Shown here: piece by piece, positions 1-64,000 of the stretch | Position numbering within the stretch: the first letter of the stretch is position 1 | How the letters are laid out: each line of letters opens with the position of its first letter | Source of the DNA: Flavobacteriales bacterium | GTDB lineage: Bacteria > Bacteroidota > Bacteroidia > Flavobacteriales_F > PHOS-HE28 | NCBI GenBank assembly: GCA_030584065.1 | Contig: CP129489.1 | Coordinates: 3,510,235-3,574,234 of the forward strand | Reading direction: 5' to 3' | Length of the DNA: 64,000 nucleotides | Notes under the pieces: model-generated | The model's input: only the letters and a program-made list of their open reading frames with translations | Database searches by the model: none | Told to the model about the DNA's origin: nothing | Program-made: the position numbers and the translations under genes

Positions 1-354
1 GGCACCGGTGAGGAGCACTGCGAAGAGCGATCCTTCCTGAAGGTCCGCATGCAGGTAGACGGGGTAGACCGCGGTGCGCCGACGGTCGAGCACCAACGCG
101 GAGTCGAGAACAGCCTTGCCCACGAAGCGGTCGTTAAGGTAGAGATCCACTTCCGGCTCCTCCACGTGGATGCGGAAGCCGTTGGGATTCTCCACCCGCG
201 CGTCGAGCCGCAGGGCAAGATGCTGGTTGCTCAGGCCGAGCACCTCCACCCGGGTCACCTCATGCAGCTCGACTTCCTGGTACGGGGAACAGGAAGCCAG
301 CACGGCGCCCACGAGGAACAGCGCGGAAGCCCTGGATGCTGGCGTGGTCATCAT
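1..354 (-). CDS. LEA14-like / LEA_2 (NDR1/HIN1-like) lipoprotein, 5'-complete, 3' end runs off window
   Basis: Reverse-strand translation from the ATG at 354 gives MMTTPASRASALFLVGAVLASCSPYQEVELHEV...NDRFVGKAVLDSALVLDRRRTAVYPVYLHADLQEG. It has a signal peptide with an LASC lipobox and an LEA_2-type fold pattern. It is absent from the ORF track because no stop codon lies inside the window. Confidence 0.55.
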   Translation of the reverse strand, partial: MMTTPASRASALFLVGAVLASCSPYQEVELHEVTRVEVLGLSNQHLALRLDARVENPNGFRIHVEEPEVDLYLNDRFVGKAVLDSALVLDRRRTAVYPVYLHADLQEGSLFAVLLTGA

Positions 355-423
355 CGTGCTCCGATCACCCCCGGGCCTTGGCAGGGAGTGTGCCGTGTTC
401 GCTGATGATCGGCATGGCCACCC

Positions 424-1803
424 CTACGCATGGCCATTCATCAGCGTCGCGTAGTGGTGGAAGAACCGCGGAATCGTGCGGATGCCCTGGAAGTAGTTGA
501 ATACGCCATACTTCTCATTGGGGCTGTGGATGTTATCGCTGTCCAGGCCGAATCCGAAGAGCACGGTCTTGAGACCGAGTTCCTGCTCGAAGAGCGCCAC
601 AATGGGGATGCTGCCCCCGCCCCGTGTGGGGATGGGCTTCTTGCCGAAGGTCTCCTCCATGGCCTTGCTGGCGGCCAGGTAGGCCGGGCTGTCGATCGGG
701 GTCACCGCCGCCTCCCCGCCGTGGTGGGGCTTCACAACCACCTGGATGCCCGGGGGCGCGATGGATTCGAAGTGGTCCTTGAAGAGCTTGGTGATGGCAT
801 CGCTTTTCTGGTTGGGCACCAGCCGCATGCTGATCTTGGCGTAGGCCTTCGAGGGAAGCACCGTTTTGGCCCCCTCGCCGATGTAGCCGCCCCAGATGCC
901 ATTGACATCGAGGGTGGGGCGGATGCTGCTGCGCTCCTCGCTGGTGTAGCCCTTCTCGCCGCGCAAGCCGCTCACGCCCAGGTCCTTCTTGTACTCTTCC
1001 TCGTCGAAAGGGGCTTCGGCCAAGGCATCGCGCTCGGCCTTGCTCAGCTCCTTCACGGCATCGTAGAAGCCCGGGATGGTGATTCGCCGGTCGGCGTCGT
1101 GCAGGCTGGCAATCATCTCGCACAGCGCATTGATGGGGTTGGCCACGGCGCCACCGTAAACACCGCTGTGCAGGTCGCGGTTGGGGCCGGTCACTTCCAC
1201 CTCCACGTAGCTGAGGCCGCGGAGACCGGTGTTGATGCTCGGGACGTCATTGGCGATCATGGCCGTGTCGCTGATCAGCACCACATCGGCTTTCAAGCGG
1301 TCCTTGTTGGCCTTCACGAACACGCCGAGGTTGTCAGAGCCCACCTCTTCCTCTCCCTCGATCATCACCTTCACGTTACAGGGCAGGCCGCCGCTCTTCA
1401 TCATGGCTTCAATGGCCTTAACGTGCATGTAGAACTGGCCTTTGTCATCGGCGCTGCCGCGAGCGTATATCATCCCTTCCTTGATGACCGGGTCGAAGGG
1501 GCCGCTATGCCAAAGGTCCAGGGGGTCAGGGGGTTGAACATCGTAGTGGCCGTATACGAGCACGGTCGGCCTGGCAGGGTCGACGATCTTCTCGCCGTAC
1601 ACGATGGGGTGGCCCGCCGTGGGGCAGACCTCCACCTTTTCTAGGCCGGCATCCACCATGCGCTGCCTCACCGCCTCGGCGCATCGGGCTACATCGGCTT
1701 TGTACTTGGGGTCGGCGCTCACGCTGGGAATCCGGAGCAGGTCGAGCAGCTCGTTCAGGAAGCGGTCCTTCTGGGACTCGATGTACGCGTCGATGGGATG
1801 CAC
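424..1803 (-). CDS. M20 family dipeptidase (ArgE/DapE/PepV-like metallopeptidase); GTG start
   Basis: 459 aa with the M20 motifs HYDVQP and GRGSADDKGQ and a dimerisation domain. The first codon is GTG. Confidence 0.85.
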   Translation of the reverse strand: MHPIDAYIESQKDRFLNELLDLLRIPSVSADPKYKADVARCAEAVRQRMVDAGLEKVEVCPTAGHPIVYGEKIVDPARPTVLVYGHYDVQPPDPLDLWHSGPFDPVIKEGMIYARGSADDKGQFYMHVKAIEAMMKSGGLPCNVKVMIEGEEEVGSDNLGVFVKANKDRLKADVVLISDTAMIANDVPSINTGLRGLSYVEVEVTGPNRDLHSGVYGGAVANPINALCEMIASLHDADRRITIPGFYDAVKELSKAERDALAEAPFDEEEYKKDLGVSGLRGEKGYTSEERSSIRPTLDVNGIWGGYIGEGAKTVLPSKAYAKISMRLVPNQKSDAITKLFKDHFESIAPPGIQVVVKPHHGGEAAVTPIDSPAYLAASKAMEETFGKKPIPTRGGGSIPIVALFEQELGLKTVLFGFGLDSDNIHSPNEKYGVFNYFQGIRTIPRFFHHYATLMNGHA

Positions 1804-1866
1804 GTGGACTGGCTTTATGGGCGTCGAAAGTAAGAACCTGAGGCGCGGGGCAACCTTTATGGGGTT

Positions 1867-1873
1867 GGGGGGG
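1867..1873. repeat. G7 homopolymer tract about 60 bp upstream of the adhesin gene ATG, next to a TTG -33-like element
   Basis: gggg TT ggggggg tctagg seen directly in the sequence. An AT-rich TATTTTTC box lies about 22 bp downstream. Confidence 0.4.
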
Positions 1874-1930
1874 TCTAGGATTCAGCCCAAAGACCTATTT
1901 TTCAACGCTCATCCCCACTCGATCCCTGTC

Positions 1931-4570
1931 ATGAAGGCCCGAATCCTGCTCCTGACCTCCGCCCTGCTGGGCCTGGAGGCTTCGGCCCAGTTGGTGGTGA
2001 ACACCGCGCAGACCCCTGCCCAGCTCGTGCAGGATGTGCTTCTCGGGAACGGGGTGCAGGCGTTCAATATTCGCTACAACGGGGTGCTCAGCCCCGGCAC
2101 GAACCAAGTGGGCAGCGGCTCGTTCACGGCCACCGGCACCAACCTGGGCATCGCCTCGGGCCTGATCCTGTCCAGCGGAGAGGTCTCGAACGCGGCAGGC
2201 CCGGCTTCCGATTTCTCGGGCGACTTCAATGGGACCGGCAGCGATCCTGACCTCGTGTCGATCTCCGGAGGCGTTATCAATGACCGCGCCGTCCTCGAGT
2301 TCGATTTCATCCCCACGGGTGACTCCTTGAAGTTCCGGTACGTGTTCGCCTCCGAGGAGTATCCGGAGTTCGTCTGCTCCTACAACGATGCCTTCGGCTT
2401 CTTCCTCAGTGGCCCCGGCATCAGTGGTCCGTACAGCGGAGGGGCCATCAACATCGCCTTGGTACCCGGCACCACCGTTCCCGTGACCATCGACAACGTG
2501 AACAATGGCTACAACAACGACCCCGCGGACCCGGCCTGCCCTGCATCCAACCCCGCCTACTATGTGAACAACAGCGCGGGCACCACCATCGCCTATGATG
2601 GGATGACCGTGGTGCTGCAGGCCTTCGCCTTGGTGCAGTGCGGTCAGCAGTACCACATCAAGCTGGCCTTGGGCGATGCGCTGGACAGCAGCTATGATAG
2701 CGCTGTGTTCCTGGAGGCGGGCTCCTTCACCAGCACCGGTCAGGTGGTGCCCACGCTGTCGAGCGGAGTGGGCATCATCGGCAATACGATGCTGGAGGGA
2801 TGCAATCCCATCGAGCTCGTCTTCACCCGGTTGGGCGACACCACCGTGGTGGATACGGTTGACCTGACCATCTCGGGGACTGCGACCCCCGGCGTGGATT
2901 ACACCCCCGCCTTCCCTGCCCAGCTCATCTTCCCCATCGGATCGGAGACGGTCAGCCTGGTACTCGACGTCCCCATCGATGCCGACGGTCCGGAGACCAT
3001 CGTCATCACCATCGACCAGCTCGTCGAATGCTCGGGAACCCAGTTGCAGACGCAGTTCGTGTTCAACATCGATAGCCCGCCGCCCCTGACGGTCACCGGT
3101 GCCGACATCAACAGCGTATGCGGGCAGAACAACACCTTGGCGCCGGTGGTGACCGGCGGCATGGGCCAGTACGGCTTTTCCTGGAGCACCGGGGAGACCA
3201 CGGCCACCATCGATGCATCACCCGTGGTGACGACCACCTATACGGTCACGGTCTCCGATGTCTGCGGAATCGCGCCCGTCTCGGCCGATTTCACGGTGAC
3301 ACTGCCCATCTACCCGCCGCTGGCCATCACCGTTTCGCCCGATACCCTTATTGATTGCCTCGGTACCGGTCCGATCAGCGTAACGGGTGCAACCGGCGGG
3401 AACAACGCCTTCTCGTACAGCTGGAGCCTTGCGGGCGTACCCATCGGCAATACCGCCACCATTACCGTGCCGGCTGGTCCGCCGCTCTACTACGTGGTAA
3501 CGGTCACCGAGGGCTGCGGCACGTCGGTTCAGGACAGCGTCCTCGTGGGCACCGTGCCCCTGCCCCCCATCGCCATCGAAACCGCCGGCGACCAGACCCC
3601 CATTTGCGCAGGCGACACGGTGACCTTGACGATCCTGGGCATCACCGGGGGCAACAGCGTCTACACGTGGAGCTGGACCGATGCTGACGGACAGGTGCTT
3701 GGGAACTCCTGGACCATCGATGTGCCGGTGCTCGGGAACCAGGCCTACACCATCAGTGTGGACGACCAATGCGGCTACACTGGCGCCGCCACCGTCTCCG
3801 CGCTGCTGCCCATCTATGACCCCTTCGTGCTGGAGCTCCCTGAAGACAAGGTGCTGTGCGCCGGTGATAGCGCCACCATCCATGCCATGGTCACGGGCGG
3901 CTCCGGCTACTACCACATCCTCTGGGCCGGCCCTGATAGCCTCACGGACCCGCTTTACTGGGTGAAGCCGGAGGAGGAGACCACGTACGGCGTGACCGTC
4001 CGCGACCAGTGCGGCGAGGAGCGCTCAGATGCGATGACCATCGAGGTGGAGCACGTCTCCACCGATATCGTGGTCACCAACCAGGGCCAGGACGATTGGT
4101 ACCTGCAGGCGGCCACCCTGCCCTATGCACGCACATGGGTGTGGGACATGGGCGATGGCACACGGTACCGGAATGATGAGGTCTACCATAGCTACTTGGA
4201 CCTGGAGGACCATTGGGTCAGCTTGAAGATCGTGACGCCGAACGGTTGCCTCGGTGAGGACTCCGTGCTTCTGCGCGCGCCGGCCCACATCCATTTCCCC
4301 AACGCGTTCACGCCCGATGGGGATGGCCGGAATGAGCTGTTCGGGCCCATCGGACACTACATCGAGGAGTTCGAGATGATGATCTTCGACCGCTGGGGCG
4401 AGCTGATCTTCACCACCCAGGACGTGAACGTCATGTGGGACGGCACCGTGAATGGCCGTGGTGAGGCGACCACCGGTGTCTACGTCTACAAATACCGCGC
4501 GGCGGGCCATTACTTCGAGCCCGTAGAGGGCATGGGTCATGTGACCCTGATCCGCGGAAGCCAGAACTGA
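1931..4570 (+). CDS. Large cell-surface protein with an N-terminal choice-of-anchor-L domain, SprB-type repeats and a T9SS type-B (gliding motility-associated) C-terminal sorting domain
   Basis: The internal ATG at 1931 gives the signal peptide MKARILLLTSALLGLEASAQ. N-domain motifs are RYVFASEEYPEFV, DAFGFFLSGPG and DSAVFLEAGSF. The middle carries about 8 SprB-like repeats (VCG...GG.G.Y.YSW..G). The C-terminus HFPNAFTPDGDGRNELF...YVYKY fits a type-B T9SS C-terminal domain. Confidence 0.8.
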   Translation: MKARILLLTSALLGLEASAQLVVNTAQTPAQLVQDVLLGNGVQAFNIRYNGVLSPGTNQVGSGSFTATGTNLGIASGLILSSGEVSNAAGPASDFSGDFNGTGSDPDLVSISGGVINDRAVLEFDFIPTGDSLKFRYVFASEEYPEFVCSYNDAFGFFLSGPGISGPYSGGAINIALVPGTTVPVTIDNVNNGYNNDPADPACPASNPAYYVNNSAGTTIAYDGMTVVLQAFALVQCGQQYHIKLALGDALDSSYDSAVFLEAGSFTSTGQVVPTLSSGVGIIGNTMLEGCNPIELVFTRLGDTTVVDTVDLTISGTATPGVDYTPAFPAQLIFPIGSETVSLVLDVPIDADGPETIVITIDQLVECSGTQLQTQFVFNIDSPPPLTVTGADINSVCGQNNTLAPVVTGGMGQYGFSWSTGETTATIDASPVVTTTYTVTVSDVCGIAPVSADFTVTLPIYPPLAITVSPDTLIDCLGTGPISVTGATGGNNAFSYSWSLAGVPIGNTATITVPAGPPLYYVVTVTEGCGTSVQDSVLVGTVPLPPIAIETAGDQTPICAGDTVTLTILGITGGNSVYTWSWTDADGQVLGNSWTIDVPVLGNQAYTISVDDQCGYTGAATVSALLPIYDPFVLELPEDKVLCAGDSATIHAMVTGGSGYYHILWAGPDSLTDPLYWVKPEEETTYGVTVRDQCGEERSDAMTIEVEHVSTDIVVTNQGQDDWYLQAATLPYARTWVWDMGDGTRYRNDEVYHSYLDLEDHWVSLKIVTPNGCLGEDSVLLRAPAHIHFPNAFTPDGDGRNELFGPIGHYIEEFEMMIFDRWGELIFTTQDVNVMWDGTVNGRGEATTGVYVYKYRAAGHYFEPVEGMGHVTLIRGSQN

Positions 4571-4585
4571 TAAAACCGGAATACC

Positions 4586-6811
4586 GTGGCAGTGAAGCAC
4601 CTAACATTCGGACTCGCCTTGCTGGCGGGAGGCACCCTGCAGGCGCAGCTTACCGTGACCAATACGCTCACACCCCAGCAGCTTGTGCAGGATGTGCTGC
4701 TGGGCACAGGAGTCACCGTGAGCAACGTGTCCTACAACGGCGTGCTCAACCCGGCCGCGGCCCAGGTGGGCAGCGGCTCCTTCACCGAAACGGGCACCAA
4801 CCTCGGGCTTCCGGCAGGCGTGATCCTCTCCAGCGGCTTGGTGGATGATGCCGCCGGTCCGGCCTCTGACTTCGCCAGCGCGGCCAATGGGACCGGTGCG
4901 GACCCCGACCTGGCCCTGCTCGCCAACCAGACCATCAATGACCGGGCGGTGCTCGAGTTCGACTTCGTGCCCGTGGGCGATACCGTGAAGTTCCGGTACG
5001 TCTTCGCTTCGGAGGAGTATCCCGAGTACGTATGCACCACCTTCAATGATGCGTTCGGCTTCTTCCTCAGCGGCCCGGGCATCAACGGCCCCTACCAGAA
5101 TAATGCGATCAATATCGCGCTCGTTCCCGGAACGTCCATCCCCATCGCCATCAACACGGTGAACCCCGGAGTGCCCGGCACCTCCGGTGGCCAGGCGGCC
5201 ACCTGTGCTGCGGCAGACCCCAACTGGCAGAGCAACAGCATCTACTATGTGAACAACGGTGCCGGCGCTACCATCGCCTACGATGGCTTCACGGTGGTCC
5301 TCACGGCTCGCTGGCCAGTCCAGTGCGGCGAGACCTACCACATCAAGATGGCCATCGGCGACGGTTCTGACAGCTCCTTCGACAGCGCCGTGTTCCTCGA
5401 GGCCGGAAGCTTCACCAGTACGCCGTTCGTTCCCTCACTGACGCCGGGTCCCGGCATCGTGGGCAACAACACCATTCTTGAGAGCTGCTATCCCGTGACG
5501 ATCAACTTCGCGCAGACCGGTGCTGCCGACGATACCAGCGTGGTGTACATCCAAGTTGGCGGCACCGCCACCCCAGGCGTGGATTATGTGCCGCCCTTCC
5601 CGGATTCCCTGGTCTTCCTGCCGGGCGATACCGCCCAGTCCTTCACGTTCAACTGCCCGATCGATGCGGACGGTACGGAGACCATCGTGCTGACACTCAT
5701 CTCCGAGAGCCCTTGCGCAGGGGTCACCATCACGAATGAGTTCACCTTCTTCATCGAGTCATCGGCACCGCTGACGATCGTTGGCGGGGTGGCGAACATA
5801 CCCTGCCAAGGCAGCGCAGCGCTGACGCCGGCGGTCGCTGGGGGCTACCCGCCGTATGCGATCAGCTGGTCGAACGGCCAGACGGGAAGCAGCATCACCG
5901 TGTCGCCGACCGACAATGCGGTCTACACCGCCACGGCCACGGACGATTGCGGGTCCACGGCCATCGCCCAGTTCTTCGTGGAGCTGGACCCGCTGCCCCC
6001 GCTCAACATGAGCATCGTCGGCTCGGGAACCGTCATGGAGGCCTGCGAGAGCACCGGAATCAACTTCATCCGTCCGGTGGGCGTTCCCGGCGATGTGCCG
6101 ATCGTGGTCACATTCAGCGGCGCCGCGGCCAACGGTACCGATTTCGTCTTCCAGGACCTGGTCACCATCGCGGACGGGGTGCTCAATACAATCGTGCCCT
6201 TCCAGCCCTTGGAGGATGAGACGGCCGATGACGGCGAAACGGTCACCATCACCGGTACCTACACCGATGCCTGCGGCCGTACCACATCGGCGAGCGTCAC
6301 CATCACGATCATCGATGCTCCGCCCATCTCGGTCACGGCAGAGGATTACACCGTGGAATGCCGGCCGGACAGCCTGCTGCTCACGGCTGTGGGCTTCGGG
6401 GGCGTCGGGTCGCTCTCCTATTCCTGGTCCACCGGCGATGAAGGGCCCTCAACCTATGTGAGCATGCTGGAGTTCGGCTCCTATACGGTCACGGTCACCG
6501 ATCAGTGCAACCGCACCGCCCAGGATGTCGCCACCGTATCGCTCATCTGTGATGTGATCATCCCCAACGTGTTCACGCCGAATAACGATGGCCACAATGA
6601 CAAGTTCGTCATCGATGGCATCACCTACGTGAGCAATACGGTGCGCATCTTCAACCGCTGGGGCCAGCTGGTTTACGAGGCGAACAACTACCAGAACCAG
6701 TGGGCGGGCGATGACCTGCCTGACGGGACCTACTTCTATGAGGTGATCGTGGCGCGCAAGGAGGAGCCCTATACCGGGCACGTGACCATTCTCCGCAACG
6801 GCTGGCGCTGA
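4586..6811 (+). CDS. Paralogous cell-surface protein: choice-of-anchor-L N-domain, SprB repeats and T9SS type-B C-terminal domain
   Basis: Signal peptide MAVKHLTFGLALLAGGTLQAQ. The N-domain is about 70% identical to the upstream paralogue (RYVFASEEYPEYV, DAFGFFLSGPG, DSAVFLEAGSF). C-terminus: IIPNVFTPNNDGHNDKFVI...TYFYEV. It lies 15 nt downstream of the previous stop. Confidence 0.8.
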   Translation: MAVKHLTFGLALLAGGTLQAQLTVTNTLTPQQLVQDVLLGTGVTVSNVSYNGVLNPAAAQVGSGSFTETGTNLGLPAGVILSSGLVDDAAGPASDFASAANGTGADPDLALLANQTINDRAVLEFDFVPVGDTVKFRYVFASEEYPEYVCTTFNDAFGFFLSGPGINGPYQNNAINIALVPGTSIPIAINTVNPGVPGTSGGQAATCAAADPNWQSNSIYYVNNGAGATIAYDGFTVVLTARWPVQCGETYHIKMAIGDGSDSSFDSAVFLEAGSFTSTPFVPSLTPGPGIVGNNTILESCYPVTINFAQTGAADDTSVVYIQVGGTATPGVDYVPPFPDSLVFLPGDTAQSFTFNCPIDADGTETIVLTLISESPCAGVTITNEFTFFIESSAPLTIVGGVANIPCQGSAALTPAVAGGYPPYAISWSNGQTGSSITVSPTDNAVYTATATDDCGSTAIAQFFVELDPLPPLNMSIVGSGTVMEACESTGINFIRPVGVPGDVPIVVTFSGAAANGTDFVFQDLVTIADGVLNTIVPFQPLEDETADDGETVTITGTYTDACGRTTSASVTITIIDAPPISVTAEDYTVECRPDSLLLTAVGFGGVGSLSYSWSTGDEGPSTYVSMLEFGSYTVTVTDQCNRTAQDVATVSLICDVIIPNVFTPNNDGHNDKFVIDGITYVSNTVRIFNRWGQLVYEANNYQNQWAGDDLPDGTYFYEVIVARKEEPYTGHVTILRNGWR

Positions 6812-6814
6812 GCC

Positions 6815-8335
6815 TTAGCGAACGAGCAGGGAGGAGCCCGTCATCTCGGCGGGCTTCTCCATTTCCAGAAGGTCGATAAGGGTTGGAGCCACATCGGCGA
6901 GCACGCCATCCCGCACTGCCTTGCAGCCATCCGCGAGGATGATGATGGGCACCGGGTTCGTGGTGTGCGCCGTGTTCGGTGAACCGTCCGCATTGCGTGC
7001 CTTGTCAGCGTTGCCGTGGTCGGCGATGATCACCACGGAATAGCCGTTGGCACGGGCTGCATCGGCCACCGCCTGGGTGCACCGATCGGTGGTCTCCACG
7101 GCCTTCACGATGGCTTCGAAGACACCCGTGTGGCCGACCATGTCCGGATTGGCGAAGTTGAGCACAACGAGATCCGTCGCGCCCGACCTCAGTTCGGGAA
7201 CGATGGCCTCCACGATGCCGTGGGCGCTCATCTCCGGCTGCAGGTCGTAGGTGGCCACCTTGGGCGAGGGGAGCAGGATGCGCCGTTCGCCCGTGAAGGG
7301 CTGTTCCCTCCCGCCGCTGAAGAAGAACGTGACGTGCGGATATTTCTCGGTCTCAGCGATGCGGATCTGGGTGCGACCCGCTCGGGAGACCGCCTCGCCC
7401 AAGGTCATGGGCAGATCGTCCTTGCGGAAGAGCACGTGCACATCCCTGTAGGTGGGGTCGTACTCCGTCATGGTGACATAGTGCAGCTTCAGCGGCTGCA
7501 TGCCGAACTCGGGGAAGGAGGACTGGGTGAGCGCCTGGGTGATCTCCCGGCAGCGGTCGGTTCGGAAGTTGAAGCAGACCACTACGTCACCATCGGCGAT
7601 GGTGGCTATCGGCGCACCGGTTTCATCCGCCACCGAATGGGGCCTGATGAATTCATCCGTAATGCCTTCCGAATAGCTTCGGTCGAAGGCCTGCAGCGCG
7701 TCTCCAACCGTGGTGCCGCGCCCATGGACCAGCAGGTCATAGGCCAGCTTCACGCGCTCCCACCGCTTGTCCCGGTCCATGGCATAGTACCGGCCGACCA
7801 CGCTGGCTACCCGGGCCGGCTGCCCCTTCATCGCTGCGAGGAGGCGCTCCATGTAGCCCCGGCCGCTGCGTGGGTCGGTGTCCCTCCCATCGGTGAAGGC
7901 GTGCACGAAGACCTCCGTCAAGCCGCTCCGGGCCGCCATGCCGCAGAGGGCCTCCAAGTGGGTGCGCATGGAATGGACGCCCCCATCGGAAACCAGGCCG
8001 ATCAAGTGGAGCCGCCGGCCACGCGCGCGGAGGAGGGCTTCCTGCAGGACAGGCGAACGCTCCAGGCTGCCGTCCGCAATGGCCTTGTCGATGCGCACCA
8101 GGTCCTGGTACACCACGCGGCCGGCCCCGATGTTGAGGTGCCCTACCTCGCTGTTGCCCATCTGCCCCGCCGGCAGCCCGACATGCTCTCCGTCGGTAAG
8201 CAGGGTGGCGTGCGGGGCTTCAGCCATCAAGCGGTCGATGAACGGGGTATGGGCGGAGGCAATGGCATCGCTGGCATCGCGCGCACCCAGCCCCCAGCCA
8301 TCCATGATGATGAGGACTGCCTTCTTCTTGGCCAT
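6815..8335 (-). CDS. gpmI: 2,3-bisphosphoglycerate-independent phosphoglycerate mutase
   Basis: N-terminus MAKKKAVLIIMDGWGLG with full-length iPGM architecture. The ATG at 8335 is the second M; the first is TTG. Confidence 0.9.
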   Translation of the reverse strand: MAKKKAVLIIMDGWGLGARDASDAIASAHTPFIDRLMAEAPHATLLTDGEHVGLPAGQMGNSEVGHLNIGAGRVVYQDLVRIDKAIADGSLERSPVLQEALLRARGRRLHLIGLVSDGGVHSMRTHLEALCGMAARSGLTEVFVHAFTDGRDTDPRSGRGYMERLLAAMKGQPARVASVVGRYYAMDRDKRWERVKLAYDLLVHGRGTTVGDALQAFDRSYSEGITDEFIRPHSVADETGAPIATIADGDVVVCFNFRTDRCREITQALTQSSFPEFGMQPLKLHYVTMTEYDPTYRDVHVLFRKDDLPMTLGEAVSRAGRTQIRIAETEKYPHVTFFFSGGREQPFTGERRILLPSPKVATYDLQPEMSAHGIVEAIVPELRSGATDLVVLNFANPDMVGHTGVFEAIVKAVETTDRCTQAVADAARANGYSVVIIADHGNADKARNADGSPNTAHTTNPVPIIILADGCKAVRDGVLADVAPTLIDLLEMEKPAEMTGSSLLVR

Positions 8336-9285
8336 CAATCAGCGATTGGGAATGACGCGGTGAAGATAGCCCCATGGGGCTGAGCGTCCCGGATCTCGAT
8401 GCGCCCGCCCAGCCTCCGAACGAGGCGGTGAACGATGAAGAGTCCCAAGCCGGTTCCCGGGTGCTGCCGGGTCTCCTCATTGCCGCTGCGGTAGAACCGC
8501 TCGAAGACCCGGCCGCGCTCCGCAGGAGGGATGCCCGGCCCCTGATCCTCCACCTCGATGCGCCACTGCCGCGCTTCCTGCATGGCGCGCACGGTGATCG
8601 CCGTGCCAGATGGAGCGTACTTCGCTGCGTTCTCCAGCAGGTTGTCTACGATACTGCGCATCACATCGCGGTCGAGGGATACGGGCAGCCGGTCGGGAGC
8701 ATCCAACTCGAATCTATGCGCCTCCTGGTCGCGCAGCTGCGCGCGCATGATTGCTTCCTGAAGGACGTCGATCAGGTCCAGGCGCATGCGGTTCACGGGT
8801 ATCTCCCTTGTTCCGTCCGAAGCGGCCAGGAGCACCTTGTCCGTGAGGGTCGCCAAGCGCTCGGCCTCCAGGATGGTAGCCTCACGAAGGCCCTGGGCCG
8901 CTCCTTCCGGCAGATCGCGGCGGTTCAGCGTCTGCAATTGCAGTTTGATGGCTGCCACCGGTGTCCTGAGTTCGTGCGTCACGGCCAGAAGGAAGTTCCG
9001 TTGCAGTGCCGCAAGGCGGAGGTCACGGCGGATGGCGTGGAGCGCCATCCCCAGGACCACGGCGAGCAGCAGCAGGAAGACGCCTGCCTCGCCGAGCACC
9101 ATGAGCGCATGGCCGGTCGGTGCGGAATCGGCTGTCGCTCCCGACAGGCGGCTCACTTCCGCGCTGAGCCGTGCGATCTCCTCATCGCGCCTGAGCAGGA
9201 GCAGCGCCCACCATACGCTCTGCGCCACGATGTAGAGCATGGCGGCCACCAGCAGCCACAGCGCCCTCCGGCCGTATGCTTCCAT
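8335..9285 (-). CDS. Two-component sensor histidine kinase (HisKA + HATPase_c) with N-terminal TM helices; orphan, no adjacent response regulator
   Basis: H-box HELRTPVAAIKLQ and G-boxes DQGPGIPPAERGRVFERFYR. Its stop overlaps the gpmI ATG in a TGATG arrangement. Confidence 0.85.
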   Translation of the reverse strand: MEAYGRRALWLLVAAMLYIVAQSVWWALLLLRRDEEIARLSAEVSRLSGATADSAPTGHALMVLGEAGVFLLLLAVVLGMALHAIRRDLRLAALQRNFLLAVTHELRTPVAAIKLQLQTLNRRDLPEGAAQGLREATILEAERLATLTDKVLLAASDGTREIPVNRMRLDLIDVLQEAIMRAQLRDQEAHRFELDAPDRLPVSLDRDVMRSIVDNLLENAAKYAPSGTAITVRAMQEARQWRIEVEDQGPGIPPAERGRVFERFYRSGNEETRQHPGTGLGLFIVHRLVRRLGGRIEIRDAQPHGAIFTASFPIAD

Positions 9286-9344
9286 TGATGCAGCGAAGGT
9301 AGCGGGCAGGGTGGCGGCGAGCGTGCTATCTTGGCTGCCATCCC

Positions 9345-9932
9345 ATGGATGCGAACGGCGCTCGTGCGTACATCCTGCACCGCCTCCGGCATGAGCTGCC
9401 GGCAGGTCGCACGTACCACTCCCTTGAGCATACGCTGGATGTATATGCCAGTGTCATCAGTATCGCTGAGCAGGAGGGGATCACCGGTGAGGGCCTAGTG
9501 CTGCTGAAGATCGCCGCGCTCTATCACGACGCTGGATTCACGGTACAGGACACGGACCATGAGGAGGCCGGTTGCGCCATCGTGCGGAGCGTGCTGCCGG
9601 GTTACGGCTTCGCGGAGGCTCAGGTAGAGGCCATCTGCGCCATGATCATGGCCACGCGCATCCCCCAGCAGCCCTCCAATGAACTGGCCAAGGTGCTTTG
9701 CGATGCGGACCTGGATTATCTCGGACGCCCGGATTTCGACCGGATAGGGTCGACGCTCTTCGAGGAGATGCGGACCTACGGCGCGCTGACCACCGAGCGG
9801 GAGTGGAACGAGCTGCAGGTCCGTTTCCTGGAGCGCCACGCCTATTTCACGCCCACCAACAAGCGTCTGCGAGAACCTTTGAAGCAGAAGCACTTGGCCT
9901 CGGTGCGGGCATGGCTGGAGAGCCATCCCTGA
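9345..9932 (+). CDS. HD-domain phosphohydrolase family protein
   Basis: HSLEH...ALYHDAGF metal-binding HD motif; 195 aa. Confidence 0.7.
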   Translation: MDANGARAYILHRLRHELPAGRTYHSLEHTLDVYASVISIAEQEGITGEGLVLLKIAALYHDAGFTVQDTDHEEAGCAIVRSVLPGYGFAEAQVEAICAMIMATRIPQQPSNELAKVLCDADLDYLGRPDFDRIGSTLFEEMRTYGALTTEREWNELQVRFLERHAYFTPTNKRLREPLKQKHLASVRAWLESHP

Positions 9933-9976
9933 CCCCGGAATGACAAGGACCCCGCAGCGCGGGGTCCTCATCGCAG

Positions 9977-10049
9977 TGGTGCCTCCCAGAATCGAACTGG
10001 GGACACACGGATTTTCAATCCGTTGCTCTACCAGCTGAGCTAAGGCACC
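9977..10049 (-). tRNA. tRNA-Phe (anticodon GAA)
   Basis: The reverse complement GGTGCCTTAGCTCAGCTGGTAGAGCAACGGATTGAAAATCCGTGTGTCCCCAGTTCGATTCTGGGAGGCACCA folds as a cloverleaf. The anticodon loop is TTGAAAA with a GAA anticodon, and it ends in an encoded CCA. It closely resembles canonical bacterial tRNA-Phe. Confidence 0.85.
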
Positions 10050-10134
10050 ATTTCCTTTGCGTCGACAGGTCGTTGCCGTCCTGAACCGACGAAGGCGCGC
10101 AAAGATAGACAAGCGTCGCAACCAACCACCAGGC

Positions 10135-10902
10135 ATGGAACTGATCCTCGATGCAGGCAATACGCGCGTGAAGGCCGGCCTCTTCCGCGAAGGCAGGCTG
10201 GTGCGGGTCATCGCGCTGGCCCCGGATGATCTCGAAGGGCTCCGGGGCTTCGTCGGCGATGCGGATGTGCTGGAGGTCGTGATCGGCTCGGTGGCCTCCT
10301 CCGAAGGGGCTGTACTGGCCGGCGCCGCGGAATTCGCCCCAGTGCACTCCATCACCGGTGCATCCGCATCGCCTGTGCGCTCATCGTACCGCACCCCGTC
10401 CACGCTCGGGGTGGATCGCTTGGCGAATGCCGTGGCGGCAGCCGCATTCTTCCCCGGCCGCGCCGCGCTGGCCATCGACCTGGGGACCTGCATCACCTAC
10501 GACTTGGTGGACCCCCAGGGCAACTACCTCGGCGGCGCCATCTCGCCCGGCATGCGGATGCGGGCGAAGGCCATGCATGCCTATAGCGCCCGCCTGCCGC
10601 TGGTGGAGCCGGCAATGGAGTCCATTCCGTTCGGCGATAGCACCGAATCCGCACTCCAATCGGGCCTGTATCACGGTATTGCAGGTGAGGTCGAGCGCTT
10701 CATGCACCTGGCCCGTTCGAGTTTCACCGATGCCTGTGTTGTCCTTACCGGTGGTGACGCCCTGGGGTTCGCCCGCGGCCTGAAAAGCGGCATCTTTGCC
10801 CACCCGTTCCTGACCCTTGAAGGTTTACGCCTCATACACCGGCACTTACATGCTGGCACTGGCCCTCCCGGTGCTGGCCTCGGCACAGGGGCAGCAGGGT
10901 AG
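10135..10902 (+). CDS. coaX: Type III pantothenate kinase
   Basis: The internal ATG gives MELILDAGNTRVKAGLF; Bvg accessory factor / CoaX fold, about 255 aa. Confidence 0.85.
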   Translation: MELILDAGNTRVKAGLFREGRLVRVIALAPDDLEGLRGFVGDADVLEVVIGSVASSEGAVLAGAAEFAPVHSITGASASPVRSSYRTPSTLGVDRLANAVAAAAFFPGRAALAIDLGTCITYDLVDPQGNYLGGAISPGMRMRAKAMHAYSARLPLVEPAMESIPFGDSTESALQSGLYHGIAGEVERFMHLARSSFTDACVVLTGGDALGFARGLKSGIFAHPFLTLEGLRLIHRHLHAGTGPPGAGLGTGAAG

Positions 10903-12292
10903 TGGGTCTCCCTATTCCTCCCATGGCCTTGGTGACCTGACCGGGACTTCGCAGGTGGTGCAGGCAGGCATGGGGGGCTTGGGCGTGGTGGTGGCCGACC
11001 CCTATGGCGTGGCCCGCGCCAACCCGGCCACCTACCCCTATCTCTCGCATGCCGTGTACGAAATGGGGCTCGCCGTGCGCTCCATGGACATGACCATTGC
11101 CGAGAGCACGAGCCGCGGCCGAAGCGCCCGTATCCTGGGTTTGTCCTTGGGCGTGCCGTTCGCCCGTGGCAAGTGGGGCATGGCCTTGGGCTTGCAGCCG
11201 TATTCCACCGTGGCCTACCAGATTGAGGAGACAGGCACCGTCGATGGCGGGACCGTCCGCTACCAGTATTCCGGCTCGGGGGGCATCAATCGGGCCTATC
11301 TCGGATTCGGCCGTGTGCTATGGCAGCGCTCGGATAGCGGCCGCACCTTCGGGCGCTTGAGCGTCGGAGCCAATCTGGAATACCTCTTCGGAAGCGTCGA
11401 GGCGGCCCGCAAGGCCTATTATCCGCTGGGTACCGGGCATTACAACAGCAGCATCACCTCCACCTTGGCGCTTAAAGCGCCTACGGCGACGGTAGGCCTG
11501 CTCTACTCCGGCGACATCCGGTCCCAGCGCCGGGCCGAGGAGCGGATGGGGCGCCGCAAGGAGGCCCTGCGGGCCGCTGACCGGCGCGAGGAGATGGAAT
11601 GGCTCAATGCCGGCCGTGACCCCAAGGACAGGAAGCCCCTGAAGCTGCCCAAGGGCGAAGGGGAGGCCTTGCGGTTCCGCGTCGGCATCGGAATCGATGC
11701 ACCCGTGGCGCTCAACGCGCGTCATACCAGCCTCGCCACATCCTTCCTTCTCAGCAGCGCTGGGGTCGAGTTCCCGCGCGATACGGCCGCCCAGGTCAAT
11801 GGCGCCCGTGGCAGCTTGGACCTGCCTGTCGGGGTCAGCGCAGGGCTCTCGATCTATAATGCACGGTGGACCTTTGCCGCAGAGGTGCAACAGCGTGATT
11901 GGTCGGCGCTCCGGGCCGATGTGGAAGGGTATGAGCTGCGCACCGATCTGCGCACGGCCACCACCTATGCCGCAGGCGCCAGCTACCGGCCGGCCGGCGA
12001 GATGGGCGGAAGCTTCCTGCGGCGCGCCATCTACCGCACCGGATTCCGATACACGGAGGAGCCCATTGCGCTGCGCGGGACCTCCATCCGGCAGCTTGGC
12101 ATGTCATTTGGCCTATCCCTCCCGCTCATGGGGTCGAACACCCGCAGCCGCCTCAACCTCGCCACGGAAATCGGCGAGCGGGGCACCACTGCGAACGGTC
12201 TGCTCCGCGAGCGCTTCGCCAACATCTACATCGGCGTGTCCATCACGCCAGACCTCAGGGAACAATGGTTCAAGAAACGACGGATCGACTGA
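10850..12292 (+). CDS. Hypothetical exported / outer-membrane protein (signal peptide, amphipathic beta-strand pattern)
   Basis: The ATG at 10850 gives MLALALPVLASAQ. It is Gly/Ser/Tyr-rich with alternating hydrophobic strands typical of barrels. Its 5' end overlaps coaX by 53 nt, and its stop overlaps the next ATG (TGATG). Confidence 0.5.
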   Translation: MLALALPVLASAQGQQGSGSPYSSHGLGDLTGTSQVVQAGMGGLGVVVADPYGVARANPATYPYLSHAVYEMGLAVRSMDMTIAESTSRGRSARILGLSLGVPFARGKWGMALGLQPYSTVAYQIEETGTVDGGTVRYQYSGSGGINRAYLGFGRVLWQRSDSGRTFGRLSVGANLEYLFGSVEAARKAYYPLGTGHYNSSITSTLALKAPTATVGLLYSGDIRSQRRAEERMGRRKEALRAADRREEMEWLNAGRDPKDRKPLKLPKGEGEALRFRVGIGIDAPVALNARHTSLATSFLLSSAGVEFPRDTAAQVNGARGSLDLPVGVSAGLSIYNARWTFAAEVQQRDWSALRADVEGYELRTDLRTATTYAAGASYRPAGEMGGSFLRRAIYRTGFRYTEEPIALRGTSIRQLGMSFGLSLPLMGSNTRSRLNLATEIGERGTTANGLLRERFANIYIGVSITPDLREQWFKKRRID

Positions 12293-13611
12293 TGAAGACC
12301 TTCCTCCATAGCCTCTTTCTCCTGATTGCCTTGGGCTCGGCCTTGGGTACCGCTGCCCAGAGCAAGTACGGCGCTACGCCTGCGGACAGCGTGGAATGCG
12401 TGAAGAACCTCTCGCTCTACCAGGAGTACATGAAGCAGAACGCCACGGCCGATGCCTATGCACCGTACCGCGAGCTGCTCCGCATCTGCCCGGCCTGTAG
12501 CAAGGGCGTCTACCAGAATGGGGTGAAGATGTTCAATGCCTTCATCGCCAAGGAGAAGGATGCCGCGCGCAAGGAGCGGTTGATCGACTCCCTGATGCTG
12601 AATTACGACTTGCGCATCACGCATTTCGGGGAGAAGGCCTTCGTCCTCGGCCGCAAGGGGGTGGATCTGCAGTACCACCGCCCCGCGAAGTGCCAGGAAG
12701 CCTACGACGTGCTGAAGGAGAGCGTGGACCTCGGCGGGTCGCGGAGCGAGCCCGGCACGCTGAGCGCCTACTATCAATCCCTGAACTGCCTTTATGCCGC
12801 GGGAGCAGCCACCAAGGAGCAGATGCTCTCCGAGTACGTGAAGGTGATCGGCACCATCGAACAAGCGCTGGCCGATCCTGCCACCAAGGAAGTGGACATG
12901 GAGTACTGGGTGAAGGCGCGCGACAATGTCAACAGTGTCTTCTTCAGGGTGGCGGAGTGCAAGGAAATCGGCGATATCGCGGCCAAGCTGGTGCAAGAGC
13001 GCCCGGACGACTTGGAGCTCAAGGGCCGCCTCTTGAAGGTGCTGAACGGCAAGGATTGCACCGAGGAGAAGGTGTACCTGGTGCTGGCCGAGGATGTGCA
13101 CCGCGCCAACCCCACCAGCGAGAGCGCCTACAGCCTGGGCCAGTCCCTGGTGAAGAAGGGCGATATGAGCGGAGCGCTCAAGTACATGAAGGAGGCCGTT
13201 GATCTCTGCACCGGCTGCAGCGACCGCGTGAAGTACCTGCTCAAGGCCGGCCAGGTTTCCAGTGCCGCCGGCAACCATGCCCAGGCCCGCAGCTTCGCCA
13301 ACCAGGTGCTCCAGCTCGAACCGAAGAACGGCGAGGCGCTCATCCTCATCGGGAATGCCGTGGTATCCTCGGCCGGCAACTGCGAAGTGCCGGAGAAATG
13401 GGGCGTGTACTGGCTTGCCTACGACTACTACCAGAAGGCCCGCTCCCTGGATCCCTCCGTGGCGGAAAAGGCATCTGAGCGCATGGGTTCATGCAATGCG
13501 CGCTTCCCCACCAAGGAGGAGCTCTTCTTCCACCAGCTCGCCGACGGCGCCTCCTACCAGGCAGCCTGCGGCGGGCTCAGCGAGACGACCACGGTGCGTG
13601 CCCGCAAATAG
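12292..13611 (+). CDS. TPR-like repeat protein with signal peptide
   Basis: MKTFLHSLFLLIALGSALGTAAQ followed by repeated helical hairpins (YYQ..., ALKYMKEAVDL...), in a conserved position upstream of the LptC-like gene. Confidence 0.65.
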   Translation: MKTFLHSLFLLIALGSALGTAAQSKYGATPADSVECVKNLSLYQEYMKQNATADAYAPYRELLRICPACSKGVYQNGVKMFNAFIAKEKDAARKERLIDSLMLNYDLRITHFGEKAFVLGRKGVDLQYHRPAKCQEAYDVLKESVDLGGSRSEPGTLSAYYQSLNCLYAAGAATKEQMLSEYVKVIGTIEQALADPATKEVDMEYWVKARDNVNSVFFRVAECKEIGDIAAKLVQERPDDLELKGRLLKVLNGKDCTEEKVYLVLAEDVHRANPTSESAYSLGQSLVKKGDMSGALKYMKEAVDLCTGCSDRVKYLLKAGQVSSAAGNHAQARSFANQVLQLEPKNGEALILIGNAVVSSAGNCEVPEKWGVYWLAYDYYQKARSLDPSVAEKASERMGSCNARFPTKEELFFHQLADGASYQAACGGLSETTTVRARK

Positions 13612-13614
13612 TCC

Positions 13615-14196
13615 GTGCTGAGCGCATTGCGCATCCCTTCTGCCGGCAGCCTGCCCGCCCTTCTGATGGCGGGCATGCTGGTTTCATGCAAGAACGACCT
13701 GGAGCGCGTGGCGGCGGTTGAGTTGCCCGAGGCGGTTCCGGAGAGGGTGACCGAGCAGGCCGAATACCTCTACACCGATTCGGGCATCGTGCGCAACCGG
13801 CTGCGCGCGGGGCGCATCAGCGAGTGGGGCGGAGAAGCCAAGCGCACCGAGCTCTCCGATGGACTGGAGCTGGTGTTCTTCGATCCGCTCGGTCGCCAGA
13901 CCAGCACCCTCACGGCCCGACGGGGCGCCATTTGGCCTGCGCAGAAGCGCATGGAGGTGCATGAGCAGGTGGTCTTCGTGAATGCCAAGGGTGAGCGGCT
14001 GGAGACGGAATCGCTCACCTGGCACCAGGATAGCGCCCGTGTCCGCACCGACAAGGCCGTGCGCATCCAGCGCGGGCGCGATGTGATCCATGGCCTCGGC
14101 CTGGACGCGGCGGAGGACTTCAGCAGCTATGTCATCAGGCGGGTAACGGGCACCCTGCACCTCGATGGCGATACCTTGGCCCCCGAACACCCCTAG
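13615..14196 (+). CDS. LptC-family (OstA-like beta-jellyroll) periplasmic lipoprotein; GTG start
   Basis: Lipobox LLMAGMLVSC. The body (EYLYTDSGIVRNRL...LETESLTWHQDSARVRTDKAVRIQRG...) has a beta-strand pattern resembling LptC/LptA. Confidence 0.55.
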   Translation: MLSALRIPSAGSLPALLMAGMLVSCKNDLERVAAVELPEAVPERVTEQAEYLYTDSGIVRNRLRAGRISEWGGEAKRTELSDGLELVFFDPLGRQTSTLTARRGAIWPAQKRMEVHEQVVFVNAKGERLETESLTWHQDSARVRTDKAVRIQRGRDVIHGLGLDAAEDFSSYVIRRVTGTLHLDGDTLAPEHP

Positions 14197-14199
14197 AAG

Positions 14200-14418
14200 A
14201 TGGGCACCATCCGCAAGCTCGGCCGATTCATGGAGCACTTCTGGCTGGCCGTGGCCATCGGCACCTTGGTGGCCTCCATCTGGGTTATAGCGGCGGATGG
14301 CTTCGCACAGGGGCGGCAATGGCTGCTCTTCCCGGCAATCGCCATGGCCATGTTCTTCTTCCGGCGCTTCACGCGCAGGAAGCTGGAGGCGATGGAGGAC
14401 CGCCGGTCTGCACGCTGA
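14200..14418 (+). CDS. Small two-helix membrane protein (72 aa), hypothetical
   Basis: MGTIRKLGRFMEHFWLAVAIGTLVASIWVIAADG...LLFPAIAMAMFFFRRF has two hydrophobic helices and high GC3. It lies 4 nt after the LptC-like stop and overlaps the implausible N-terminal extension of the next ORF. Confidence 0.45.
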   Translation: MGTIRKLGRFMEHFWLAVAIGTLVASIWVIAADGFAQGRQWLLFPAIAMAMFFFRRFTRRKLEAMEDRRSAR

Positions 14419-14468
14419 AGGCAACGCCAAGCGCCCGCTATCTTCGCCCGACGCCGTTCCGGAGCACT

Positions 14469-15746
14469 TTGGAGCCGACCGATCTTTTCCTCATCGCCGC
14501 CTCGGTGGTCATTTCGGCGCTTTGCTCGGGCTTGGAGATCGCCTTCGTGTCGAGCAACAAGCTCTACATCGAGCTCGAGCGCAAGCGCGGTGCCGTATGG
14601 GCCCGACTGGTGGGCGTCTTGCAGCGCAACCCGGGGCGGGTCATCGGGGCGTTGCTGGTGGGCAACAACATCGCGCTGGTCGTGTACGGTGTGCTCATGG
14701 CCAAGGTCATCGAGCCGTGGCTGGCCGGATTCGGATGGGGGCCGGTCCTGGTCCTCATCGGGCAGACCGTGCTCAGCACCCTGCTCATCCTGGTGGTTGC
14801 GGAGTTCCTGCCCAAGGCGCTCTTCCGGCTCGACGCGAACCGTTCGCTGGCCCTGTTCACTGTGCCGCTCCTGTTGCTGTATGTGCTCTTGTGGGTGCCC
14901 ATGATGCTCATCACCGGTCTCAGTGAACTGGTCCTCAGGGTGTTCCGCATCCAAACCAAGCCCGGTCAGATTGCATTCGGCCGCATCGACCTGGATGAAT
15001 TCCTGCGGGAGATGGCCTCCGGCAGCGAGCAGCAGCAGCACCTGGATGCCGAGGTGGAGTATTTCCGCAACACGCTGGAACTGAGCAGTATCAAGGCGCG
15101 GGAGATCATGGTGCCGCGGGCGCGTATCGAGGCCGTGGATGCCGAGGAGGGCTTGGACCTGCTGCATCGCCGCTTCGTGGATACCGGCATGAGCAAGCTG
15201 CTGGTCTACAAGGACAGCATCGACAACGTCATCGGGTACGTCCACGGGTACGAGCTTTTCCGACACCCGCGCTCGGTGCGGTCCATCCTCCGGCCGGTGA
15301 ACTTCATCCCGGGCACCATGCCTGCGGATGAGGTGCTGCAGCTCTTCATCAAGCAGCGCACGCACGTGGCGGTGGTGGTGGATGAGTTCGGCGGAACAGC
15401 GGGTATGCTCACCATGGAGGATGTGGTGGAGACCATCGTGGGGGACATCGAGGACGAGCACGATACGCCGGAGGATGTCATGGAGCGCGTGGGGGAGCAT
15501 GAATTCCTGCTCAGCGGCCGCCTTGAGGTGGATACACTGCGACGTGAGCTCGGGCTCGCCATTCCTGAGGGCGAGGAATACGACACCCTGGCCGGATTCA
15601 TCCTCCATCGCACGGGCGACCTGCCCGAGCAGGGCCAGGAGATCGACCTGCACCCCTTCAGGATGGTGGTGGCCCAGGTGGCCCATGGCCGCATCGACCT
15701 GGTACGTCTGCTTGTGACCGACCCGGGCCCCGGCTATCTGACCTGA
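14469..15746 (+). CDS. gldE: DUF21-CBS-CorC_HlyC family membrane protein (gliding motility GldE-like / TlyC-CorC hemolysin family)
   Basis: DUF21 TM region (LFLIAASVVISALCSGLEIAFVSS), a CBS pair and a CorC_HlyC C-domain. The track's ATG at 14319 adds 50 Pro/Arg/Gly-rich residues overlapping the small membrane ORF. The TTG at 14469 just before the first TM helix is proposed as the start; the 5' end is uncertain. Confidence 0.75.
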   Translation: MEPTDLFLIAASVVISALCSGLEIAFVSSNKLYIELERKRGAVWARLVGVLQRNPGRVIGALLVGNNIALVVYGVLMAKVIEPWLAGFGWGPVLVLIGQTVLSTLLILVVAEFLPKALFRLDANRSLALFTVPLLLLYVLLWVPMMLITGLSELVLRVFRIQTKPGQIAFGRIDLDEFLREMASGSEQQQHLDAEVEYFRNTLELSSIKAREIMVPRARIEAVDAEEGLDLLHRRFVDTGMSKLLVYKDSIDNVIGYVHGYELFRHPRSVRSILRPVNFIPGTMPADEVLQLFIKQRTHVAVVVDEFGGTAGMLTMEDVVETIVGDIEDEHDTPEDVMERVGEHEFLLSGRLEVDTLRRELGLAIPEGEEYDTLAGFILHRTGDLPEQGQEIDLHPFRMVVAQVAHGRIDLVRLLVTDPGPGYLT

Positions 15747-15834
15747 GGCGCAAGGGCCTTGCGCTCAAAGCGTTGCGGTGCTTCCCGCCGATCGGGGCCG
15801 TCCCCTATATTCGCAGCCCCAAATTCAGCAGGCA

Positions 15835-17910
15835 ATGGCAGTTATCGGCAAGATCCGCGAGCGCAGCGGCCTCCTCGTAGTGCTCGTGGGCGGTGCGTTG
15901 GCCCTATTCATCCTTGATGCGCTGCTTTCCAACCGTACGGGCCTGGGCCGCAACGATCAGGCCGTCGGCGAGGTGGCTGGGGAGGAGATCGGACTCGCCG
16001 AATTCGACCGGCGCGTGAGCGACGAGGTGGAGAGTTATCGCAACGAGTTCGGCCAGGCGGCCAATGCCCAAGTGACCGAGCAGGTGCGCAACACCGTGTG
16101 GAATGAGCTGGTGAAGGGCAAGGTGCTGCTCGGCCAGGTGAAGGCCGCCGGATTCACCATCACCAAGCCGGAGTATGACGATGTCCGCTTCGGCGACAAT
16201 GTGATGCCCGAGTTCCAGGGCCAGTTCAATGGCGCGGATGGCAAGCCCGATAAAGCCCGCCTGCGGGAGTACTTCAGCTCCATTCAGCTGAATGCACCCG
16301 TCTACCATGAGATCCAATCGCGCCGGATCCAGGAGAACCGCCTCTACGCCAAGTACAATGCGCTGGTGAAGAAGAGCGTCTTCGTGAACAGCGCCCAGGC
16401 CCGCGACGAATTCAACGCCAAGAATACACGGGCCACCTTCAATTTCGTGGCCAAGCGCTACGATAGCGAGCCCGACAGCCTCTACGCGGTGAGCGACCGT
16501 GACCTGCGCCGCTACTACGACAAGCACAAGAATGACCCGAAGCACAAGCAGAAAGCCTCACGGTCCTTCGATTACGTGCTCTTCCCGGTGCTGCCAAGCG
16601 ATGCTGACCGTGCGGCGATCCAGGATGACCTGGCGCGGCTGAAGGGCGAATTCGAAGCGGCCACGGACGATTCCGCCTTCGTGCTCGGCAACGCGGCCTC
16701 CCGTGCGTACACCAAGGTCCCGTACGTGGCCGGAACGGCGGACAAGCTGAATGATTCCCTGATCGTGAACGGCGCAGTGGGCGCCGTGATCGGTCCCTTC
16801 CAGGAGGGTGAGACGGTGAAGCTGGTGAAGGTGAAGGAGCTGGCCGATGTGCCGGAGGCGCGCGTGCGCCACATCCTGCTGAGCACCCAGAAGGGTGTGG
16901 GCGAGGATGACCAGAAGAAGCGGGCCGACAGCCTTCTCACGGTGGTGAAGAAGGACCGGAGCAAGTTCGCCGACCTCGTGACCAAGTTCAGCGACGACCC
17001 CGGCAGCGTGAGCAACGGAGGCGTGTACGAGTGGTTCGACAAGCAGCAGATGGTACCGGAGTTCACAGCAGCCAGCTTCGATCAGAAGGTGGGCGCCATC
17101 ACTATCTGCAAGACGAGCTACGGTTTCCATATCGTCGAGGTGCTCGGCCAGCGCACCCGCCAGGAGCGTCGCATCATCACCGTCGACCGTCCGGTGAAGC
17201 CGTCGGGCGCCACCTTCAAGGAGGTGTACAAACGCGCCAATGAGTTCAGCCTGCGCAATAAGTCGGCGGAGGCGATCAAGGCAGCCGCTGAGGAGCAGGG
17301 CCTGCAGGTGACCAATGTGGCCGACCTGCGGAGCGACCAGCGGTTCGTTCAGGGCCTTCAGCAGCCTGCGTCGGTCATCGGCTGGGTGAACCGGGCCAAA
17401 GTGGGAGAGGTGAGCGATCCAAAGGAGGCCGGTGACAACTATGTGGTTGCGGTGCTGCTGGGCGCCAAGGAAGAGGGCGTGCCTGCGCTGGAGGATGTGC
17501 GCGAGGCCTTCATGAAGGAGGCCGCCAAGGAGAAGAAGGCAGAGACCTACCTGGAGAGGATGAAGGGCAAGACCGATGTCAGTGCGTTGGCCACCGAGAT
17601 GGGCGTGAGCGTGCAGACCGCCACGGACATGCTGTTCAATGCATTCAGCATCCCCGGAGGCTACAGCGAGTTCGAGGTGGTGGGCCAGATATTCGCGCTA
17701 CAGGCGGGCCAGACCAGCGTGCCGCTGAAGGGCGACAATGCGGTGTACGTGGTGAGCATGACCTCGCGCGCCGACGCCCCCGCCGACGGCGACACGGCCG
17801 GGGACAAGGGCAGCCTGCTCGGCCGCCTGCAGAGCCGCGCGGAGAGCGCGCTGTTCAACGCCCTTCGCGAATCGGCCGGGGTGAAGGACAATCGCCACCT
17901 GTTCTACTGA
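15835..17910 (+). CDS. PpiD/SurA-like periplasmic peptidyl-prolyl cis-trans isomerase (N-terminal TM anchor, PpiC rotamase domain)
   Basis: The internal ATG gives MAVIGKIRERSGLLVVLVGGALALFIL (signal anchor). Parvulin motif RHILLST...FHIVEV. Confidence 0.8.
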   Translation: MAVIGKIRERSGLLVVLVGGALALFILDALLSNRTGLGRNDQAVGEVAGEEIGLAEFDRRVSDEVESYRNEFGQAANAQVTEQVRNTVWNELVKGKVLLGQVKAAGFTITKPEYDDVRFGDNVMPEFQGQFNGADGKPDKARLREYFSSIQLNAPVYHEIQSRRIQENRLYAKYNALVKKSVFVNSAQARDEFNAKNTRATFNFVAKRYDSEPDSLYAVSDRDLRRYYDKHKNDPKHKQKASRSFDYVLFPVLPSDADRAAIQDDLARLKGEFEAATDDSAFVLGNAASRAYTKVPYVAGTADKLNDSLIVNGAVGAVIGPFQEGETVKLVKVKELADVPEARVRHILLSTQKGVGEDDQKKRADSLLTVVKKDRSKFADLVTKFSDDPGSVSNGGVYEWFDKQQMVPEFTAASFDQKVGAITICKTSYGFHIVEVLGQRTRQERRIITVDRPVKPSGATFKEVYKRANEFSLRNKSAEAIKAAAEEQGLQVTNVADLRSDQRFVQGLQQPASVIGWVNRAKVGEVSDPKEAGDNYVVAVLLGAKEEGVPALEDVREAFMKEAAKEKKAETYLERMKGKTDVSALATEMGVSVQTATDMLFNAFSIPGGYSEFEVVGQIFALQAGQTSVPLKGDNAVYVVSMTSRADAPADGDTAGDKGSLLGRLQSRAESALFNALRESAGVKDNRHLFY

Positions 17911-17926
17911 GGGCTTCGGTCCTACG

Positions 17927-17963
17927 GAAGAACGCCGGCCCTTTGGCCGGCGTTCTTCTTTAT
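17927..17963 (+). terminator. Rho-independent terminator after the ppiD-like gene (perfect 14-bp stem plus T-rich tail)
   Basis: GAAGAACGCCGGCC cttt GGCCGGCGTTCTTC followed by TTTAT, lying between convergent genes. Confidence 0.6.
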
Positions 17964-18010
17964 GGTCCGGCCGATAAGCGGGCGGCGGCCGCCTCCGTGG
18001 CCGTCGTGGC

Positions 18011-19333
18011 TCACCGCAGCAGGCTCAGCCGTTCCGCATCCAGCCGCACCAAGGTTCCGAGCAGCAGGGTGAAGCCGATCATGCTGCTGCCCCCGTAGCT
18101 GAAGAAGGGAAGGGGGATGCCGATCACAGGGGCCAGGCCGATGGTCATGCCCACGTTGATCATCAAGTGCAGGAAGAAGATGCTCGCCACGCAGTAGGCA
18201 TAGATCCGGGTGAATTTCGACCGCTGCCGATCGCTGATCTGGATGATGCGCAGGATGAGCACGGTGAATAGGATGACGACGAAGCTGGTGCCCAGGAATC
18301 CCCATTCCTCGCCCACGGTGCAGAAGATGAAGTCGGTGCTCTGCATGGGCACGTACTTGAACTTCGTGAGGGTGCCCTCCAGATAGCCCTTGCCGCTGAA
18401 ACCGCCGCTACCGATGGCGGTCTGGCTCTGCTTCACGTTGTAGCCCAGCCCCTGGGGGTCCTCCATCTGCCCCAGCATCACCAGGATGCGATCGCGCTGG
18501 TGCTGGGCGAGCACCTTCTCGAATGCGTAATCCAAGCTGCCGATGAAGGCTGCGGAAGCCAGCACGCCGATGACGATGTAGGCGTAGAGCCGCCGCCGCG
18601 CCCGCTTCACCACCATGTTGCGCACCACCAGCCAAGCGAGCGCCCCGATGATGATGATGACGAGCAGCAGGAACATCGGTCCGCTGAGCGCGCGGTCCGT
18701 GAATGGAAGGTCGAAGGAGCTCTCCTTGAGGATGAGGGAGAGGATGGAGAGGAAGGCCGCCAGGATGGCCAGCAGCAGCACGTTGCCGGAGAGGCCCTCG
18801 CGGTAGAGCACGAGGATGAAGGCGCCGGAGACCAAGGCCGTCCCTGTATCGGGCTGGAGCATGATGAGGCCCACCGGGGCGAGGATGAGCAGCGCGCTGA
18901 CCGCCCTGGACCGGAGGTCGATGAGCGCCTTGAGGCCGCTGAGGTAGCGGGCAAGCGCGAGCGAGGTGGCGTACTTGGCGAACTCCGCTGGCTGTATGCC
19001 GAAGCTGCCCACGCCGAACCAGGCCTTGGCGCCGTTCACCTCCTTGCCCACCACCAGCACCAGCGCGAGCAGCAGCATCACGAATGCGTAGATCAGGAAG
19101 GCGGAGTCGCGGATGAACTGGCCGCGCACCAGCAGGATGCCCGCACCCAGCGTAAGGCTGATGCCCATCCACACGGCTTGCTTGCCGTATTCCTTGTCGA
19201 GGTCGAAGATGCTCGCCTGGTCGGGGTCATAGGCGGCCGAGTAGATGTTGGCCCACCCCATGAACATCAGGGCCAGGTAGATCAGCAGCAGCGGCCGGTC
19301 GAAATTGGCGGCGACATTCTCCCTGGCGCTCAT
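18011..19333 (-). CDS. rodA: Rod shape-determining SEDS-family peptidoglycan glycosyltransferase RodA
   Basis: 440 aa, 10 TM, FtsW/RodA/SpoVE family, immediately downstream of PBP2 with an ATGA overlap. Confidence 0.9.
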   Translation of the reverse strand: MSARENVAANFDRPLLLIYLALMFMGWANIYSAAYDPDQASIFDLDKEYGKQAVWMGISLTLGAGILLVRGQFIRDSAFLIYAFVMLLLALVLVVGKEVNGAKAWFGVGSFGIQPAEFAKYATSLALARYLSGLKALIDLRSRAVSALLILAPVGLIMLQPDTGTALVSGAFILVLYREGLSGNVLLLAILAAFLSILSLILKESSFDLPFTDRALSGPMFLLLVIIIIGALAWLVVRNMVVKRARRRLYAYIVIGVLASAAFIGSLDYAFEKVLAQHQRDRILVMLGQMEDPQGLGYNVKQSQTAIGSGGFSGKGYLEGTLTKFKYVPMQSTDFIFCTVGEEWGFLGTSFVVILFTVLILRIIQISDRQRSKFTRIYAYCVASIFFLHLMINVGMTIGLAPVIGIPLPFFSYGGSSMIGFTLLLGTLVRLDAERLSLLR

Positions 19334-21183
19334 CGGCGGCGTGGCTTCTTGGGCTTCTTCACGAAATCCTTCTCGGCAGCGATGAGGTCGGCGTCCAGCA
19401 TGCGCTGCATCAGTTCGGGGCGCTTGATGGTATCGGTGAGGTATTGCTCCATGAGCAGGCTGGCGATCGGGGCGGCCCAGGTGCCGCCGAAGCCCGAGTT
19501 CTCCACATAGACGGCCATGGCCACCTTGGGGTCCTCCATCGGGGCGAAGCAGATGAAGACGGCATGGTCCTGTCCGTGCGGGTTCTCGGCCGTTCCCGTC
19601 TTCCCGCAGACGGTGATGCCTTCGATCCGGGCGCTGCGGGCCGTGCCACCGGGCTCATGGACCACGCGCCGCATCCCTTCCTGGATGTGGTCGAACCAAT
19701 GGGGGGCCGCCTCCACCACATGCCTCTCGCGGTAGCGGGCCTGCACGCTGTCGGGGTCGCCGATGGCGCGCACCACGTGCGGGTCGTAGTACCAGCCCTT
19801 GTTGGCAAAGATCGCAGCGAGGTTCGCCATCTGGATGGGGACGGTGAGCACCTCGCCCTGACCGATGCTCACGCTGTAGATGGTGCTGAAGGCCCAGCGC
19901 TCCTTGCCGTATTTCCGGTCGTAGTAGGCCGGGCCGGGGATGTTGCCGCCCTTCAGCGAGGGAAGGTCCATGCGCGGCTTTTCGCCCAGACCGAAGCTGT
20001 GCATGCGCCGCTCCCATTCGGCGAGGCCCAGCGCCGCGTCGCGGAACCGGCTCTTCTTGTCGAGCTTCCGTTCCACCACCCGGTCGAAGACCTGGTAGTA
20101 GTACGGGTTGCAGGAATACTGGATGGCCTGCTCGATGGTGCCCGCGTAGGGGTGGTTGTGGCAGCCCACCAGGCTCTTATTGCAGGGGAAGCCGGTGGTG
20201 GGCGTGATGACGCCCTCGTCGAGCGCGATGAGCGACTGCACGATCTTGAAGATGGAACCGGGCGGATACTGGGCCTGGAGCGCCCGGTCGAAGAGCGGCT
20301 TGATGGGGTCGCGCTGCAGGATGCCATAATTGGTGTTGCGCACACGGCCCACCAGCAGCTCGGGGTCATAGGAGGGGCTGCTCACGAGGCAGAGCACCTC
20401 GCCGGTGCGGGGGTCAAGGGCCACGATGCTGCCTTTCTTGTTGCGCAAGAGCCGTTCTCCCAGCAGCTGCATATCAAGGTCGATGCCGGTGAAGAGGTCC
20501 TTCCCCTCCACGGCTAGTGTGTCGTAAATGCCGTCCTTGTATGGGCCCTTGATGTTGTTGTGCACATCGACGAGCACATAGCGCACGCCGCGGCGCCCGC
20601 GGAGCGCCTCCTCGTACTGCTGCTCCAGGCCGCCTACGCCGATCACGTCGCCCGGTTTGTAGTAGGGGTCCTGTTCCACCTTGCGCGCATCCACCTCGCT
20701 GAGGTATCCGAGCAGGTGGGCCGCGGTGCGCGGGGGGTAGGTGCGCAGCGTGCGGCTCTGACCGTAGAAACCCGGGTATTTGTGCAGGTGCACGCTGATG
20801 GCCGAGAACTGGCCTGCGGGGATCTGCTTCTCGATGACGCTCGGCTTGTAGAGCGAATAGCGCCGGGCATCGCCCATGCGCTGCCGGAGCTCCTCCAGGG
20901 GCACGCTGATGAGGTCGGCGAAGGCGGCCGTGTCGAATGCCTTCACCTCCTTCGGCACCATCATGAGGTCGTACACCGGCGTGTTGGCCACCATCAGGCG
21001 GCCCTTGCGATCATAGATGAAGCCCCGAGCCGGATAGTCGGTGATCTTGCGCTCGGCCATGTTCGCTGCGCTGGCCTTCCACTTGTCGTCCACCACCTGG
21101 ATCCAGAGGAGCCGGAGGATGAAGATGACCGCGATGGCGCCCACGGCGGCGATGAGCACGTATTTCCGCGATTCGAAGTTCAT
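19330..21183 (-). CDS. mrdA: Penicillin-binding protein 2 (transpeptidase)
   Basis: PBP dimerisation plus transpeptidase domains; SxxK motif GSIFK. Confidence 0.9.
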   Translation of the reverse strand: MNFESRKYVLIAAVGAIAVIFILRLLWIQVVDDKWKASAANMAERKITDYPARGFIYDRKGRLMVANTPVYDLMMVPKEVKAFDTAAFADLISVPLEELRQRMGDARRYSLYKPSVIEKQIPAGQFSAISVHLHKYPGFYGQSRTLRTYPPRTAAHLLGYLSEVDARKVEQDPYYKPGDVIGVGGLEQQYEEALRGRRGVRYVLVDVHNNIKGPYKDGIYDTLAVEGKDLFTGIDLDMQLLGERLLRNKKGSIVALDPRTGEVLCLVSSPSYDPELLVGRVRNTNYGILQRDPIKPLFDRALQAQYPPGSIFKIVQSLIALDEGVITPTTGFPCNKSLVGCHNHPYAGTIEQAIQYSCNPYYYQVFDRVVERKLDKKSRFRDAALGLAEWERRMHSFGLGEKPRMDLPSLKGGNIPGPAYYDRKYGKERWAFSTIYSVSIGQGEVLTVPIQMANLAAIFANKGWYYDPHVVRAIGDPDSVQARYRERHVVEAAPHWFDHIQEGMRRVVHEPGGTARSARIEGITVCGKTGTAENPHGQDHAVFICFAPMEDPKVAMAVYVENSGFGGTWAAPIASLLMEQYLTDTIKRPELMQRMLDADLIAAEKDFVKKPKKPRRR

Positions 21184-21707
21184 GCGCGGCTGCGCTCCTG
21201 CGCGGCGGAGGTGAGGAATTGCGCGAGCAGGCAGAGCGCGAGCGTGAAGGCGGCGCTCATCAAGGCGCGCAGCAGGGTGGCGCCGAGTGCGTCGAAGCGG
21301 TGGATCTCCACGATGAAGAGCCAGAGGTGGTGGAGCACGATGAGAACGCCGGCGTAGGTGGCGAACCAGGGGAGCCCCATGCGGGGCACGGTGGGCCTCA
21401 TGCCGAACTCATAGCCCTCGCGCGGCGCCATGAGGCGCAGCAGGTGCTTCCGAGCGAAGGCCATGGCCACGCAGGCGCTCATGTGCATGCCCGGCGTGCT
21501 GCTGAAGAGGTCCATGGCCATGCCGATGGTCGCACCGAGCAGGAGCACGCCCCAGGCGGGCACCTCGAAGGGCAGCATGAGGAGGAAGAGCACGTACAGG
21601 TAGGGCACCATCCAGCCGTTGGCCACGTCGAGGTGGTCGAGCACCAGCACCTGGAGCAGCAGGAGCAGGATGAATCGGCCGATGTTCGCTGCGAGCGTGC
21701 CGATCAT
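21180..21707 (-). CDS. mreD: Rod shape-determining protein MreD
   Basis: The internal ATG gives MIGTLAANIGRFILLLLLQVLVL..., a polytopic 175-aa protein. The 93 codons upstream in the track ORF are His/Arg/Gly-rich and were rejected. It overlaps the mreC stop by 4 nt. Confidence 0.75.
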   Translation of the reverse strand: MIGTLAANIGRFILLLLLQVLVLDHLDVANGWMVPYLYVLFLLMLPFEVPAWGVLLLGATIGMAMDLFSSTPGMHMSACVAMAFARKHLLRLMAPREGYEFGMRPTVPRMGLPWFATYAGVLIVLHHLWLFIVEIHRFDALGATLLRALMSAAFTLALCLLAQFLTSAAQERSRA

Positions 21708-22534
21708 GGTGCGGAATGGGCTTGCTGGAGCGTGTCCCGCTCTGGCCGCTGCAGGTCGGTCACCACATACACGAAGCCGCTGCGCGTCATGTCCTCGAAG
21801 AGCCGTACAAGGATGGCCTGGTCGGGCCGGCCTGGCGGGCTCTCCACGGAGATCACAAGGCCCACAGGGACGTCGGCGGGGAATATGCCGTCGCCGCCCA
21901 TGGTGACCACCGTGTCGCCCGCCTGCACGCGCGCATGCTTGGGGATGTCCACCACGGAGGCGGCGATGGGATTGTTCGTGTCCCAATAGAGCAGCCCGAA
22001 GTGCCCAGTGCGCCTGACCCTGACGCTGGTGCGGATGTCCGGGTTCAGAACGCTGATGACGGAGGCGAAGTGGGGGCTGGCGTCGCGCACCACGCCCACG
22101 ATTCCATCGGGCCCGATCACGCCCATGTCAGGACGGACACCGGCGGTGAGCCCCTTATCGAGCGTGAGGTAGTTGCGGGGCTTGTGCCAGGTGGCGTTCA
22201 CCACCTTGGCGGGTGTGTAGCGGAAGAGCTGCCGGTGGATGGTGTCATTGATGCGGACGAAGGGGTCCTCCACCGGCGTATAGGCGCTGCTGTGGCGATT
22301 GCGCCAGTCGATGTTCTCTGCCACGAGCCGTTCGTTCACCTCGCGGAGGCTGGCGTAGTCGGTGATCTCCCTGCGCCAGCTGTAGAGCGTTCCGGCCACC
22401 GCGCTGCTGCTGTTGATGGCCAATGCCCGGTGGTGCGCATTGCCGTTGTAGAGCAGCAGGAAGGACAGGAGCAGGAGTGCGATGAACAGGAGGGTGTCCC
22501 GGATGCGGAAGAGGAAGCGGAAGAGGTCGCGCAT
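21704..22534 (-). CDS. mreC: Rod shape-determining protein MreC
   Basis: N-terminal anchor MRDLFRFLFRIRDTLLFIALLLL, a coiled coil and beta-domains. Confidence 0.85.
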   Translation of the reverse strand: MRDLFRFLFRIRDTLLFIALLLLSFLLLYNGNAHHRALAINSSSAVAGTLYSWRREITDYASLREVNERLVAENIDWRNRHSSAYTPVEDPFVRINDTIHRQLFRYTPAKVVNATWHKPRNYLTLDKGLTAGVRPDMGVIGPDGIVGVVRDASPHFASVISVLNPDIRTSVRVRRTGHFGLLYWDTNNPIAASVVDIPKHARVQAGDTVVTMGGDGIFPADVPVGLVISVESPPGRPDQAILVRLFEDMTRSGFVYVVTDLQRPERDTLQQAHSAP

Positions 22535-22605
22535 GGATCGTTGTGCCGTTCACCTGCCCACGCCTTGGATGCCGGGCCACGGCATGGCCTGTCACACTGC
22601 CGCGG

Positions 22606-23631
22606 TCATTCGCGCATCAGGAACTGGAAGCGGTCGATGTTCTTGAGCGCGATGCCCGTGCCACGCGCCACGGCGCGCAGGGGGTCGTCGGCCACGTGCA
22701 CCGGCAGCTTGGTCTTGATGCTGATGCGCTTGTCCAACCCGCGCAGCAGTGCACCGCCACCGGCCAGGTAGATGCCCGTCTTGTAGATGTCGGCGCTCAG
22801 TTCGGGCGGGGTGGCCTCCAGGGCGCTGAGGATGGCCTCCTCGATCTTGCTGATGCTCTTGTCCAGAGCCTGGGCGATCTCGCTGTAGGTGACGGTGATT
22901 TCCTTGGGGATGCCCGTCATCAGGTCCCGGCCGCGCACGGCGTAATCCGGCGGAGGGCTGTCGAGCTCGGTGAGCGCCGCGCCCACCTCGATCTTGATGG
23001 TCTCGGCCGTACGCTCCCCCACCAGGATGTTGTGCTGGCGCCGCATGTACTCCTCGATGTCCTGCGTGAATTCATCACCGGCAACGCGGATGTTCTTGTC
23101 GCACACGATCCCGCCCAGGGCGATCACGGCGATTTCGCTGGTGCCGCCGCCGATGTCGATGATCATGTTGCCCATGGGCTCCTCCACATCGATGCCGATG
23201 CCGATCGCCGCCGCCATGGGCTCATGGATCAGGTAAACCTCCTTGGCCCCGGCGTGCTCGCTGCTGTCCTTCACGGCCCGCTTCTCCACTTCGGTGATGC
23301 CGCTGGGGATGCAGATCACCATGCGCAGGTTGGGGGTGAAGAGTCGCCGGCCGGGGTTGATCATGCGGATCATGCCCTTGATCATGTCCTCGGCGGCCTT
23401 GAAGTCGGCGATCACCCCGTCCTTCAGCGGGCGGATGGTCTTGATGTTCTCGTGGGTCTTGCCGTGCATCTGCTGCGCCTGCCGCCCCACCGCGATCACC
23501 TTGCCGGTGGTGCGGTCCACCGCCACGATGCTGGGCTCGTCCACCACCACCTTGTCGTTGTGGATGATGAGCGTGTTGGCGGTGCCGAGGTCGATCGCGA
23601 TCTCCTGGGTGAAGAAGTTGAACCAGCTCAT
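22606..23631 (-). CDS. mreB: Rod shape-determining actin homologue MreB
   Basis: The internal ATG gives MSWFNFFTQEIAIDLGTANTLI; actin-fold ATPase. Confidence 0.9.
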   Translation of the reverse strand: MSWFNFFTQEIAIDLGTANTLIIHNDKVVVDEPSIVAVDRTTGKVIAVGRQAQQMHGKTHENIKTIRPLKDGVIADFKAAEDMIKGMIRMINPGRRLFTPNLRMVICIPSGITEVEKRAVKDSSEHAGAKEVYLIHEPMAAAIGIGIDVEEPMGNMIIDIGGGTSEIAVIALGGIVCDKNIRVAGDEFTQDIEEYMRRQHNILVGERTAETIKIEVGAALTELDSPPPDYAVRGRDLMTGIPKEITVTYSEIAQALDKSISKIEEAILSALEATPPELSADIYKTGIYLAGGGALLRGLDKRISIKTKLPVHVADDPLRAVARGTGIALKNIDRFQFLMRE

Positions 23632-23644
23632 CGGTCCGTGCGGG

Positions 23645-25192
23645 TCAGTGTTTGAAGTGGCGGATGCCGGTGATGCACATGGCCATGCCGTGTGCGTTGC
23701 AGTAGTCGATGCTGTCCTGGTCGCGGATGCTTCCCCCGGGGTGCACCACCGCCGTGATGCCCGCCTTGTGCGCGATCTCCACGCAGTCAGGGAAAGGGAA
23801 GAAAGCATCGCTGGCCATCACGGCGCCGTGCAGGTCGAAGTTGAATTTGGCAGCCTTTGCGATGGCCTGCTCCAAGGCATCCACGCGGCTGGTCTGGCCG
23901 GTTCCGCTGGCCAGCAGCTGGTTATCCCTGGCCAGCACGATGGCGTTGCTCTTGGTGTGCTTCACCAGGATCGCGGCGAAGGCCATGTCGGACGCCTCCA
24001 ACGCACTCGGGGCCTTGGTGGTGGCGGGCTTCATGGCGGCGGCGTCCGCCACCACGGTGTCCGCATCCTCGGTGAGCACGCCGTTCAGCGCGGTGCGCAC
24101 CTTCACGGAGGCGCGGGTCGCCGGCTTCCGCCTCAGGATCATCCGGTTCTTCTTACGCATCAGCACCTCCAGCGCATCGGCATCATAGTCGGGCGCGGCG
24201 ATGATCTCGAAGAAGATCGTGTCGATGGCCTCCGCCGTGGCCTTGTCGATGCGGGCGGTGGTGATCAGCACCCCGCCGAAGGCGCTCACGGGGTCGCCGG
24301 CCAGTGCGGCATCCCAAGCCTCCTTCACGGTGGGTCGAACGGCCGCGCCGCAGGCATTGTTGTGCTTCAGGATGGCGAACGCCTCCCCTGGACCCGACGT
24401 GACGCCCTTCAGCGTGGCCAGGTCGTCGATCAACTCCACGGCCGCGTCCAGGTCCAGCAGGTTGTTGTAGCTGAGCTCCTTGCCGTTGAGCTGCTCGAAC
24501 ATACCCCCCAGGTCGCCGTGGAAGGCCCCCTTCTGGTGGGGGTTCTCACCATAGCGCAGCACCGTGGTGGGGCCGGCGCTCAGCCGCAGGTCGCCCTGGC
24601 CGCTGCTGAACCAGTTGTAGATGGCGCTGTCGTAGCGGCTGCTCACGGCGAAGGCGGCCGCCGCGAAGACCTTGCGCTGCACCAGCGTGGTTTGGCCGTC
24701 CTGCTCCTTCAACAGGCGCAGCAGCTCGCCGTATTGGGCCATGCCGGGCACGATTGCCACGTCGGCGTGGTTCTTGGCTCCGGCACGGATGAGGCTGATA
24801 CCGCCGATGTCGATCTTCTCGATGATCTCCGCCTCTGTTCCCCCCCTGGCCACAGTGGCCTCGAAGGGGTAGAGGTCCACGATCACCAGGTCGATCGGCG
24901 GAATGGCGAATTCCTCTAGCTGAGCGACATCGCTCTCCAGGTCGCGGCGCCCGAGGATTCCGCCGAAGACCTTCGGGTGCAGGGTCTTCACCCTGCCGCC
25001 GAGGATGCTGGGGTAGCTGGTGAGGTCCTCTACCGGCGTCACGGCCGCGCCCAAAGACTCGATGAACTCCTGGGTGCCCCCGGTGCTGTAGATGCGCACG
25101 CCGAGCCGGACCAGTTCACGGATAATGGGCTCCAGCCCATCCTTGTGGAACACGGAGATGAGCGCGCTCTGGATGCGTTTGTACCCGTCCAA
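23645..25192 (-). CDS. purH: Bifunctional AICAR transformylase / IMP cyclohydrolase
   Basis: (M)DGYKRIQSALISVFHKDGL, MGS-like plus AICARFT domains; TTG start. Confidence 0.9.
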   Translation of the reverse strand: MDGYKRIQSALISVFHKDGLEPIIRELVRLGVRIYSTGGTQEFIESLGAAVTPVEDLTSYPSILGGRVKTLHPKVFGGILGRRDLESDVAQLEEFAIPPIDLVIVDLYPFEATVARGGTEAEIIEKIDIGGISLIRAGAKNHADVAIVPGMAQYGELLRLLKEQDGQTTLVQRKVFAAAAFAVSSRYDSAIYNWFSSGQGDLRLSAGPTTVLRYGENPHQKGAFHGDLGGMFEQLNGKELSYNNLLDLDAAVELIDDLATLKGVTSGPGEAFAILKHNNACGAAVRPTVKEAWDAALAGDPVSAFGGVLITTARIDKATAEAIDTIFFEIIAAPDYDADALEVLMRKKNRMILRRKPATRASVKVRTALNGVLTEDADTVVADAAAMKPATTKAPSALEASDMAFAAILVKHTKSNAIVLARDNQLLASGTGQTSRVDALEQAIAKAAKFNFDLHGAVMASDAFFPFPDCVEIAHKAGITAVVHPGGSIRDQDSIDYCNAHGMAMCITGIRHFKH

Positions 25193-25317
25193 TGTGGTCG
25201 TTCAAGGGGGGCTGGGCCCCGCTTCGGGCGCAAGTTTACGCCACGGTTCCAGCCGGTTGCGAGCGCGGGCCGCAGCCGTTATCCGAAGGTTACCAACAGG
25301 CGCATGATCGCCTGAGG

Positions 25318-26007
25318 TCAGAACCTGAAGCCCGCGCCGAAGGTGAGGTTCACCATGCGGCTTCCGCTGGAAAGCGTCCCATAGGTGACCTCCCCGGCCG
25401 GGGTGATCTCGATGGACCGCGGGTCGACATAGGTGACGCGTCCGCCGGAGAGCCGCTCGAACCGGGCCTCGAGCACGAAATGCCGCGTGACCTCGTAGTA
25501 CGCGCCGATCGCGAAGCCCGCGCTGCCCACGAAGGCGCTCTCGTTGCGCTCCTCGAGGATCGGCTGATCCAGCCCTTTCACGTTCACCTCGGTGGTGGTG
25601 AGGAAGTGACGCAACCCCAGCATCCCGTCCAGGTAGGGGCTCACTTTGCCCCTGTAGGGTTGGAAGCGCAGCATGCCATGGTAGCCATAGAGGTTGCTGC
25701 GCACCTTCATTTCGCCCTCGCGGCTGGTCACGATGGGGTCGTCCACCGTCACCTTGCGAGTCCCCCCTCCCATCCGCTGCCAAGCGAAGTCGAACCCATA
25801 GCTGAAGGGCAGCCGACGCATCGGCAGGGTCATGTTCGCGCTGATTCCGGCCATCTGCCTGCCCCAAGAGGCATCGAATTCTCCGGTGGGTATGCCGATC
25901 TCCAGCCCGCCGGTGATGGTGGCCGTGCGCTGCTGGGTGCGCTCCTGCTGGGCTGCTGCCGGGGCAGCCAAGGCCAGGGTCATGGCGGTCGCGAAGGCGG
26001 TTCTCAT
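25318..26007 (-). CDS. Small outer-membrane beta-barrel protein (OmpA-like/porin-family barrel)
   Basis: The internal ATG gives the signal peptide MRTAFATAMTLALAAPAAAQ. It has alternating strands and ends in the C-terminal ...TFGAGFRF motif. Confidence 0.65.
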   Translation of the reverse strand: MRTAFATAMTLALAAPAAAQQERTQQRTATITGGLEIGIPTGEFDASWGRQMAGISANMTLPMRRLPFSYGFDFAWQRMGGGTRKVTVDDPIVTSREGEMKVRSNLYGYHGMLRFQPYRGKVSPYLDGMLGLRHFLTTTEVNVKGLDQPILEERNESAFVGSAGFAIGAYYEVTRHFVLEARFERLSGGRVTYVDPRSIEITPAGEVTYGTLSSGSRMVNLTFGAGFRF

Positions 26008-26075
26008 GGCTTCAGGGATTGCTGCATTCACCTGCCAAAGGTTATGCCGAACGGAGCCCGGTACCTTGCGCCCGC

Positions 26076-26516
26076 ATGGAACTCGGCCCCGAATGGACGG
26101 CCCTCGGCCCATGGGGCTTGTTCCTGGCCTGCTTTCTGGCGGCCACGGTGCTGCCCTTCAGCTCGGAGGCGGTGCTGGCCGCCATGGCGGTTGGGCCATG
26201 GTCGGGGGCGCTGCTATGGTCGGTGGCCACCGCTGGCAATTGGCTCGGCGGCATGTCCACCTATGGATTGGGCCGCTTGGGCGACCCTAGGGCCGTTACC
26301 CGCTGGCTGAGGGTCGACCAGCGCCGCGCGGAGGCTTGGCGTCACCGCATCCGCCACTGGGGCCCTTGGGCCGCGCTGGCCTGCTGGGTGCCGGTGATCG
26401 GGGACCCCATCGCCCTGGCCCTGGGGCTGGGCCGTGCACGGTTCTGGCCCACAGCGCTGCTGATGCTGCTGGGGAAGGCCGCCCGGTACGCGGTGATCCT
26501 CGCGTTGATGCGCTGA
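26076..26516 (+). CDS. YqaA/DedA-type small inner-membrane protein
   Basis: MELGPEWTALGPWGLFLACFLAATVLPFSSEAVLAAM... has four hydrophobic helices. Confidence 0.5.
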   Translation: MELGPEWTALGPWGLFLACFLAATVLPFSSEAVLAAMAVGPWSGALLWSVATAGNWLGGMSTYGLGRLGDPRAVTRWLRVDQRRAEAWRHRIRHWGPWAALACWVPVIGDPIALALGLGRARFWPTALLMLLGKAARYAVILALMR

Positions 26517-26530
26517 CGGGCGGCAAGAGC

Positions 26531-26556
26531 GAAGGCCCCGCCGGAGCGGGGCCTTC
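26531..26556. terminator. GC-rich hairpin between convergent genes (possible bidirectional terminator, weak T-tract)
   Basis: GAAGGCCCCGC cgga GCGGGGCCTTC. Confidence 0.3.
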
Positions 26557-26587
26557 TGACCGAGCGGGTGTTTGCGATGTACCGTGC

Positions 26588-28006
26588 TCAGTAGGGGGTG
26601 TTCTGGGGGTCGAAATTGGCCCAGCCGGCGGTCCAATCCGTGGAACCGAACGCACCGCGGTGGCTGACCGGGGTGAAGAAGCCATCGGCCAGGGGGCTCC
26701 AGGAGAAATCGGCGCCGCTCAGGAGGGGGCTGCCTGCATTGGGCAGGAAGTCGGGTGCGGTGAGGGCGAAGGGGTTGGCCACCTGCAGCTCGCTGTTGTT
26801 GACGAGGATGGTGTTGTTCCAGCCGGCCGTGTTGAACCAGCCGGTGAGGGCGGCCTGGTCCCAGTTCTGGCCGCTGGGCACGTTGAAGGCGGTGCCCATG
26901 CCGGCGAGCACGTTGTTGCGGAACATCAGGTCGTTGTTCGTGGCGTTGGCCTGGGTGCTGTTGCCGTCGATGTAGAGCCCCGTGGGGTATCCGGCGAAGA
27001 CGCTGTTGAACACGCGCGTCTGGGTGTTGCGGCGCAGGTGAAGGGCGCGGGCGTACTGGGCGTTGATGCTCGTGCTGGCATCGGCCTTGGGACCGAAGAT
27101 GCTCACGTTGCTCCAGGTGCCTTGACTGTAGGGAGCCACCGCATTGCCGGCGGCATCGTTGTCGCATTCGAAGCCGTTGCTGCTGCTCTGGTCGGCCACA
27201 TTGGGGTCGCGCAGGCTCACGGCGAACTGCACCTTGCCCTGCCAGCCGAAGTCCTGGTCGAAGTCGTCGTCCCAGCCGCGCAGCGCGATCAGGTATTTGG
27301 CGTTCACCGTGCCGCCGAACCACTCGTAGCTGTCATCGCCGCAGTAGCTCACCTGGATGTGCTCCAGGGTGGTGCCCCTGCCTACGCCGCCCATGGTGAG
27401 GCCGTTGATCTCCTGGTTGGGCTGGAAGGGGATGCCACTGAACTCGATGCGGACGTAGCGGAGGATGCCGCTGTTGTCATTGGGGTCCGTGCCACCGTAT
27501 TGGGCGTCCACGCCGCCCTCGATGATGGGGTCACTGGGCTGGTTGTGGGGGGCGCGGCCGCAGAGGATGATGCCGCCCCAGTCGCCGTAATCGCGGCTGC
27601 CGGCGGGCTGGTTGCTGGTGAAGATGATCGGCTGGCTGGCCGTGCCGTCGGCAATCAGGCGACCGCCGCGCTTCACGATCAGCGTTCCCTTGGTGGGCTT
27701 GTCACCCTTGATGATGGTTCCGGGCTGGATGGTGAGCGTGGCGCCGTCCTCCACGTAGATGAAGCCTTTCAGCAGGTACTTGTTGTTGCTCGTCCAGGTG
27801 GTGTTCGTGGTGATGTTGGCCGTCACCTCCACGGTGCCGCCGGTGCTGGCCTGCGGATATTCGCAACAGCAGTCCTTGTCGGCATCCGCATCGTAGTTCA
27901 GGGCGAGCGGGTCGGTGCAGCCTTCCTTCTTCTTGCAGGCCGGCAGGGCCACGGCGATGGCGCCGAGGGCGAGCAGCCCGATCGCATGATTCTTCCAGTG
28001 GTTCAT
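26588..28006 (-). CDS. Lipoprotein encoded downstream of the TonB-dependent receptor (N/G/T-rich, beta-helix-like repeats, Cys cluster)
   Basis: The internal ATG gives MNHWKNHAIGLLALGAIAVALPACKKKEGC (lipobox). It carries a DCCCEY cysteine cluster and repeated N-rich strands (NNDLMFRNNVLAG, TILVNNSELQ). It does not resemble SusD. Confidence 0.6.
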   Translation of the reverse strand: MNHWKNHAIGLLALGAIAVALPACKKKEGCTDPLALNYDADADKDCCCEYPQASTGGTVEVTANITTNTTWTSNNKYLLKGFIYVEDGATLTIQPGTIIKGDKPTKGTLIVKRGGRLIADGTASQPIIFTSNQPAGSRDYGDWGGIILCGRAPHNQPSDPIIEGGVDAQYGGTDPNDNSGILRYVRIEFSGIPFQPNQEINGLTMGGVGRGTTLEHIQVSYCGDDSYEWFGGTVNAKYLIALRGWDDDFDQDFGWQGKVQFAVSLRDPNVADQSSSNGFECDNDAAGNAVAPYSQGTWSNVSIFGPKADASTSINAQYARALHLRRNTQTRVFNSVFAGYPTGLYIDGNSTQANATNNDLMFRNNVLAGMGTAFNVPSGQNWDQAALTGWFNTAGWNNTILVNNSELQVANPFALTAPDFLPNAGSPLLSGADFSWSPLADGFFTPVSHRGAFGSTDWTAGWANFDPQNTPY

Positions 28007-28123
28007 GGGTTGTTTACCGTTTCGTTGGCGCTGCAAAGCGACAGCATGCGCGTTAGGCCGCTGTCATCCGGATCTTACGGTATCGCTAAGCGACCTTAAG
28101 CTTTCGTTAAGCCCGGACCGGGC

Positions 28124-30931
28124 TCAGAACCGCACGCCCAGGCCCAAGGAGAGGTAGGCCCCGCGGCGGAAGCTCATGATCTCCTCGTCGCGTGCGTCGA
28201 TGCCCCCGCTTTCGTTGCTGTCCTGGATGAGCAGCACGCGCTGGTTCAGGATGTCCTGTGCGCTCAGCTTGAGCTCGAAGCGCTTGCCCAGGCCCTTGGT
28301 CAGGGTCATGTCCACCACGTTGCGCGGCATCTCATAGATATCCGGCGTGCCGAAGGTGCCCACGGCGAAGAGCCGGGGTCCGATGACGTTGTAGAGGATG
28401 TTGTACTGGAGCCGGCGCTCGGTGTCCTGGTAGTAGAGGCCGGCATTCACGATATAGGGGCTCTGGCCCATGAGCGGGCGGCGCTGCGCCTGGCCCCGTG
28501 CGCCCTCGCCCAGCTCGACCTCGGTGACGATGTAGGCAGCGTTCAGCATGACGCCCACCTTGCTCAGGTAGCCCTCGGGGAAGAGGCCGCTGAGCTGGCG
28601 CCGCACTTCCAATTCGGCGCCCACGCTGGTGGCGCGCTGTGCGTTGCCGAATGTGAAGTTGCGCGTGCCGCCGCTGCCGGCGCCCGGGAGGAAGAACATC
28701 TCGATGGGGTCGGTGAAGCGCTTGTAGAACACGCCGATGCTCACCACCTCGGCGGGGCTGGGGTAAAGCTCGTAGCGCAGGTCGGCGTTCTGCACCTTGG
28801 CGATCCGCAGGCTGTCGTTGCCCACGAGCACGTTGTTGAAGCTGAAGTCGTAGAAGGCGAAGGGCGCCAGCTCGCGGAATTCGGGGCGGTTCACCGTGGC
28901 GGACCACGCGGCACGAAGCTGTGAGCGCTCGCCCAGCGCGTGCGAGGCGTTCACGGAGGGTAGGATGCTGAGGATGGGGTTGTCCACGCGGACGCGCCGC
29001 CCGCCGAAGGTGGCGCTGTTCAGCCGTTGCGTGTTATGCTCAGCGCGCACGCCGGCAGTGACGGTGGTGGTGGTGGCCAGGTTCAGCGTGGCGCCTGCAT
29101 AGCCTGCCAGCAGGGCATTGGAAGCCGTATAGCGGTCGCTGGGGTTGGTGCCCTCCTCGAGCTTGAAACCTGTGGTGCCGTTGATGTTCGCTGCGGCGAA
29201 TACCTGGTCCAGCGGCAGGTAGAGGAGGGACTGGTCCAGCTGGCTGCTGCTCGCGGCGCGAAAGCTCATCCAGCGGGCGCTGAAGGTGCGGTCCTTCTGC
29301 TCGATGAAGATGCCGGTGCGGAGCTTCAGGGTGCGCGACTCCCCGGCGATGCGGTGCTCGTAGTCGGCCTTGCCGGTCATCACGGTCTCGTCAAGGTCGG
29401 CGAAGAACCGGCCGGCGTCGAGCGTGGTGGCGCCCGGCGGGATGATGGTCTGGAAGGGGGCGTTGGCATCGGTGCCGTTGATGTCGCGCACGGTGCGGAT
29501 GCGGCGGAAGTCGGGTTCCCTGCTCAGGGCAAGGCCGTAGCCGGCGGTCCAGGTGAGGGTGCCGGCGTCAGCGCCGAAGGAGTGCTCGCCATGCAACTGG
29601 CCGCTGTAGATGGTGCGCTGCTGGTAGCGGAAGGCGTAGTTGCGCACCTCGAACTGCTCCTCGAAGTTGAGGCCTGTGCGCAAGGTGGTCTGGTCGGTGC
29701 CCTGCTGGGTGAAGAGGTTGCGGAACTCGAGCTTGTGCCGGGAGCCCAGCAGCAGGCTGAAGTTGCTGAGGGCGCTCAGGCGCACCTGGTGGATGTTCTC
29801 GTTATCGCTGTAGTTGTAGATGCTGTCGCTCCGTTGGCTCACGGGGTCGAATACGTTGTAGTTGTAGTTCTTCGCCGTGTAGGCCAGCCGGGTGTTGCTG
29901 TAGCTGATGCTGGTGATGTTGCCCCCGGTCACGCGGCCCTCTCCACCGAACCGGCGCGCAAGGGTGATGCCGAGGCGCTGGTCGGGCAGGGCGGTGGAGC
30001 GATCGGCCGTCCAATTATTGGCGAGGCTCCGGCCGGCGGCCTGCAGCCGCTCAGGCGTCGTGCTGTAGAGGTTGCCCGGGAAGCTCACGGGCAGCTGCCG
30101 GAGCCCATCGTCGAACCCGAGGGCATCCGTGCTGCTCTGCTGGCTCTGGCTGAAGCCCTCGAATGTGGTGCCGAGGCGGTATGAGGCGCCGTAGTCCACG
30201 CGTACCTGGTTCTCGGCGGGCACGTTCACCGTGTAGAGCTTGATGACGCCGCCGGCGAATTCGCCTGGAAGCTCCGGCGCCCCGGTCTTGTACACCATCA
30301 CGCGGTCGAGCGCCCCGCTGGGCAGCACATCGAAGCTGAAGGCGCGCCGGTCGCTCTCCAGGCTGGGGGCGATCACATCGTTCAGGACCACGGTGTTGTA
30401 CCGGTCCGCAAGGCCACGGATCATCACGAAGCGGTCGCCCACCATGGTGACGCCCGGAATCCGCCGCACCACATCGCCCGCGGTGCGGTCCTGGCCTTTG
30501 CTGATCTGCTCGCGGCCCACGCCGTTCACCACCTGCTCGCTCCGGCGGGTCTCCATCACCACGGCCGCCTCGGTCTCCGTGCGCTTGGTGGTCACCACTT
30601 CAACGGTCTCGATGGCGATGGACTGCGCCTTCATCTCCAAATCGGCACGCGTGGTGCTCCCCGCGGTCACGTTGATGATGCGCTCCACGGGCTCGTAGCC
30701 GACGAAGCTGACCTGCAGGGTGTAAGTCCCGGGCTCCGCCTGAAGGCTGAATCGGCCATCGAGGTCCGTGGTGGCGCCGGTGGTGGTGCCTTTCAGCAGC
30801 ACATTCACGAAGGGCATGGGCTGGGCCTTGCCGCCCTCAAGTGCGGTGATGGTGCCGCTGACCGTGCCCTTCTGGGCAGCGGCTGTCAGGGCAAGGATGA
30901 GCGCAAGGAATGAAAGCAGGTTACGGTACAT
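28124..30931 (-). CDS. TonB-dependent outer-membrane receptor (CarboxypepD_reg-like N-domain, plug, 22-strand barrel)
   Basis: The internal ATG gives MYRNLLSFLALILALTAAAQ. It has GTVSGTIT...DLDGRFSL, a plug motif and the C-terminal motif ...LGLGVRF. Confidence 0.85.
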   Translation of the reverse strand: MYRNLLSFLALILALTAAAQKGTVSGTITALEGGKAQPMPFVNVLLKGTTTGATTDLDGRFSLQAEPGTYTLQVSFVGYEPVERIINVTAGSTTRADLEMKAQSIAIETVEVVTTKRTETEAAVVMETRRSEQVVNGVGREQISKGQDRTAGDVVRRIPGVTMVGDRFVMIRGLADRYNTVVLNDVIAPSLESDRRAFSFDVLPSGALDRVMVYKTGAPELPGEFAGGVIKLYTVNVPAENQVRVDYGASYRLGTTFEGFSQSQQSSTDALGFDDGLRQLPVSFPGNLYSTTPERLQAAGRSLANNWTADRSTALPDQRLGITLARRFGGEGRVTGGNITSISYSNTRLAYTAKNYNYNVFDPVSQRSDSIYNYSDNENIHQVRLSALSNFSLLLGSRHKLEFRNLFTQQGTDQTTLRTGLNFEEQFEVRNYAFRYQQRTIYSGQLHGEHSFGADAGTLTWTAGYGLALSREPDFRRIRTVRDINGTDANAPFQTIIPPGATTLDAGRFFADLDETVMTGKADYEHRIAGESRTLKLRTGIFIEQKDRTFSARWMSFRAASSSQLDQSLLYLPLDQVFAAANINGTTGFKLEEGTNPSDRYTASNALLAGYAGATLNLATTTTVTAGVRAEHNTQRLNSATFGGRRVRVDNPILSILPSVNASHALGERSQLRAAWSATVNRPEFRELAPFAFYDFSFNNVLVGNDSLRIAKVQNADLRYELYPSPAEVVSIGVFYKRFTDPIEMFFLPGAGSGGTRNFTFGNAQRATSVGAELEVRRQLSGLFPEGYLSKVGVMLNAAYIVTEVELGEGARGQAQRRPLMGQSPYIVNAGLYYQDTERRLQYNILYNVIGPRLFAVGTFGTPDIYEMPRNVVDMTLTKGLGKRFELKLSAQDILNQRVLLIQDSNESGGIDARDEEIMSFRRGAYLSLGLGVRF

Positions 30932-31018
30932 CGCATAAGCGAACGATGTGGTCATCATTCGCGCCGCAAAGGTCCCGTCCCACTGTTAGGCCGCCCTTCC
31001 GTCGGGGTTAACGATCCG

Positions 31019-31810
31019 TTAGGCGTTCGCCCCCTCGCTTAACGCGCCGTTAACACGGCCTTCGAGGAACCACCACTTCGGCGTGTCCTTGCGCTTGCGG
31101 GCCTTGCGCCACATGTCCACGAGGCTGTCCTGCAGCAGCACCGTGGCCTCCTCCACGCTGTCGGCCACGAACACGAATTCGAGCTCCTTGCGGCCCAAGG
31201 TGCCTTCGGCCACCATCCGGTCGATCTGGTCCAGCATGGGCTTCCAATAATCGCGGCCATAGAGCAGGATGGGAAAGTCCCTCACCTTGCCGGTCTGGAT
31301 CAGGGTGACGGTCTCGAAGAGCTCGTCCACCGTTCCGGCGCCTCCGGGCATCACCACGAAGGCCACGCTGTACTTCACCAGCAGCACCTTGCGTACGAAG
31401 AAGCGCTCGAAGGTGAGGCTGACGTCGAGGTAGGGATTGGGCTTCTGCTCGTGCGGCAGCACGATGTTGCAGCCGATGCTGCGGGCGCCCACGTCACGCG
31501 CCCCCCGGTTGGCGGCTTCCATGATGCCGGGTCCGCCGCCGGTCATGATGGTGAAGCCCACGCGGCCCACGCGCCGCGCCAGGTCGCGCGCAGCCCCGTA
31601 GTAGGGATGGTCCTCGCCGAAGCGGGCGCTGCCGAAGAAGGTGACGCATGGGCCCACGAAGTGGAGCTTGCGGAAGCCGTAGATGAACTCCCGCGCGATG
31701 GCGACGACCGACTTGAATTCGGACCAGCGCGAGCGCGGACCCTCCAGGAAGCGGAGATCGATGCCGCCGCGCTTGGAGGCCTCCGGGGTGTCGTTGAGGG
31801 TGTCTGGCAT
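31019..31810 (-). CDS. LOG-family cytokinin riboside 5'-monophosphate phosphoribohydrolase-like (TIGR00730) protein
   Basis: The internal ATG gives MPDTLNDTPE. It has the GGGPGIMEAANRGA and PGGAGTVDELFE motifs. Confidence 0.8.
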   Translation of the reverse strand: MPDTLNDTPEASKRGGIDLRFLEGPRSRWSEFKSVVAIAREFIYGFRKLHFVGPCVTFFGSARFGEDHPYYGAARDLARRVGRVGFTIMTGGGPGIMEAANRGARDVGARSIGCNIVLPHEQKPNPYLDVSLTFERFFVRKVLLVKYSVAFVVMPGGAGTVDELFETVTLIQTGKVRDFPILLYGRDYWKPMLDQIDRMVAEGTLGRKELEFVFVADSVEEATVLLQDSLVDMWRKARKRKDTPKWWFLEGRVNGALSEGANA

Positions 31811-31866
31811 GGTGCGCGAAGCTAGAGGAGGGAACAGGGAGCCCTTTCGGATTGTTCCTTCGGGGC

Positions 31867-33084
31867 ATGGTTCACCGCTCCTTGAAGCTCGTTGCGGCGC
31901 TGGCCCTCCCGGTCGCCGCGGCGGCGCAGCCGCAGCCCGATAACCCTTCGTTCGAGGCATGGGATAATGCGGGCCAGGCCACCCAGGAGCCGCAGCAATG
32001 GAGCTCCATCAAGACCAGCGACGGCGGCGCGTTCATCAACGGCCTGGTGCCGCAGCTCTGCTGGCGGAGTACCGATGCCCGCACCGGTCAGTACAGCGTG
32101 AACCTGCGCATCGTGAATTCGATCATCGGCGCGGCCAACGGGCTGCTCACCAACGGTCGCGTGCATGCCGAGCTGGAAGTCGCCAACAGCTACATGTACA
32201 CGGTGCAGGATCAGGAGCAGTGGCGCACGGCGCTCATCAGCCGTCCGGACAGCCTCGTGGGCTGGTTCAAGGCCACGCCACAGTCAGGCGACCGGGCCAA
32301 TGTGGGCGCCTTGCTGCATGTGGATGATGGCCGCCTGCCCGCCTTCGGCACCGAAGGCAACTATGTGGCCGGCGCCTCGTGGAAGGCGCCCTATGGCAAT
32401 GTGGGCCAATGGACGCGCTTCTCCGCGCCCTTCCAGTACCACAATGATTGGCATCCGGAGTGGCTCCTCTTCATCCTTACTGCCGGCGACAGCGCCGGCA
32501 GCCAGGTGGGCACGCAGGTATGGTACGATGACCTCGCGCTCATCTACAATGTGCAGTGCGCGACCAGCGGGCAGAGCGTCTTGCCAGGCCAGTCATTCAT
32601 CGTGGACTACAGCACGTCCGGTGCCCCTACAGGCACGGTCACCTTCAGCGTGGAGCTATCCGATGAGAATGGCGCTTTCACCGCGCCTGTCGTCATCGGC
32701 GCGGTTGCGTCCACCAGCGCGTCGGGCATGATCACATGCATCTTGCCGGAGCAGACCGAAGCGGGCACTGGTTATCGCATCCGCGTGGTGGGCAGCTCGC
32801 CCTTCTATGCGCCAGTCGGCTGTGACCTGTTCGTTGAGATGGGCACCGGCATTGACGTGGAGCGCAGGGCTGCGCCACTGATCACAACACGGAGTGGCGT
32901 GCTGGTGATCACGGCAGAGGGAGGTGGCGCGTACGAGTGCTTCAGCGCGGATGGTCGCTTGCTGAAGAGCGGTGGTCTGCGCGAGGGCATGAACCTCATC
33001 GCCATGGACGGCATCCATGGCGTGGTCGTGGTTCGCCTCCGAGATGGGCAGGGCACGTTCAATCAGCGGGTCTGGCTGGAGTGA
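31867..33084 (+). CDS. Secreted protein with T9SS type-A (Por_Secre_tail) C-terminal sorting domain
   Basis: The internal ATG gives the signal peptide MVHRSLKLVAALALPVAAAAQ. C-terminal motif ...LVITAEGGGAYECFSADGRLLKSGGLREGMNLIAMDGIHGVVVVRL. Confidence 0.7.
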   Translation: MVHRSLKLVAALALPVAAAAQPQPDNPSFEAWDNAGQATQEPQQWSSIKTSDGGAFINGLVPQLCWRSTDARTGQYSVNLRIVNSIIGAANGLLTNGRVHAELEVANSYMYTVQDQEQWRTALISRPDSLVGWFKATPQSGDRANVGALLHVDDGRLPAFGTEGNYVAGASWKAPYGNVGQWTRFSAPFQYHNDWHPEWLLFILTAGDSAGSQVGTQVWYDDLALIYNVQCATSGQSVLPGQSFIVDYSTSGAPTGTVTFSVELSDENGAFTAPVVIGAVASTSASGMITCILPEQTEAGTGYRIRVVGSSPFYAPVGCDLFVEMGTGIDVERRAAPLITTRSGVLVITAEGGGAYECFSADGRLLKSGGLREGMNLIAMDGIHGVVVVRLRDGQGTFNQRVWLE

Positions 33085-33097
33085 CGGAAGGCCGGGT

Positions 33098-34060
33098 TCA
33101 GGCCACCGTCACCACCACGTTCCCCACTTTCCGGCCGCTCTCCGCCCGTGCATGGGCCTCCTGGATGCGTGCCAGCGGGAAAGTGCTGTCGATGACCGGG
33201 CGGATCTGTTGCTGTTCCCAGAGCGCTGCGAAGTGGCGCATGTCCTCCGCGGATTCACCTGCTGTGCCCGAGATCACGGTGACTTTCCGGCCGTCCTTGC
33301 CGCTGAATGCGCGTTTCAGCATGTCGGCAGGTAGGTCGGAGCCCAGCACCAGCTTGCCGCCGGACCGTACCAGCTCCAGACATTGCTTGAACGGCAGCTT
33401 GCCCACCGTTTCGAAGACCACATCGTAGTGGTCGCGGTGGGCGAGGAGGTCATCCTTGGTGTAGTCCAGTACTTCCGTGGCACCGAGCGAGCGCACCAGT
33501 TCCACATTGCGCGTGCTGCACACGCCGGTCACTTCCGCGCCGAGCTGCTTCACCAACTGGACGGCAGCGCTGCCCACCGCGCCGGAAGCACCGTATATGA
33601 GCACCCGTTGGCCCTTGCTCACGTTCGCCTTGGTCAAGAAGTGCCGTGCGGTGCCGAAGCCGAAGGGGATGGCGGCGGCATCGGAAAAGGACATGGCATC
33701 CGGCATGCGGGCGAAGGCGCCGTTCTCCTTCAGCGCGATGTATTCCGCGTGGCCGCCCAGCCCCATGATGCTCGTCCAGCCGAAGAGCCGGTCGCCCTTC
33801 TTGTAGGTGGTCACGTCCGCGCCGGTCTCCACCACTTCCCCGGCGAACACCACGCCCAGGATCGGCTTGCGCGGCTTGGTCAGCCCGAAGACCAACCGCA
33901 CGAACCAGGGGTTCGCCCTGCGCAGCCGCCAGTCCGCGGCGTTCACCGCCGAGGCGTGGATTCGGATGAGCACTTCGTTCTGCTTCGGCGAAGGCGTGGG
34001 CACTTCGGCGATGCGGATCACATCGGGGCTTCCATAGGCGGTGGCGAAGGCGGCTTTCAT
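33098..34060 (-). CDS. NAD(P)-dependent zinc-type alcohol dehydrogenase / quinone oxidoreductase (MDR superfamily)
   Basis: The internal ATG gives MKAAFATAYGSPDV. Rossmann motif LIYGASGAVGSAAVQL. Confidence 0.8.
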   Translation of the reverse strand: MKAAFATAYGSPDVIRIAEVPTPSPKQNEVLIRIHASAVNAADWRLRRANPWFVRLVFGLTKPRKPILGVVFAGEVVETGADVTTYKKGDRLFGWTSIMGLGGHAEYIALKENGAFARMPDAMSFSDAAAIPFGFGTARHFLTKANVSKGQRVLIYGASGAVGSAAVQLVKQLGAEVTGVCSTRNVELVRSLGATEVLDYTKDDLLAHRDHYDVVFETVGKLPFKQCLELVRSGGKLVLGSDLPADMLKRAFSGKDGRKVTVISGTAGESAEDMRHFAALWEQQQIRPVIDSTFPLARIQEAHARAESGRKVGNVVVTVA

Positions 34061-34170
34061 AGTATTAGGCGCCGAAGCATAGGCGAGGGCGGATGGCAAA
34101 GGTCCAGCAGCCCAGCCTTGGTCCATCCCCGCTCATGGATCGGTGAGCTCGTCCATCCCAGGCGGAAAGC

Positions 34171-37100
34171 TCAAGCAGGCACCTGGGTGCCCACTACGAT
34201 CTCCATCGCCTCCTTCGCGGCGTGCACGTTCTTTACATCCTGCACGCTGATCCGCAAGGTCCCCGCCTTCTCGTAAACCTTGAAGCGACGGGGCTGGGCC
34301 TGCACCGCCCGCAGCACCGCGTTGAAGCCATCGCCCTCGAAGAAGGGGTGTTTCTGGTCGGCGATGAAGGTGCCAATGAGCGTGCCCTTCTTCAGCACCA
34401 TCTTCTCCAGGCCCATGCGTTGGCCCAGCCAGCGCAAACGGATGCCTTCGAGCAACTCGTTCACCAGCGGCGGGATGGGGCCGAAGCGGTCGGTGATCTC
34501 GGCGGTGAACATCTGCAGCTCGGCTTCGTCCTTGATGTCGTCGAGGCGGCGGTAGAGCGCGAGGCGTTCTGCGGTCTCGCTCACGTAGCTGTTGGGGATC
34601 AGCATGGTGAGGTCGGTCTCGATGATGCAGTCGTCGCTCTGGTCGCGGCGTGATCCGCGGGCGAGGGCATGGCTGCCCTCCTGCGCATCGGCGAAGAGTT
34701 CCTTGAAGTGCTCGTCCTTCAGTTCGCGCACGGCTTCTTCGAGGATCTTGTGGTAGGTCTCGAAGCCGATGTCGTTTATGAAACCGCTCTGCTCCGCGCC
34801 GAGCAGGTCGCCTGCGCCGCGGATGTCGAGGTCCTTCATGGCGATGTGGATGCCGCTGCCCAGGTCGCTGAACTGCTCGATGGCCTGCAGGCGCTTGCGG
34901 CTCAGGTCGGGCAGCAGGTGCGGGCTCGGCGCGAGCAGGTAGCAGTAGGCCTTCTTGTTGCTGCGGCCCACGCGACCGCGCAGCTGGTGCAGGTCGCTGA
35001 GGCCGAAGTTCTGCGCTTCGTTGACGATGATCGTGTTCGCGTTCGGGATGTCGAGGCCGTTCTCCACGATGGTGGTGCACACGAGCACGTCGGTGTTGCC
35101 CTCGATGAAGTCGAGCATCACCTCCTCCAGTTTGTGGCCTTCGAGCTGACCGTGGCCCACGCCCACGCGGCAGCCCGGCACCAGCTTGCGGATCATGTCG
35201 GCGATGTGCTCGATGTTCTTCACCTTGTCGTGCAGGAAGTACACCTGGCCGCCGCGACTGAGCTCGTACTCGATCGCACCACGGATGGTCACCTCGTCGT
35301 ACGGTTGCAGCATGGTGCTCACCGGGTAGCGGTTGGGCGGCGGCGTGCTGATGATGCTGAGGTCGCGCGCGCCCATGAGGCTGAACTGCAGCGTGCGCGG
35401 GATGGGCGTGGCGGTGAGGGTGAGCGTATCCACGTTGGCGCGGATGGTCTTCAGCTTGTCCTTCACGTTCACACCGAACTTCTGCTCCTCGTCGATGATC
35501 ATCAGGCCGAGGTCCTTCCACACCACGTCCTTGCTCACCAGCCGGTGCGTGCCGATGAGGATGTCGATCTTCCCTTCCTTGAGGTCCTTGAGGATCTGTG
35601 TCTGTTGCGCGCTGGTGCGGAAGCGGTTGATGTAGTCCACACGCACGGGCAGGCCCTTCATGCGATTGGAGAAGCTTTTCCAGTGCTGCAGCGCGAGGAT
35701 CGTCGTGGGCACGAGCACGGCCACCTGCTTGCCGTCGCACGCCGCCTTGAACGCCGCGCGGATGGCCACCTCCGTCTTGCCGAAGCCCACGTCGCCGCAG
35801 ACCAGCCGGTCCATCGGCGTGGCCTTCTCCATGTCGCGTTTCACGTCCTGCGTGGCCTTCAGCTGGTCGGGCGTGTCCTCGTAGATGAAGCTCGCCTCCA
35901 GTTCGTGCTGCAGGTAGTTGTCCGGCTGGTACGCGAAGCCCGGTTTGCTCTTGCGCTGCGCGTAGAGCTTGATCAGATCGAAGGCGAGGGCCTTCACCTT
36001 GGCCTTGGTCTTCTCCTTCAGGTTCTTCCACGCGGGCGTGCCGAGCTTGCTGATGTTCGGCGCCTTGCCGCCCTCCTCGCCGCTGTACTTGCTCACGCGG
36101 TGCAGGCTGTGGATGCCCACGTAGAGGATGTCGTTGTCGCGGTACTTCAGGCGGATGGCCTCCTGCTTGCTGCCGCCCGCGTCGATGGTCTCCAGGCCGC
36201 TGAACACGCCGATGCCGTGGTCGATGTGCACCACCAGGTCGCCGGGTTTCAGTTGCGTGAGCTCCTTGAGCGTGAGGGCTTGCGCGTTCTTGCGGAAGCC
36301 TTCCTTCAGCCGGAAGCGGTGGTAGCGCTCGAAGATCTGGTGGTCGGTGTAGAGCGCCAGCTTCAGCTCGGGGTCGATGAAGCCCTCGTGCAGGTCGAGC
36401 ACCAGTGGCGTGAAGGCCACCTCGTGCTCCATGTCGTTGAAGATGGCGTAGAGGCGTTCGCTCTGCTTGGCGCTGTTGCAGGCGATGAGGTTGGTGTAGC
36501 CCGCGTTCTGCTTGTTGTGCAGGTCACCGGAGAGGACTTTGAACTCCTTGGCGAAGGTGGGTTGGGGGCGTTGTTGGAAGTCGATGAGCTCGGCCCCGGG
36601 CTGCGAGTTCATGGCCACGGGCTGTGGGCCACGGGCCTCGGGCTCGACCGTGCTTGAGCCCGAGGCCCGCAGCCCATGGCCCGCAGCCCAGAAAACCTTC
36701 CTGAACCCCAGCGTCCCCTTGATCAGCTCCGTGTCGGTGGCGAGCAGTTCGTTGGGGGTGGGGTGCTTGTCCTTGTCAGGCAGGCGCTCGTAGGCCTCGG
36801 AGAGGAGCTTCAGCTGCTTCTTGGCCGCATCGCCGATGGCCTGGAGGTCGCGTAGCCAGAGCACGGTGTCCTCGGGCAATTGGGCGAAGAAGGTCTGCTG
36901 GCGCGCGGCATCCTCGTCCTGCAGGTCGGGTACGATCACGGCCTCGGCCAGGCGCTCCACGGTAAGCTGGTCCTGCGGGTCGAAGCGGCGCACGCTCTCC
37001 ACGGTGTCGCCATAGAGCTCGATGCGGTAGGGCTTGTCGCTGCCGTAGCTGAACACGTCCACGATGCCGCCGCGGATGCTGTACTGCCCCGGCTCGTACA

Positions 37101-37719
37101 CGAACTCCACGCGGGCGAAGCCGGTCTCCTCTAGCCATTCCTGGAGCGTGTCGATGGGCAACTCCTCATTGCGCTTGACGGTGAGCGTGTTCTTCGCCAT
37201 CTCCTCCTTGCCGATCACGAGGGGGATGAGGGCATCGGGGTAGGTGACGATGATGAGTTTGTTGGTGAATGGTGAATGGGAGTTGGTGAATGGGGAATGC
37301 GCATCCGCGCCATTCGCCATTCGCCATTCACTATTCACCTTCATCAATGCCTCGAGCACCTCCGTGCGAGTCACCCGCTCGCCGTCATGGTGTCCTTCGG
37401 GATCGTAGGCCGAGCGTGAGGGTGCGGGGTAGAAGAACAGGTCCTCCTCCTTCTTCGCATGGCGCCCGTCCTTGTCCTTCCCGCGCAGCGCTTCGAGGTC
37501 ATTGAGGAAGTACGCAGCCTCCTCGCGGTCGGTGAGCACGAACACATGCACGCCGCCGCGCTGTTCGATCACGGCGTTGGCGATGAAGGCTTGCGACGAA
37601 CCGATGGTGCCGGCGATCTGCACGCGGGCGGCCTTCTCGCGCAGGGCATCGGCCACGCGAGCGACGCGGGCGTCTGAGCGGTAGAGGGAGAGGAGGTCGG
37701 GGAGGGAGGTGATGGACAT
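34171..37719 (-). CDS. mfd: Transcription-repair coupling factor
   Basis: The internal ATG gives MSITSLPDLL. UvrB-like N-domains, a TRG/TRCF region, helicase motif I GDVGFGKTEV and a C-terminal D7 domain; 1183 aa. Confidence 0.9.
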   Translation of the reverse strand: MSITSLPDLLSLYRSDARVARVADALREKAARVQIAGTIGSSQAFIANAVIEQRGGVHVFVLTDREEAAYFLNDLEALRGKDKDGRHAKKEEDLFFYPAPSRSAYDPEGHHDGERVTRTEVLEALMKVNSEWRMANGADAHSPFTNSHSPFTNKLIIVTYPDALIPLVIGKEEMAKNTLTVKRNEELPIDTLQEWLEETGFARVEFVYEPGQYSIRGGIVDVFSYGSDKPYRIELYGDTVESVRRFDPQDQLTVERLAEAVIVPDLQDEDAARQQTFFAQLPEDTVLWLRDLQAIGDAAKKQLKLLSEAYERLPDKDKHPTPNELLATDTELIKGTLGFRKVFWAAGHGLRASGSSTVEPEARGPQPVAMNSQPGAELIDFQQRPQPTFAKEFKVLSGDLHNKQNAGYTNLIACNSAKQSERLYAIFNDMEHEVAFTPLVLDLHEGFIDPELKLALYTDHQIFERYHRFRLKEGFRKNAQALTLKELTQLKPGDLVVHIDHGIGVFSGLETIDAGGSKQEAIRLKYRDNDILYVGIHSLHRVSKYSGEEGGKAPNISKLGTPAWKNLKEKTKAKVKALAFDLIKLYAQRKSKPGFAYQPDNYLQHELEASFIYEDTPDQLKATQDVKRDMEKATPMDRLVCGDVGFGKTEVAIRAAFKAACDGKQVAVLVPTTILALQHWKSFSNRMKGLPVRVDYINRFRTSAQQTQILKDLKEGKIDILIGTHRLVSKDVVWKDLGLMIIDEEQKFGVNVKDKLKTIRANVDTLTLTATPIPRTLQFSLMGARDLSIISTPPPNRYPVSTMLQPYDEVTIRGAIEYELSRGGQVYFLHDKVKNIEHIADMIRKLVPGCRVGVGHGQLEGHKLEEVMLDFIEGNTDVLVCTTIVENGLDIPNANTIIVNEAQNFGLSDLHQLRGRVGRSNKKAYCYLLAPSPHLLPDLSRKRLQAIEQFSDLGSGIHIAMKDLDIRGAGDLLGAEQSGFINDIGFETYHKILEEAVRELKDEHFKELFADAQEGSHALARGSRRDQSDDCIIETDLTMLIPNSYVSETAERLALYRRLDDIKDEAELQMFTAEITDRFGPIPPLVNELLEGIRLRWLGQRMGLEKMVLKKGTLIGTFIADQKHPFFEGDGFNAVLRAVQAQPRRFKVYEKAGTLRISVQDVKNVHAAKEAMEIVVGTQVPA
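37264..37339. repeat. Imperfect inverted repeat built from GAATGG heptamer-like units, inserted in-frame in mfd
   Basis: GGTGAATGGTGAATGGGAGTTGGTGAATGGGGAATGC gc ATCCGCGCCATTCGCCATTCGCCATTCACTATTCACC. It encodes ...EWRMANGADAHSPFTNSHSPFTNK... in the mfd reading frame. Confidence 0.6.
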
Positions 37720-38107
37720 GAACGGTGAAAAGCCCGAAACCCGGTGCCGCATGGTGCGGGCATCGGGTCCGGGAAGGTCGCAAAGTTAGGGCTGGTCCTG
37801 GGGGATGGCCGCCTTGGCGCCTTCTCCGGTCCATGCACCATTCCTTCCAGTTCATGTCATTTCACCATGGATAATGAAGGCGACCGGTGTCCCTTTGGCC
37901 CAGGAACCAACGGCCATGAACACTTCCCTCCATCACGCACGCTGCACCTCGCTGCAAATGCGGCAAGGCCAAGTCGCCCCCGCCCCGCATCTCCGGGTCA
38001 CCCACAGCGATGTGAGGACCGGGATCGCCGAGCCGGCCAGGCCCGCCTGCATGGGCGTGGTCGCGGCCACCCGCATGGAGGGGCATGGAACAAGCGCCCC
38101 CGTCGTC

Positions 38108-38593
38108 ATGGACATCCAAGCCTACAACCGCGCCGTGGACGATCATTCGGATGCCCTGTACCGCTACGTGGTGAAGCACCTGCGCGACCGGGACGAGGCC
38201 AAGGACATCGTCCAGGAGTGCTTCCTGCGGCTGTGGATGCGGTTGGACCGTGTTGCTGTCGCGGGAGCGCGGAGCTATCTCTACGCCACGGCGCACAACC
38301 TGCTCGTCGACCGATCGCGCAGGCGGAAGTACCTGACCCGTTACGAGAATTGGCATGATGACGTGCGGACCGCTCATCAGCCCGCTGCTGGGCTCAAGGA
38401 CCGCATCGATGGCGCATTGGCCAAGCTGAGCCCTTTGCAGCGCTCTCTGGTGCTCCTTCGTGACCTGGAAGGCCGCTCCTACGGCGATATCGTGGAGATG
38501 ACGGGACTGGACATGACGAAAGTGAAGGTCTATCTGTACCGGGCCCGGAAGGCGATGCAGGGCCATTTGGGTGAGCTGGTCGAGTTGATCTGA
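38108..38593 (+). CDS. ECF-type RNA polymerase sigma-70 factor (sigma-24 family); no adjacent anti-sigma
   Basis: The internal ATG gives MDIQAYNRAV. Region 2 (DIVQECFLRLW) and region 4 HTH (LSPLQRSLVLLRDLEGRSYGDIVEMTG) are present. Confidence 0.8.
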   Translation: MDIQAYNRAVDDHSDALYRYVVKHLRDRDEAKDIVQECFLRLWMRLDRVAVAGARSYLYATAHNLLVDRSRRRKYLTRYENWHDDVRTAHQPAAGLKDRIDGALAKLSPLQRSLVLLRDLEGRSYGDIVEMTGLDMTKVKVYLYRARKAMQGHLGELVELI

Positions 38594-38740
38594 TCCACTG
38601 CCGTTGCCGGCCTCACCTGCCCGGCTCAAGGGTGTGCCTCGCACGGGTCGGCCACCTGAGCAGGCTTTTCATCGCGGCCTCCTCAGGACTGACGTTTCCA
38701 TGCCCGTGATGGACAGTAGTATCCCTGCATGCGTGCTCAA

Positions 38741-39118
38741 TCAGAGTGTATGCTCCTGGAGCATCCGCTTGAAACGCAGCGCAAGAAGAAACCCCTCCTT
38801 CCGGTAGCTCGCCAGCTTTCCAGCATCCGGCCTGAAGGACAGTTTCCGCATCCAGATGCCGAAGAGCAGGAGCGGGCAATAGCCTGTGTAACTCACTCTG
38901 CCTTCCCTTGCGGATACCTCGAAAACGATGAGCGAACCACCTGAGGCTTCCTTGTAGTAGGTGGCATGGCCTTGCCGCTGATGAAGCTTGAACACCAACG
39001 TGTGACCCCTGTTGAACGTGGTGATGCGTTCGGTCGGGCCCTTGAAGTCCACCTGCGTGAAGCCTTGATCATGGAACCAGTCATCCACCAAGGTCAGCAG
39101 GGTCTTGGGGTCGGTCAT
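38741..39118 (-). CDS. Hypothetical small cytoplasmic protein (125 aa)
   Basis: C-terminal 125 codons of the 390-aa track ORF, from the internal ATG MTDPKTLLTLVDDWFHDQGF. The composition is protein-like, whereas the upstream part is an Arg-rich shadow frame of fbp. Confidence 0.45.
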   Translation of the reverse strand: MTDPKTLLTLVDDWFHDQGFTQVDFKGPTERITTFNRGHTLVFKLHQRQGHATYYKEASGGSLIVFEVSAREGRVSYTGYCPLLLFGIWMRKLSFRPDAGKLASYRKEGFLLALRFKRMLQEHTL

Positions 39119-39210
39119 GGCGTTCTTGCTTGCCGGGTACCGGAGCACGAATTGACCGTCACTGATCCGAGCACAAGCGCCAGGTGAAGGGCAGCGGCTG
39201 ATCGATCGGT

Positions 39211-40173
39211 CTAACTCTTCATCGCCGCCTCCACCATGTTCCTGCTGCCGATGTACAGCGGGCAGCGCTGGTGCAGCTCGGTCGGCTGCAGGTCCAGGAT
39301 GCGGGTGGTGCCATCGGTGGCCATGCCGCCGGCTTGTTCCACCAAGAAGGCGAGCGGGTTCGCCTCGTACAGCAGGCGGAGCTTGCCTTTCGGGGCTTTC
39401 TGCGTGCCTGGGTAGAGGTAGATGCCGCCCTTGAGCAGGTTGCGGTGGAAGTCGGCCACCAGGCTGCCGATGTAGCGGGCGCTCATCTTCTTCTGCTTGC
39501 AGGCATCGATGTAGTTGCGCACGCCATCGCTGAACTCGTACCAGTTGCCCTCGTTGATGGAGTAGATCTTCCCATCGGCGGGCGTCTTCATGTCCGGGTA
39601 GCTTAGGCAGAAGGTGCCGATGCTGGGGTCGAGGGTGAAGCCGTTGACGCCGTGGCCGGTGCTGTACACGAGCATGGTGCTGCTGCCGTACACGATATAG
39701 CCTGCCGCCACCTGCGCGTTGCCGGGCTGCAGGAAATCCTCCAGCGTGGCCTTGGGGCCGGTGCTGATGCGCTTGTAGATGCTGAAGATGGTGCCGATGC
39801 TCACGTTCACGTCGATGTTGCTGCTGCCATCGAGCGGGTCCATGGTCACCACGTACTTGCCGCCGTTGTCGAAGTGCACGATGTCGTCGTTCTCCTCGCT
39901 GGCCACCGCGCACACCGCACCCTGGGTCTTCATCATGCGGATGAAGAGGTTGTTGGCGTAGACGTCGAGCTTCTGCTGGGCCTCGCCCTGCACGTTCTCG
40001 GTGCCTTCCGCGCCGAGGATATCGGCCATCAGTCCGGCCTTGTTCACCTCGCGGTTCACGATCTTGGCGGCGAGGCGGAAGGCGGTGAGCAGGCTGCTCA
40101 GGTCGCCCGATGCGCCGGGGAAATCGGCCTGGCGTTCAACGATGAACTCGGAGAGGGTCTTGATTTCGGACAT
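39211..40173 (-). CDS. fbp: Fructose-1,6-bisphosphatase class 1
   Basis: The internal ATG gives [15 protein letters not shown]. FBPase motif [14 protein letters not shown]. Confidence 0.9.
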
Positions 40174-40207
40174 GTTGCAAAGATGCGGCGCTGCTTTCTT
40201 TGTGTGC

Positions 40208-40723
40208 ATGAACGTTGTCATCCGAAGGGCTGAGCCGCGTGACGTGCCGCGGATGCTGGAGCTGGTGCGGGAGCTGGCCACCTTCGAGAAGGAGCCGGAG
40301 GCGGTGACGGTTAAGGAGGATGCGATGCGCGATGCCGGTTTCGGCGAGCAACCGGTGTGGTGGGGGTGGGTGGCGGAGAAGCGATCCGACGATCGGATGA
40401 TCGGTACGCCGGATGACCAGAATGCGCGCTTGCTCGGTATGGCGGTGTGCTATGAGCGTTATTCCACCTGGCGCGGACGGGTGGGTTACCTGGAGGACAT
40501 CGTGGTGACGGAAGCCGCGCGCGGGCAGCGGGTCGGGGAGAAGCTGTTCCGTGCCTGTGTGGAGGACGCGCTCGAGCGTGGCTATCATCATCTCACTTGG
40601 CAGGTGCTGGATTGGAACGAGGATGCCATGCGGTTCTACGCCCGACTGGGTGCGGAATTCGACCCCCATTGGGTGAATGGCCGGATGACGCGTGATACCA
40701 TGAAGAAGTTGATCGAGGCATGA
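40208..40723 (+). CDS. GNAT-family N-acetyltransferase
   Basis: The internal ATG gives [13 protein letters not shown]. Acetyl-CoA binding motif QRVGEKLF. Confidence 0.75.
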
Positions 40724-41982
40724 AAGTCTTCAAGTTCGGCGGGGCCAGCGTGAAGGACGCGGCCGGTGTGCGCAACGTGGCGCGGGTGCTGACGCATTTC
40801 CCCGGGGAGGACATCCTGGTGGTGTTGAGCGCCATGGGCAAGACCACCAATGCGCTGGAACGCGTGGTATGGGACTGGCGGGACGGCAAGTCGGTGCGTG
40901 ACCAGGTGGAAGTGCTCCGCCAACAGCACGTGTCCGTGCTGCATGAGGTGGTGCCCGGGTTCGACGAGGCCGAGGCCTGGCTGCTGGAGTCTTTCGATGA
41001 ATTGGAGGAGCTGCTCAGTGGCACACCCACCGACCGCCCCGACCAGGATTACGACCAGATCGTGAGCTACGGTGAATTGTGGAGCACGCAGATCGTGAGC
41101 GCCTACCTGAGCGAGGAGCTGGAGGTCTGCTCCTGGATGGATGCCCGTGACCTGGTGCGGACGGATGCCCTGCACCGATCGGCACGCGTGGACTGGGAGA
41201 CCAGCGCTCAACTCGTGAAGGAGCAGTTCTCCAGCGGCGATGGCCAGGAGCCGGTGCAGTTCCCTGTGATCACGCAAGGATTCATCGGTGCCACCGATGG
41301 GGGCCTCACCACAACGCTGGGCCGGGAGGGCTCTGACTTCTCCGCCGCCATCTTCGCCTACCTGCTGGATGCGGAGAGCGTTACCATCTGGAAGGACGTG
41401 CCCGGCATGTTCAACGCCGACCCCAAGCGCTTCCCGGACACCAAGCTGCTCAGCCACATCAGCTACCGCGAGGCCATCGAGCTGAGCTACTTCGGTGCCA
41501 GCGTGATTCACCCGCGCACCCTTCAGCCGTTGCAGCAGAAGCACATCCCCCTCTATGTGCGCTCCTTCATGGACCTGGCCGCGCCGGGCAGCATCATCAA
41601 CGATGTGAGCGAGAGCGATTCGCTGATCCCCTCGTTCATCGTGAAGCCGAAGCAGCTGCTGGTCAGCATCACCCCGCGCGACCTCAGCTTCGTGGTGGAG
41701 GAGAACCTGCACCACATCTTCGGACTGTTCGCGCGGGCCAACGTGCGCATCGACCTCATGCAGAACAGCGCGCTGGCCTTCAGCGTGGTGGTCGACGACA
41801 CGCCGCGCAGCCGCTCCTTGATCGAGGAGCTGCGCCGCGACTATGAGGTGCGCTACAACGAGGAGTGCGAGCTGGTCACGGTGCGGCACTACGATGATGC
41901 CACGCTGGAACGACTTTGCGAGGGCCGTGAGGTGCTCATCGAACAGCGCAGCCGGACCACGGCGCGCTTCGTGCTCAAGTAG
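40720..41982 (+). CDS. lysC: Aspartate kinase
   Basis: [14 protein letters not shown], an amino-acid kinase domain and ACT domains; ATGA overlap with the GNAT gene. Confidence 0.9.
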   Translation: MKVFKFGGASVKDAAGVRNVARVLTHFPGEDILVVLSAMGKTTNALERVVWDWRDGKSVRDQVEVLRQQHVSVLHEVVPGFDEAEAWLLESFDELEELLSGTPTDRPDQDYDQIVSYGELWSTQIVSAYLSEELEVCSWMDARDLVRTDALHRSARVDWETSAQLVKEQFSSGDGQEPVQFPVITQGFIGATDGGLTTTLGREGSDFSAAIFAYLLDAESVTIWKDVPGMFNADPKRFPDTKLLSHISYREAIELSYFGASVIHPRTLQPLQQKHIPLYVRSFMDLAAPGSIINDVSESDSLIPSFIVKPKQLLVSITPRDLSFVVEENLHHIFGLFARANVRIDLMQNSALAFSVVVDDTPRSRSLIEELRRDYEVRYNEECELVTVRHYDDATLERLCEGREVLIEQRSRTTARFVLK

Positions 41983-41985
41983 GCC

Positions 41986-43221
41986 TCAGAAGGCGCAGAA
42001 GTACCTCATGGCATCCGAGGCACGCATGTTGCCGAGCGCGGCGCTTCGGCGGAGGTCGTCGCACCCTTGCTCGGGCCGGTAGGTCATGTGCTTCGCCAAG
42101 CCGCGGTTGTAAAGGCTCGCCGCATGGTCGCCTTGGATGAGCAGCGCCCGGTCGAAGCAATCGATGGCCTCTGGATACTCGGCGAAGAGCATGTGCAGGC
42201 TGCCCTTCAGCACCCAGGCATCGGGATCACCCGGCGATCGCTGCAGGGTGGCCTCGGCGTCGGCCATGGCACCGGCCCGATCGCCGAGCTGATTGCGCAC
42301 GAAGGCGCGGTTGTACTGGGCCTCCAGGTAATCCGGCGCGAGCTCCAGGGCCCGGTCGTAATCATCGCGGGCGCCGGCCAGATCGCCGTCCCGTTTGCGG
42401 ATCAGGGCGCGCTGGAAGAAGAAATGCGGCCGGTCCTGGGCCAGCTCCAGTGCGCGGTTCATGTCGGCCCGGGCCAGGTCGTCGCGCCCCATGCGCAGCT
42501 GGACCAGTCCGCGGTTGTACCAGGCAAGGTCGAAGTTGCGATCGAGCAGGATCGCACTATCCAATGCGGCTAGGGCATCGAGCCAGCGCTGCATGCGCAT
42601 GTAGGCCACGCCGCGCAGGTCGTGCACGATGGCCAGCCGGGGCGAGACGCGGCGCGCCTCCTCGGCCGAACGAAGGGCATCCTCCGGGCGGTCGGCCTGC
42701 AGCAGGGCAGAGGTCCGCTTCAGGAGCAGGAGCACATCGTGCGGCTTCTCGAGCAGGAGCGTGTCGAGCTCCTCCAGGGCGCGACCCGTCTCGCCCGCTG
42801 AGAGCCAGGCATCCACGCGGCCCTCGCGCAGCAGGTCGTCGTAGGGCTGCAGAGCAACGGCACGGCTCCAGTCCTCCTCGGCGCCCTTCACGTCGTTCAT
42901 CAGCAGCTTCACCTTGGCCCGTCGGTCATAGATGTACTCGCTGTAGGGGTTCAGCTCCAGCGCCCGGTCCAGGTCGGCCATGGCCAGCTGGTAATGGCCG
43001 AGCCGGTTGTAGAGCGCGGCCCGCTTCATATAGGCATCGGCAAAGCCCATGTCGCGCTGGATGGCGCTGGTGTAGCTCAGGAGCGCCTGCTCGCTGCTGC
43101 CCAGGCGCAGTTGCATGTCGCCTTGCTGGATGAGCTGGATGGCATCGAGCCGGTTGTTGAACTGCGCCGAAGCGCCGCAGGCGATGGCCAGCAGCAGGAT
43201 GAGGGGTTGCAGGCGTCTCAT
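41986..43221 (-). CDS. Secreted tetratricopeptide-repeat protein
   Basis: The internal ATG gives the signal peptide MRRLQPLILLLAIACGASAQ, followed by about 10 TPR units (AxxYxxRGxxxxxxGxxxxAxxDxxxAL). Confidence 0.75.
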   Translation of the reverse strand: MRRLQPLILLLAIACGASAQFNNRLDAIQLIQQGDMQLRLGSSEQALLSYTSAIQRDMGFADAYMKRAALYNRLGHYQLAMADLDRALELNPYSEYIYDRRAKVKLLMNDVKGAEEDWSRAVALQPYDDLLREGRVDAWLSAGETGRALEELDTLLLEKPHDVLLLLKRTSALLQADRPEDALRSAEEARRVSPRLAIVHDLRGVAYMRMQRWLDALAALDSAILLDRNFDLAWYNRGLVQLRMGRDDLARADMNRALELAQDRPHFFFQRALIRKRDGDLAGARDDYDRALELAPDYLEAQYNRAFVRNQLGDRAGAMADAEATLQRSPGDPDAWVLKGSLHMLFAEYPEAIDCFDRALLIQGDHAASLYNRGLAKHMTYRPEQGCDDLRRSAALGNMRASDAMRYFCAF

Positions 43222-43225
43222 GGAT

Positions 43226-43540
43226 TCAGGCTTTGGCCACCTGGTCCAGGAGCGTCCGCTGGGCAAGGGGATCCATGTGCGTGATGGGGGTGGCGTGGAT
43301 GCGCACCAGGTCATCGCCCAGCGCGTGCACGCAAGCGTCCTCCACCCGCCGGTAGAGCAGGGCCTTGGTCATGCCCTGCAGCAGCAGTTGCCGGGTGCGC
43401 ACCAGCTGGCCGTCCACGACGAGGAGCTCCTCATGGTCGGTGTCCAGTGTGGGGAAGAGCAGCAGCTGGCGGTCCATGAGGATGAGCGCTAGCCGTTCAG
43501 CGGCCTCCACGGTGCGGGTCTGGATGGTGACGTGTATCAT
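43226..43540 (-). CDS. Small CutA/PII-like (ferredoxin-fold) protein, hypothetical; last gene of the export operon
   Basis: The internal ATG gives MIHVTIQTRTVEAAERLALILMDRQ... with a beta-alpha-beta pattern like CutA1/DUF190/DUF3240; 105 aa. Confidence 0.4.
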   Translation of the reverse strand: MIHVTIQTRTVEAAERLALILMDRQLLLFPTLDTDHEELLVVDGQLVRTRQLLLQGMTKALLYRRVEDACVHALGDDLVRIHATPITHMDPLAQRTLLDQVAKA

Positions 43541-43553
43541 GGCGTTCCTCTTC

Positions 43554-44999
43554 TCAGCGTACCCAAGCGCTCCAGAGCGTGCCGGCCTCATGGTCGAGCG
43601 CGAACCAGGCCTTGCGCAACCTGGCCTCGAGGTCCACTTGGCGGAGCTGCGCGTCGATGAGCGGGACCTCGCGCGCGTTCACCAGGAAGAGGGAGCTCTC
43701 GCCGACGCTGAAGCGCTGGTTCTCGCCATCGAGCAGGCGCTGGTTGTTGATGACCATGGCGGCGCCGAGGTCCACTTGCTGGCGGAAGATGCTGATGTCG
43801 TTCAGGCGCTCGCGTACACGGTTGCGGATGAGCAGCCGGTCGCGCTCCACGCCCAGCTGGGCGTCGGTGAGGCGGAGCTTGGCCAGGGCGAGCTCGCCGC
43901 GCTCACGCCGCAGCAGCAGCGGCATGCTGAATCCGACGCCCAGGGACTGCCCGTCGCCGATGAGCCTGGAGCCCGGTTCGCTGCGAAGGTTTTGGCCGTT
44001 GCCGAGCCACTCGTACTTCACATCAAGGTCCGGCTTGAGGTATTCCGCGCGCAGCCGGCGGTCGATCTCGAGCTGATCGAGGCGGGCGTACGCCTGTATG
44101 AGAAGGGGATGGTTCTCGAGCGCAACCTCCAGGGCGGTGTCGGAAGCGGCGGTTTCGATGGGGGAGAGAAGGTCTGCGGGCTCTGGCCTGACGGACTCCT
44201 GCAGCTCCAGCGGGCGCTGGCTGCTGTCCCAGAGGTGGTTGCTGAGGCGCAAGGCCGCGTTGCGCACAGCGAGTGCGGCCTGTTGCTGGCGCATCATGCG
44301 GTCCTGCAGCTGCAGGTAGGCCTCCAGCGTGTCGATGGCCGGCCGGTCGCCGCCGCGCCAGCTGCCGCGCACGGCATCCAGGCGCAACTCGGCCAGCCGC
44401 ACGGCTGCATCGCTCACCTCCAGCGCGCGGTGCGCGGCAACCCAATCGGTATGGTCGCCAAGGGCCTGCAGCAGCAGGCTGTTGAGGAGCTGACGGCGCT
44501 CGCCCTCCGTGGCGCGCTGATAGGCCTGCGCGCGGCGAAGGGCAGCCCTCCGCTGGTCGATGAACAGCCCTTGCCCGATGGACGCCTTCACCCCCGCTCT
44601 AACCAGGCCTTCATCGGGGGTGCGCTGCTCGGGATTCAGGAAGGTGCCGTCGCCATCCTCGAAGCCGGCCAGCAGGTCGATGCCGTACCAGGTGGGCACT
44701 TTCAGCCCCGCTTCGAGCAGCGTGTAGTACTCCTTGTCCTCGAACTCCTTGCTGCGGTAAGCCGCGGTGGCCACCGGGTCGAATCCTCCCCGGGCGCTCC
44801 TCACGGCCGCATCGCCCATCCCGGTGCGCAGGGCGGCTTGCCGGGCCATGGGGTGGTTCTCGGTCACCAGCCGCACGAAGGCCTCGCGGGTGAGGGTGGC
44901 GGGCGTCTGCGCACTGCCGGTTCGGATCGCCCCGGCCATGCCGAGTGCGAGCAGCGCGCGCAAGGCGAATCCGAGGGTGTAGGGCGCTGCCATGGTCAT
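43554..44999 (-). CDS. TolC-family outer-membrane efflux protein
   Basis: The ATG at 44999 (MTMAAPYTLGFALRALLALGMAGA) gives a signal peptide. It has two OEP repeats and an ATGA overlap with the HlyD gene. Confidence 0.8.
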   Translation of the reverse strand: MTMAAPYTLGFALRALLALGMAGAIRTGSAQTPATLTREAFVRLVTENHPMARQAALRTGMGDAAVRSARGGFDPVATAAYRSKEFEDKEYYTLLEAGLKVPTWYGIDLLAGFEDGDGTFLNPEQRTPDEGLVRAGVKASIGQGLFIDQRRAALRRAQAYQRATEGERRQLLNSLLLQALGDHTDWVAAHRALEVSDAAVRLAELRLDAVRGSWRGGDRPAIDTLEAYLQLQDRMMRQQQAALAVRNAALRLSNHLWDSSQRPLELQESVRPEPADLLSPIETAASDTALEVALENHPLLIQAYARLDQLEIDRRLRAEYLKPDLDVKYEWLGNGQNLRSEPGSRLIGDGQSLGVGFSMPLLLRRERGELALAKLRLTDAQLGVERDRLLIRNRVRERLNDISIFRQQVDLGAAMVINNQRLLDGENQRFSVGESSLFLVNAREVPLIDAQLRQVDLEARLRKAWFALDHEAGTLWSAWVR

Positions 45000-46345
45000 T
45001 TGCCTTTCATGCTCACTGGCTCGGGCACCGCGTAGAGGTCCGGCGGGAATCCGTTGATCTGCCGCCACAGCTCATACCAGATGGGCACATTGCTCATGAG
45101 CGCGAAGCCCACGCTTCCGCCGCCCACGCGCAGGGCCTTGGGCCAGGGCTCATCATCGGGGTCGGGCGCCACCAGCAGGCGGTACTTGCCGTTTGGGCTG
45201 ATGAAGTTGTCCACGGCGGCCACACGGCCCCCGAAGGTGCCGTAGCTCGCATTGGGCCAGCCGCTGAAGACGATGCTCGGCCATCCGTCGAACATGAAGC
45301 GCACCTTCTGCCCCTTGTTGATCAACGGCATGTCCATGGGGCGCACGTATAGCTCAACCGCCAGGTCGAAGTCCGCGGGCATCACGCTCACCAGTTCGTC
45401 GCCCTCCTTCACCGTCTCGCCCACGCCGGTCACCACCGCCTTGGTGATGTAGCCGCGCTGCGGTGCCGTAACGTAATAGTTGCCGGCCCGCACCGTGTAG
45501 TTGGCCAGGTCCACCTGCATCTTGCTCACTTCGGCTTCGGTGGTGTAGCGCTGGCTGAGGCTGGCGAACTTCTCGCTCTCGGCCTTGCTCAGCTTGTCGC
45601 GGTAGTCGTTGCGTATGCCGTCGAGGTCGAGCTGCGCATTGAGCAGCTCGTTGCGCGCATCCAGCAGTTTGTTGCGGGCATCGATGACGGTGGCCGTGGC
45701 GCGCTGCTGAGCCACCTGGCGGCGCTCGAGCTCCACCTTGCTCAGCAGCCCCTCCGTGAACTGCTGCTCCCCGCGCTCGAGCTGCTCCTCCGCCACGCGG
45801 ATCTCGGTCTCCGCGGCGATTACGCGGATGCTGTCGCTCTGCACCTTGAGCCGGGCCTGCAGGATCTTGTTGCGGGCCTGCTCGAGCTTCACGCGCAGGG
45901 CGGCGTTGAGGGCATCGATCTGCGCATCGAGTGAGCGCACCTTCTCATCGTAGCTGCGCGCGGTGAGCTCCTTGGCGGTGATCTGCTCCTGCGTGCGGTC
46001 GAGCAGGAGTGGGTCGAAGTATTCGGCCTTCACCTCGCTGAGGCGGAGGATGGTGTCGCCTTTCTGCACCAGCTGGCCTTCCTGCACGAACCACTCCTCG
46101 ACGCGGCCGGGGATGATGGCGTGGATGGTCTGCGGCCGCTGGTCGGGGCTGAGGCTGGTGACGGTTCCGCGCGCGCGTATGTTCTGCGTCCAGGGCAGGA
46201 AGAGGCCGATGAGGACCACGGCGCAGGCGGCGACGAGCCAACGGGAGAACAGCCGGTTGGCGCTGGCGATGCCGATGACGCGGAAGCAGCCGAATGTGCT
46301 GCGGTCCAGCGTGGGCACGGGATTGTGCGGGCTCAGGTCAAGCAT
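44996..46345 (-). CDS. HlyD-family membrane fusion / secretion protein
   Basis: The internal ATG gives MLDLSPHNP. It has a single TM helix, a long coiled coil and a beta-barrel domain. Confidence 0.8.
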   Translation of the reverse strand: MLDLSPHNPVPTLDRSTFGCFRVIGIASANRLFSRWLVAACAVVLIGLFLPWTQNIRARGTVTSLSPDQRPQTIHAIIPGRVEEWFVQEGQLVQKGDTILRLSEVKAEYFDPLLLDRTQEQITAKELTARSYDEKVRSLDAQIDALNAALRVKLEQARNKILQARLKVQSDSIRVIAAETEIRVAEEQLERGEQQFTEGLLSKVELERRQVAQQRATATVIDARNKLLDARNELLNAQLDLDGIRNDYRDKLSKAESEKFASLSQRYTTEAEVSKMQVDLANYTVRAGNYYVTAPQRGYITKAVVTGVGETVKEGDELVSVMPADFDLAVELYVRPMDMPLINKGQKVRFMFDGWPSIVFSGWPNASYGTFGGRVAAVDNFISPNGKYRLLVAPDPDDEPWPKALRVGGGSVGFALMSNVPIWYELWRQINGFPPDLYAVPEPVSMKGK

Positions 46346-46349
46346 GGCG

Positions 46350-48020
46350 TCAGGGCTTCGGTTCGATGCGGCCCTCGCGCAGGTGCAGCACGCGCCGGCA
46401 CCGGCCCTGCAGCCAGGGGTCATTGCTCACGGCCAGGAGGGTCCATGGGCGCTCGGGCGCGCTGATCCAGCCCAGGAGCTGTTCGCGCTCGCGCGGCTCC
46501 CAGTCCTGCAGGCTGTCCTCCAGCAGGATCATGCGCGGCCGGCCGGCGATCGCGCGGGCCTGCACGATGCGCTTCACCAGGCTGCGGGGCAGCCGTGCGC
46601 CCTCGGGGTCGAGCTGCGTGAGGAGGCCGTTGGGCAGCAGCGCCAGTTGGTCCATCAGGCCGGTGGCCCGGCAGGCCTCCACCACATCGGGTTCGGTGAT
46701 CCATTCACGGCCCACGGTGATGTTCTCCATCACGGTCCCGGTGAACACATCGTCATCGCTCAGGCAGTCCCCGATGATCGAGCGCACATCCTCCAGGTCG
46801 AGGCTGCTGATGGGGTGTCCATCGAGCATCACGCTGCCCTCCGAGGGCGCCAGGCCTCCGCCCAGGATGCGGAGCAAGGTGGTCTTGCCCGAGCCATTGG
46901 CGCCGCTGAGGCAGACCTTCTCGCCGGGCGCCAGGCTGAGATTGATGCCTTCCAGGACGTTGCGGCCGCTCCAGCCGCTGCGGAAGCCAAGCTCCCTGGT
47001 CTCCACGGCGAGGCCGGCCGCCGGGTCCTTGTCCAGCACCGTGAGCCCCCCGGAGCGCTCCAGGGCCACATCGGTGACCGCGCCGATCTTCTCCAGCGCA
47101 GTCACCAGGTCGTACACGCGGTCAAGGCTGATGATGATCTTCTCCACCGCATTGAGCAGCATCAGGATCACGATCTCGGCTGCCACGAACTGGCCTAGGT
47201 TCATCTGCTCGTTCATCACCAGCAGGCCGCCGAGCGCGAGAAGCGCAAGGGTGATGATCACCTTGAAGACCACCAACGCGGAATACTGCCCCACCAGGAC
47301 GCGGAAGTGGGCCTTGCGCGCGCGCGCATAGCCGGCCACCAGCTCGTCGGCACGGTCGATGGGGAGGCGCGTGCGGCCCACCATCTTGAAGGTGTCCTGG
47401 CTGCGGCCGAGCTCCTCCAGCCAGTAGGCGGTCCTGTATTTGTAGGCGCTTTCCTCCATGCTGGTGGCCAGGCCGCGCTGGCCGGTGAAGCGGAAGATGA
47501 GCACGAGCAGCACCAGCAGCAGCAGGCCGAAGGCGATGAAGAAGGGGTGGTAGAGCGCGAGGAGCACCAGGGAGAGCATGATCTGCAGCAGCGCCAGCGG
47601 GATGTCGAGCAGCAGCTTCGCCAGGCTCTTCTGCACGGTCATGGTGTCGAAGAAGCGGTTCACCAGCTCGGGCAGGTAACGGCCCTGGGCGGCATCGTAC
47701 CGGATGCGAGGGAGGCGGTAGGCGAACTCCAGCGCGCTGCGCGCGAAGAGCCGCTGCTGGATGTTCTCGGCCAGCGCCATCTGCATGATCTGCAGCACGC
47801 CGGTGAAGCCCACGCCGATGGTCACGAAGGCGATGAGCACGCCCCAGCTGGTGGCCACCTGGCCGCCGCTGATGAGGTTGATGATGGCCTGCACGCCGAG
47901 CGGTAGGCTGAGGCCGATGGCGCCCCCCACCGCCGCATACAGGTAGATGTGCGTGATCTCGCGCTTGTCCACCTTCAGGAGGCGGGTGAGCCGCTGCCAC
48001 GGCGTGATGTGGGCGTTCAT
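46350..48020 (-). CDS. ABC exporter, fused permease-ATPase (HlyB/bacteriocin-exporter type without C39 peptidase domain)
   Basis: 6-TM ABC_membrane domain followed by a nucleotide-binding domain (Walker A GANGSGKTT). Confidence 0.85.
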   Translation of the reverse strand: MNAHITPWQRLTRLLKVDKREITHIYLYAAVGGAIGLSLPLGVQAIINLISGGQVATSWGVLIAFVTIGVGFTGVLQIMQMALAENIQQRLFARSALEFAYRLPRIRYDAAQGRYLPELVNRFFDTMTVQKSLAKLLLDIPLALLQIMLSLVLLALYHPFFIAFGLLLLVLLVLIFRFTGQRGLATSMEESAYKYRTAYWLEELGRSQDTFKMVGRTRLPIDRADELVAGYARARKAHFRVLVGQYSALVVFKVIITLALLALGGLLVMNEQMNLGQFVAAEIVILMLLNAVEKIIISLDRVYDLVTALEKIGAVTDVALERSGGLTVLDKDPAAGLAVETRELGFRSGWSGRNVLEGINLSLAPGEKVCLSGANGSGKTTLLRILGGGLAPSEGSVMLDGHPISSLDLEDVRSIIGDCLSDDDVFTGTVMENITVGREWITEPDVVEACRATGLMDQLALLPNGLLTQLDPEGARLPRSLVKRIVQARAIAGRPRMILLEDSLQDWEPREREQLLGWISAPERPWTLLAVSNDPWLQGRCRRVLHLREGRIEPKP

Positions 48021-48715
48021 CGGCGTTTCTGATCGATGGAGGCGAACACCAGGTGCACGAAGAGCTCGGGCACCCGGTCCGGAGAGTGTTCCTTGCGGGC
48101 GGGGCGTGCACCGAACAGCGCGGGCAGCTGTTCGTGGAAGAAGCGCAGGCTGCCGGTGCCCTCCAGCACGAGCGCTGCAAGGTCATGCGCCTGCGGATGG
48201 CCGGGCTTGGCCGAGGTGATTAGGTCGCGCAGCCGGTGGCTCAGCCGGACGAAGCTGCCGAAGTGGCCGTCCTTGTCGCCGGGCTTCACCTCCTTGGTGA
48301 ACCAGGCCTTGGCGCTCTCGTTCACGGCGATGCGGTAGAGGGCCTGCAGGTCGACGTAGTCGTGCCGGCCTCGCTCGGTGACGGCGCCCGCTACGCTGCG
48401 GATGCCGCGCTCCAGGCGCTCCCGGGGGTCGGCGATGTTCGCCGTGTCGAATGCCAGCTTGATCTCGCGCCACGCCCAGTACCAGTCCACGAGGTAGACG
48501 AGGAGCAGGTGCTTGTTGGCGAAGTAGCGGTAGACGCTCGTCTCAGCGGTGCCCAGCGCCTGGGCCAGCTTGCCGATGGTGAAGCGCTCGAAGCCCAGCT
48601 CATCGATCAGCCGGATGCTGGTGCCGATGATGCGGTGCCCCAGCTCGGTGGAGGAGGGGTCCTTGGTGAAGACGCGCTCCCGTACCTGCACGTCCATATG
48701 AAGGAGTCGATCCAT
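48017..48715 (-). CDS. TetR/AcrR-family transcriptional regulator
   Basis: The internal ATG gives MDRLLHMDVQ. HTH GKLAQALGTAETSVYRYFANK. ATGA overlap with the ABC gene. Confidence 0.8.
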   Translation of the reverse strand: MDRLLHMDVQVRERVFTKDPSSTELGHRIIGTSIRLIDELGFERFTIGKLAQALGTAETSVYRYFANKHLLLVYLVDWYWAWREIKLAFDTANIADPRERLERGIRSVAGAVTERGRHDYVDLQALYRIAVNESAKAWFTKEVKPGDKDGHFGSFVRLSHRLRDLITSAKPGHPQAHDLAALVLEGTGSLRFFHEQLPALFGARPARKEHSPDRVPELFVHLVFASIDQKRR

Positions 48716-48815
48716 GGCTCGGATTGCGTGCAAATGTTCCGCATCCGACAGCTGATATAACAGATGCGGTTGTTAAAATGTTTGATATGATAGTATTACT
48801 ATCACACTGGCGCGC

Positions 48816-49715
48816 TCAATCCCCCTCCTCCAGGATGGCCAGCACGCGGTCCGGATAGTCGCTGATGATGCCTTGGACGCCGAGGGCGGCCATGCGGCGG
48901 ATGTCATCGGGCTCATTCACGGTCCATACCACCAGCTGGATGCCGCGCTCCCGCAGCTTACGGGTGAGGGCCTCGTCCGCCTGGCTGAAATGCGGGCTGT
49001 AGATGGCAGGGTCGAAGGGCAGCCGTTGCAGGTTGGCCTCCAGGCCATCCGTGTTCTCCACGAGGAGGGCGAGCGTGATGTCGGGCTCCGCGGCATGCAC
49101 GGCTTGGAGCACGGAAGGGTCGAACGATTGGATGATGCAGCGGTCGGTGATGCCGAGGGAATCCACCGCGGCGAGGACCAACCGGGCCAATTCCGGCGGC
49201 GGGGGCTGATAGGTGCCGTAGAGGGCGGGGTCGCTCTTGATCTCGATGTTGAATCCGGGGCTGCCGCTGCCCAGGAGGGCAGCCTCCTCCACCGCCTCCA
49301 CCACCTCGCGCAGCGTGGGCTTGTGGGCGCGCCGCTGCTCCTGCTCCGGGAATCCGGGATGCTCGAGGCCGCCGCAGTCGTAGGTGCGGATCTCCGCCGC
49401 CGTCATGCGGTAGAGGTTGTGCTGCCGCTCCTCGGCTTCCGTGATGGCCTCGCCGCGGGGGCCGGTGCAGATCAGGTGGCTCATCCAGGGCTCGTGCGAG
49501 ACCACCACCTGGCTGTCTGCACTCACCACCACATCGAGTTCCAGCCAGTCGACTCCCAGCTCGGCGGCCTTGAGGAAGCCGGGCACCGTGTTCTCGGGCA
49601 GCAGGCCCCGGCAGCCACGGTGTCCGTGGACCTCAGGGCGGGCGGGGGTGGCGGGCATGCAGGAGTGGAGGAGGGCGGCGATGAGCAGGGCCGCCGGGGT
49701 TTCAGCCTTGGCCAT
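48816..49715 (-). CDS. Glycerophosphodiester phosphodiesterase family protein (exported)
   Basis: GDPD motifs HGHRGCRGLLPENT. N-terminal hydrophobic segment with a possible lipobox LHSC. Confidence 0.8.
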   Translation of the reverse strand: MAKAETPAALLIAALLHSCMPATPARPEVHGHRGCRGLLPENTVPGFLKAAELGVDWLELDVVVSADSQVVVSHEPWMSHLICTGPRGEAITEAEERQHNLYRMTAAEIRTYDCGGLEHPGFPEQEQRRAHKPTLREVVEAVEEAALLGSGSPGFNIEIKSDPALYGTYQPPPPELARLVLAAVDSLGITDRCIIQSFDPSVLQAVHAAEPDITLALLVENTDGLEANLQRLPFDPAIYSPHFSQADEALTRKLRERGIQLVVWTVNEPDDIRRMAALGVQGIISDYPDRVLAILEEGD

Positions 49716-50649
49716 TCGGGAATGCGTGGATGATCTTGTCGGCGAGCACCTCGGCCATCTTCAGCTTGCCTTCGTGCGTCACTCCGGCGATGTGCGGCGT
49801 CAGCAGCACGCGGTCATGGCCGAGGAGCCGGCGCTGGGTGGCAGGGTCGATGGCGGGGTCGAGTCCGGAGAGGTCGGGCCGCTCGAATTCGAGCACGTCG
49901 AGGCCTGCGGCGATCACGCGGCCATGATCGATGGCATCGAGCAGCGCAGCGGTGTGCACCACGGCCCCGCGCGACGTGTTGAGGAACCAGATGGGCCTGC
50001 CCAGGCGGAGGAAGAAGCCGCGGTCGGCGAAGTGGTGCGTCTCCGGGGTCAGCGGCAGGTGCAGGCTGATGACGTCGCTCTCGCGCAGCACGCGCTCCAG
50101 CCCGCACTCGTGCACCCCGGCGCGCTCGAAACCGCTGCGGTACTTGTCGTGCGCCAGCACGCGCACCCCGAATCCGCGCAGCTTGTCGGCGAAGGCGCTG
50201 CCCATGTGGCCGTAGCCGATGATGCCCACGGTCTTGCCGCGCAGGTCGGTGCCGCGGTTCTCCTCGCGCAGCCAAAGGCCGGCATGCACCTGGTTGTTGG
50301 CGCGCACCAGCGCCTTCATCAGCGCCAGCAGCAGCATCACGCAGGCTTCGCCCACGCCATCGCGGTTGCCCTCCGGCGAGTTCATCACCTGGATGCCGTT
50401 CCTGCGGCACCAGGCGGTATCGATGTTCTCCAGCCCGCTGCCCACGCGCGCCACGAAGCGGAGCCCGTCGATGCGGGCGAGCAGGCTGCCTTCCAGGCGG
50501 CGGCTGCGGACCACGATGCCCCGCATGCCCTGGAGCGCTTCCGCCAGCCGCGCATCATCCACCTGGTGGAGCATCACCGCCTCGTGCCCCGCCCGGGTGA
50601 GCAGCTCGGCCAGGCGGGGGTGCGCATTGTCGATGAATCCGATGCGCAT
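49702..50649 (-). CDS. D-isomer-specific 2-hydroxyacid dehydrogenase family protein
   Basis: NAD-binding motif GKTVGIIGYGHMGS; catalytic R/E/H triad context. Confidence 0.85.
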   Translation of the reverse strand: MRIGFIDNAHPRLAELLTRAGHEAVMLHQVDDARLAEALQGMRGIVVRSRRLEGSLLARIDGLRFVARVGSGLENIDTAWCRRNGIQVMNSPEGNRDGVGEACVMLLLALMKALVRANNQVHAGLWLREENRGTDLRGKTVGIIGYGHMGSAFADKLRGFGVRVLAHDKYRSGFERAGVHECGLERVLRESDVISLHLPLTPETHHFADRGFFLRLGRPIWFLNTSRGAVVHTAALLDAIDHGRVIAAGLDVLEFERPDLSGLDPAIDPATQRRLLGHDRVLLTPHIAGVTHEGKLKMAEVLADKIIHAFPNGQG

Positions 50650-50653
50650 GGGT

Positions 50654-52048
50654 TCAGAGCATGAGGCCGGCCAGCAGCACGGAGGCGATGCCGAAGTAGA
50701 TGAGCAGGCCCGTCACGTCCACCACGGTGGCCACGAAGGGCGCCGAGGAGACAGCGGGGTCGCGTCCCAGGCGCTTCAGCACGAGCGGGAAGAGGGAGCC
50801 GATGAGGTTGCCCCAGAGCACCACGCCCAGCAGGGAGATGCCCACCGCAAGGCCCACCTGCAGCCAGTGCTCGCCGTACACGGTCACGAACTGGCTCCAC
50901 AGGGCCACGCGCAGGAAGCCGATGATGCCGAGCACCGTGCCCAAGGTGAGCCCCACGGTGAATTCGCGCTTCACCACGCTCCACCATTCGCGGATGGAGA
51001 CGTCGCCCAGGGCCAGTGCCCGGATGATGAGCGTGCTGGCCTGCGAGCCGGTGTTGCCGCCGCTGCTGATGATCAGCGGCACGAAGAGCGCCAGCACCAC
51101 CGCCTTGGCGATCTGGTCCTCGAAGAAGCTCATGGCCGTGGCCGTGAAGCTCTCGCCCACGAAGAGGATGATGAGCCAGCCCACTCGCTTCTTCACGATG
51201 TCGAGCCAGGTGCTGCTCATGTAGCTGTCCTCCAGCGCCTCCATGCCCGCCATCTTCTGGGCGTCCTCCGTCTCCTCCTCGCGGATCACGTCCACCACGT
51301 CGTCGATGGTGATGCGGCCCACGAGGCGGCCGCGCCCGTCCAGCACGGGCAGCGCCACCAGGTCGTATTTCTCCATGAGCCGGGCGGCCACCTCGGCGTC
51401 CTCGTCGGCACGCACGCTGATGAAGTCCGGCTCGTACACGTCCTTCACCGGCTGGAAGAGCGAGGTGGTGAGCAGCTTCTTCAGGGGGATGATGCCCACC
51501 AGCCGCTCATGCTGGTCCACCACGTAGATCGCATAGGGGTTGTCGATCTCCTCCCCGTGGGCCCGCAGCTCCTTCACGCAATCGCGCATGCGCCCCTCCA
51601 CGCTCACCCGGATGAGCTCCTTGGCCATGAGCCCCCCGGCGCTGTGCTCGTCGTAGGCCAGCAGCTCGGCGATCTCTTCGCGCTGTTCGGCGTCCTCGAT
51701 GTTGGCCATCACCTCCTCCTGCACGTCCTCCGGCAGGTCGGCGATCACGTCGGCGGCATCGTCGCTGTCCAGCTGGTCGATCACCTCCTCGGCGATCTCC
51801 TTGCCGGTGTAGGTGCCCAGGATGGCCTCGCGCTTGTCCTCCGGAAGCTCCAGCAGCACCTCGGCCGCCAGCTCCTCGCCCAGGGCATCATACAGCGTGT
51901 TGGCCTCCTCGGGGCGCAGCTGGTCCAGCACCTCCGCGATATCCGCCGGATGCATCTCCGACAGGTCGGCCACGATGGCCTGCGCACGGCCGTTCTCCAG
52001 GCCCTCGCGGATCCGTTCGAGCAGGGGCTTGGTGACATCGAAGGCCAT
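50654..52048 (-). CDS. mgtE: Magnesium transporter MgtE
   Basis: The internal ATG gives MAFDVTKPLLERI. MgtE N-domain, CBS pair and MgtE TM domain. Confidence 0.9.
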   Translation of the reverse strand: MAFDVTKPLLERIREGLENGRAQAIVADLSEMHPADIAEVLDQLRPEEANTLYDALGEELAAEVLLELPEDKREAILGTYTGKEIAEEVIDQLDSDDAADVIADLPEDVQEEVMANIEDAEQREEIAELLAYDEHSAGGLMAKELIRVSVEGRMRDCVKELRAHGEEIDNPYAIYVVDQHERLVGIIPLKKLLTTSLFQPVKDVYEPDFISVRADEDAEVAARLMEKYDLVALPVLDGRGRLVGRITIDDVVDVIREEETEDAQKMAGMEALEDSYMSSTWLDIVKKRVGWLIILFVGESFTATAMSFFEDQIAKAVVLALFVPLIISSGGNTGSQASTLIIRALALGDVSIREWWSVVKREFTVGLTLGTVLGIIGFLRVALWSQFVTVYGEHWLQVGLAVGISLLGVVLWGNLIGSLFPLVLKRLGRDPAVSSAPFVATVVDVTGLLIYFGIASVLLAGLML

Positions 52049-52091
52049 GGCGGGTGCCCCGGCCTGATGGCGGTTGCGGAGCCGCGCGAAA

Positions 52092-52310
52092 TTAGGCCTT
52101 CGGAGCCTGCTCAATGGCCCGCGTCAGCGCGATGAAGTCCGCCACGCTCAGCTGCTCGGCGCGCCTGCCCGCAAATTCAGCCGGCGGGGCGCCGGTCAGC
52201 TCCGGCAGCGGCTTCAGCGCATTGCGCAGGGTCTTGCGCCGCTGGTTGAAGGCGGTCTTCACCACCCGGAAGAAGAGCGCTATCGCATGGCAACCGCTGC
52301 GCGCCAGTGG
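52092..52310 (-). pseudogene. Remnant 3' fragment of rsmA/ksgA (encodes only the C-terminal ~60 residues), left next to mgtE
   Basis: The translation ...ALFFRVVKTAFNQRRKTLRNALKPLPELTGAPPAEFAGRRAEQLSVADFIALTRAIEQAPKA matches the C-terminus of the intact ksgA at 56790-57560. There is no N-terminal methyltransferase domain. Confidence 0.75.
52104..52282. repeat. Direct repeat, left copy (179 bp, about 98% identical to 56793-56971)
   Basis: Aligned by eye: identical except 3 mismatches (cagctg vs caattg; caaatt vs catatt). The offset is exactly 4689 bp. Confidence 0.8.
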
Positions 52311-52447
52311 TGGAGGGGTCTTATTGGCCATGGGTAGCCGCCTCCTCATCTCGTTCATACCCGCCCTTCAGCGCAGTCCGCAGGTTGGAGGCTGCGATCG
52401 TGCTCGCCATGATCAGCCCAGGGTGGCGCCGCATCGGGGTCCACGGC

Positions 52448-53905
52448 TTACCGCACCAGGATCTTGGCGGAACGGCGGTCCCGCTCACGGGTAGCATGCA
52501 CGAAGTACACGGCGGGACCCGCGCGGGGCAGAGAGAACGTGGTGCGCAACCGCACAGCGGGCAGCGTGAGCACGGTTTGCCCGAGCGCATTCAGGATGTC
52601 GAGCCGCCATGGATGCGCGTCGGGAAGGTCGGCGACCCATGTGGTGCCCCCATCGATGGTGCTGCAGGACAATGCGGAACCTCCCTGCGGCGAAGCGCCG
52701 ATGCCCGTGCCTCCCCCCGGCAGCGCGCCCAGGTATTGGGCCACCTGGTTGATCGGCTGGCCGTCGATCTGGTCGAATCCGCCGCAGATGTACAGGCTGT
52801 CACGCCAGAAGGCCATGTCGCGGATGCGGGCCAGGTCGGGCACCAAGGGGTGCGGGGTGTGGAATGTGCCCGGCAACCCGCTCCATTGGCTGCCGTCCCA
52901 GATGGCCAGCCCGCCATTGAGGGCCTGGCCGCCGGCGTGGTCGAAGACTCCGCCCACGTAGAGGTGGCCATGGTGCCATTTCATGCGCATGGCCGTTGCT
53001 CCGCCGGCCTCTGCCAGATAGGCCAACCCTCCGCCCATGTCGCTCCAGCTCTGGCCATCGAATGCAGCTACCAAGTTGCCGGGCGCGCCGGTGCTCTGCT
53101 TGAAGGTGCCGCACACGTAGAGCACGTCATCGTGGATGAGCACATCACGGATGTGGTAGGCGTTGCCCCAGCCGGGCACGTATTCCCATTCAGATCCATT
53201 GAACCGCATGAAGTACCTGATGCCAGGCCCTATCGGATTCTGGAATCCACCGGTCATGTAGGTCATGCCTTGGAATTCGAACACATAACCCACATAGTCG
53301 CCATTGTCCGGTGCCGGAGGGATCTGCCCCCAGGGCTCCCACTCGTGGAAGGCGCTGCCATCGTAGCGGTACACGCAGGCCTCGGGGTAGCCGCAGAGGC
53401 TCTCGGAGTAGCCGGTGGCGTACATGCTGGTGGCGCCCGGGGTCTTCTGCACCAGCGTATTCAGGCCGCTCATGGCCGGGTTGATGCACTCGAGTGCCTC
53501 CCAGCGCTGGGTGGCCTCGTTCAGGCGGGCGAATGAGGTATTCCACGTCCCTTGATCGGTCATGAATGTGTAGCCTCCGCAGGAGTAGAGTTCATCTTGG
53601 AACCGGAGGAACCAGAAGGTCTGTTGGGCGCTCCCGCCACCAATGGGTTGTATGCGGTGTGCCAAACTATCCCAGCGCATGCCGTCCCAGGCGGCCTGAC
53701 CCACGCAGAGCACCGTGTCGCTCTGATTCAGGATGTACATGAACGTGCCACCAGCGAGCAACCGGTTGCTCACAGAATCCCCGAATAGGGTCTGCACCTC
53801 CAGGTGATTCAAGGTGCCGCGTCCACAGGCCTTCCAGTTGGGCTGGGCAAGCGCTGCAATGGTGCCCAGCCAACCTAATCCCAGGAGAACCAGACCGCGT
53901 CTCAT
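52448..53905 (-). CDS. Secreted beta-propeller (Kelch-like repeat) protein with T9SS type-A C-terminal sorting domain
   Basis: Signal peptide MRRGLVLLGLGWLGTIAALAQ. Repeated ...GG.F....G......A.WDG..W..LG... blades. C-terminus ...AVYFVHATRERDRRSAKILVR. ATGA overlap with the upstream gene. Confidence 0.75.
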   Translation of the reverse strand: MRRGLVLLGLGWLGTIAALAQPNWKACGRGTLNHLEVQTLFGDSVSNRLLAGGTFMYILNQSDTVLCVGQAAWDGMRWDSLAHRIQPIGGGSAQQTFWFLRFQDELYSCGGYTFMTDQGTWNTSFARLNEATQRWEALECINPAMSGLNTLVQKTPGATSMYATGYSESLCGYPEACVYRYDGSAFHEWEPWGQIPPAPDNGDYVGYVFEFQGMTYMTGGFQNPIGPGIRYFMRFNGSEWEYVPGWGNAYHIRDVLIHDDVLYVCGTFKQSTGAPGNLVAAFDGQSWSDMGGGLAYLAEAGGATAMRMKWHHGHLYVGGVFDHAGGQALNGGLAIWDGSQWSGLPGTFHTPHPLVPDLARIRDMAFWRDSLYICGGFDQIDGQPINQVAQYLGALPGGGTGIGASPQGGSALSCSTIDGGTTWVADLPDAHPWRLDILNALGQTVLTLPAVRLRTTFSLPRAGPAVYFVHATRERDRRSAKILVR

Positions 53906-56616
53906 CGCCTAGCAAGCTTAGCGTGAAGGGAGCTGCCCGATGCGCTAACTGCGCGTACCACATATAGACCGGCCGCGTGCGGTGAAAGGTCGAGCACATG
54001 TTGCTGCCGGGCTTCCTCCGCCAAGGTGACTTCGCGTCCCGCTGCATCGAACACCTGGATTACCCAGGTCTCATCGTCAGGCAGGCTCGCCATCCAAGCG
54101 CTCTGTGCAAACGGTGTCAGTAGCAGGGTGCCTTGCATCTGCGCAGGCATGGCCGCCTCAGGCAGGCCCACGGACAGTTGCGCACCGAAGCTGGAGATGA
54201 AGCCATCGTGCGGGGTGCTCAACAATTCCGGATACGCGATCGTGGTGAACTCATGATCCATGGCAGCCGAGAACTGATAGAAGGGCACCATCGATATGCT
54301 GGTGTTGCCGCCCAGGTTCCAATCCTGGTAAAGGTCCAGGTCGTTGTTGGGGTCGAAATCCCAGAGCGGGAACGCATCGGTCTGCTGGGAGGCGGTGGCG
54401 CCCACCAGGTACACCTCCGTGGCTGATGCGGCAATACCCCAACCACGGTCGCTCTGCACGCCGCCGAATGCGCTGCGCCATAGCATGGCTGGTGCCGGTT
54501 GGTCCGCCAGCGAGAGGATGATGGCATCGCGCCGGTTCCAGTAATCGTTCTGATCCTGATAGTAGTAGCTGCTGTTGATGTCGGTACTGAAGCCCTCGGC
54601 GCTGCGCGTCTCGCCGGTGATGAACACGCGGCTATCGTCGTGGCTGTTCACGTCCAGCAGCACATCGTCGCGCAGCCCCCCGATGAGCGTGCCGTAGTTG
54701 AGGTCGAAGGGCGCCAAATGGAAGCGCAGGATGAAGCCATCCGCTCCCTGGCCGTAGGTGGTGCCCGCATGGCTCTGGCTGTGATGCACGCCTGACCCGT
54801 CCGGATGGGGACAATGATCCTTGGTGAGCTCCGTATCGGTGGTATAGCCCACCACCCAGAGCGATTTGCTCGTGAGTTCAAGGCCGTATGCCTCCGCCAG
54901 CCAATCGCCCCAGCGTGTGCAGTATTCTACTTGGTACTGGTTGTTGATGTCGATGCGGGCGATCATGGCCGAAGGCCCATTCGAGCTGGATTGGAAGAAG
55001 GCGCCGGGCAATGATTGCGTATCCAGCGCGCTGCCCGTTCCTGTGGAACTGGTGCCTGTCAACCAGATGACCTTCTTGCCCGAACCCGGCACAGGCGCGA
55101 TGCGCAGGTCGGTCACCTTGGTGTAGGCATCTTCCGGATCGTATTCACCGAAGGTGGTGGCCCATTCGATGTCGTAGTCCGCATCGAACACGATGAAGAA
55201 GCCGCCGCCAACGGCGCGGCTGAATGCGCCCGTGGGGGTGACAAGGGGGAAATCGGGCGTAGAGGCCCCCATGATGCTGAAGGTCTCGATCTGCCCGCCC
55301 ACCACCACCTGGCCCGTGGGGTCCACATCGATGGCCAGGCCATGCTCGCTCCAGCTCACCTCACCGGATTGCCCGTGGGTGGTGGCCCAATCGCGTATGC
55401 CGTTCTCTTTCCTGAATGCACCGACCCACATGCGCATGGTGCCGCCATCATAAGCCTCCGCAAATGCATCTGTGAAAACAGAGGAAGGGTCTGTATAGGG
55501 CAAGAAATCCGTGCAATTGGTGCTCCCCGTCACGAACACATGATCTACGCTGCTCTCTTCAGTGGCATCCACCGCCAGTTTGTGCGCCTTGGTGCGCGCG
55601 CTCCACTTGCCCCCGTCGTAGCCACCGTAATAGGTGGCCCATTGGGTCACTTTATCGGAAGCACGCACCTTCATGATCACCGCGCTCCACCAGCCTGCGG
55701 GTTCGCTGATGAAGGGGGTATGTTCCGTGTAGCCTACTGCAATGGGGAAATAGGTGCCAGTCACATAACCGCAGGCGTAGGGGTTGCCCTGCTCATCCAC
55801 TTCCACGCACTCCAGTTCATCGCCGCCCTGGCCGCCCGCGTAGGTGCTCCAGTTGAGGTTGCGCTGCTCGGGGCCGCCGCCCATCATGGCAGGCGGGTAT
55901 CCGATCTGCAGGATCAAGGGCCAGGCGGGGTTGTAGCTCTCATACTCGAAGCCCACGGTGAAATTGCCCGGCTCTACCACGTAGTCCGCCGTCCAGTTCA
56001 CGGGAACGACCTGGCCGTTGCCGTTGACTTGAAAGGCGAGTGCTTGATCCAGCTTGACCCACTTGTCCGCGAGATGGACCTTCAGCGCTCCTAGCCAATC
56101 GACTTTGATGCTGTCCTGCCCGGTGAAGCTCAGCTTCACATCGGCCGGGGTTCCGCCGGGCCGGATGACGATGGCCATGCGGGGCCCCGTGCTTCCATAG
56201 TAGTAATGGATATCCGTTTTCTCCCAGGCTTCTTCGTACACGACGCGTTGGTGTCCTTCCACCCCTTCCGCTGAGAATGATCCGAGATAATAATTGGTGA
56301 CGCCTTCCAAGGCCGGGCCCACCGGAACCGGGTCCACCTCCTTGTCGCCCATGAGCATGTCGATCCGGTAGAGGGTATCCGTGGTGGTGCTGTCGTGGTG
56401 CAAGGCGGCCAGGGTGTAACTCACCAGGCTCTTGTTCCGCAGGAAGATCCCGATGGGGGTCCGCTCATAGTAGTAGGCGCAATCCGCCAAGGGTGTACCG
56501 TCGGTGCGCAGCACCTGCCCGGCATGCTGCCGCAGTGGCGTGAAGCCGTGACCGGCATCCCCATACGGATCGGGCGGCACATATACTTGGGCGCTAACCC
56601 CGGACACTCCTGCCAA
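53902..56616 (-). CDS. Large secreted SBBP-type beta-propeller repeat protein with T9SS type-A C-terminal sorting domain; 5' end displaced from its ATG by a heptanucleotide repeat
   Basis: SBBP-like repeats (YAGGQGGDELECVEVDEQGNPYACGYVTG; YYGGYDGG...HVFVTGST). C-terminus ...LYVVRAVSASGSSLHAKLARR. The track start 56616 is TTG. The signal-peptide-like sequence RWRLTQALQCLLLAGVSGVSAQ continues upstream in the same frame with no ATG; the only ATG (56708) is in the +1 frame. Confidence 0.75.
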   Translation of the reverse strand: MAGVSGVSAQVYVPPDPYGDAGHGFTPLRQHAGQVLRTDGTPLADCAYYYERTPIGIFLRNKSLVSYTLAALHHDSTTTDTLYRIDMLMGDKEVDPVPVGPALEGVTNYYLGSFSAEGVEGHQRVVYEEAWEKTDIHYYYGSTGPRMAIVIRPGGTPADVKLSFTGQDSIKVDWLGALKVHLADKWVKLDQALAFQVNGNGQVVPVNWTADYVVEPGNFTVGFEYESYNPAWPLILQIGYPPAMMGGGPEQRNLNWSTYAGGQGGDELECVEVDEQGNPYACGYVTGTYFPIAVGYTEHTPFISEPAGWWSAVIMKVRASDKVTQWATYYGGYDGGKWSARTKAHKLAVDATEESSVDHVFVTGSTNCTDFLPYTDPSSVFTDAFAEAYDGGTMRMWVGAFRKENGIRDWATTHGQSGEVSWSEHGLAIDVDPTGQVVVGGQIETFSIMGASTPDFPLVTPTGAFSRAVGGGFFIVFDADYDIEWATTFGEYDPEDAYTKVTDLRIAPVPGSGKKVIWLTGTSSTGTGSALDTQSLPGAFFQSSSNGPSAMIARIDINNQYQVEYCTRWGDWLAEAYGLELTSKSLWVVGYTTDTELTKDHCPHPDGSGVHHSQSHAGTTYGQGADGFILRFHLAPFDLNYGTLIGGLRDDVLLDVNSHDDSRVFITGETRSAEGFSTDINSSYYYQDQNDYWNRRDAIILSLADQPAPAMLWRSAFGGVQSDRGWGIAASATEVYLVGATASQQTDAFPLWDFDPNNDLDLYQDWNLGGNTSISMVPFYQFSAAMDHEFTTIAYPELLSTPHDGFISSFGAQLSVGLPEAAMPAQMQGTLLLTPFAQSAWMASLPDDETWVIQVFDAAGREVTLAEEARQQHVLDLSPHAAGLYVVRAVSASGSSLHAKLARR

Positions 56617-56670
56617 CAGTAAGCATTGGAGAGCTTGTGTCAGACGCCACCTGCCCTTGCCCCTGTCCTG

Positions 56671-56705
56671 CGTTCTGCGTTCTGCGTTCTGCGTTCTGCG
56701 TTCTG
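56671..56705. repeat. Heptanucleotide tandem repeat (CGTTCTG)x5 (minus-strand CAGAACG) between the ATG and the signal-peptide-coding frame of the T9SS cargo gene
   Basis: Five perfect 7-nt units, read directly from the sequence. Confidence 0.85.
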
Positions 56706-56736
56706 CATGGTTACAGGAATTGGATAGGTGAAGCTA

Positions 56737-56755
56737 ATGCGCTTGCGCAACGCAT
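56737..56755. repeat. Small imperfect palindrome ATGCGCTTGCGCAACGCAT in the ksgA/cargo-operon intergenic region
   Basis: The core TTGCGCAA is perfectly palindromic, flanked by ATGCG/CGCAT. It lies 35 bp downstream of the ksgA stop and upstream of the cargo gene ATG. Confidence 0.4.
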
Positions 56756-56789
56756 CCAAAGGCTGTTGAAAAGTCGAGGCGATGGCGGG

Positions 56790-57560
56790 TCAAGCCTGCT
56801 CAATGGCCCGCGTCAGCGCGATGAAGTCCGCCACGCTCAATTGCTCGGCGCGCCTGCCCGCATATTCAGCCGGCGGGGCGCCGGTCAGCTCCGGCAGCGG
56901 CTTCAGCGCATTGCGCAGGGTCTTGCGCCGCTGGTTGAAGGCGGTCTTCACCACCCGGAAGAAGAGCGCTTCATCGCAAGGCAGCCGCTCCACCCTGTTG
57001 CGCTTCATGCGGATCACGCTGCTGCGCACCTTGGGCGGCGGTATGAAGCTGCCGGGCTCCACATGGAAGAGCAGCTCCACATCATAATAGGCCTGGGCCA
57101 GCACGCTGGTGATGCCGTAGGTCTTGCTGCCGTGGGGCGCGCGGATGCGGTCGGCCACCTCTTTCTGGAACATGCCCACAAGCTCGGTGCACCGGTCGCG
57201 GTGCTCCAGCACCTTGAAGACGATCTGCGTGCTGATGTTGTAGGGGAAATTGCCCGCCACAGCGAATCGGCCTTCGGTCACGCCGTCCGGATCCATGCGG
57301 AGGAAGTCCTCCTCGCGCACGTCGATGCCGGGGTATTGCGCGCGCAGGTAGTGCACCGATTCACGGTCGACCTCGAAGCAGGTGGTGGTGAAGGCCTTGC
57401 GCGCGAGCAAGTGCTTGGTGAGCGCACCGGTGCCGGGCCCCACCTCGATCACGGTGGTGTAGCCGCCGTGACCGGTTAGGCCATCGGCAATGCGCTGCGC
57501 GATGCCGTCCTCCTTGAGGAAATGCTGGCCGAGATGCTTCTTCGGGGTTACCGCGTGCAT
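56790..57560 (-). CDS. rsmA: 16S rRNA (adenine1518-N6/adenine1519-N6)-dimethyltransferase
   Basis: MHAVTPKKHLGQHFLKEDGIAQRI..., a SAM-binding motif (VIEVGPGTGALT) and a KsgA C-terminal domain. ATG at 57560 (the track's first M is GTG). Confidence 0.9.
   Translation of the reverse strand: MHAVTPKKHLGQHFLKEDGIAQRIADGLTGHGGYTTVIEVGPGTGALTKHLLARKAFTTTCFEVDRESVHYLRAQYPGIDVREEDFLRMDPDGVTEGRFAVAGNFPYNISTQIVFKVLEHRDRCTELVGMFQKEVADRIRAPHGSKTYGITSVLAQAYYDVELLFHVEPGSFIPPPKVRSSVIRMKRNRVERLPCDEALFFRVVKTAFNQRRKTLRNALKPLPELTGAPPAEYAGRRAEQLSVADFIALTRAIEQA
56793..56971. repeat. Direct repeat, right copy (inside the 3' end of the intact ksgA)
   Basis: See the left copy at 52104-52282. Confidence 0.8.
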
Positions 57561-57865
57561 CACCGGTCCACGGACTCAAGCAGGGTGCGGAAGGCGTGGA
57601 ATCGACCGCCGAACGCCGCGTGTGCCTCGCCCTGCAGGCGCGGGGCATGCTCATCGCGGTACCGCTCGTAGGCGGCCATGTCGGCGGCGGTGTACTGGAC
57701 GGCATAGGTGACCCCTCCCTCGTCGTCGGCGAGCACCTTGAACATGCGGCCGTCGAGGAAGAGGCCGGTGGCCATCACGCGGGGGATGTGCTCCTCGCGC
57801 ATCCACGCCAGCCAGGCATCATGCGCGTCGTGGTCGATGCTCACGGTGACGTTGTAGACGATCAT
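57560..57865 (-). CDS. DUF4286-family small protein
   Basis: MIVYNVTVSIDHDAHDAWLAWMREEHIPRVMATGLF resembles the conserved Bacteroidota DUF4286 N-terminus. ATGA overlaps on both sides. Confidence 0.6.
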   Translation of the reverse strand: MIVYNVTVSIDHDAHDAWLAWMREEHIPRVMATGLFLDGRMFKVLADDEGGVTYAVQYTAADMAAYERYRDEHAPRLQGEAHAAFGGRFHAFRTLLESVDR

Positions 57866-59712
57866 GGCTGCGGGGGCGGTTTCTGCTCGGGCAGGCTGTC
57901 GGGTGCATCGCCGCGGAGCTTGCGGTACCGGGCGCGCGCCTCCGGCACGAAGATGCTGCCGGTATGCTCGAAGAGCAGCTTCTCGTAGCGCGCCTTGGCT
58001 TTCTCCGGGTCCTGCAGGCGCTCCTCGTAGAGGCGGCCCAGGTCGAGGAGGGCGTTGTCCACGAGGATATCGATGGGGTAGAGCTCGATCACCTTCTCCA
58101 GGTGCTGCGCCGCCTCGGCATAGCGGTGGCGCGCCATGGCTATCCGGTAGCGCTCGTAGAGGGCATCGTCGCCCAGGCTGTGCTGGGGGAACTCCCGGTC
58201 CAGCGAATCGAGCGTGAGCAGCGCACGGTCATAGAGGTGCTGCACGCGAAGCAGTTCGGCACGGGCGAAGAAGGAGAGGGGCACGGCATTGCTGTCCACG
58301 CCCAGGTTGTCGGTGATGCGCAGGCTCAGCTCCATGGCATCGTTGGCGATGAGCTTGCTGGTGCTGGCCTTGAGCACCCCCAGTTGGGCCTGCGCCCACA
58401 GGAAGTCGCCCGTGTAGAAGGAGACCTTGGCGTTGCGCAGGCGCGCCTCGTGCCCGAGCAGGTCGTGCTTGAAGTCGAGGTCCACCTGGCTGTAGAGGAG
58501 CGAGGCCTCCCAGATGTCGCCGCTGATGAGGTGGATGTCGCCGAGCTCGAGCTTCACCTCGCCCTTGGTCTTGGCGTCGAGGCCCGGCAGCGCCAGCGCC
58601 TCCTCCAGCAGGGCCATGCCCTCCTGCGGGCGCTCCATGTAGTAGGCCTTCAGGTGCGCACGCTCGCGCAGGAGCGGCAGGGTGCCTTTGTTCAGCCCCA
58701 TCTCCTCGATGGTGGAGGCCATGCGGCGGTCCAGGTCCTCGAGGGCCTCCGCAGCGGGCTCGGGCTGTTCGGTGAGCTGGGCATAGCGTGCGCTCACGGC
58801 GCCGGTGCGGGCCGTGAAATAGTTGGCATCGTTGCGCCCCAGGGCGATCACGTAGTCGTAGCAGCGGAAGGCTATGCCGTGCTCCTTGTTCGCCAGCGCG
58901 ATGCGCGCAAGGTCCATGAGCCGCGCGCCGCCCTCGTCCAAGCGCTTGTCCAGCGCCTTGCTCTGCACGAATGCCGCTTCCAGGTCCTTCTGCTGGACGA
59001 GCATCCAGATGAGCAGCTCCTGGAAGATGGTGCGCGAGGGGTCGCGCTGGATGCGGCGCAGCAGCTCGGTGCGCAGCACCTCCGTGCGGGCATCGGCCTG
59101 GTCGAAGTCCAGGTGGCGCGAGAGGGCGTTCTGCACCGCCTGCACATAGGCCTCGTTGGCGGTGAGCAGGTCCATGTAGGCCGATACCATCCGCGGGGTG
59201 TCGCCCTTCATGCCGTGCAGGTTGGCGATCTCGAAATGGTAGCTCATGCCGTCCTGCGCGAGCCGCTGGCCGCGCTCGTAGGCCTGGAGCGCCAGGTCGA
59301 GCTTGTTGTAGCCGATGAAGGCATTGGCCACCGAGCGCACGCCGGCCTGGTCGCCGCGCAGCATCTTCAGGGCGCGGTCATACTCCTTCTGCGCACGCTC
59401 GGCATCGCCGCCCAGCTCCAGCACGCGGCCCAGGTCGATGGGATAGCGCGGATCATCGCCGTTGCGGCGCATGCGCTCCTTCACCAGCTTCTGCGCGCTA
59501 TCCGTGTCGTTGGCGCCGAGGTGGCTCTTCAGCAGCTGCTCGTAGTAGTAATCCGTGGGCTGCTGGCGGTAGAGCCGTTCGTAGTAGAGCACGGCCTTTG
59601 CGAAGTCGCCCTGCTGGAAGTACTGCGCAGCCAGCTGCTCATCGGTTCCGGGCTGGGCCACGGAGCCCAGGGCCCAAAGAATCAAGGGCAGGAGGAGCGC
59701 GAGCCTTCTCAT
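57862..59712 (-). CDS. Secreted tetratricopeptide-repeat protein (large)
   Basis: The internal ATG gives the signal peptide MRRLALLLPLILWALGSVAQ, with many TPR units along 617 aa. Confidence 0.75.
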   Translation of the reverse strand: MRRLALLLPLILWALGSVAQPGTDEQLAAQYFQQGDFAKAVLYYERLYRQQPTDYYYEQLLKSHLGANDTDSAQKLVKERMRRNGDDPRYPIDLGRVLELGGDAERAQKEYDRALKMLRGDQAGVRSVANAFIGYNKLDLALQAYERGQRLAQDGMSYHFEIANLHGMKGDTPRMVSAYMDLLTANEAYVQAVQNALSRHLDFDQADARTEVLRTELLRRIQRDPSRTIFQELLIWMLVQQKDLEAAFVQSKALDKRLDEGGARLMDLARIALANKEHGIAFRCYDYVIALGRNDANYFTARTGAVSARYAQLTEQPEPAAEALEDLDRRMASTIEEMGLNKGTLPLLRERAHLKAYYMERPQEGMALLEEALALPGLDAKTKGEVKLELGDIHLISGDIWEASLLYSQVDLDFKHDLLGHEARLRNAKVSFYTGDFLWAQAQLGVLKASTSKLIANDAMELSLRITDNLGVDSNAVPLSFFARAELLRVQHLYDRALLTLDSLDREFPQHSLGDDALYERYRIAMARHRYAEAAQHLEKVIELYPIDILVDNALLDLGRLYEERLQDPEKAKARYEKLLFEHTGSIFVPEARARYRKLRGDAPDSLPEQKPPPQP

Positions 59713-60257
59713 GGCAGCGGTGCGTTGGCCAGCAGTGCCTCCACCGTGTCGCGGCGGTCCCACGCGTGCTGCAGCAGCCGGTAATTGTCCATCACCGCAT
59801 GCACGGCGGCGATGGTCTCCGCATGGCGGCGCTGCTCGGCGGCGATGAGCGCTCGCCCCTCCTCGGGGCCGATGGCGCCAGCGGCCAGGTCGGTGCGGAG
59901 CAGCCGCAGCCGCTCAGCGGCGGCCGAGAGCTCGGCGAGGATGCGTTCGTGGCCCTTGCCCATGTCGGCTGCGCGGCGCAGGGCGATCCACTGGCTGCCC
60001 AGGGCCTGTGCCGCATCGGGCGCCAGCGTGTCTGCGAGCCTTGCGCGGAAGCGCTCCTCGCTGAGCGCGAAGAGCGAATCGGCGCGGAGGTAGCGGTTGC
60101 GGTCCAGCTCGTTCAGGGTGAGCAGGGCGCCGTCGGTGGCGGTGATGAGCTGATCCACGGCGGTGAGCTGCGCGGGGTCTGGATCGGGAGAGCAGGCCAT
60201 GAGCAGGGCGCTCGTGGCGAACGCAGCACTGCAGGCCGAGCGTATCCCTTGGGTCAT
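59709..60257 (-). CDS. Hypothetical lipoprotein (Ala/Leu-rich helical)
   Basis: MTQGIRSACSAAFATSALLMACSPD lipobox; ATGA overlap with serS. Confidence 0.5.
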   Translation of the reverse strand: MTQGIRSACSAAFATSALLMACSPDPDPAQLTAVDQLITATDGALLTLNELDRNRYLRADSLFALSEERFRARLADTLAPDAAQALGSQWIALRRAADMGKGHERILAELSAAAERLRLLRTDLAAGAIGPEEGRALIAAEQRRHAETIAAVHAVMDNYRLLQHAWDRRDTVEALLANAPLP

Positions 60258-61528
60258 TTCGTGATGAGCGCGAAGCCGGTGTAGGGCTGCAGCGCCTTGG
60301 GGATGCGGATGCCCTCGGGCGTCTGGTTGTTCTCCAGCAGGGCCGCCACGATCCGTGCCAGGGCGAGCGCGCTGCCGTTCAGCGTGTGGGCCAGGCGGGG
60401 CTTCTTGTCCTCGCCGCGGTAGCGGAGCTTCAGGCGGTTGCTCTGGAAGGTCTCGAAGTTGCTGATGCTGCTCACTTCCAGCCAGCGCTGCTGGGCGGCG
60501 CTGTACACCTCCATGTCGTAGGTCATGGCGCTGGCGAAGCCCATGTCGCCGCCGCAGAGCAGCAGCTGGCGGTACGGCAGCTCCAGGGCGCGCAGCAGGC
60601 CCTTCACATGCTCCACCATCTCCTCCAGGGCGGCGTAGCTGTCCTCGGGCTTCTCCACGCGCACGATCTCCACCTTGTCGAACTGGTGCACGCGGTTGAG
60701 GCCGCGCACATGGGCGCCGTAGCTGCCGGCCTCGCGGCGGAAGCAGGGGGTGTAGCCCACCAGCTTCACAGGCAGCTTGTCCGCGTCCACGATCTCGTCG
60801 CGGTAGAGGTTGGTGATGGGCACCTCGGCCGTGGGGATCAGGTACAGGTCATCCACGGTGGCATGGTACATCTGCCCCTCTTTGTCGGGCAGCTGGCCGG
60901 TGGCGAAGGCGCTTTCGGCGTTCACCAGGTGCGGGGGGATGATCTCGCGGTAGCCGGCCTTGGTGGCTTCGTCCAGGAAGAAGGCGATGAGCGCGCGCTG
61001 CAGGCGTGCGCCCTGGCCGCTGTACACAGGGAAGCCGGCGCCGGTGAGCTTAACGCCCAGGTCCATGTGCAGGAAGCCGTATTCCTCGCCCAGTTCCCAA
61101 TGGGGCTTGGCATCGGGGCCCAGCGTGGGGATGGCGCCCTCCTGCATCACCACCGCATTGTCCTCCGGCGTCCGACCGGCCGGCACCTTCGGGTGCGGTG
61201 CATTGGGCAGGGTGACCAGGTGCTCCTGCAAGGCTTTCTCCGCGGCCTCGAGGCGGTCCTTCAGCGCTTGGATGCCGCTCTTCAGGTCGGTGCTCCGGGC
61301 CTTGGCGGCCTCGGCCTCATCCTTGCGGCCGCTCTTCATCAGTTCCCCGACGCTTCGGCTGATGGCATTCAGCTCCGCCTGCCTCCCATCCAGCTCGGTT
61401 TGGGTGGCACGCCGCTCATCGTCCAGGCTTCGCGCCTTGCCCACCATGCCCTGTGCATCGATGTTGCGCTTGCTCAGGCGGGCAATGGCCTCTTCATGGC
61501 GGTCCCTCAGGAAGTTCAGCTCCAGCAT
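60254..61528 (-). CDS. serS: Seryl-tRNA synthetase
   Basis: N-terminal coiled-coil arm plus class II core (motif 2 FRREAGS, motif 3). Confidence 0.9.
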   Translation of the reverse strand: MLELNFLRDRHEEAIARLSKRNIDAQGMVGKARSLDDERRATQTELDGRQAELNAISRSVGELMKSGRKDEAEAAKARSTDLKSGIQALKDRLEAAEKALQEHLVTLPNAPHPKVPAGRTPEDNAVVMQEGAIPTLGPDAKPHWELGEEYGFLHMDLGVKLTGAGFPVYSGQGARLQRALIAFFLDEATKAGYREIIPPHLVNAESAFATGQLPDKEGQMYHATVDDLYLIPTAEVPITNLYRDEIVDADKLPVKLVGYTPCFRREAGSYGAHVRGLNRVHQFDKVEIVRVEKPEDSYAALEEMVEHVKGLLRALELPYRQLLLCGGDMGFASAMTYDMEVYSAAQQRWLEVSSISNFETFQSNRLKLRYRGEDKKPRLAHTLNGSALALARIVAALLENNQTPEGIRIPKALQPYTGFALITK

Positions 61529-61633
61529 GTCGTGTCTTCGTTCGCGGTAAAGGTATCGGTCGTGCGGCGCAGCCGTTCAGCACGAAGCCCCTCCACCGGT
61601 GGGCGGAAGGGCTTCGCAATCGGTAGGGTCCGG

Positions 61634-61900
61634 TTACTCGGCCTTTTCGGCGGGCACCACGCTCACCACGCTGCGCTCGCCGCGCTTCTTCTCGAACTTC
61701 ACCGTGCCATCGGCCATGGCGAAGAGCGTGTGGTCCACGCCGATCCCCACGTTGCGGCCGGGGTGGTGCTTGGTGCCGCGCTGGCGCACGATGATATTGC
61801 CGGCGATGGCCTTGCTGCCGCCGAAGATCTTGATGCCGAGCCGTTTCGAGTGCGACTCGCGTCCGTTCTGGGTACTGCCTTCACCTTTCTTGTGTGCCAT
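61634..61900 (-). CDS. rpmA: 50S ribosomal protein L27
   Basis: [28 protein letters not shown]. Confidence 0.9.
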
Positions 61901-61954
61901 GGCTGAGGGGGTCTGACGTGCCGGGCCGGGCCCAGCGGCTCGTTATGGTCTTGC

Positions 61955-62467
61955 TTACTTCGAATCGTCCTTCTTGGCGGCCTTCTTCGGGGCGGCTTTC
62001 TTGGCAGCGGCCTTCTTGGCCGGAGCGGCTTTCTTGGCGGCGGCCTTCTTGGCAGGGGCAGCCTCCTTGGCGGCGCTCTTCTTGGCCTTGGGCTCGGCGG
62101 CCTTCACCGCCTTGGGAGCGGGAGCGCTGCTCTTGCTGGCGTCGAACTTCTCGCCCTTGCCCAGGATGGCCTCGATCCACAGTTCCGTGAGGTACTGGCG
62201 GTGGCCGTTCATCTTCTGGTAGCCCTTGCGGCGCTTCTTCTTGAATACCAGAACCTTGTCGCCCTTGCCATGGCTCAGCACCTTGGCGGCGATGCGGACG
62301 CCCTCCACCGTGGGGGTGCCCACGCTCACGGTCTTGCCGTCGCTCACGAGCAGCACCTTATCCAGCTCCACGTGCTTGCCTTCCTCGGCTTCGAGGCGGT
62401 GCACCTTCAGCTTCTGGGCCTGCTCAACCTTGTATTGCTGGCCGGCGATATCGACAATGGCGTACAT
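61955..62467 (-). CDS. rplU: 50S ribosomal protein L21 with a Lys/Ala-rich (histone H1-like) C-terminal extension
   Basis: The internal ATG gives [27 protein letters not shown]. The C-terminal about 65 residues are AKKAAP/AAKKAA repeats. Confidence 0.85.
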
Positions 62468-62589
62468 GGTCTTCCGAAAATGGGGTGCGAAAGTAGCGCT
62501 ATTTCCGATCCTCACCAACAGGTGGATGTGCGCAAGGCGTCATTTGATTGATTCCCAAGCCCCAAACGGGCCTACAGCGGCTGGGGCAC

Positions 62590-63849
62590 TCAGAGCTTGA
62601 AGGCCTTCTTCACAGCATCCACGGCGTTGAGCTCCTCCCAAGGGAAGAGCTTCACCTTCACCGTAGCTTCCTGGCCGGCGTTCCTGAAGGTCTTGGTCAC
62701 CTCCTTGCACTCGCGGCCCATGTGGCCGTAGGCGGCCGTCTCGCTGTAGATGGGCGTGCGGAGCTTGAAGCGCTGCTCGATGAAGTAGGGGCGCATGTCG
62801 AACTCCTTCATGCCGCCGATCACGTCGGCGATCTGCCCGTCGGTCTTCTTCACCTTGCTGGTGCCGTAGGTGTTCACGTAGAAGCCCACGGGCTTGGCCA
62901 CGCCGATGGCATAGGCCACCTGCACCAGGCATTCGTCGCACACGCCGGCCGCCACCAGGTGCTTGGCCACATGGCGCGCCGCGTAGGCCGCGCTGCGGTC
63001 CACCTTGCTGGGGTCCTTGCCGCTGAAGGCACCGCCGCCGTGCGCACCCTTGCCGCCGTAGGTGTCCACGATGATCTTGCGGCCGGTGAGGCCGGTGTCG
63101 CCATGCGGCCCCCCGATCACGAACTTCCCGGTGGGGTTGATGTGGTACTTGATGTCCTTGCCGAAGAGGGCCTGCACCCGCTTGGGCAGCTTCCTCATCA
63201 CGCGGGGGATCAGGATCTCGATCACGTCCTTCTTGATGCGCGCCAGCATCTTCGCCTCCTTGTCGAAGTCGTCGTGCTGCGTGCTCACCACGATGGCGTC
63301 GATGCGCTTGGGCGTGTGGTCGTCGTTGTACTCGATGGTCACCTGGCTCTTGGCATCGGGGCGCAGGTAGGGCATCTTGCTGTTCTTCTCGCGGCGGATG
63401 GCGGCGAGCTCGCGCAGCAGGAGGTGGCTCAGCTCCAGCGGCAGCGGCATGAAGGTGTCGGTATCGCGGCAGGCGTAGCCGAACATCATGCCCTGGTCAC
63501 CGGCGCCCTGCTCCTCGGGCTTCTTCCGCTCCACGCCCTGGTTGATGTCGGGGCTCTGCTCGTGGATGGCGCTGAGCACGCCGCAGCTGTGCGCCTCGAA
63601 CATGTACTCGCTCTTGGTGTAGCCGATCTTCTCGATCACATCACGGGCGATCTGCTGCACGTCGAGGTAGGCCTTGCTCTTCACTTCGCCCGCCAGCACC
63701 ACCTGGCCGGTGGTCACCAGCGTTTCGCAGGCCACCTTGCTGCTGGGGTCGAAGGCGAGGAAGTGGTCGATGAGGGCATCGCTGATCTGGTCGGCGACCT
63801 TGTCGGGGTGGCCTTCGCTGACGCTTTCCGAGGTGAAGAGGTAAGGCAT
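62590..63849 (-). CDS. metK: S-adenosylmethionine synthetase
   Basis: [13 protein letters not shown]; the three MAT domains. Confidence 0.9.
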
Positions 63850-63923
63850 GTGCGCGGTTGAATTTCAGGGCGGCAAAGGAAGGGGTTTGACCGATTCGCC
63901 GGCCACGGCTGCCCCTGCCGGTC

Positions 63924-64000
63924 ACTGCCTGCGGCGGTGCACCTGCACGTAGGCGTTGCGGTGATCGGGCTCGAAGTGGTCCGCGAGCACCTGCCGCAGG
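63924..64000 (-). CDS. 3' end of an unidentified gene (partial, runs off window)
   Basis: The minus-strand frame reads ...LRQVLADHFEPDHRNAYVQVHRRRQ and stops with the TGA at 63924-63926, followed by a short GC hairpin. Confidence 0.3.

Follow-up and report, generated by a model that had tools for sequence, protein, structure and literature searches.

An old insertion at the ksgA-mgtE junction of a Flavobacteriales bacterium carries a beta-propeller operon and a gene-end scar shaped by gene conversion

How did 4.7 kb of DNA with two beta-propeller-type genes come to lie between ksgA and mgtE, bounded on both sides by copies of the ksgA 3' end? We analysed a window of 64,000 nucleotides, i.e., the whole stretch of contig CP129489.1 (GCA_030584065.1) in which this islet is found. 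A preliminary description of the same DNA had read the islet as a recent, integrase-less site-specific element that targets the ksgA 3' end and brings its own copy of that end. The flanking genes and the repeat copies in the window are as follows.

50654–52048, minus strand: mgtE, the ancestral downstream neighbour of ksgA (PF01769, PF03448 and CBS matches)
52087–52103, minus strand: the original ksgA tail (..PKA, with the stop TAA at 52092–52094), from the alignment with empty sites in L092, L095, L013, L021 and L022
52104–52298, minus strand: the left repeat copy, a dead remnant of the ksgA 3' end, from the repeat search, the alignments and a TIGR00755 match at model positions 192–255
56793–56993, minus strand: the right, functional repeat copy, which is the last ~59–67 codons of ksgA (repeat search, blastn and MAFFT)
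56790–57560, minus strand: the intact rsmA/ksgA gene for 16S rRNA dimethyltransferase, ending ...AIEQA* with the stop TGA at 56790–56792 (TIGR00755, 232 bits; PF00398)

The repeat search of the window gave a single outstanding direct repeat, 52104–52281 and 56793–56970, which is 178 nt long with 3 mismatches (98% identity) and 4689 bp from start to start. By blastn and MAFFT the homology reaches 52298 and 56993 (~197 columns with 5 mismatches; 2 bp are deleted from the left copy at 52281/52282), and ~20 nt of the homology, with the indel, lie past the 178-nt core. In the left copy, degenerate homology possibly extends to ~52305. Both edges are degenerate, and neither the variable-site table nor the alignments show a sharp core. 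The common sequence stops exactly one codon short of the new ksgA stop, and the left copy continues for three codons further. Neither a third ksgA-3' copy nor a paralogue of the cargo was found in the window, and a second ksgA-3' copy was found in 0 of 80 related loci. The profile matches and the two separate stop codons agree with the preliminary description that the right copy completes an intact ksgA and that the left copy is a remnant beside mgtE.

Several short-read contigs terminate in or near this region, as would suit a duplication made by assembly, a possibility that the preliminary description had itself raised. However, both copies are spanned in two independent assemblies (L082, JGI 3300006417, and L090, JGI 3300048839), the junction from the Kelch-like gene through the remnant to mgtE is spanned in two more (L097 and L081), and the left and right copies differ at fixed positions across assemblies. 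An assembly artefact is practically ruled out by these data.

Direct ksgA-mgtE adjacency was observed in 20 GTDB loci (gap 37–244 bp), in about 40 metagenome loci, and in the genus-level relatives L092 and L095, which have an empty site with a gap of 37–39 bp. Because ksgA adjoins mgtE without an insert in more than 60 related loci, the 4.7-kb segment is an insertion into an ancestral ksgA-mgtE junction, as had been proposed. The tail of the left copy and the box upstream of mgtE align with the empty sites, which identifies the left copy as the displaced original end of ksgA. Its own TAA lies 43 nt ahead of the mgtE ATG at 52048. The TAATTTCG box (52087–52094) overlaps this original tail and is kept upstream of mgtE in the relatives, and it is probably the -7 promoter element of mgtE. 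A protein identical to the KsgA of the window is found on 10 public contigs, and the metagenome scan with MgtE retrieved few close relatives, only L097 and L098 exceeding 68% identity. Two other histories of the flanking genes were considered and dropped. An imported mosaic 3' half of ksgA was rejected, as the sliding identity to L091, L092, L095 and L093 showed no L091-like block. Replacement of mgtE by a xenologue, prompted by its 40% versus 67% identity to two groups of GTDB representatives, was dropped, since L092, L095 and L177 have an 84–88% identical mgtE in the same place.

The inserted segment itself is composed of the following parts.

56729–56760, minus strand: the operon's own putative promoter of the Bacteroidota type, TTTG (56757–56760), 20 nt and TAGCTTCA (56729–56736), read from the sequence
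56668–56708, minus strand: the start codon (56706–56708) and a heptanucleotide tract, (GCAGAAC)5 (TRF: 5.6 copies, 100% match)
53902–56709, minus strand: the gene for a DUF7948/SBBP-type protein with a weak T9SS C-terminal domain (PF25778, E=1e-19; PF18962, E=0.0056; TIGR04183, E=9e-4)
52448–53905, minus strand: the gene for a secreted beta-propeller protein of 485 aa, with a beta-sandwich at its C-terminus (Kelch, Rax2 and DUF5122 matches below threshold; AlphaFold model)
52305–52447, minus strand: the spacer from the propeller gene to the remnant, which holds the original insertion junction and is ~58% identical to the homologous spacer of L178

The orthologue in L180 has the same TTTG-N20-TAGCTTCA arrangement in its upstream sequence, and L091 has a similar one, TTTG-N20-TTTACCTTCA. 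The start of the propeller gene overlaps the stop of the DUF7948 gene (ATGA). The cargo had been described as a 904-aa SBBP-repeat protein and a 485-aa propeller, both with type-A C-terminal domains. The two genes stand, but the 904-aa frame is the out-of-frame form of a gene that encodes 930 aa at a heptamer count of 3; the open frame in the window has no in-frame ATG, and only an internal TTG at 56616. For the sorting domains, the TIGR04183 match of the DUF7948 protein (19.2 bits against a cutoff of 23) and its PF18962 match are below threshold, and the 485-aa protein has no match to a T9SS C-terminal domain profile. The AlphaFold model of the latter (pLDDT 88.5) is all-beta, with a propeller at residues 24–391 and a further domain at 413–484, and the T9SS component PorZ is its best match in the PDB (E=8e-10). 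It has ~100 homologue clusters, several of which bear the name T9SS type A sorting domain protein. The two cargo proteins are homologous to each other at their C-termini, and their homologues do match T9SS sorting-domain profiles. These homologues and the predicted structure suggest that both proteins probably carry T9SS sorting domains; their signal peptides were judged by eye. The GC content of the cargo is 0.61 against 0.66–0.71 in the flanks, and is thus not indistinguishable from them as had been stated. In the spacer, no ksgA homology beyond chance, no RNA family, no terminator and no notable RNA fold was found, and comparison detected no source for it. A longer hidden ksgA remnant in 52299–52447 was also considered and rejected, as the local alignment was no better than with shuffles.

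The (GCAGAAC)5 tract is the best short-period array in the window (TRF). With five heptamers, as in the window, the ATG is out of frame with the DUF7948 ORF. The copy number is 3, 4 or 5 among assemblies, giving ON or OFF frames: n=3, in seven contigs, is in frame, while n=4 (L081 and L090) and n=5 (the window) are out of frame; L084 has an N-gap inside the tract. Orthologues have (CTCAACG)n in the same position. Like the SSR contingency loci of Haemophilus, Neisseria and Campylobacter (PMC2651432, PMC3315296, PMC6321876), this is a perfect tandem repeat whose unit is not divisible by 3, lying just past the start codon in the 5' coding region of a gene for a surface or secreted protein, and its copy number varies in near-identical genomes and toggles the frame. 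It differs from those loci in belonging to a T9SS cargo operon in an environmental (activated-sludge) Flavobacteriales MAG, and in that the orthologues agree in the position of the repeat but not in the sequence of its unit. This pattern makes phase variation of the DUF7948 gene probable.

How old the insertion is was judged from its distribution. All of about 12 conspecific contigs are occupied, and the window, L082, L090 and L097 share a homologous spacer and remnant. The comparison of empty and occupied sites, which the preliminary description had proposed, gave empty sites in other species (L092 and L095) but none among the conspecifics. L178 is a haplotype at the conspecific level, known from one 4.7-kb short-read contig that stops short of ksgA, and it has the same insertion as the window, with a homologous and colinear spacer and junction. 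Its mgtE is 97–99% identical in nucleotides, while its cargo is only ~80% identical (third-codon identity 93% for mgtE versus 61–65% for the cargo), and its remnant has decayed to 66% identity with ksgA, which matches the third-codon/synonymous-site identity of the neighbouring cargo. In another species, with a KsgA of 85% identity, the two contigs of GCA_964548485.1 (L091 and L177) give the order ksgA, DUF7948 orthologue, propeller, mgtE; in L177 the remnant is vestigial and nearly gone, the cargo has an extra 333-aa gene, and a 90-nt duplicate of the mgtE 5' end flanks the propeller gene, analogous to the ksgA-3' duplication. The insertion is thus old. The species tree is star-like at ~81% aa identity, and because the clade of the window with L092 has a bootstrap of only 43–49%, one old insertion with later precise loss and horizontal spread by flank homology are inseparable.

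The 98% identity of the repeats had been taken to mean a recent event. In the variable-site table, the ancestor of the window, L082 and L090 has all left/right differences at the two repeat edges and a central 168 nt that is identical; the three core differences seen in the window (56863, 56841 and 56840) are derived changes in the functional right copy. The left-copy sites 52110/52112/52113 turned to the state of the functional copy in the window lineage alone, and the sites 52293/52299/52301 did so in the L082/L097 lineage alone, with the polarity of these patches taken from L178 and the tree of the three close strains (window, L082 and L090). Because the remnant has two clusters of three sites that changed to the state of the functional copy among such close strains, each in a single lineage, and the orthologous remnant is decayed in L178, we conclude that gene conversion acts on the two copies. 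The 98% identity is then explained by conversion that keeps refreshing the dead copy, and it is not evidence for a recent event. Conversion from the functional copy would keep ~170 nt in the middle of the scar nearly identical in the window lineage, where the copies would have recombined repeatedly since the insertion, while the scar of the sister haplotype would have decayed at the neutral rate; continuous conversion must then be assumed in one haplotype and its absence in the other.

Alternatively, the insertion in the window lineage may be recent and free of conversion, with the remnants of L178 and L177 left by older, independent insertions at the same hotspot. The repeat identity of 97–98% would suit this, and the ksgA 3' boundary is clearly a hotspot, where T9SS genes were also inserted independently in L001 and L017. 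However, the colinear spacer and junction shared with L178 speak against separate events, the edge-only differences around an identical centre suit a conversion tract better than uniform youth, and point mutation would not easily give two triple switches to the paralogue state, each confined to one lineage. At the repeat edges, which lie outside the converted tract, there is also a hint that window-type left copies are nested within L178-type remnants. We regard a recent insertion as quite unlikely.

Whether the islet is a site-specific element was assessed from its genes and its ends. In the window species, neither the cargo nor the 10 kb to each side of it contains an integrase or other mobility gene, and a recombinase is missing from the cargo of every version and from the 10 kb around it; the genes within 10 kb on each side in L082, L083 and L090 are housekeeping genes. 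The cargo, two beta-propeller genes only, indeed lacks an integrase, as the preliminary description had noted. No further element stands in tandem at the locus, and the cargo DNA had no match in plasmid and phage collections. The DUF7948 and beta-propeller genes form a conserved pair at the ctaA locus in L180–183, and no ksgA-like flank was found there; a target-end mimic thus does not travel with the operon, contrary to the idea that the element brings its own copy. In streptococci, CIMEs of 1.2–13 kb lie at the 3' ends of protein genes, and ICE/IME/CIME target such ends, e.g., those of fda, rpsI, rpmG and rplL (PMC7563491). As in these elements and in tRNA/tmRNA islands, direct repeats of the target 3' end bound the insert here and the outer copy regenerates the gene. 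Together with the empty sites in other species and the lower GC of the cargo, this would suit a decayed, non-autonomous CIME-like element, with the ksgA-3' copies as attL and attR and the integrase lost or acting in trans. Unlike ICE/IME/CIME, however, the islet has no integrase, no relaxase and no short, sharp-edged and conserved att core, but a ~200-nt repeat that has a 2-bp indel and is decayed at both edges. In lineages without conversion the left copy is poorly kept, the operon elsewhere has no mimic, the ~12 conspecific contigs gave no empty site, and the make-up of the cargo varies by lineage, as in L177. From these observations a CIME-like origin appears highly improbable, and the recent site-specific element of the preliminary description is not upheld.

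The islet is probably the result of an ancient insertion, made by general or illegitimate recombination, and the gene-end scar that this left would now be evolving in concert with the functional copy. A self-contained two-gene operon, comprising its own promoter, the heptanucleotide-repeat switch, the DUF7948/SBBP gene and the beta-propeller gene, would have entered the ksgA-mgtE junction long ago in an ancestor of this Flavobacteriales lineage, by the general recombination machinery of the cell and not by a site-specific recombinase. Most simply, the ksgA 3' end of the chromosome would have undergone a single crossover with an incoming fragment that had a ksgA 3' end ahead of the operon and was either circularised or illegitimately joined at one end. 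Such a crossover would necessarily duplicate the ~200–235-nt anchor; the copy joined to the body of ksgA would remain functional, and the original end would be stranded next to mgtE as a pseudogene scar. As in a scar of this kind, a duplication of the flanking gene in the range of ~0.1–1 kb bounds DNA without mobility genes. No donor arrangement with the operon after ksgA and without the duplication was found, and the inner illegitimate junction is too decayed for microhomology to show.

The same product could arise by a long target-site duplication, from a staggered break or replication template switching. The operon would then be captured at two nicks with ~220 nt between them, 12 nt ahead of the original stop of ksgA; the interval would be doubled by fill-in, and ksgA would be closed by a TGA that is there by chance. 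The end of the shared sequence one codon ahead of the new stop, with three more codons in the left copy, agrees with this, and a donor with ksgA next to the operon would not be needed. However, bacteria rarely show target duplications of ~200 nt in the absence of a transposase, and the present data do not tell such a product from that of a single crossover. We consider this route unlikely.

Single-crossover insertion has experimental counterparts. In E. coli, recircularised fragments integrate by a single crossover and duplicate 109–950 bp of the anchor (PMC3240628), and homology-facilitated illegitimate recombination (HFIR) has been credited to de Vries and Wackernagel (2002) and Prudhomme et al. 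(2002), as cited in PMC3240628. The ksgA locus is like these in its one-sided homology to a resident gene, its lack of mobility genes and the direct duplication of the anchor that flanks the insert. It differs in that the event is natural and ancient, with donor and junction microhomology not recoverable, and in showing a duplication where classical HFIR usually deletes recipient DNA (PMC3240628). Orphan gene ends are also known from T6SS effector-immunity and Rhs arrays, where incoming modules enter by recombination at a conserved upstream gene, no integrase takes part, and the former 3' end is displaced downstream; the authors proposed an HFIR-like mechanism (PMC5361080). The displaced 3' end and the missing integrase are the same here, but the displaced piece is the end of a housekeeping gene and not of a variable toxin gene, and there is a single displacement, kept similar by conversion.

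We also considered whether the ksgA/mgtE boundary is a dedicated cassette-exchange hotspot, in which promoter-bearing, phase-variable T9SS modules would be swapped via gene-end homology handles and the similarity of the ksgA-3' duplicate would be maintained because modules land or are excised there, possibly through a recombinase encoded elsewhere. The T9SS inserts of the window clade, L001 and L017, at least three lineages in all, would suit this reading, as would the duplicated mgtE 5' end in L177 and the very divergent cargo alleles between near-identical flanks, but we consider it very unlikely.

A ksgA-targeting integrative element of a new class would have been of note; the data instead favour a recombination scar that is old and ordinary. 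The repeat identity of one and the same scar is 97% or 66%, depending on the haplotype, and the identity of repeats that flank an insert is thus no clock where the repeats can convert each other. SSR switching is well known in host-adapted pathogens; our literature search found no paper that combines T9SS with SSR phase variation, nor any report of such switching for the T9SS cargo of environmental Bacteroidota. In this activated-sludge population of Flavobacteriales, the locus is a hypervariable islet for beta-propeller proteins that are secreted or lie at the surface, and a heptanucleotide repeat appears, from the frames that it sets, to turn the leading gene on and off.

The window contains a single outstanding direct repeat, of 178 nt with three mismatches, at 52104-52281 and 56793-56970 (start-to-start spacing, 4689). 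By alignment and blastn, the homology reaches about 20 nt further inward, to 52298/56993, past a 2-bp deletion in the left copy, and the extended repeat comprises about 197 columns with five mismatches and one gap. An intact RsmA/KsgA gene (TIGR00755, 232 bits) has the right copy as its 3' end, and the left copy, a remnant, matches the last 64 positions of TIGR00755. The genes are arranged as follows.

49702-50649, minus strand, 2-hydroxyacid dehydrogenase
50654-52048, minus strand, mgtE
52092-52358, minus strand, 88-codon ORF containing the ksgA remnant
52448-53905, minus strand, gene for the 485-aa protein
53902-56616, extending further upstream, minus strand, gene for the DUF7948 protein
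56790-57560, minus strand, ksgA
beyond ksgA, minus strand, DUF4286 gene and then TPR protein gene

The functional ksgA terminates as ...AIEQA-TGA, while the remnant reads through as ...AIEQAPKA-TAA and ends 43 nt from the mgtE start codon. An assembly artefact was ruled out, because independent assemblies of close strains carry both copies (L082 and L090) or the inner junction (L081 and L097). Two other repeats were observed elsewhere in the window. At 37263-37336, where the sequence is locally richer in AT, two imperfect arrays of heptamers, (TGGTGAA)n and (CGCCATT/TTCACC)n, form an inverted repeat, facing one another. The gene for ribosomal protein L21, unusually long here (170 aa), contains in its 3' part a 15/33-nt tandem repeat (61976-62087; GGCGGCCTTCTTGGC, plus strand; Lys/Ala-rich when read on the coding strand).

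Among related Flavobacteriales MAGs, 20 GTDB species representatives have the order TPR-ksgA-mgtE-dehydrogenase with a ksgA-mgtE gap of 37-244 bp, and the gap was 2-200 bp in about 40 more Bacteroidota metagenome loci. In the genus-level relatives L092 and L095, which have empty sites, the gap is 37-39 bp, and KsgA and MgtE are 82-84% and 84-88% identical to those of the window, respectively. The ksgA 3' end of L092 can be aligned to both window copies, and the alignment to the left copy runs on directly into mgtE. Furthermore, the tail of the left copy, together with a TAATTTCG box overlapping its stop codon, matches the mgtE-upstream sequence of the empty sites. These comparisons with empty sites bear out three points of the preliminary description: the ancestral junction is ksgA-mgtE, the 4.7 kb was inserted into it, and the original end of ksgA was displaced and is now the left copy. 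A TAnnTT(C/T)G-like box (TAATTTCG, TAGCTTCG, TAGTTTCG or TATCTTGG) is conserved upstream of mgtE, at or a few nt from the ksgA stop codon, in the window (52087-52094) and in the ksgA-mgtE intergenic regions of L005-L022, L092 and L095. This box is probably the -7 element of a Bacteroidota promoter, in which case the mgtE promoter and the ksgA end overlap, and this may favour keeping a copy of the ksgA end beside mgtE. Separately, the position between ksgA and the dehydrogenase gene is filled by either of two very different MgtE types in different Flavobacteriales clades (about 40% versus 65-70% identity to the window MgtE; L002-L008 and others compared with L009, L012, L013, L017, L018, L021 and L022), and the similarity order of the neighbouring genes differs from that of MgtE.

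The near identity of the two copies had been taken as a sign of a recent event. We tabulated all sites that vary, in both copies, for the window and the close strains L082, L097 and L090. In the window/L082 lineage, the functional copy has the derived state at the three core mismatches (56863, 56841 and 56840); the other state is kept by the functional copy of L090 and by all left copies. The outgroups L091 (another species) and L092 share the non-derived state at 56841/56840, and 56863 is uninformative (T in L091, A in L092). In the common ancestor of the strains, the central 168 nt were identical between the copies, and all differences lay at the two edges. A cluster of three sites (52110/52112/52113) in the left copy of the window, and another (52293/52299/52301) in that of L082/L097, were switched, each in one lineage alone, to the functional-copy state, the polarity being taken from the haplotype L178 and the strain relationships. 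Such adjacent, directed triple changes are the signature of short conversion tracts, and an identical centre with diverged edges that of an older, longer tract. Given these signatures, the repeat identity is not a clock here; gene conversion refreshes the scar, and 98% identity does not indicate recency.

The same insertion is found well beyond the window. L090 carries the whole arrangement, at 97.9% nucleotide identity across 14 kb. In L178, a conspecific-level haplotype (Logan SRR28758106; positions 1-4719 aligned to window 51011-55752), mgtE is 97-99% identical to that of the window at the nucleotide level, while the cargo is only about 80% identical (78% and 82% in amino acids), with the boundary of divergence at the 5' end of mgtE. 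Between the propeller gene and mgtE, L178 has a homologous spacer and a ksgA-3' remnant in the same position as in the window, without the 2-bp deletion and only 66% identical to ksgA. This value equals the third-codon-position identity of the cargo alleles between L178 and the window (61-65%; 93% for mgtE), and therefore the scar predates the split of the two cargo haplotypes and has drifted neutrally in L178. The contrast between mgtE and cargo in L178 suggests an ancient or imported islet haplotype set in conserved flanks. In another species (GCA_964548485.1; KsgA 85% identical), on contig L091 a DUF7948 orthologue (57% aa) comes next after ksgA in colinear order, and contig L177 carries SBBP/T9SS genes, a propeller orthologue (63% aa), 139 bp with a mere vestige of ksgA-like sequence, and mgtE. 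The claim of a recent event is thus not supported; the duplicated ksgA end is a scar of ancient recombination, and gene conversion maintains its similarity.

The two cargo genes share an ATGA overlap. The larger protein matched DUF7948 (E=1e-19) and, weakly, T9SS C-terminal domains; homologues show clear matches to PF18962 or SBBP, or bear the name T9SS type A sorting domain protein. The domain search with the 485-aa protein gave only sub-threshold matches to Kelch, Rax2 and DUF5122. Its structural model, built on 34 homologues (pLDDT 88.5), shows an all-beta propeller (residues 24-391), a linker and a C-terminal beta-sandwich (413-484), and the best PDB match was PorZ, a T9SS surface component. 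The same gene pair occurs in another genome at a different locus (L180-183), between ctaA and a 171-aa gene, with the same ATGA overlap and a predicted homologous promoter (TTTG-N20-TAGCTTCA); a ksgA-like flank is absent around the operon there. The GC content of the cargo operon (53200-56600) is 0.61, about 6 points below the flanks (0.66-0.71), and not indistinguishable from them as described at first. Since the L180 module is likewise about 5 points under its own flanks, the low GC may be a property of these genes, not a sign of recent foreign origin.

A novel ksgA-targeting integrative element is not supported either. The insert holds no gene besides the two cargo genes, and mobility genes were not found within 10 kb on either side, where SAM synthetase, L21, L27, SerRS, TPR and DUF4286 genes lie on the ksgA side and MgtE, dehydrogenase, GDPD, TetR and ABC transporter genes on the mgtE side. 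The cargo DNA had no match among plasmid or phage collections. We infer that the original insertion occurred by a single crossover, in which incoming DNA with a partial anchor copy would, with no recombinase involved, duplicate about 200-235 nt at the end of the neighbouring gene. Single-crossover integration of trimmed, recircularised DNA duplicated 109-950 bp of the anchor in E. coli (PMC3240628); true HFIR events were less frequent in the same work and gave deletions. For T6SS and Rhs arrays, gene ends have been proposed to be displaced in an HFIR-like manner (PMC5361080). The scar could also have arisen if the ksgA end was duplicated at a staggered break or by template switching. The shared sequence stops exactly one codon before the new TGA.

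Further scars of this kind are present at the locus. In L177, a 90-nt copy of the mgtE 5' end, 81% identical, lies upstream of the propeller gene, and direct repeats of the promoter-proximal region and 5' end of mgtE (2709-2798 and 4447-4536) thereby flank that gene; this is a second gene-end duplication scar. By comparison with L093, the related locus L001 has an insertion at the ksgA 3' end (5341-7050 versus L093:10747-10787), consisting of another, distantly related T9SS propeller gene (24% identity) whose predicted promoter is similar (TTTTCAACA...GCATTAGCTTCACCT); the last 40 nt or so of ksgA are replaced, with no duplication. In L017, a T9SS CotH gene separates ksgA from mgtE (10787-13234), and L108 has 1.6 kb at the ksgA 3' boundary. 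These three insertions are independent, and T9SS cargo genes seem to have a hotspot of insertion at this boundary. Between L090 and the window, sharply bounded patches of 70-90% identity occur in both cargo genes (about 55360-55660 and 52810-53410) against a background of 99-100%, and in the propeller-gene patch L090 is somewhat nearer to the L178 allele. The patches point to mosaic recombination among multiple alleles. Because they are mosaic and the divergent L178 islet sits between near-identical flanks, recombinational exchange at the ksgA-mgtE locus is active. The empty site of L092 may reflect precise loss of the insert by recombination between the repeats, or the islet may have spread via flank homology; the species tree favours neither.

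The ATG of the operon (56706-56708; with the tract, 56668-56708) is immediately followed by (GCAGAAC)5, the best of the window's perfect short-period arrays. The copy number differs among near-identical assemblies. Five copies (window) or four (L081 and L090) put the long ORF out of frame with the ATG, and the window is thus in the OFF state. With three copies (L082, tract 7093-7130; L083; L085-L089), the ATG is in frame and the product is a 930-aa protein whose signal peptide is plausible; in L084 the tract is interrupted by a scaffold gap. The 57%-identical orthologues have a different heptamer, (CTCAACG)n, in the same position, with eight copies, in frame, in L091 (6753-6815) and four, out of frame, in L180-182 (L180:5243-5280). 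Judged from these copy numbers, the heptamer repeat is probably a slipped-strand phase switch; our literature search found no report combining T9SS with SSR phase variation. The islet is a recombination-active one that encodes secreted, probably phase-variable, beta-propeller proteins.

Follow-up and report, generated by a model that had tools for sequence, protein, structure and literature searches.

How could a large, apparently secreted protein be translated when the only ATG ahead of its signal peptide lies in another reading frame, directly before a perfect heptanucleotide repeat? The question is raised by a locus of an uncultured, free-living Flavobacteriales bacterium from bioreactor sludge (65% G+C), within the 64,000-nt stretch of DNA analyzed here (the window). 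On the minus strand, which carries all of the features described below, the locus reads ...ccaattcctgtaacc ATG (CAGAACG)x5 CAGGACAGGGGCAAGGGCAGGTGGCGTCTGA..., with the array abutting the ATG at 56708. Sequence and family comparison indicate that this codon (56706..56708) is the first ATG past the likely transcription start. The repeat itself (56671..56705) is a candidate hypermutable switch element on the basis of Tandem Repeats Finder (TRF), allele comparison, and frame counts. TRF reports 56668-56706 (39 nt) with period 7, 5.6 copies, and 100% matches, bearing out an earlier sequence-only reading that had placed a perfect array of five units immediately behind the ATG.

Within the 64-kb window there is no other perfect heptamer array of at least five copies, and the 14-mer CAGAACGCAGAACG occurs four times compared with 0.04 expected from shuffles. 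A scan for (CAGAACG)x3 across 185,579 species genomes returned at least 120 stretches in many phyla; among the matches listed, they are mostly intergenic, 29 of 110 have an inverted partner array, and there is no orientation bias towards downstream ORFs (48 vs 55). The idea that CAGAACG is a specially favored heptamer was rejected for viral contigs, which gave 2 matches compared with 6 and 4 for permuted arrays of the same composition (n = 2).

The main frame is open from a TAG at 56736 and contains no ATG, GTG, or TTG before the TTG at 56616, from which it runs for 904 codons (53902..56616). It had been proposed from the sequence that the main frame lacks an ATG, that TTG 56616 is its first possible start, and that ATG 56708 belongs to another frame, and all three points hold. 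NCBI annotates a protein of 901 aa from a GTG at 56607 (QY325_14810). Exact-protein look-ups with the 904-aa TTG product and with RsmA gave no match because the annotated start is this GTG. When the gene was rebuilt in silico, 3, 6, and 9 units brought the ATG into frame, as had been predicted for 3 and 6 units, and gave proteins of 930, 937, and 944 aa; every other unit count truncated the product after 15-42 codons. ATG 56706..56708 is thus the start of the 930-aa in-frame protein of 3-unit alleles. The length first given for the 5-unit ATG frame, 42 codons, is wrong: it belongs to 7 units, and the 5-unit frame ends at a TGA after 22 codons (56640..56708; translation MQNAERRTQNAERRTGARAGGV and stop).

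The segment of the main frame directly behind the repeat (56590..56670) encodes a predicted signal peptide. It is made up of a charged n-region (QDRGKGRWR), a hydrophobic core (LTQALQCLLLAGVSGV), and a predicted cleavage site after SA, with Q at +1. By inspection, only the in-frame allele has a Sec signal peptide, with a charged n-region, a 16-residue core, and VSA preceding Q in keeping with the Q-rule for Bacteroidetes (PMC5837995). The (R)WR motif, the hydrophobic core, and the ending in A before Q are conserved in the main frame of relatives. ATG, GTG, and TTG are all absent between the repeat and the hydrophobic core, yet (R)WR is conserved in the main frame across species, and translation must therefore begin at or before the repeat. 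These features bear on an alternative in which the repeat belongs to an untranslated leader, translation starts at a noncanonical codon downstream, and expression is adjusted by copy number at the level of the mRNA. CTG codons are available at 56643 and 56619, and other bacteria are described as having heptamer arrays a short way ahead of start codons (PMC4679880). However, the lack of any ATG, GTG, or TTG ahead of the core counts against this reading, and a start at CTG 56643 would lose the RWR n-region that is conserved in frame across species.

The main ORF contains a DUF7948 domain (~55912-56481) and a weak T9SS type A C-terminal domain (~53926-54069). The description of the product as T9SS cargo holds at the level of the family, where 21 of 29 members match TIGR04183 at E<=0.01 (best 8e-8) and NCBI labels several relatives T9SS type A sorting domain proteins. 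It is weakly supported for the window protein, whose C terminus scores 17.4 bits against Pfam (cut-off 27) and 19.2 bits against TIGR04183 (cut-off 23), both below cut-off. The partner gene (485 aa, 52448..53905) has a signal peptide, MRRGLVLLGLGWLGTIAALA, cleaved before QPN, and weak Kelch or beta-propeller-like matches. The ATGA overlap between its start and the stop of the cargo gene, noted previously, is real. The pair of cargo and partner genes is conserved in other species, and the partner gene is a SNP hot spot between strains.

The two-gene cassette is bounded by a direct repeat of ~200 bp. The upstream copy is the 3' end of rsmA (56793..56993), and the downstream copy is a displaced rsmA 3' end (52104..52298), with ~96-98% identity across the repeat; the displaced copy is also found in contigs L146 and L154. 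In homologous contigs, the genes called within ~6 kb to either side are all housekeeping genes, and none is a phage gene. As a separate observation, a gldD lipoprotein gene adjoins a paralogous locus in a related metagenome-assembled genome, or MAG (L156).

Contigs from the window's species differ in unit number. Three units are found in L147, L148, L149, L151, L152, and L153, which align to the window over 4.3-10 kb with 0 mismatches, the only difference being one 14-nt gap, and likewise in L146 and L150. The 3-unit contigs come from different samples and were assembled by MEGAHIT k127, metaSPAdes, or JGI. A JGI contig with 98% identity to the window (L154) has 4 units, the other out-of-frame state. 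The in-frame 3-unit allele is the commonest in the species (8 of 11 contigs), and its product, P0123 (MQNAERRTQDRGKGRWRLTQALQCLLLAGVSGVSAQ...), is present on 8 contigs from 8 samples exactly as predicted in silico: a 930-aa protein with the full signal peptide. Comparison of orthologous loci for unit-number polymorphism, which the sequence-only reading had put forward as a check, is therefore positive, with 3, 4, and 5 units in one species. Because 5 units are out of frame here and 3 are in frame in otherwise identical DNA, an on/off switch of the slippage type is indicated.

The copy numbers are assembly counts, with the count of 5 taken from a single MAG consensus. In a different explanation there is one true length, and the 3, 4, and 5 units come from k-mer collapse or from consensus error in the long-read MAG, and the gene would be permanently ON or permanently OFF. 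Repeat counts from short-read assemblers can be wrong, and coverage is only 5-6x for several of the SPAdes contigs. In a de Bruijn assembly, a run of period 7 can shrink to a length of k to k+6, and 25 nt (3 units) and 32 nt (4 units) are the exact collapse products for k=21 and for k=27-31, respectively. The 39-nt run makes a loop at k=31 and shrinks there to precisely 32 nt. This minimal run is the one present in the Logan contigs L001 and L122; both are therefore uninformative, and L001 (4 units) was rejected as polymorphism. Three units are found, however, in 8 assemblies from three pipelines with final k of 55-127, well above the 39-nt array. Contigs built at intermediate k in SPAdes and MEGAHIT would be unbranched paths that stop at loop branch points, and collapse at a smaller k should therefore not carry forward. 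In addition, the JGI contig has 4 units, a contig from a second species (L125) resolves a run of 88 nt, copy number varies among other species and strains, and in-frame repeat N termini appear in independently called proteins of ENA, NCBI, and JGI assemblies. We consider an assembly or sequencing artefact to be quite improbable, with a small risk of miscounting staying for the MEGAHIT and SPAdes contigs.

The same design is found at about 15 loci in other species: a promoter box, a leader of 19-22 nt, an ATG, a non-triplet repeat, and a signal-peptide core. The layout is complete in 13 of 15 loci, and throughout the family the ATG stays at a constant place with respect to both promoter box and repeat. 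What differs is the repeat unit, which is CAGAACG, CGCCCAT, CAGGA, GAAG, or CAGACACT, with lengths of 4, 5, 7, or 8 nt and no multiple of 3. In the second species, L125 and L126 are 99.7% identical and have 12.6 and 3.6 units. That five different units fall within the same short interval behind a conserved ATG points to selection for a frameshifting repeat at this position. The interpretation as phase variation that was first offered from the window is supported by the 3-, 4-, and 5-unit alleles and by this shared design.

Examples of in-frame loci in assemblies other than those from Logan are L124, L129, and L155, and examples of out-of-frame loci are the window, L123, L125-L128, L131, L135, L137-L139, L141, and L156. 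Alleles from other species amount to about 11 OFF and 5 ON. This is the random-frame expectation and therefore also fits a repeat in an untranslated leader, for which an ON:OFF ratio of about 1:2 would follow from placement independent of frame. Against such a leader, the ATG is held at 19-22 nt from the promoter box, the repeat peptide in L124 and L155 is the only possible n-region for the signal peptide, and the commonest allele in the window's species is in frame with the ATG. A downstream noncanonical start is accordingly judged very unlikely.

The predominance of out-of-frame alleles outside the window's species would also be expected if the repeat were a mutational hot spot with no switch function, one that repeatedly knocks the gene out and leaves OFF alleles heading to loss. 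A second frameshift after the signal peptide in L130 and a degenerate repeat in L156 fit the same picture. The out-of-frame alleles are not dead genes, however: they retain open frames of ~900 codons, and comparisons of OFF alleles with one another give dN/dS values of 0.28, 0.09, and 0.18. The OFF allele of the window shows 0 substitutions relative to the ON alleles, and the five non-triplet units occupying the same place after a conserved ATG in different species also argue against a simple hot spot, which we regard as unlikely. Purifying selection on the OFF alleles lends indirect support to the use of the gene.

A candidate promoter lies upstream of the ATG. It consists of TTTG (56757..56760), a putative -33 element, and, 20 nt downstream, TAGCTTCA (56729..56736), a candidate -7 box of the Bacteroidota sigma-A type resembling TAnnTTTG. 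Measured against the Flavobacterium johnsoniae consensus TTTG/TANNTTTG (PMC6847099), the window box has 4 of the 6 near-invariant positions and a G at -10, which is avoided in F. johnsoniae; the boxes of L137 and L139 have 6 of 6. In 13 of 15 family loci, a box of the type TA(G/C)CTT(C/T)(A/G) lies 19-22 nt ahead of the ATG, whatever repeat comes next, and 12 of 15 have TTG at the position equivalent to the -33 element. From the position of the box, the 5' UTR would be ~15-17 nt. No inverted repeats were found flanking the candidate promoter. The leader RNA has no match in Rfam at E<=1, frameshift elements included, and folds no better than shuffles (z = +0.79); on these results a structured RNA or riboswitch in the leader was rejected.

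The leader results also bear on the idea that expression itself corrects the frame, through programmed ribosomal frameshifting or slippage in transcription, in which case the 5-unit allele would be partly ON. Of nine out-of-frame species, seven share one relative frame, for which a shift of -1/+2 would be needed, a bias that is not significant (one-sided binomial ~0.09). Against restoration, CAGAACG offers neither an X XXY YYZ slippery site nor a homopolymer run, and the leader has neither a stimulatory structure nor an Rfam frameshift element. Programmed frameshifting was rejected on the missing slippery site and stimulatory structure, and restoration of the frame in general is extremely unlikely.

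The locus is quite probably a simple sequence repeat (SSR) contingency locus, acting as a translational phase-variation switch through slipped-strand mispairing. It has the features of one: a perfect SSR in the 5' coding region, a non-triplet unit, and copy-number polymorphism between near-identical assemblies. In the proposed mechanism, the promoter most likely starts the mRNA ~15-17 nt ahead of ATG 56708. Units would be gained or lost through slipped-strand mispairing at replication, and, as 7 cannot be divided by 3, a change of one unit puts translation in a different frame. At 3, 6, or 9 units, the repeat would be read as QNAERRT heptads, which lengthen the n-region by a hydrophilic stretch with positive charge ahead of RWR, the core, and A before Q. 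In this ON state, a DUF7948 and beta-propeller protein of ~900 aa would be exported by Sec and then by T9SS through its C-terminal domain. With 4, 5, 7, or 8 units, translation would stop after 22-42 codons and leave the large ORF untranslated, or at best initiated at internal TTG or GTG codons to give a product lacking the signal peptide. The partner gene with its ATGA overlap would probably lose translational coupling in the OFF state through polarity. The window carries the 5-unit OFF allele, with the protein presumably lost in OFF cells, and switching is expected to be reversible at high frequency.

Phages or grazers acting on a surface protein could plausibly be the selective agent. It is also conceivable, though we put it forward tentatively and at somewhat less than even confidence, that the DUF7948-plus-partner operons of uncultured environmental Flavobacteriales are evolved contingency loci as a group, shaped by second-order selection at a fixed site with turnover of the unit (4, 5, 7, and 8 nt) and linked to the hypervariability that the partner gene shows among strains. 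If so, surface bet-hedging by repeats, so far seen as a trait of host-adapted pathogens and commensals, would be routine in free-living sludge and freshwater bacteria. It would also give a concrete function to the long-unexplained heptanucleotide repeats of environmental genomes. If the switch answers phage or grazer pressure, it should be trackable in public time-series metagenomes from bioreactors.

The mechanism is not new, being that of a classic slipped-strand contingency locus; the novelty lies in the host, the gene family, and the ecology. For Neisseria, Haemophilus, Campylobacter, and Helicobacter, phase variation driven by repeats is textbook knowledge. To our knowledge, the known switches of Bacteroidota are DNA invertases, and the abundant 5-11 nt repeats of free-living environmental bacteria have no assigned role. 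The locus offers a clear case in which a heptanucleotide repeat would decide the start codon and signal peptide of a large secreted protein, with natural ON (3-unit) and OFF (4- and 5-unit) alleles sharing a genetic background in metagenomes of engineered ecosystems. Secretome predictions for such MAGs will miss these genes because gene callers start at an internal GTG or TTG with no signal peptide, as in the 901-aa NCBI annotation. The repeat counts in a MAG consensus represent a population state and should not be "corrected."

Among the known systems, the Neisseria opa genes have (CTCTT)n in the leader-peptide coding region, where the pentamer supplies codons for part of the hydrophobic core. 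Their host, an obligate pathogen of humans, has about 11 paralogues in each genome. As in opa, a non-triplet repeat within signal-peptide coding sequence would switch the frame of a surface protein, whereas the repeat here falls in the charged n-region. Haemophilus influenzae, Campylobacter, and Helicobacter likewise turn surface-structure genes ON or OFF by frame through slipped-strand hypermutation, but with units of 1-4 nt (tetranucleotides, poly-G) in small, host-adapted genomes, and the units here are mostly 7 nt.

The invertible promoters and shufflons of Bacteroides share the phylum and the stochastic ON/OFF control of surface or secreted structures, but they rely on site-specific invertases acting on inverted repeats. 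A 2025 review treats switching in Bacteroides as invertase-based only, and a full-text literature search turned up repeat-based switching in other phyla only, with no paper on Bacteroidota or T9SS cargo. Both agree with the suggestion made from the sequence that a repeat switch would be unusual for the phylum. Heptanucleotide arrays are the commonest class of long simple repeats in many genomes, often near start codons, and for the TAACTGA arrays upstream of start codons in Beggiatoaceae a tuning of expression through the mRNA was proposed (PMC4679880). These and other environmental arrays (Mrazek et al. 2007; cyanobacterial STRR) resemble the present one in being heptamers often close to start codons. 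They are mostly intergenic and of unknown function, in contrast to a repeat in coding sequence whose length sets the reading frame.

The design is nearly the same as that of neuO in Escherichia coli K1, the polysialate O-acetyltransferase gene of the CUS-3 prophage, with its poly-psi heptanucleotide variable-number repeat (PMC3046976). There the repeat begins 2 nt past the start codon, and only copy numbers divisible by three leave the gene ON; three units encode one heptad of a variable N-terminal extension, and slippage by single units was proposed (PMC3046976). A heptanucleotide array at the start codon, the ON state at multiples of three, and three units per heptad are common to both. The unit differs (AAGACTC vs CAGAACG), as does the range of copies (2-93 vs 3-12.6 here). 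NeuO is a cytoplasmic enzyme encoded by a prophage of a host-associated pathogen, and the protein here is a secreted one from an environmental member of the Flavobacteriales with no prophage evident. By homology, the window protein is DUF7948 and beta-propeller-like and not an acetyltransferase, and its cassette sits between rsmA and the displaced rsmA 3' end. The resemblance is one of analogy, not of membership. In neuO the heptads extend the N terminus of an enzyme, and here they would fall in the n-region of a signal peptide.

On the minus strand of the window, five perfect copies of CAGAACG directly abut an ATG (56708-56706), separated by 81 nt from the 3′ end of rsmA (ksgA; 56790, minus strand), the upstream neighbour of the cargo gene. 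Tandem Repeats Finder places the array at 56668-56706 (period 7, 5.6 copies, 100% matches). It is the sole perfect heptamer array of this length within the 64-kb window, and the 14-mer CAGAACGCAGAACG occurs four times versus 0.04 expected from shuffles. The long ORF (53902-56616, minus strand) comprises 904 codons counted from a TTG and is open upstream to a TAG at 56736; between the TAG and the TTG its frame holds no ATG, GTG or TTG. By the TTG at 56616 the frame has already entered the hydrophobic core of what is plainly a signal peptide (...GKGRWRLTQALQCLLLAGVSGVSAQ). The ATG at 56708 is in a different frame, which is translated as MQNAERRTQNAERRTGARAGGV and stops after 22 codons. When the locus is rebuilt in silico with one to nine units, 3, 6 and 9 units are in frame and yield 930, 937 and 944 aa, and every other count truncates after 15-42 codons. 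The window allele, with five units, is OFF. The stop of the large ORF overlaps by ATGA the start of a 485-aa partner gene, which encodes its own signal peptide (MRRGLVLLGLGWLGTIAALA, cleaved before QPN). The sequence-only reading had described an ATG followed by five units and out of the main frame, a main ORF lacking an ATG before its signal peptide, restoration of the frame by six or three units, and a downstream gene overlapping by ATGA. All of this holds, and the lack of a start extends to GTG and TTG; its figure of 42 codons for the five-unit frame must be corrected to 22.

Other unit numbers occur naturally on the same background. P0123, a 930-aa protein found in the 90%-identity cluster of the window's cargo protein, has an N-terminus (MQNAERRTQDRGKGRWRLTQALQCLLLAGVSGVSAQVYVPP) that matches letter for letter the three-unit product predicted in silico. 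Eight contigs, each from a different sample, encode it: MEGAHIT k127 assemblies of bioreactor sludge (PRJNA254356), metaSPAdes ERZ761602/03/07, and JGI 3300006417 and 3300030366. Six of these contigs (L147-L149 and L151-L153) show 0 mismatches to the window across 4.3-10 kb, the sole difference being one 14-nt gap that leaves three units, not five; the other two (L146 and L150) have three units and a few SNPs. A 98%-identical strain (L154, JGI 3300048839) carries four units, the other out-of-frame state. The comparison of orthologous loci for unit-number polymorphism, proposed from the sequence alone, is thus positive. A single lineage appears to exist with three (ON), four (OFF) and five (OFF) units and up to 10 kb of flanking DNA free of substitutions. 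Unit number shifts much more quickly than point mutations build up.

These counts could instead be produced by assembly, since a period-7 run longer than k+6 loops in a de Bruijn graph and may collapse to k to k+6 nt, with 32 nt (four units) expected at k=31 and 25 nt (three units) at k=21. The three-unit contigs, however, come from three pipelines whose final k of 55-127 exceeds the 39-nt array, and JGI assemblies resolve runs of 32 nt (L154) and of 88 nt (L125, from another species). The intermediate contigs of these pipelines should be unbranched paths, ending wherever a loop joins the graph. We judge an assembly artefact unlikely and read the counts as probably genuine alleles. Logan contigs (L001 and L122; k=31) were discounted as evidence of polymorphism because a k=31 graph can collapse a period-7 run, here to 32 nt.

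Several observations support the ATG beside the repeat as the true start. Of 15 loci, 13 have a TA(G/C)CTT(C/T)(A/G) box 19-22 nt ahead of the ATG, irrespective of the repeat, and in 12 of those 13 a TTG stands about 20 nt upstream of the box. In Bacteroidota the sigma-A promoter reads TTTG/TANNTTTG and its -7 box spans -12 to -5 (PMC6847099), so transcription would start some 15-17 nt before the ATG, near the median 5′ UTR of 24 nt in Flavobacterium psychrophilum (PMC9723704). Because the window's box (TAGCTTCA, 56729-56736) matches just four of the six near-invariant consensus positions, we infer rather than assert the promoter and transcription start. The window sequence has no canonical start codon between the repeat and the hydrophobic core. 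The basic (R)WR right after the repeat and the cleavage site between A and Q are kept in the main frame across species, fitting the Bacteroidetes Q-rule for signal-peptide cleavage (PMC5837995), which implies translation of this stretch. Rfam gives no match for the leader and repeat, their folding shows no excess of secondary structure (z = +0.79), and an unstructured leader suits a translation-initiation region in a phylum without Shine-Dalgarno sequences (PMC6847099). Box spacing, the absence of another start, the conserved (R)WR and cleavage site, and the unstructured leader make four observations that point to this ATG.

The same design recurs in other species, as seen when 5′ regions were read as DNA at 21 metagenome loci and in several exact-protein look-ups. 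In-frame alleles include L124 (MEGAHIT k141), where the ATG is followed by one degenerate and four perfect CAGAACG units and MLNAERRTQNAER makes up the whole charged n-region, L129 with four units, and L155 with ATG GAT then (CGCCCAT)x6. Out-of-frame alleles are found in L123 (five units), in L125 and L126 (12.6 and 3.6 units, though mutually 99.7% identical), and after the ATG in L127, L128, L137, L138/L139 and L141, as well as in L131 with (CAGGA)x6.8, L135 with (GAAG)~9 and L156, from a closed 3.66-Mb MAG, with degenerate (CAGACACT)~6. The repeat is absent from L132, L136, L140 and L142, which have an ordinary ATG and signal peptide. In all, five unit sequences of 4, 5, 7 and 8 nt, none divisible by three, occupy the same short stretch right behind the start codon. 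The peptides they encode (QNAERRT, RPSPIAH, KEGR, QDRTG) are all hydrophilic and neutral to basic, compatible with a signal-peptide n-region. A further locus (L130:3889-4060) has ATG and (CAGAACG)x4.4 in frame with a signal peptide (MQNAERRTQNAWRPVSAILALHCGALLLHAQA) and a second frameshift between signal peptide and mature protein, so that it is a pseudogene or else has been misassembled.

In all out-of-frame alleles the ~900-codon frame is still open, and pairs of OFF alleles give dN/dS values of 0.28 (window vs L154), 0.09 (L123 vs L125) and 0.18 (L127 vs L128). The OFF-allele genes are thus under purifying selection and not dead. They must therefore have been expressed over much of their evolution, which argues that OFF is a transient state.

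The cargo protein matches DUF7948 (E 1e-19) and corresponds to NCBI QY325_14810, which is encoded on a 3.9-Mb contig of a MAG labelled 'Flavobacteriales bacterium'. There are about 36 full-length relatives, all from uncultured Flavobacteriales-like genomes or metagenomes. The earlier label of T9SS cargo is well supported for the family, because 21 of 29 aligned members match TIGR04183 at E<=0.01 and several relatives carry the NCBI name T9SS type A sorting-domain protein. For the window's own protein, which scores 17.4 and 19.2 bits against the C-terminal sorting domain, below the cut-offs of 27 and 23, the label is likely. NCBI starts QY325_14810 at GTG 56607 (901 aa), leaving out the signal peptide. 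With the real ATG in another frame, gene callers give it and many relatives (P0007, P0008, P0031 and P0127-P0131) internal GTG, TTG or ATG starts inside or after the signal peptide. Secretome predictions from MAGs will overlook such cargo proteins as secreted.

The surroundings of the locus have features of their own. A direct repeat of ~200 bp (~96-98% identical; 52104-52298 and 56793-56993) brackets the 4.7-kb two-gene cassette; one member is the 3′ end of rsmA, the other a displaced copy of it. The displaced copy runs on to ...EQAPKA and a stop, which is probably the ancestral rsmA end. Both strains examined, L146 and L154, carry the duplication. It resembles a scar left behind by insertion or by single-crossover integration, and homologous recombination between the copies could loop the cassette out. 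Synteny of rsmA and the cargo gene extends to L127, from a species in which protein identity is only 50%. Of 263 differences between the window and L154, 111 are concentrated within ~1 kb of the partner gene (52500-53500) and 40 in one 500-nt patch of the cargo gene (55000-55500), with ~1-10 per 500 nt elsewhere. Seven independent short-read contigs (L147-L153) end inside the partner gene (window 52707-53551), which suggests co-existing alleles splitting the assembly graph. Such a pattern would be expected of a surface-exposed protein shaped by diversifying selection or recombination. Within mfd (34171-37752, minus strand), which encodes the transcription-repair coupling factor, lie two in-frame inverted-repeat inserts (36613-36690 and 37263-37336) whose arms are heptamer arrays (GGCCACG/GGCCCGC-type and TGGTGAA/CGCCATT-type). 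Through them the protein gains ...SEWRMANGADAHSPFTNSHSPFTN... and ...AAGHGLRASGSSTVEPEARGPQPVAM..., and they are reminiscent of Rickettsia palindromic elements and similar palindromic insertions that keep the frame.

Arrays of (CAGAACG)x3 or longer make up at least 120 stretches in species-representative genomes of many phyla (L002-L121). Among the matches listed are Thermoanaerobaculia (several loci per genome), Chloroflexota, Acidobacteriota, Acidimicrobiia, Planctomycetota and Proteobacteria. In these listed matches degenerate units usually flank the array, an inverted (GTTCTGC)n partner lies <=120 nt away in 29 of 110, some arrays of 11-14 units stand at contig ends, and orientation shows no bias relative to downstream ORFs. 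In viral contigs the arrays are not commoner than permuted control arrays (2 vs 6 and 4). According to Mrazek et al. 2007, as cited in PMC4679880, no class of long simple repeat is more common than heptanucleotide arrays in many environmental genomes, and these arrays have no known function.

The repeat is quite probably a slipped-strand phase-variation switch of the cargo gene, as the sequence-only reading proposed and as the natural three-, four- and five-unit alleles and the family-wide recurrence support. The evidence bears directly on the anatomy of the locus, the frame arithmetic, the natural alleles, the recurrence across the family and the selective constraint; we infer slippage as the process, along with its rate, its reversibility, its effects on expression and the selective agent. 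Heptamer units would be gained or lost via slipped-strand mispairing. At n = 3, 6 or 9 the ATG would read QNAERRT heptads on into the signal peptide, and the pre-protein would be exported by Sec, cleaved between VSA and Q, and passed to the T9SS via its C-terminal domain. At other counts ribosomes would halt after 22-42 codons, the cargo would be absent or made as an internal TTG/GTG product without a signal peptide, and expression of the ATGA-coupled partner gene would probably drop too.

Among known switches, neuO of E. coli K1 comes nearest: there a heptanucleotide AAGACTC repeat lies 2 nt after the start codon, only multiples of three are ON, and three units encode one RLKTQDS heptad (PMC3046976). 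The cargo switch shares the heptamer after the start, the multiples of three and the heptads. Since neither gene, nor unit, nor genetic context is shared, neuO is an analogue and not a relative. A second analogue is the Neisseria opa genes, with CTCTT repeats within the leader-peptide coding region. For Bacteroides, invertase-based phase variation is the sole kind mentioned in a 2025 review, and full-text literature searches turned up none based on repeats for either T9SS cargo or Flavobacteriales, in line with the earlier remark that this would be unusual for Bacteroidota. The kind of switch is well known; the phylum, the ecology and the gene family appear new for it.
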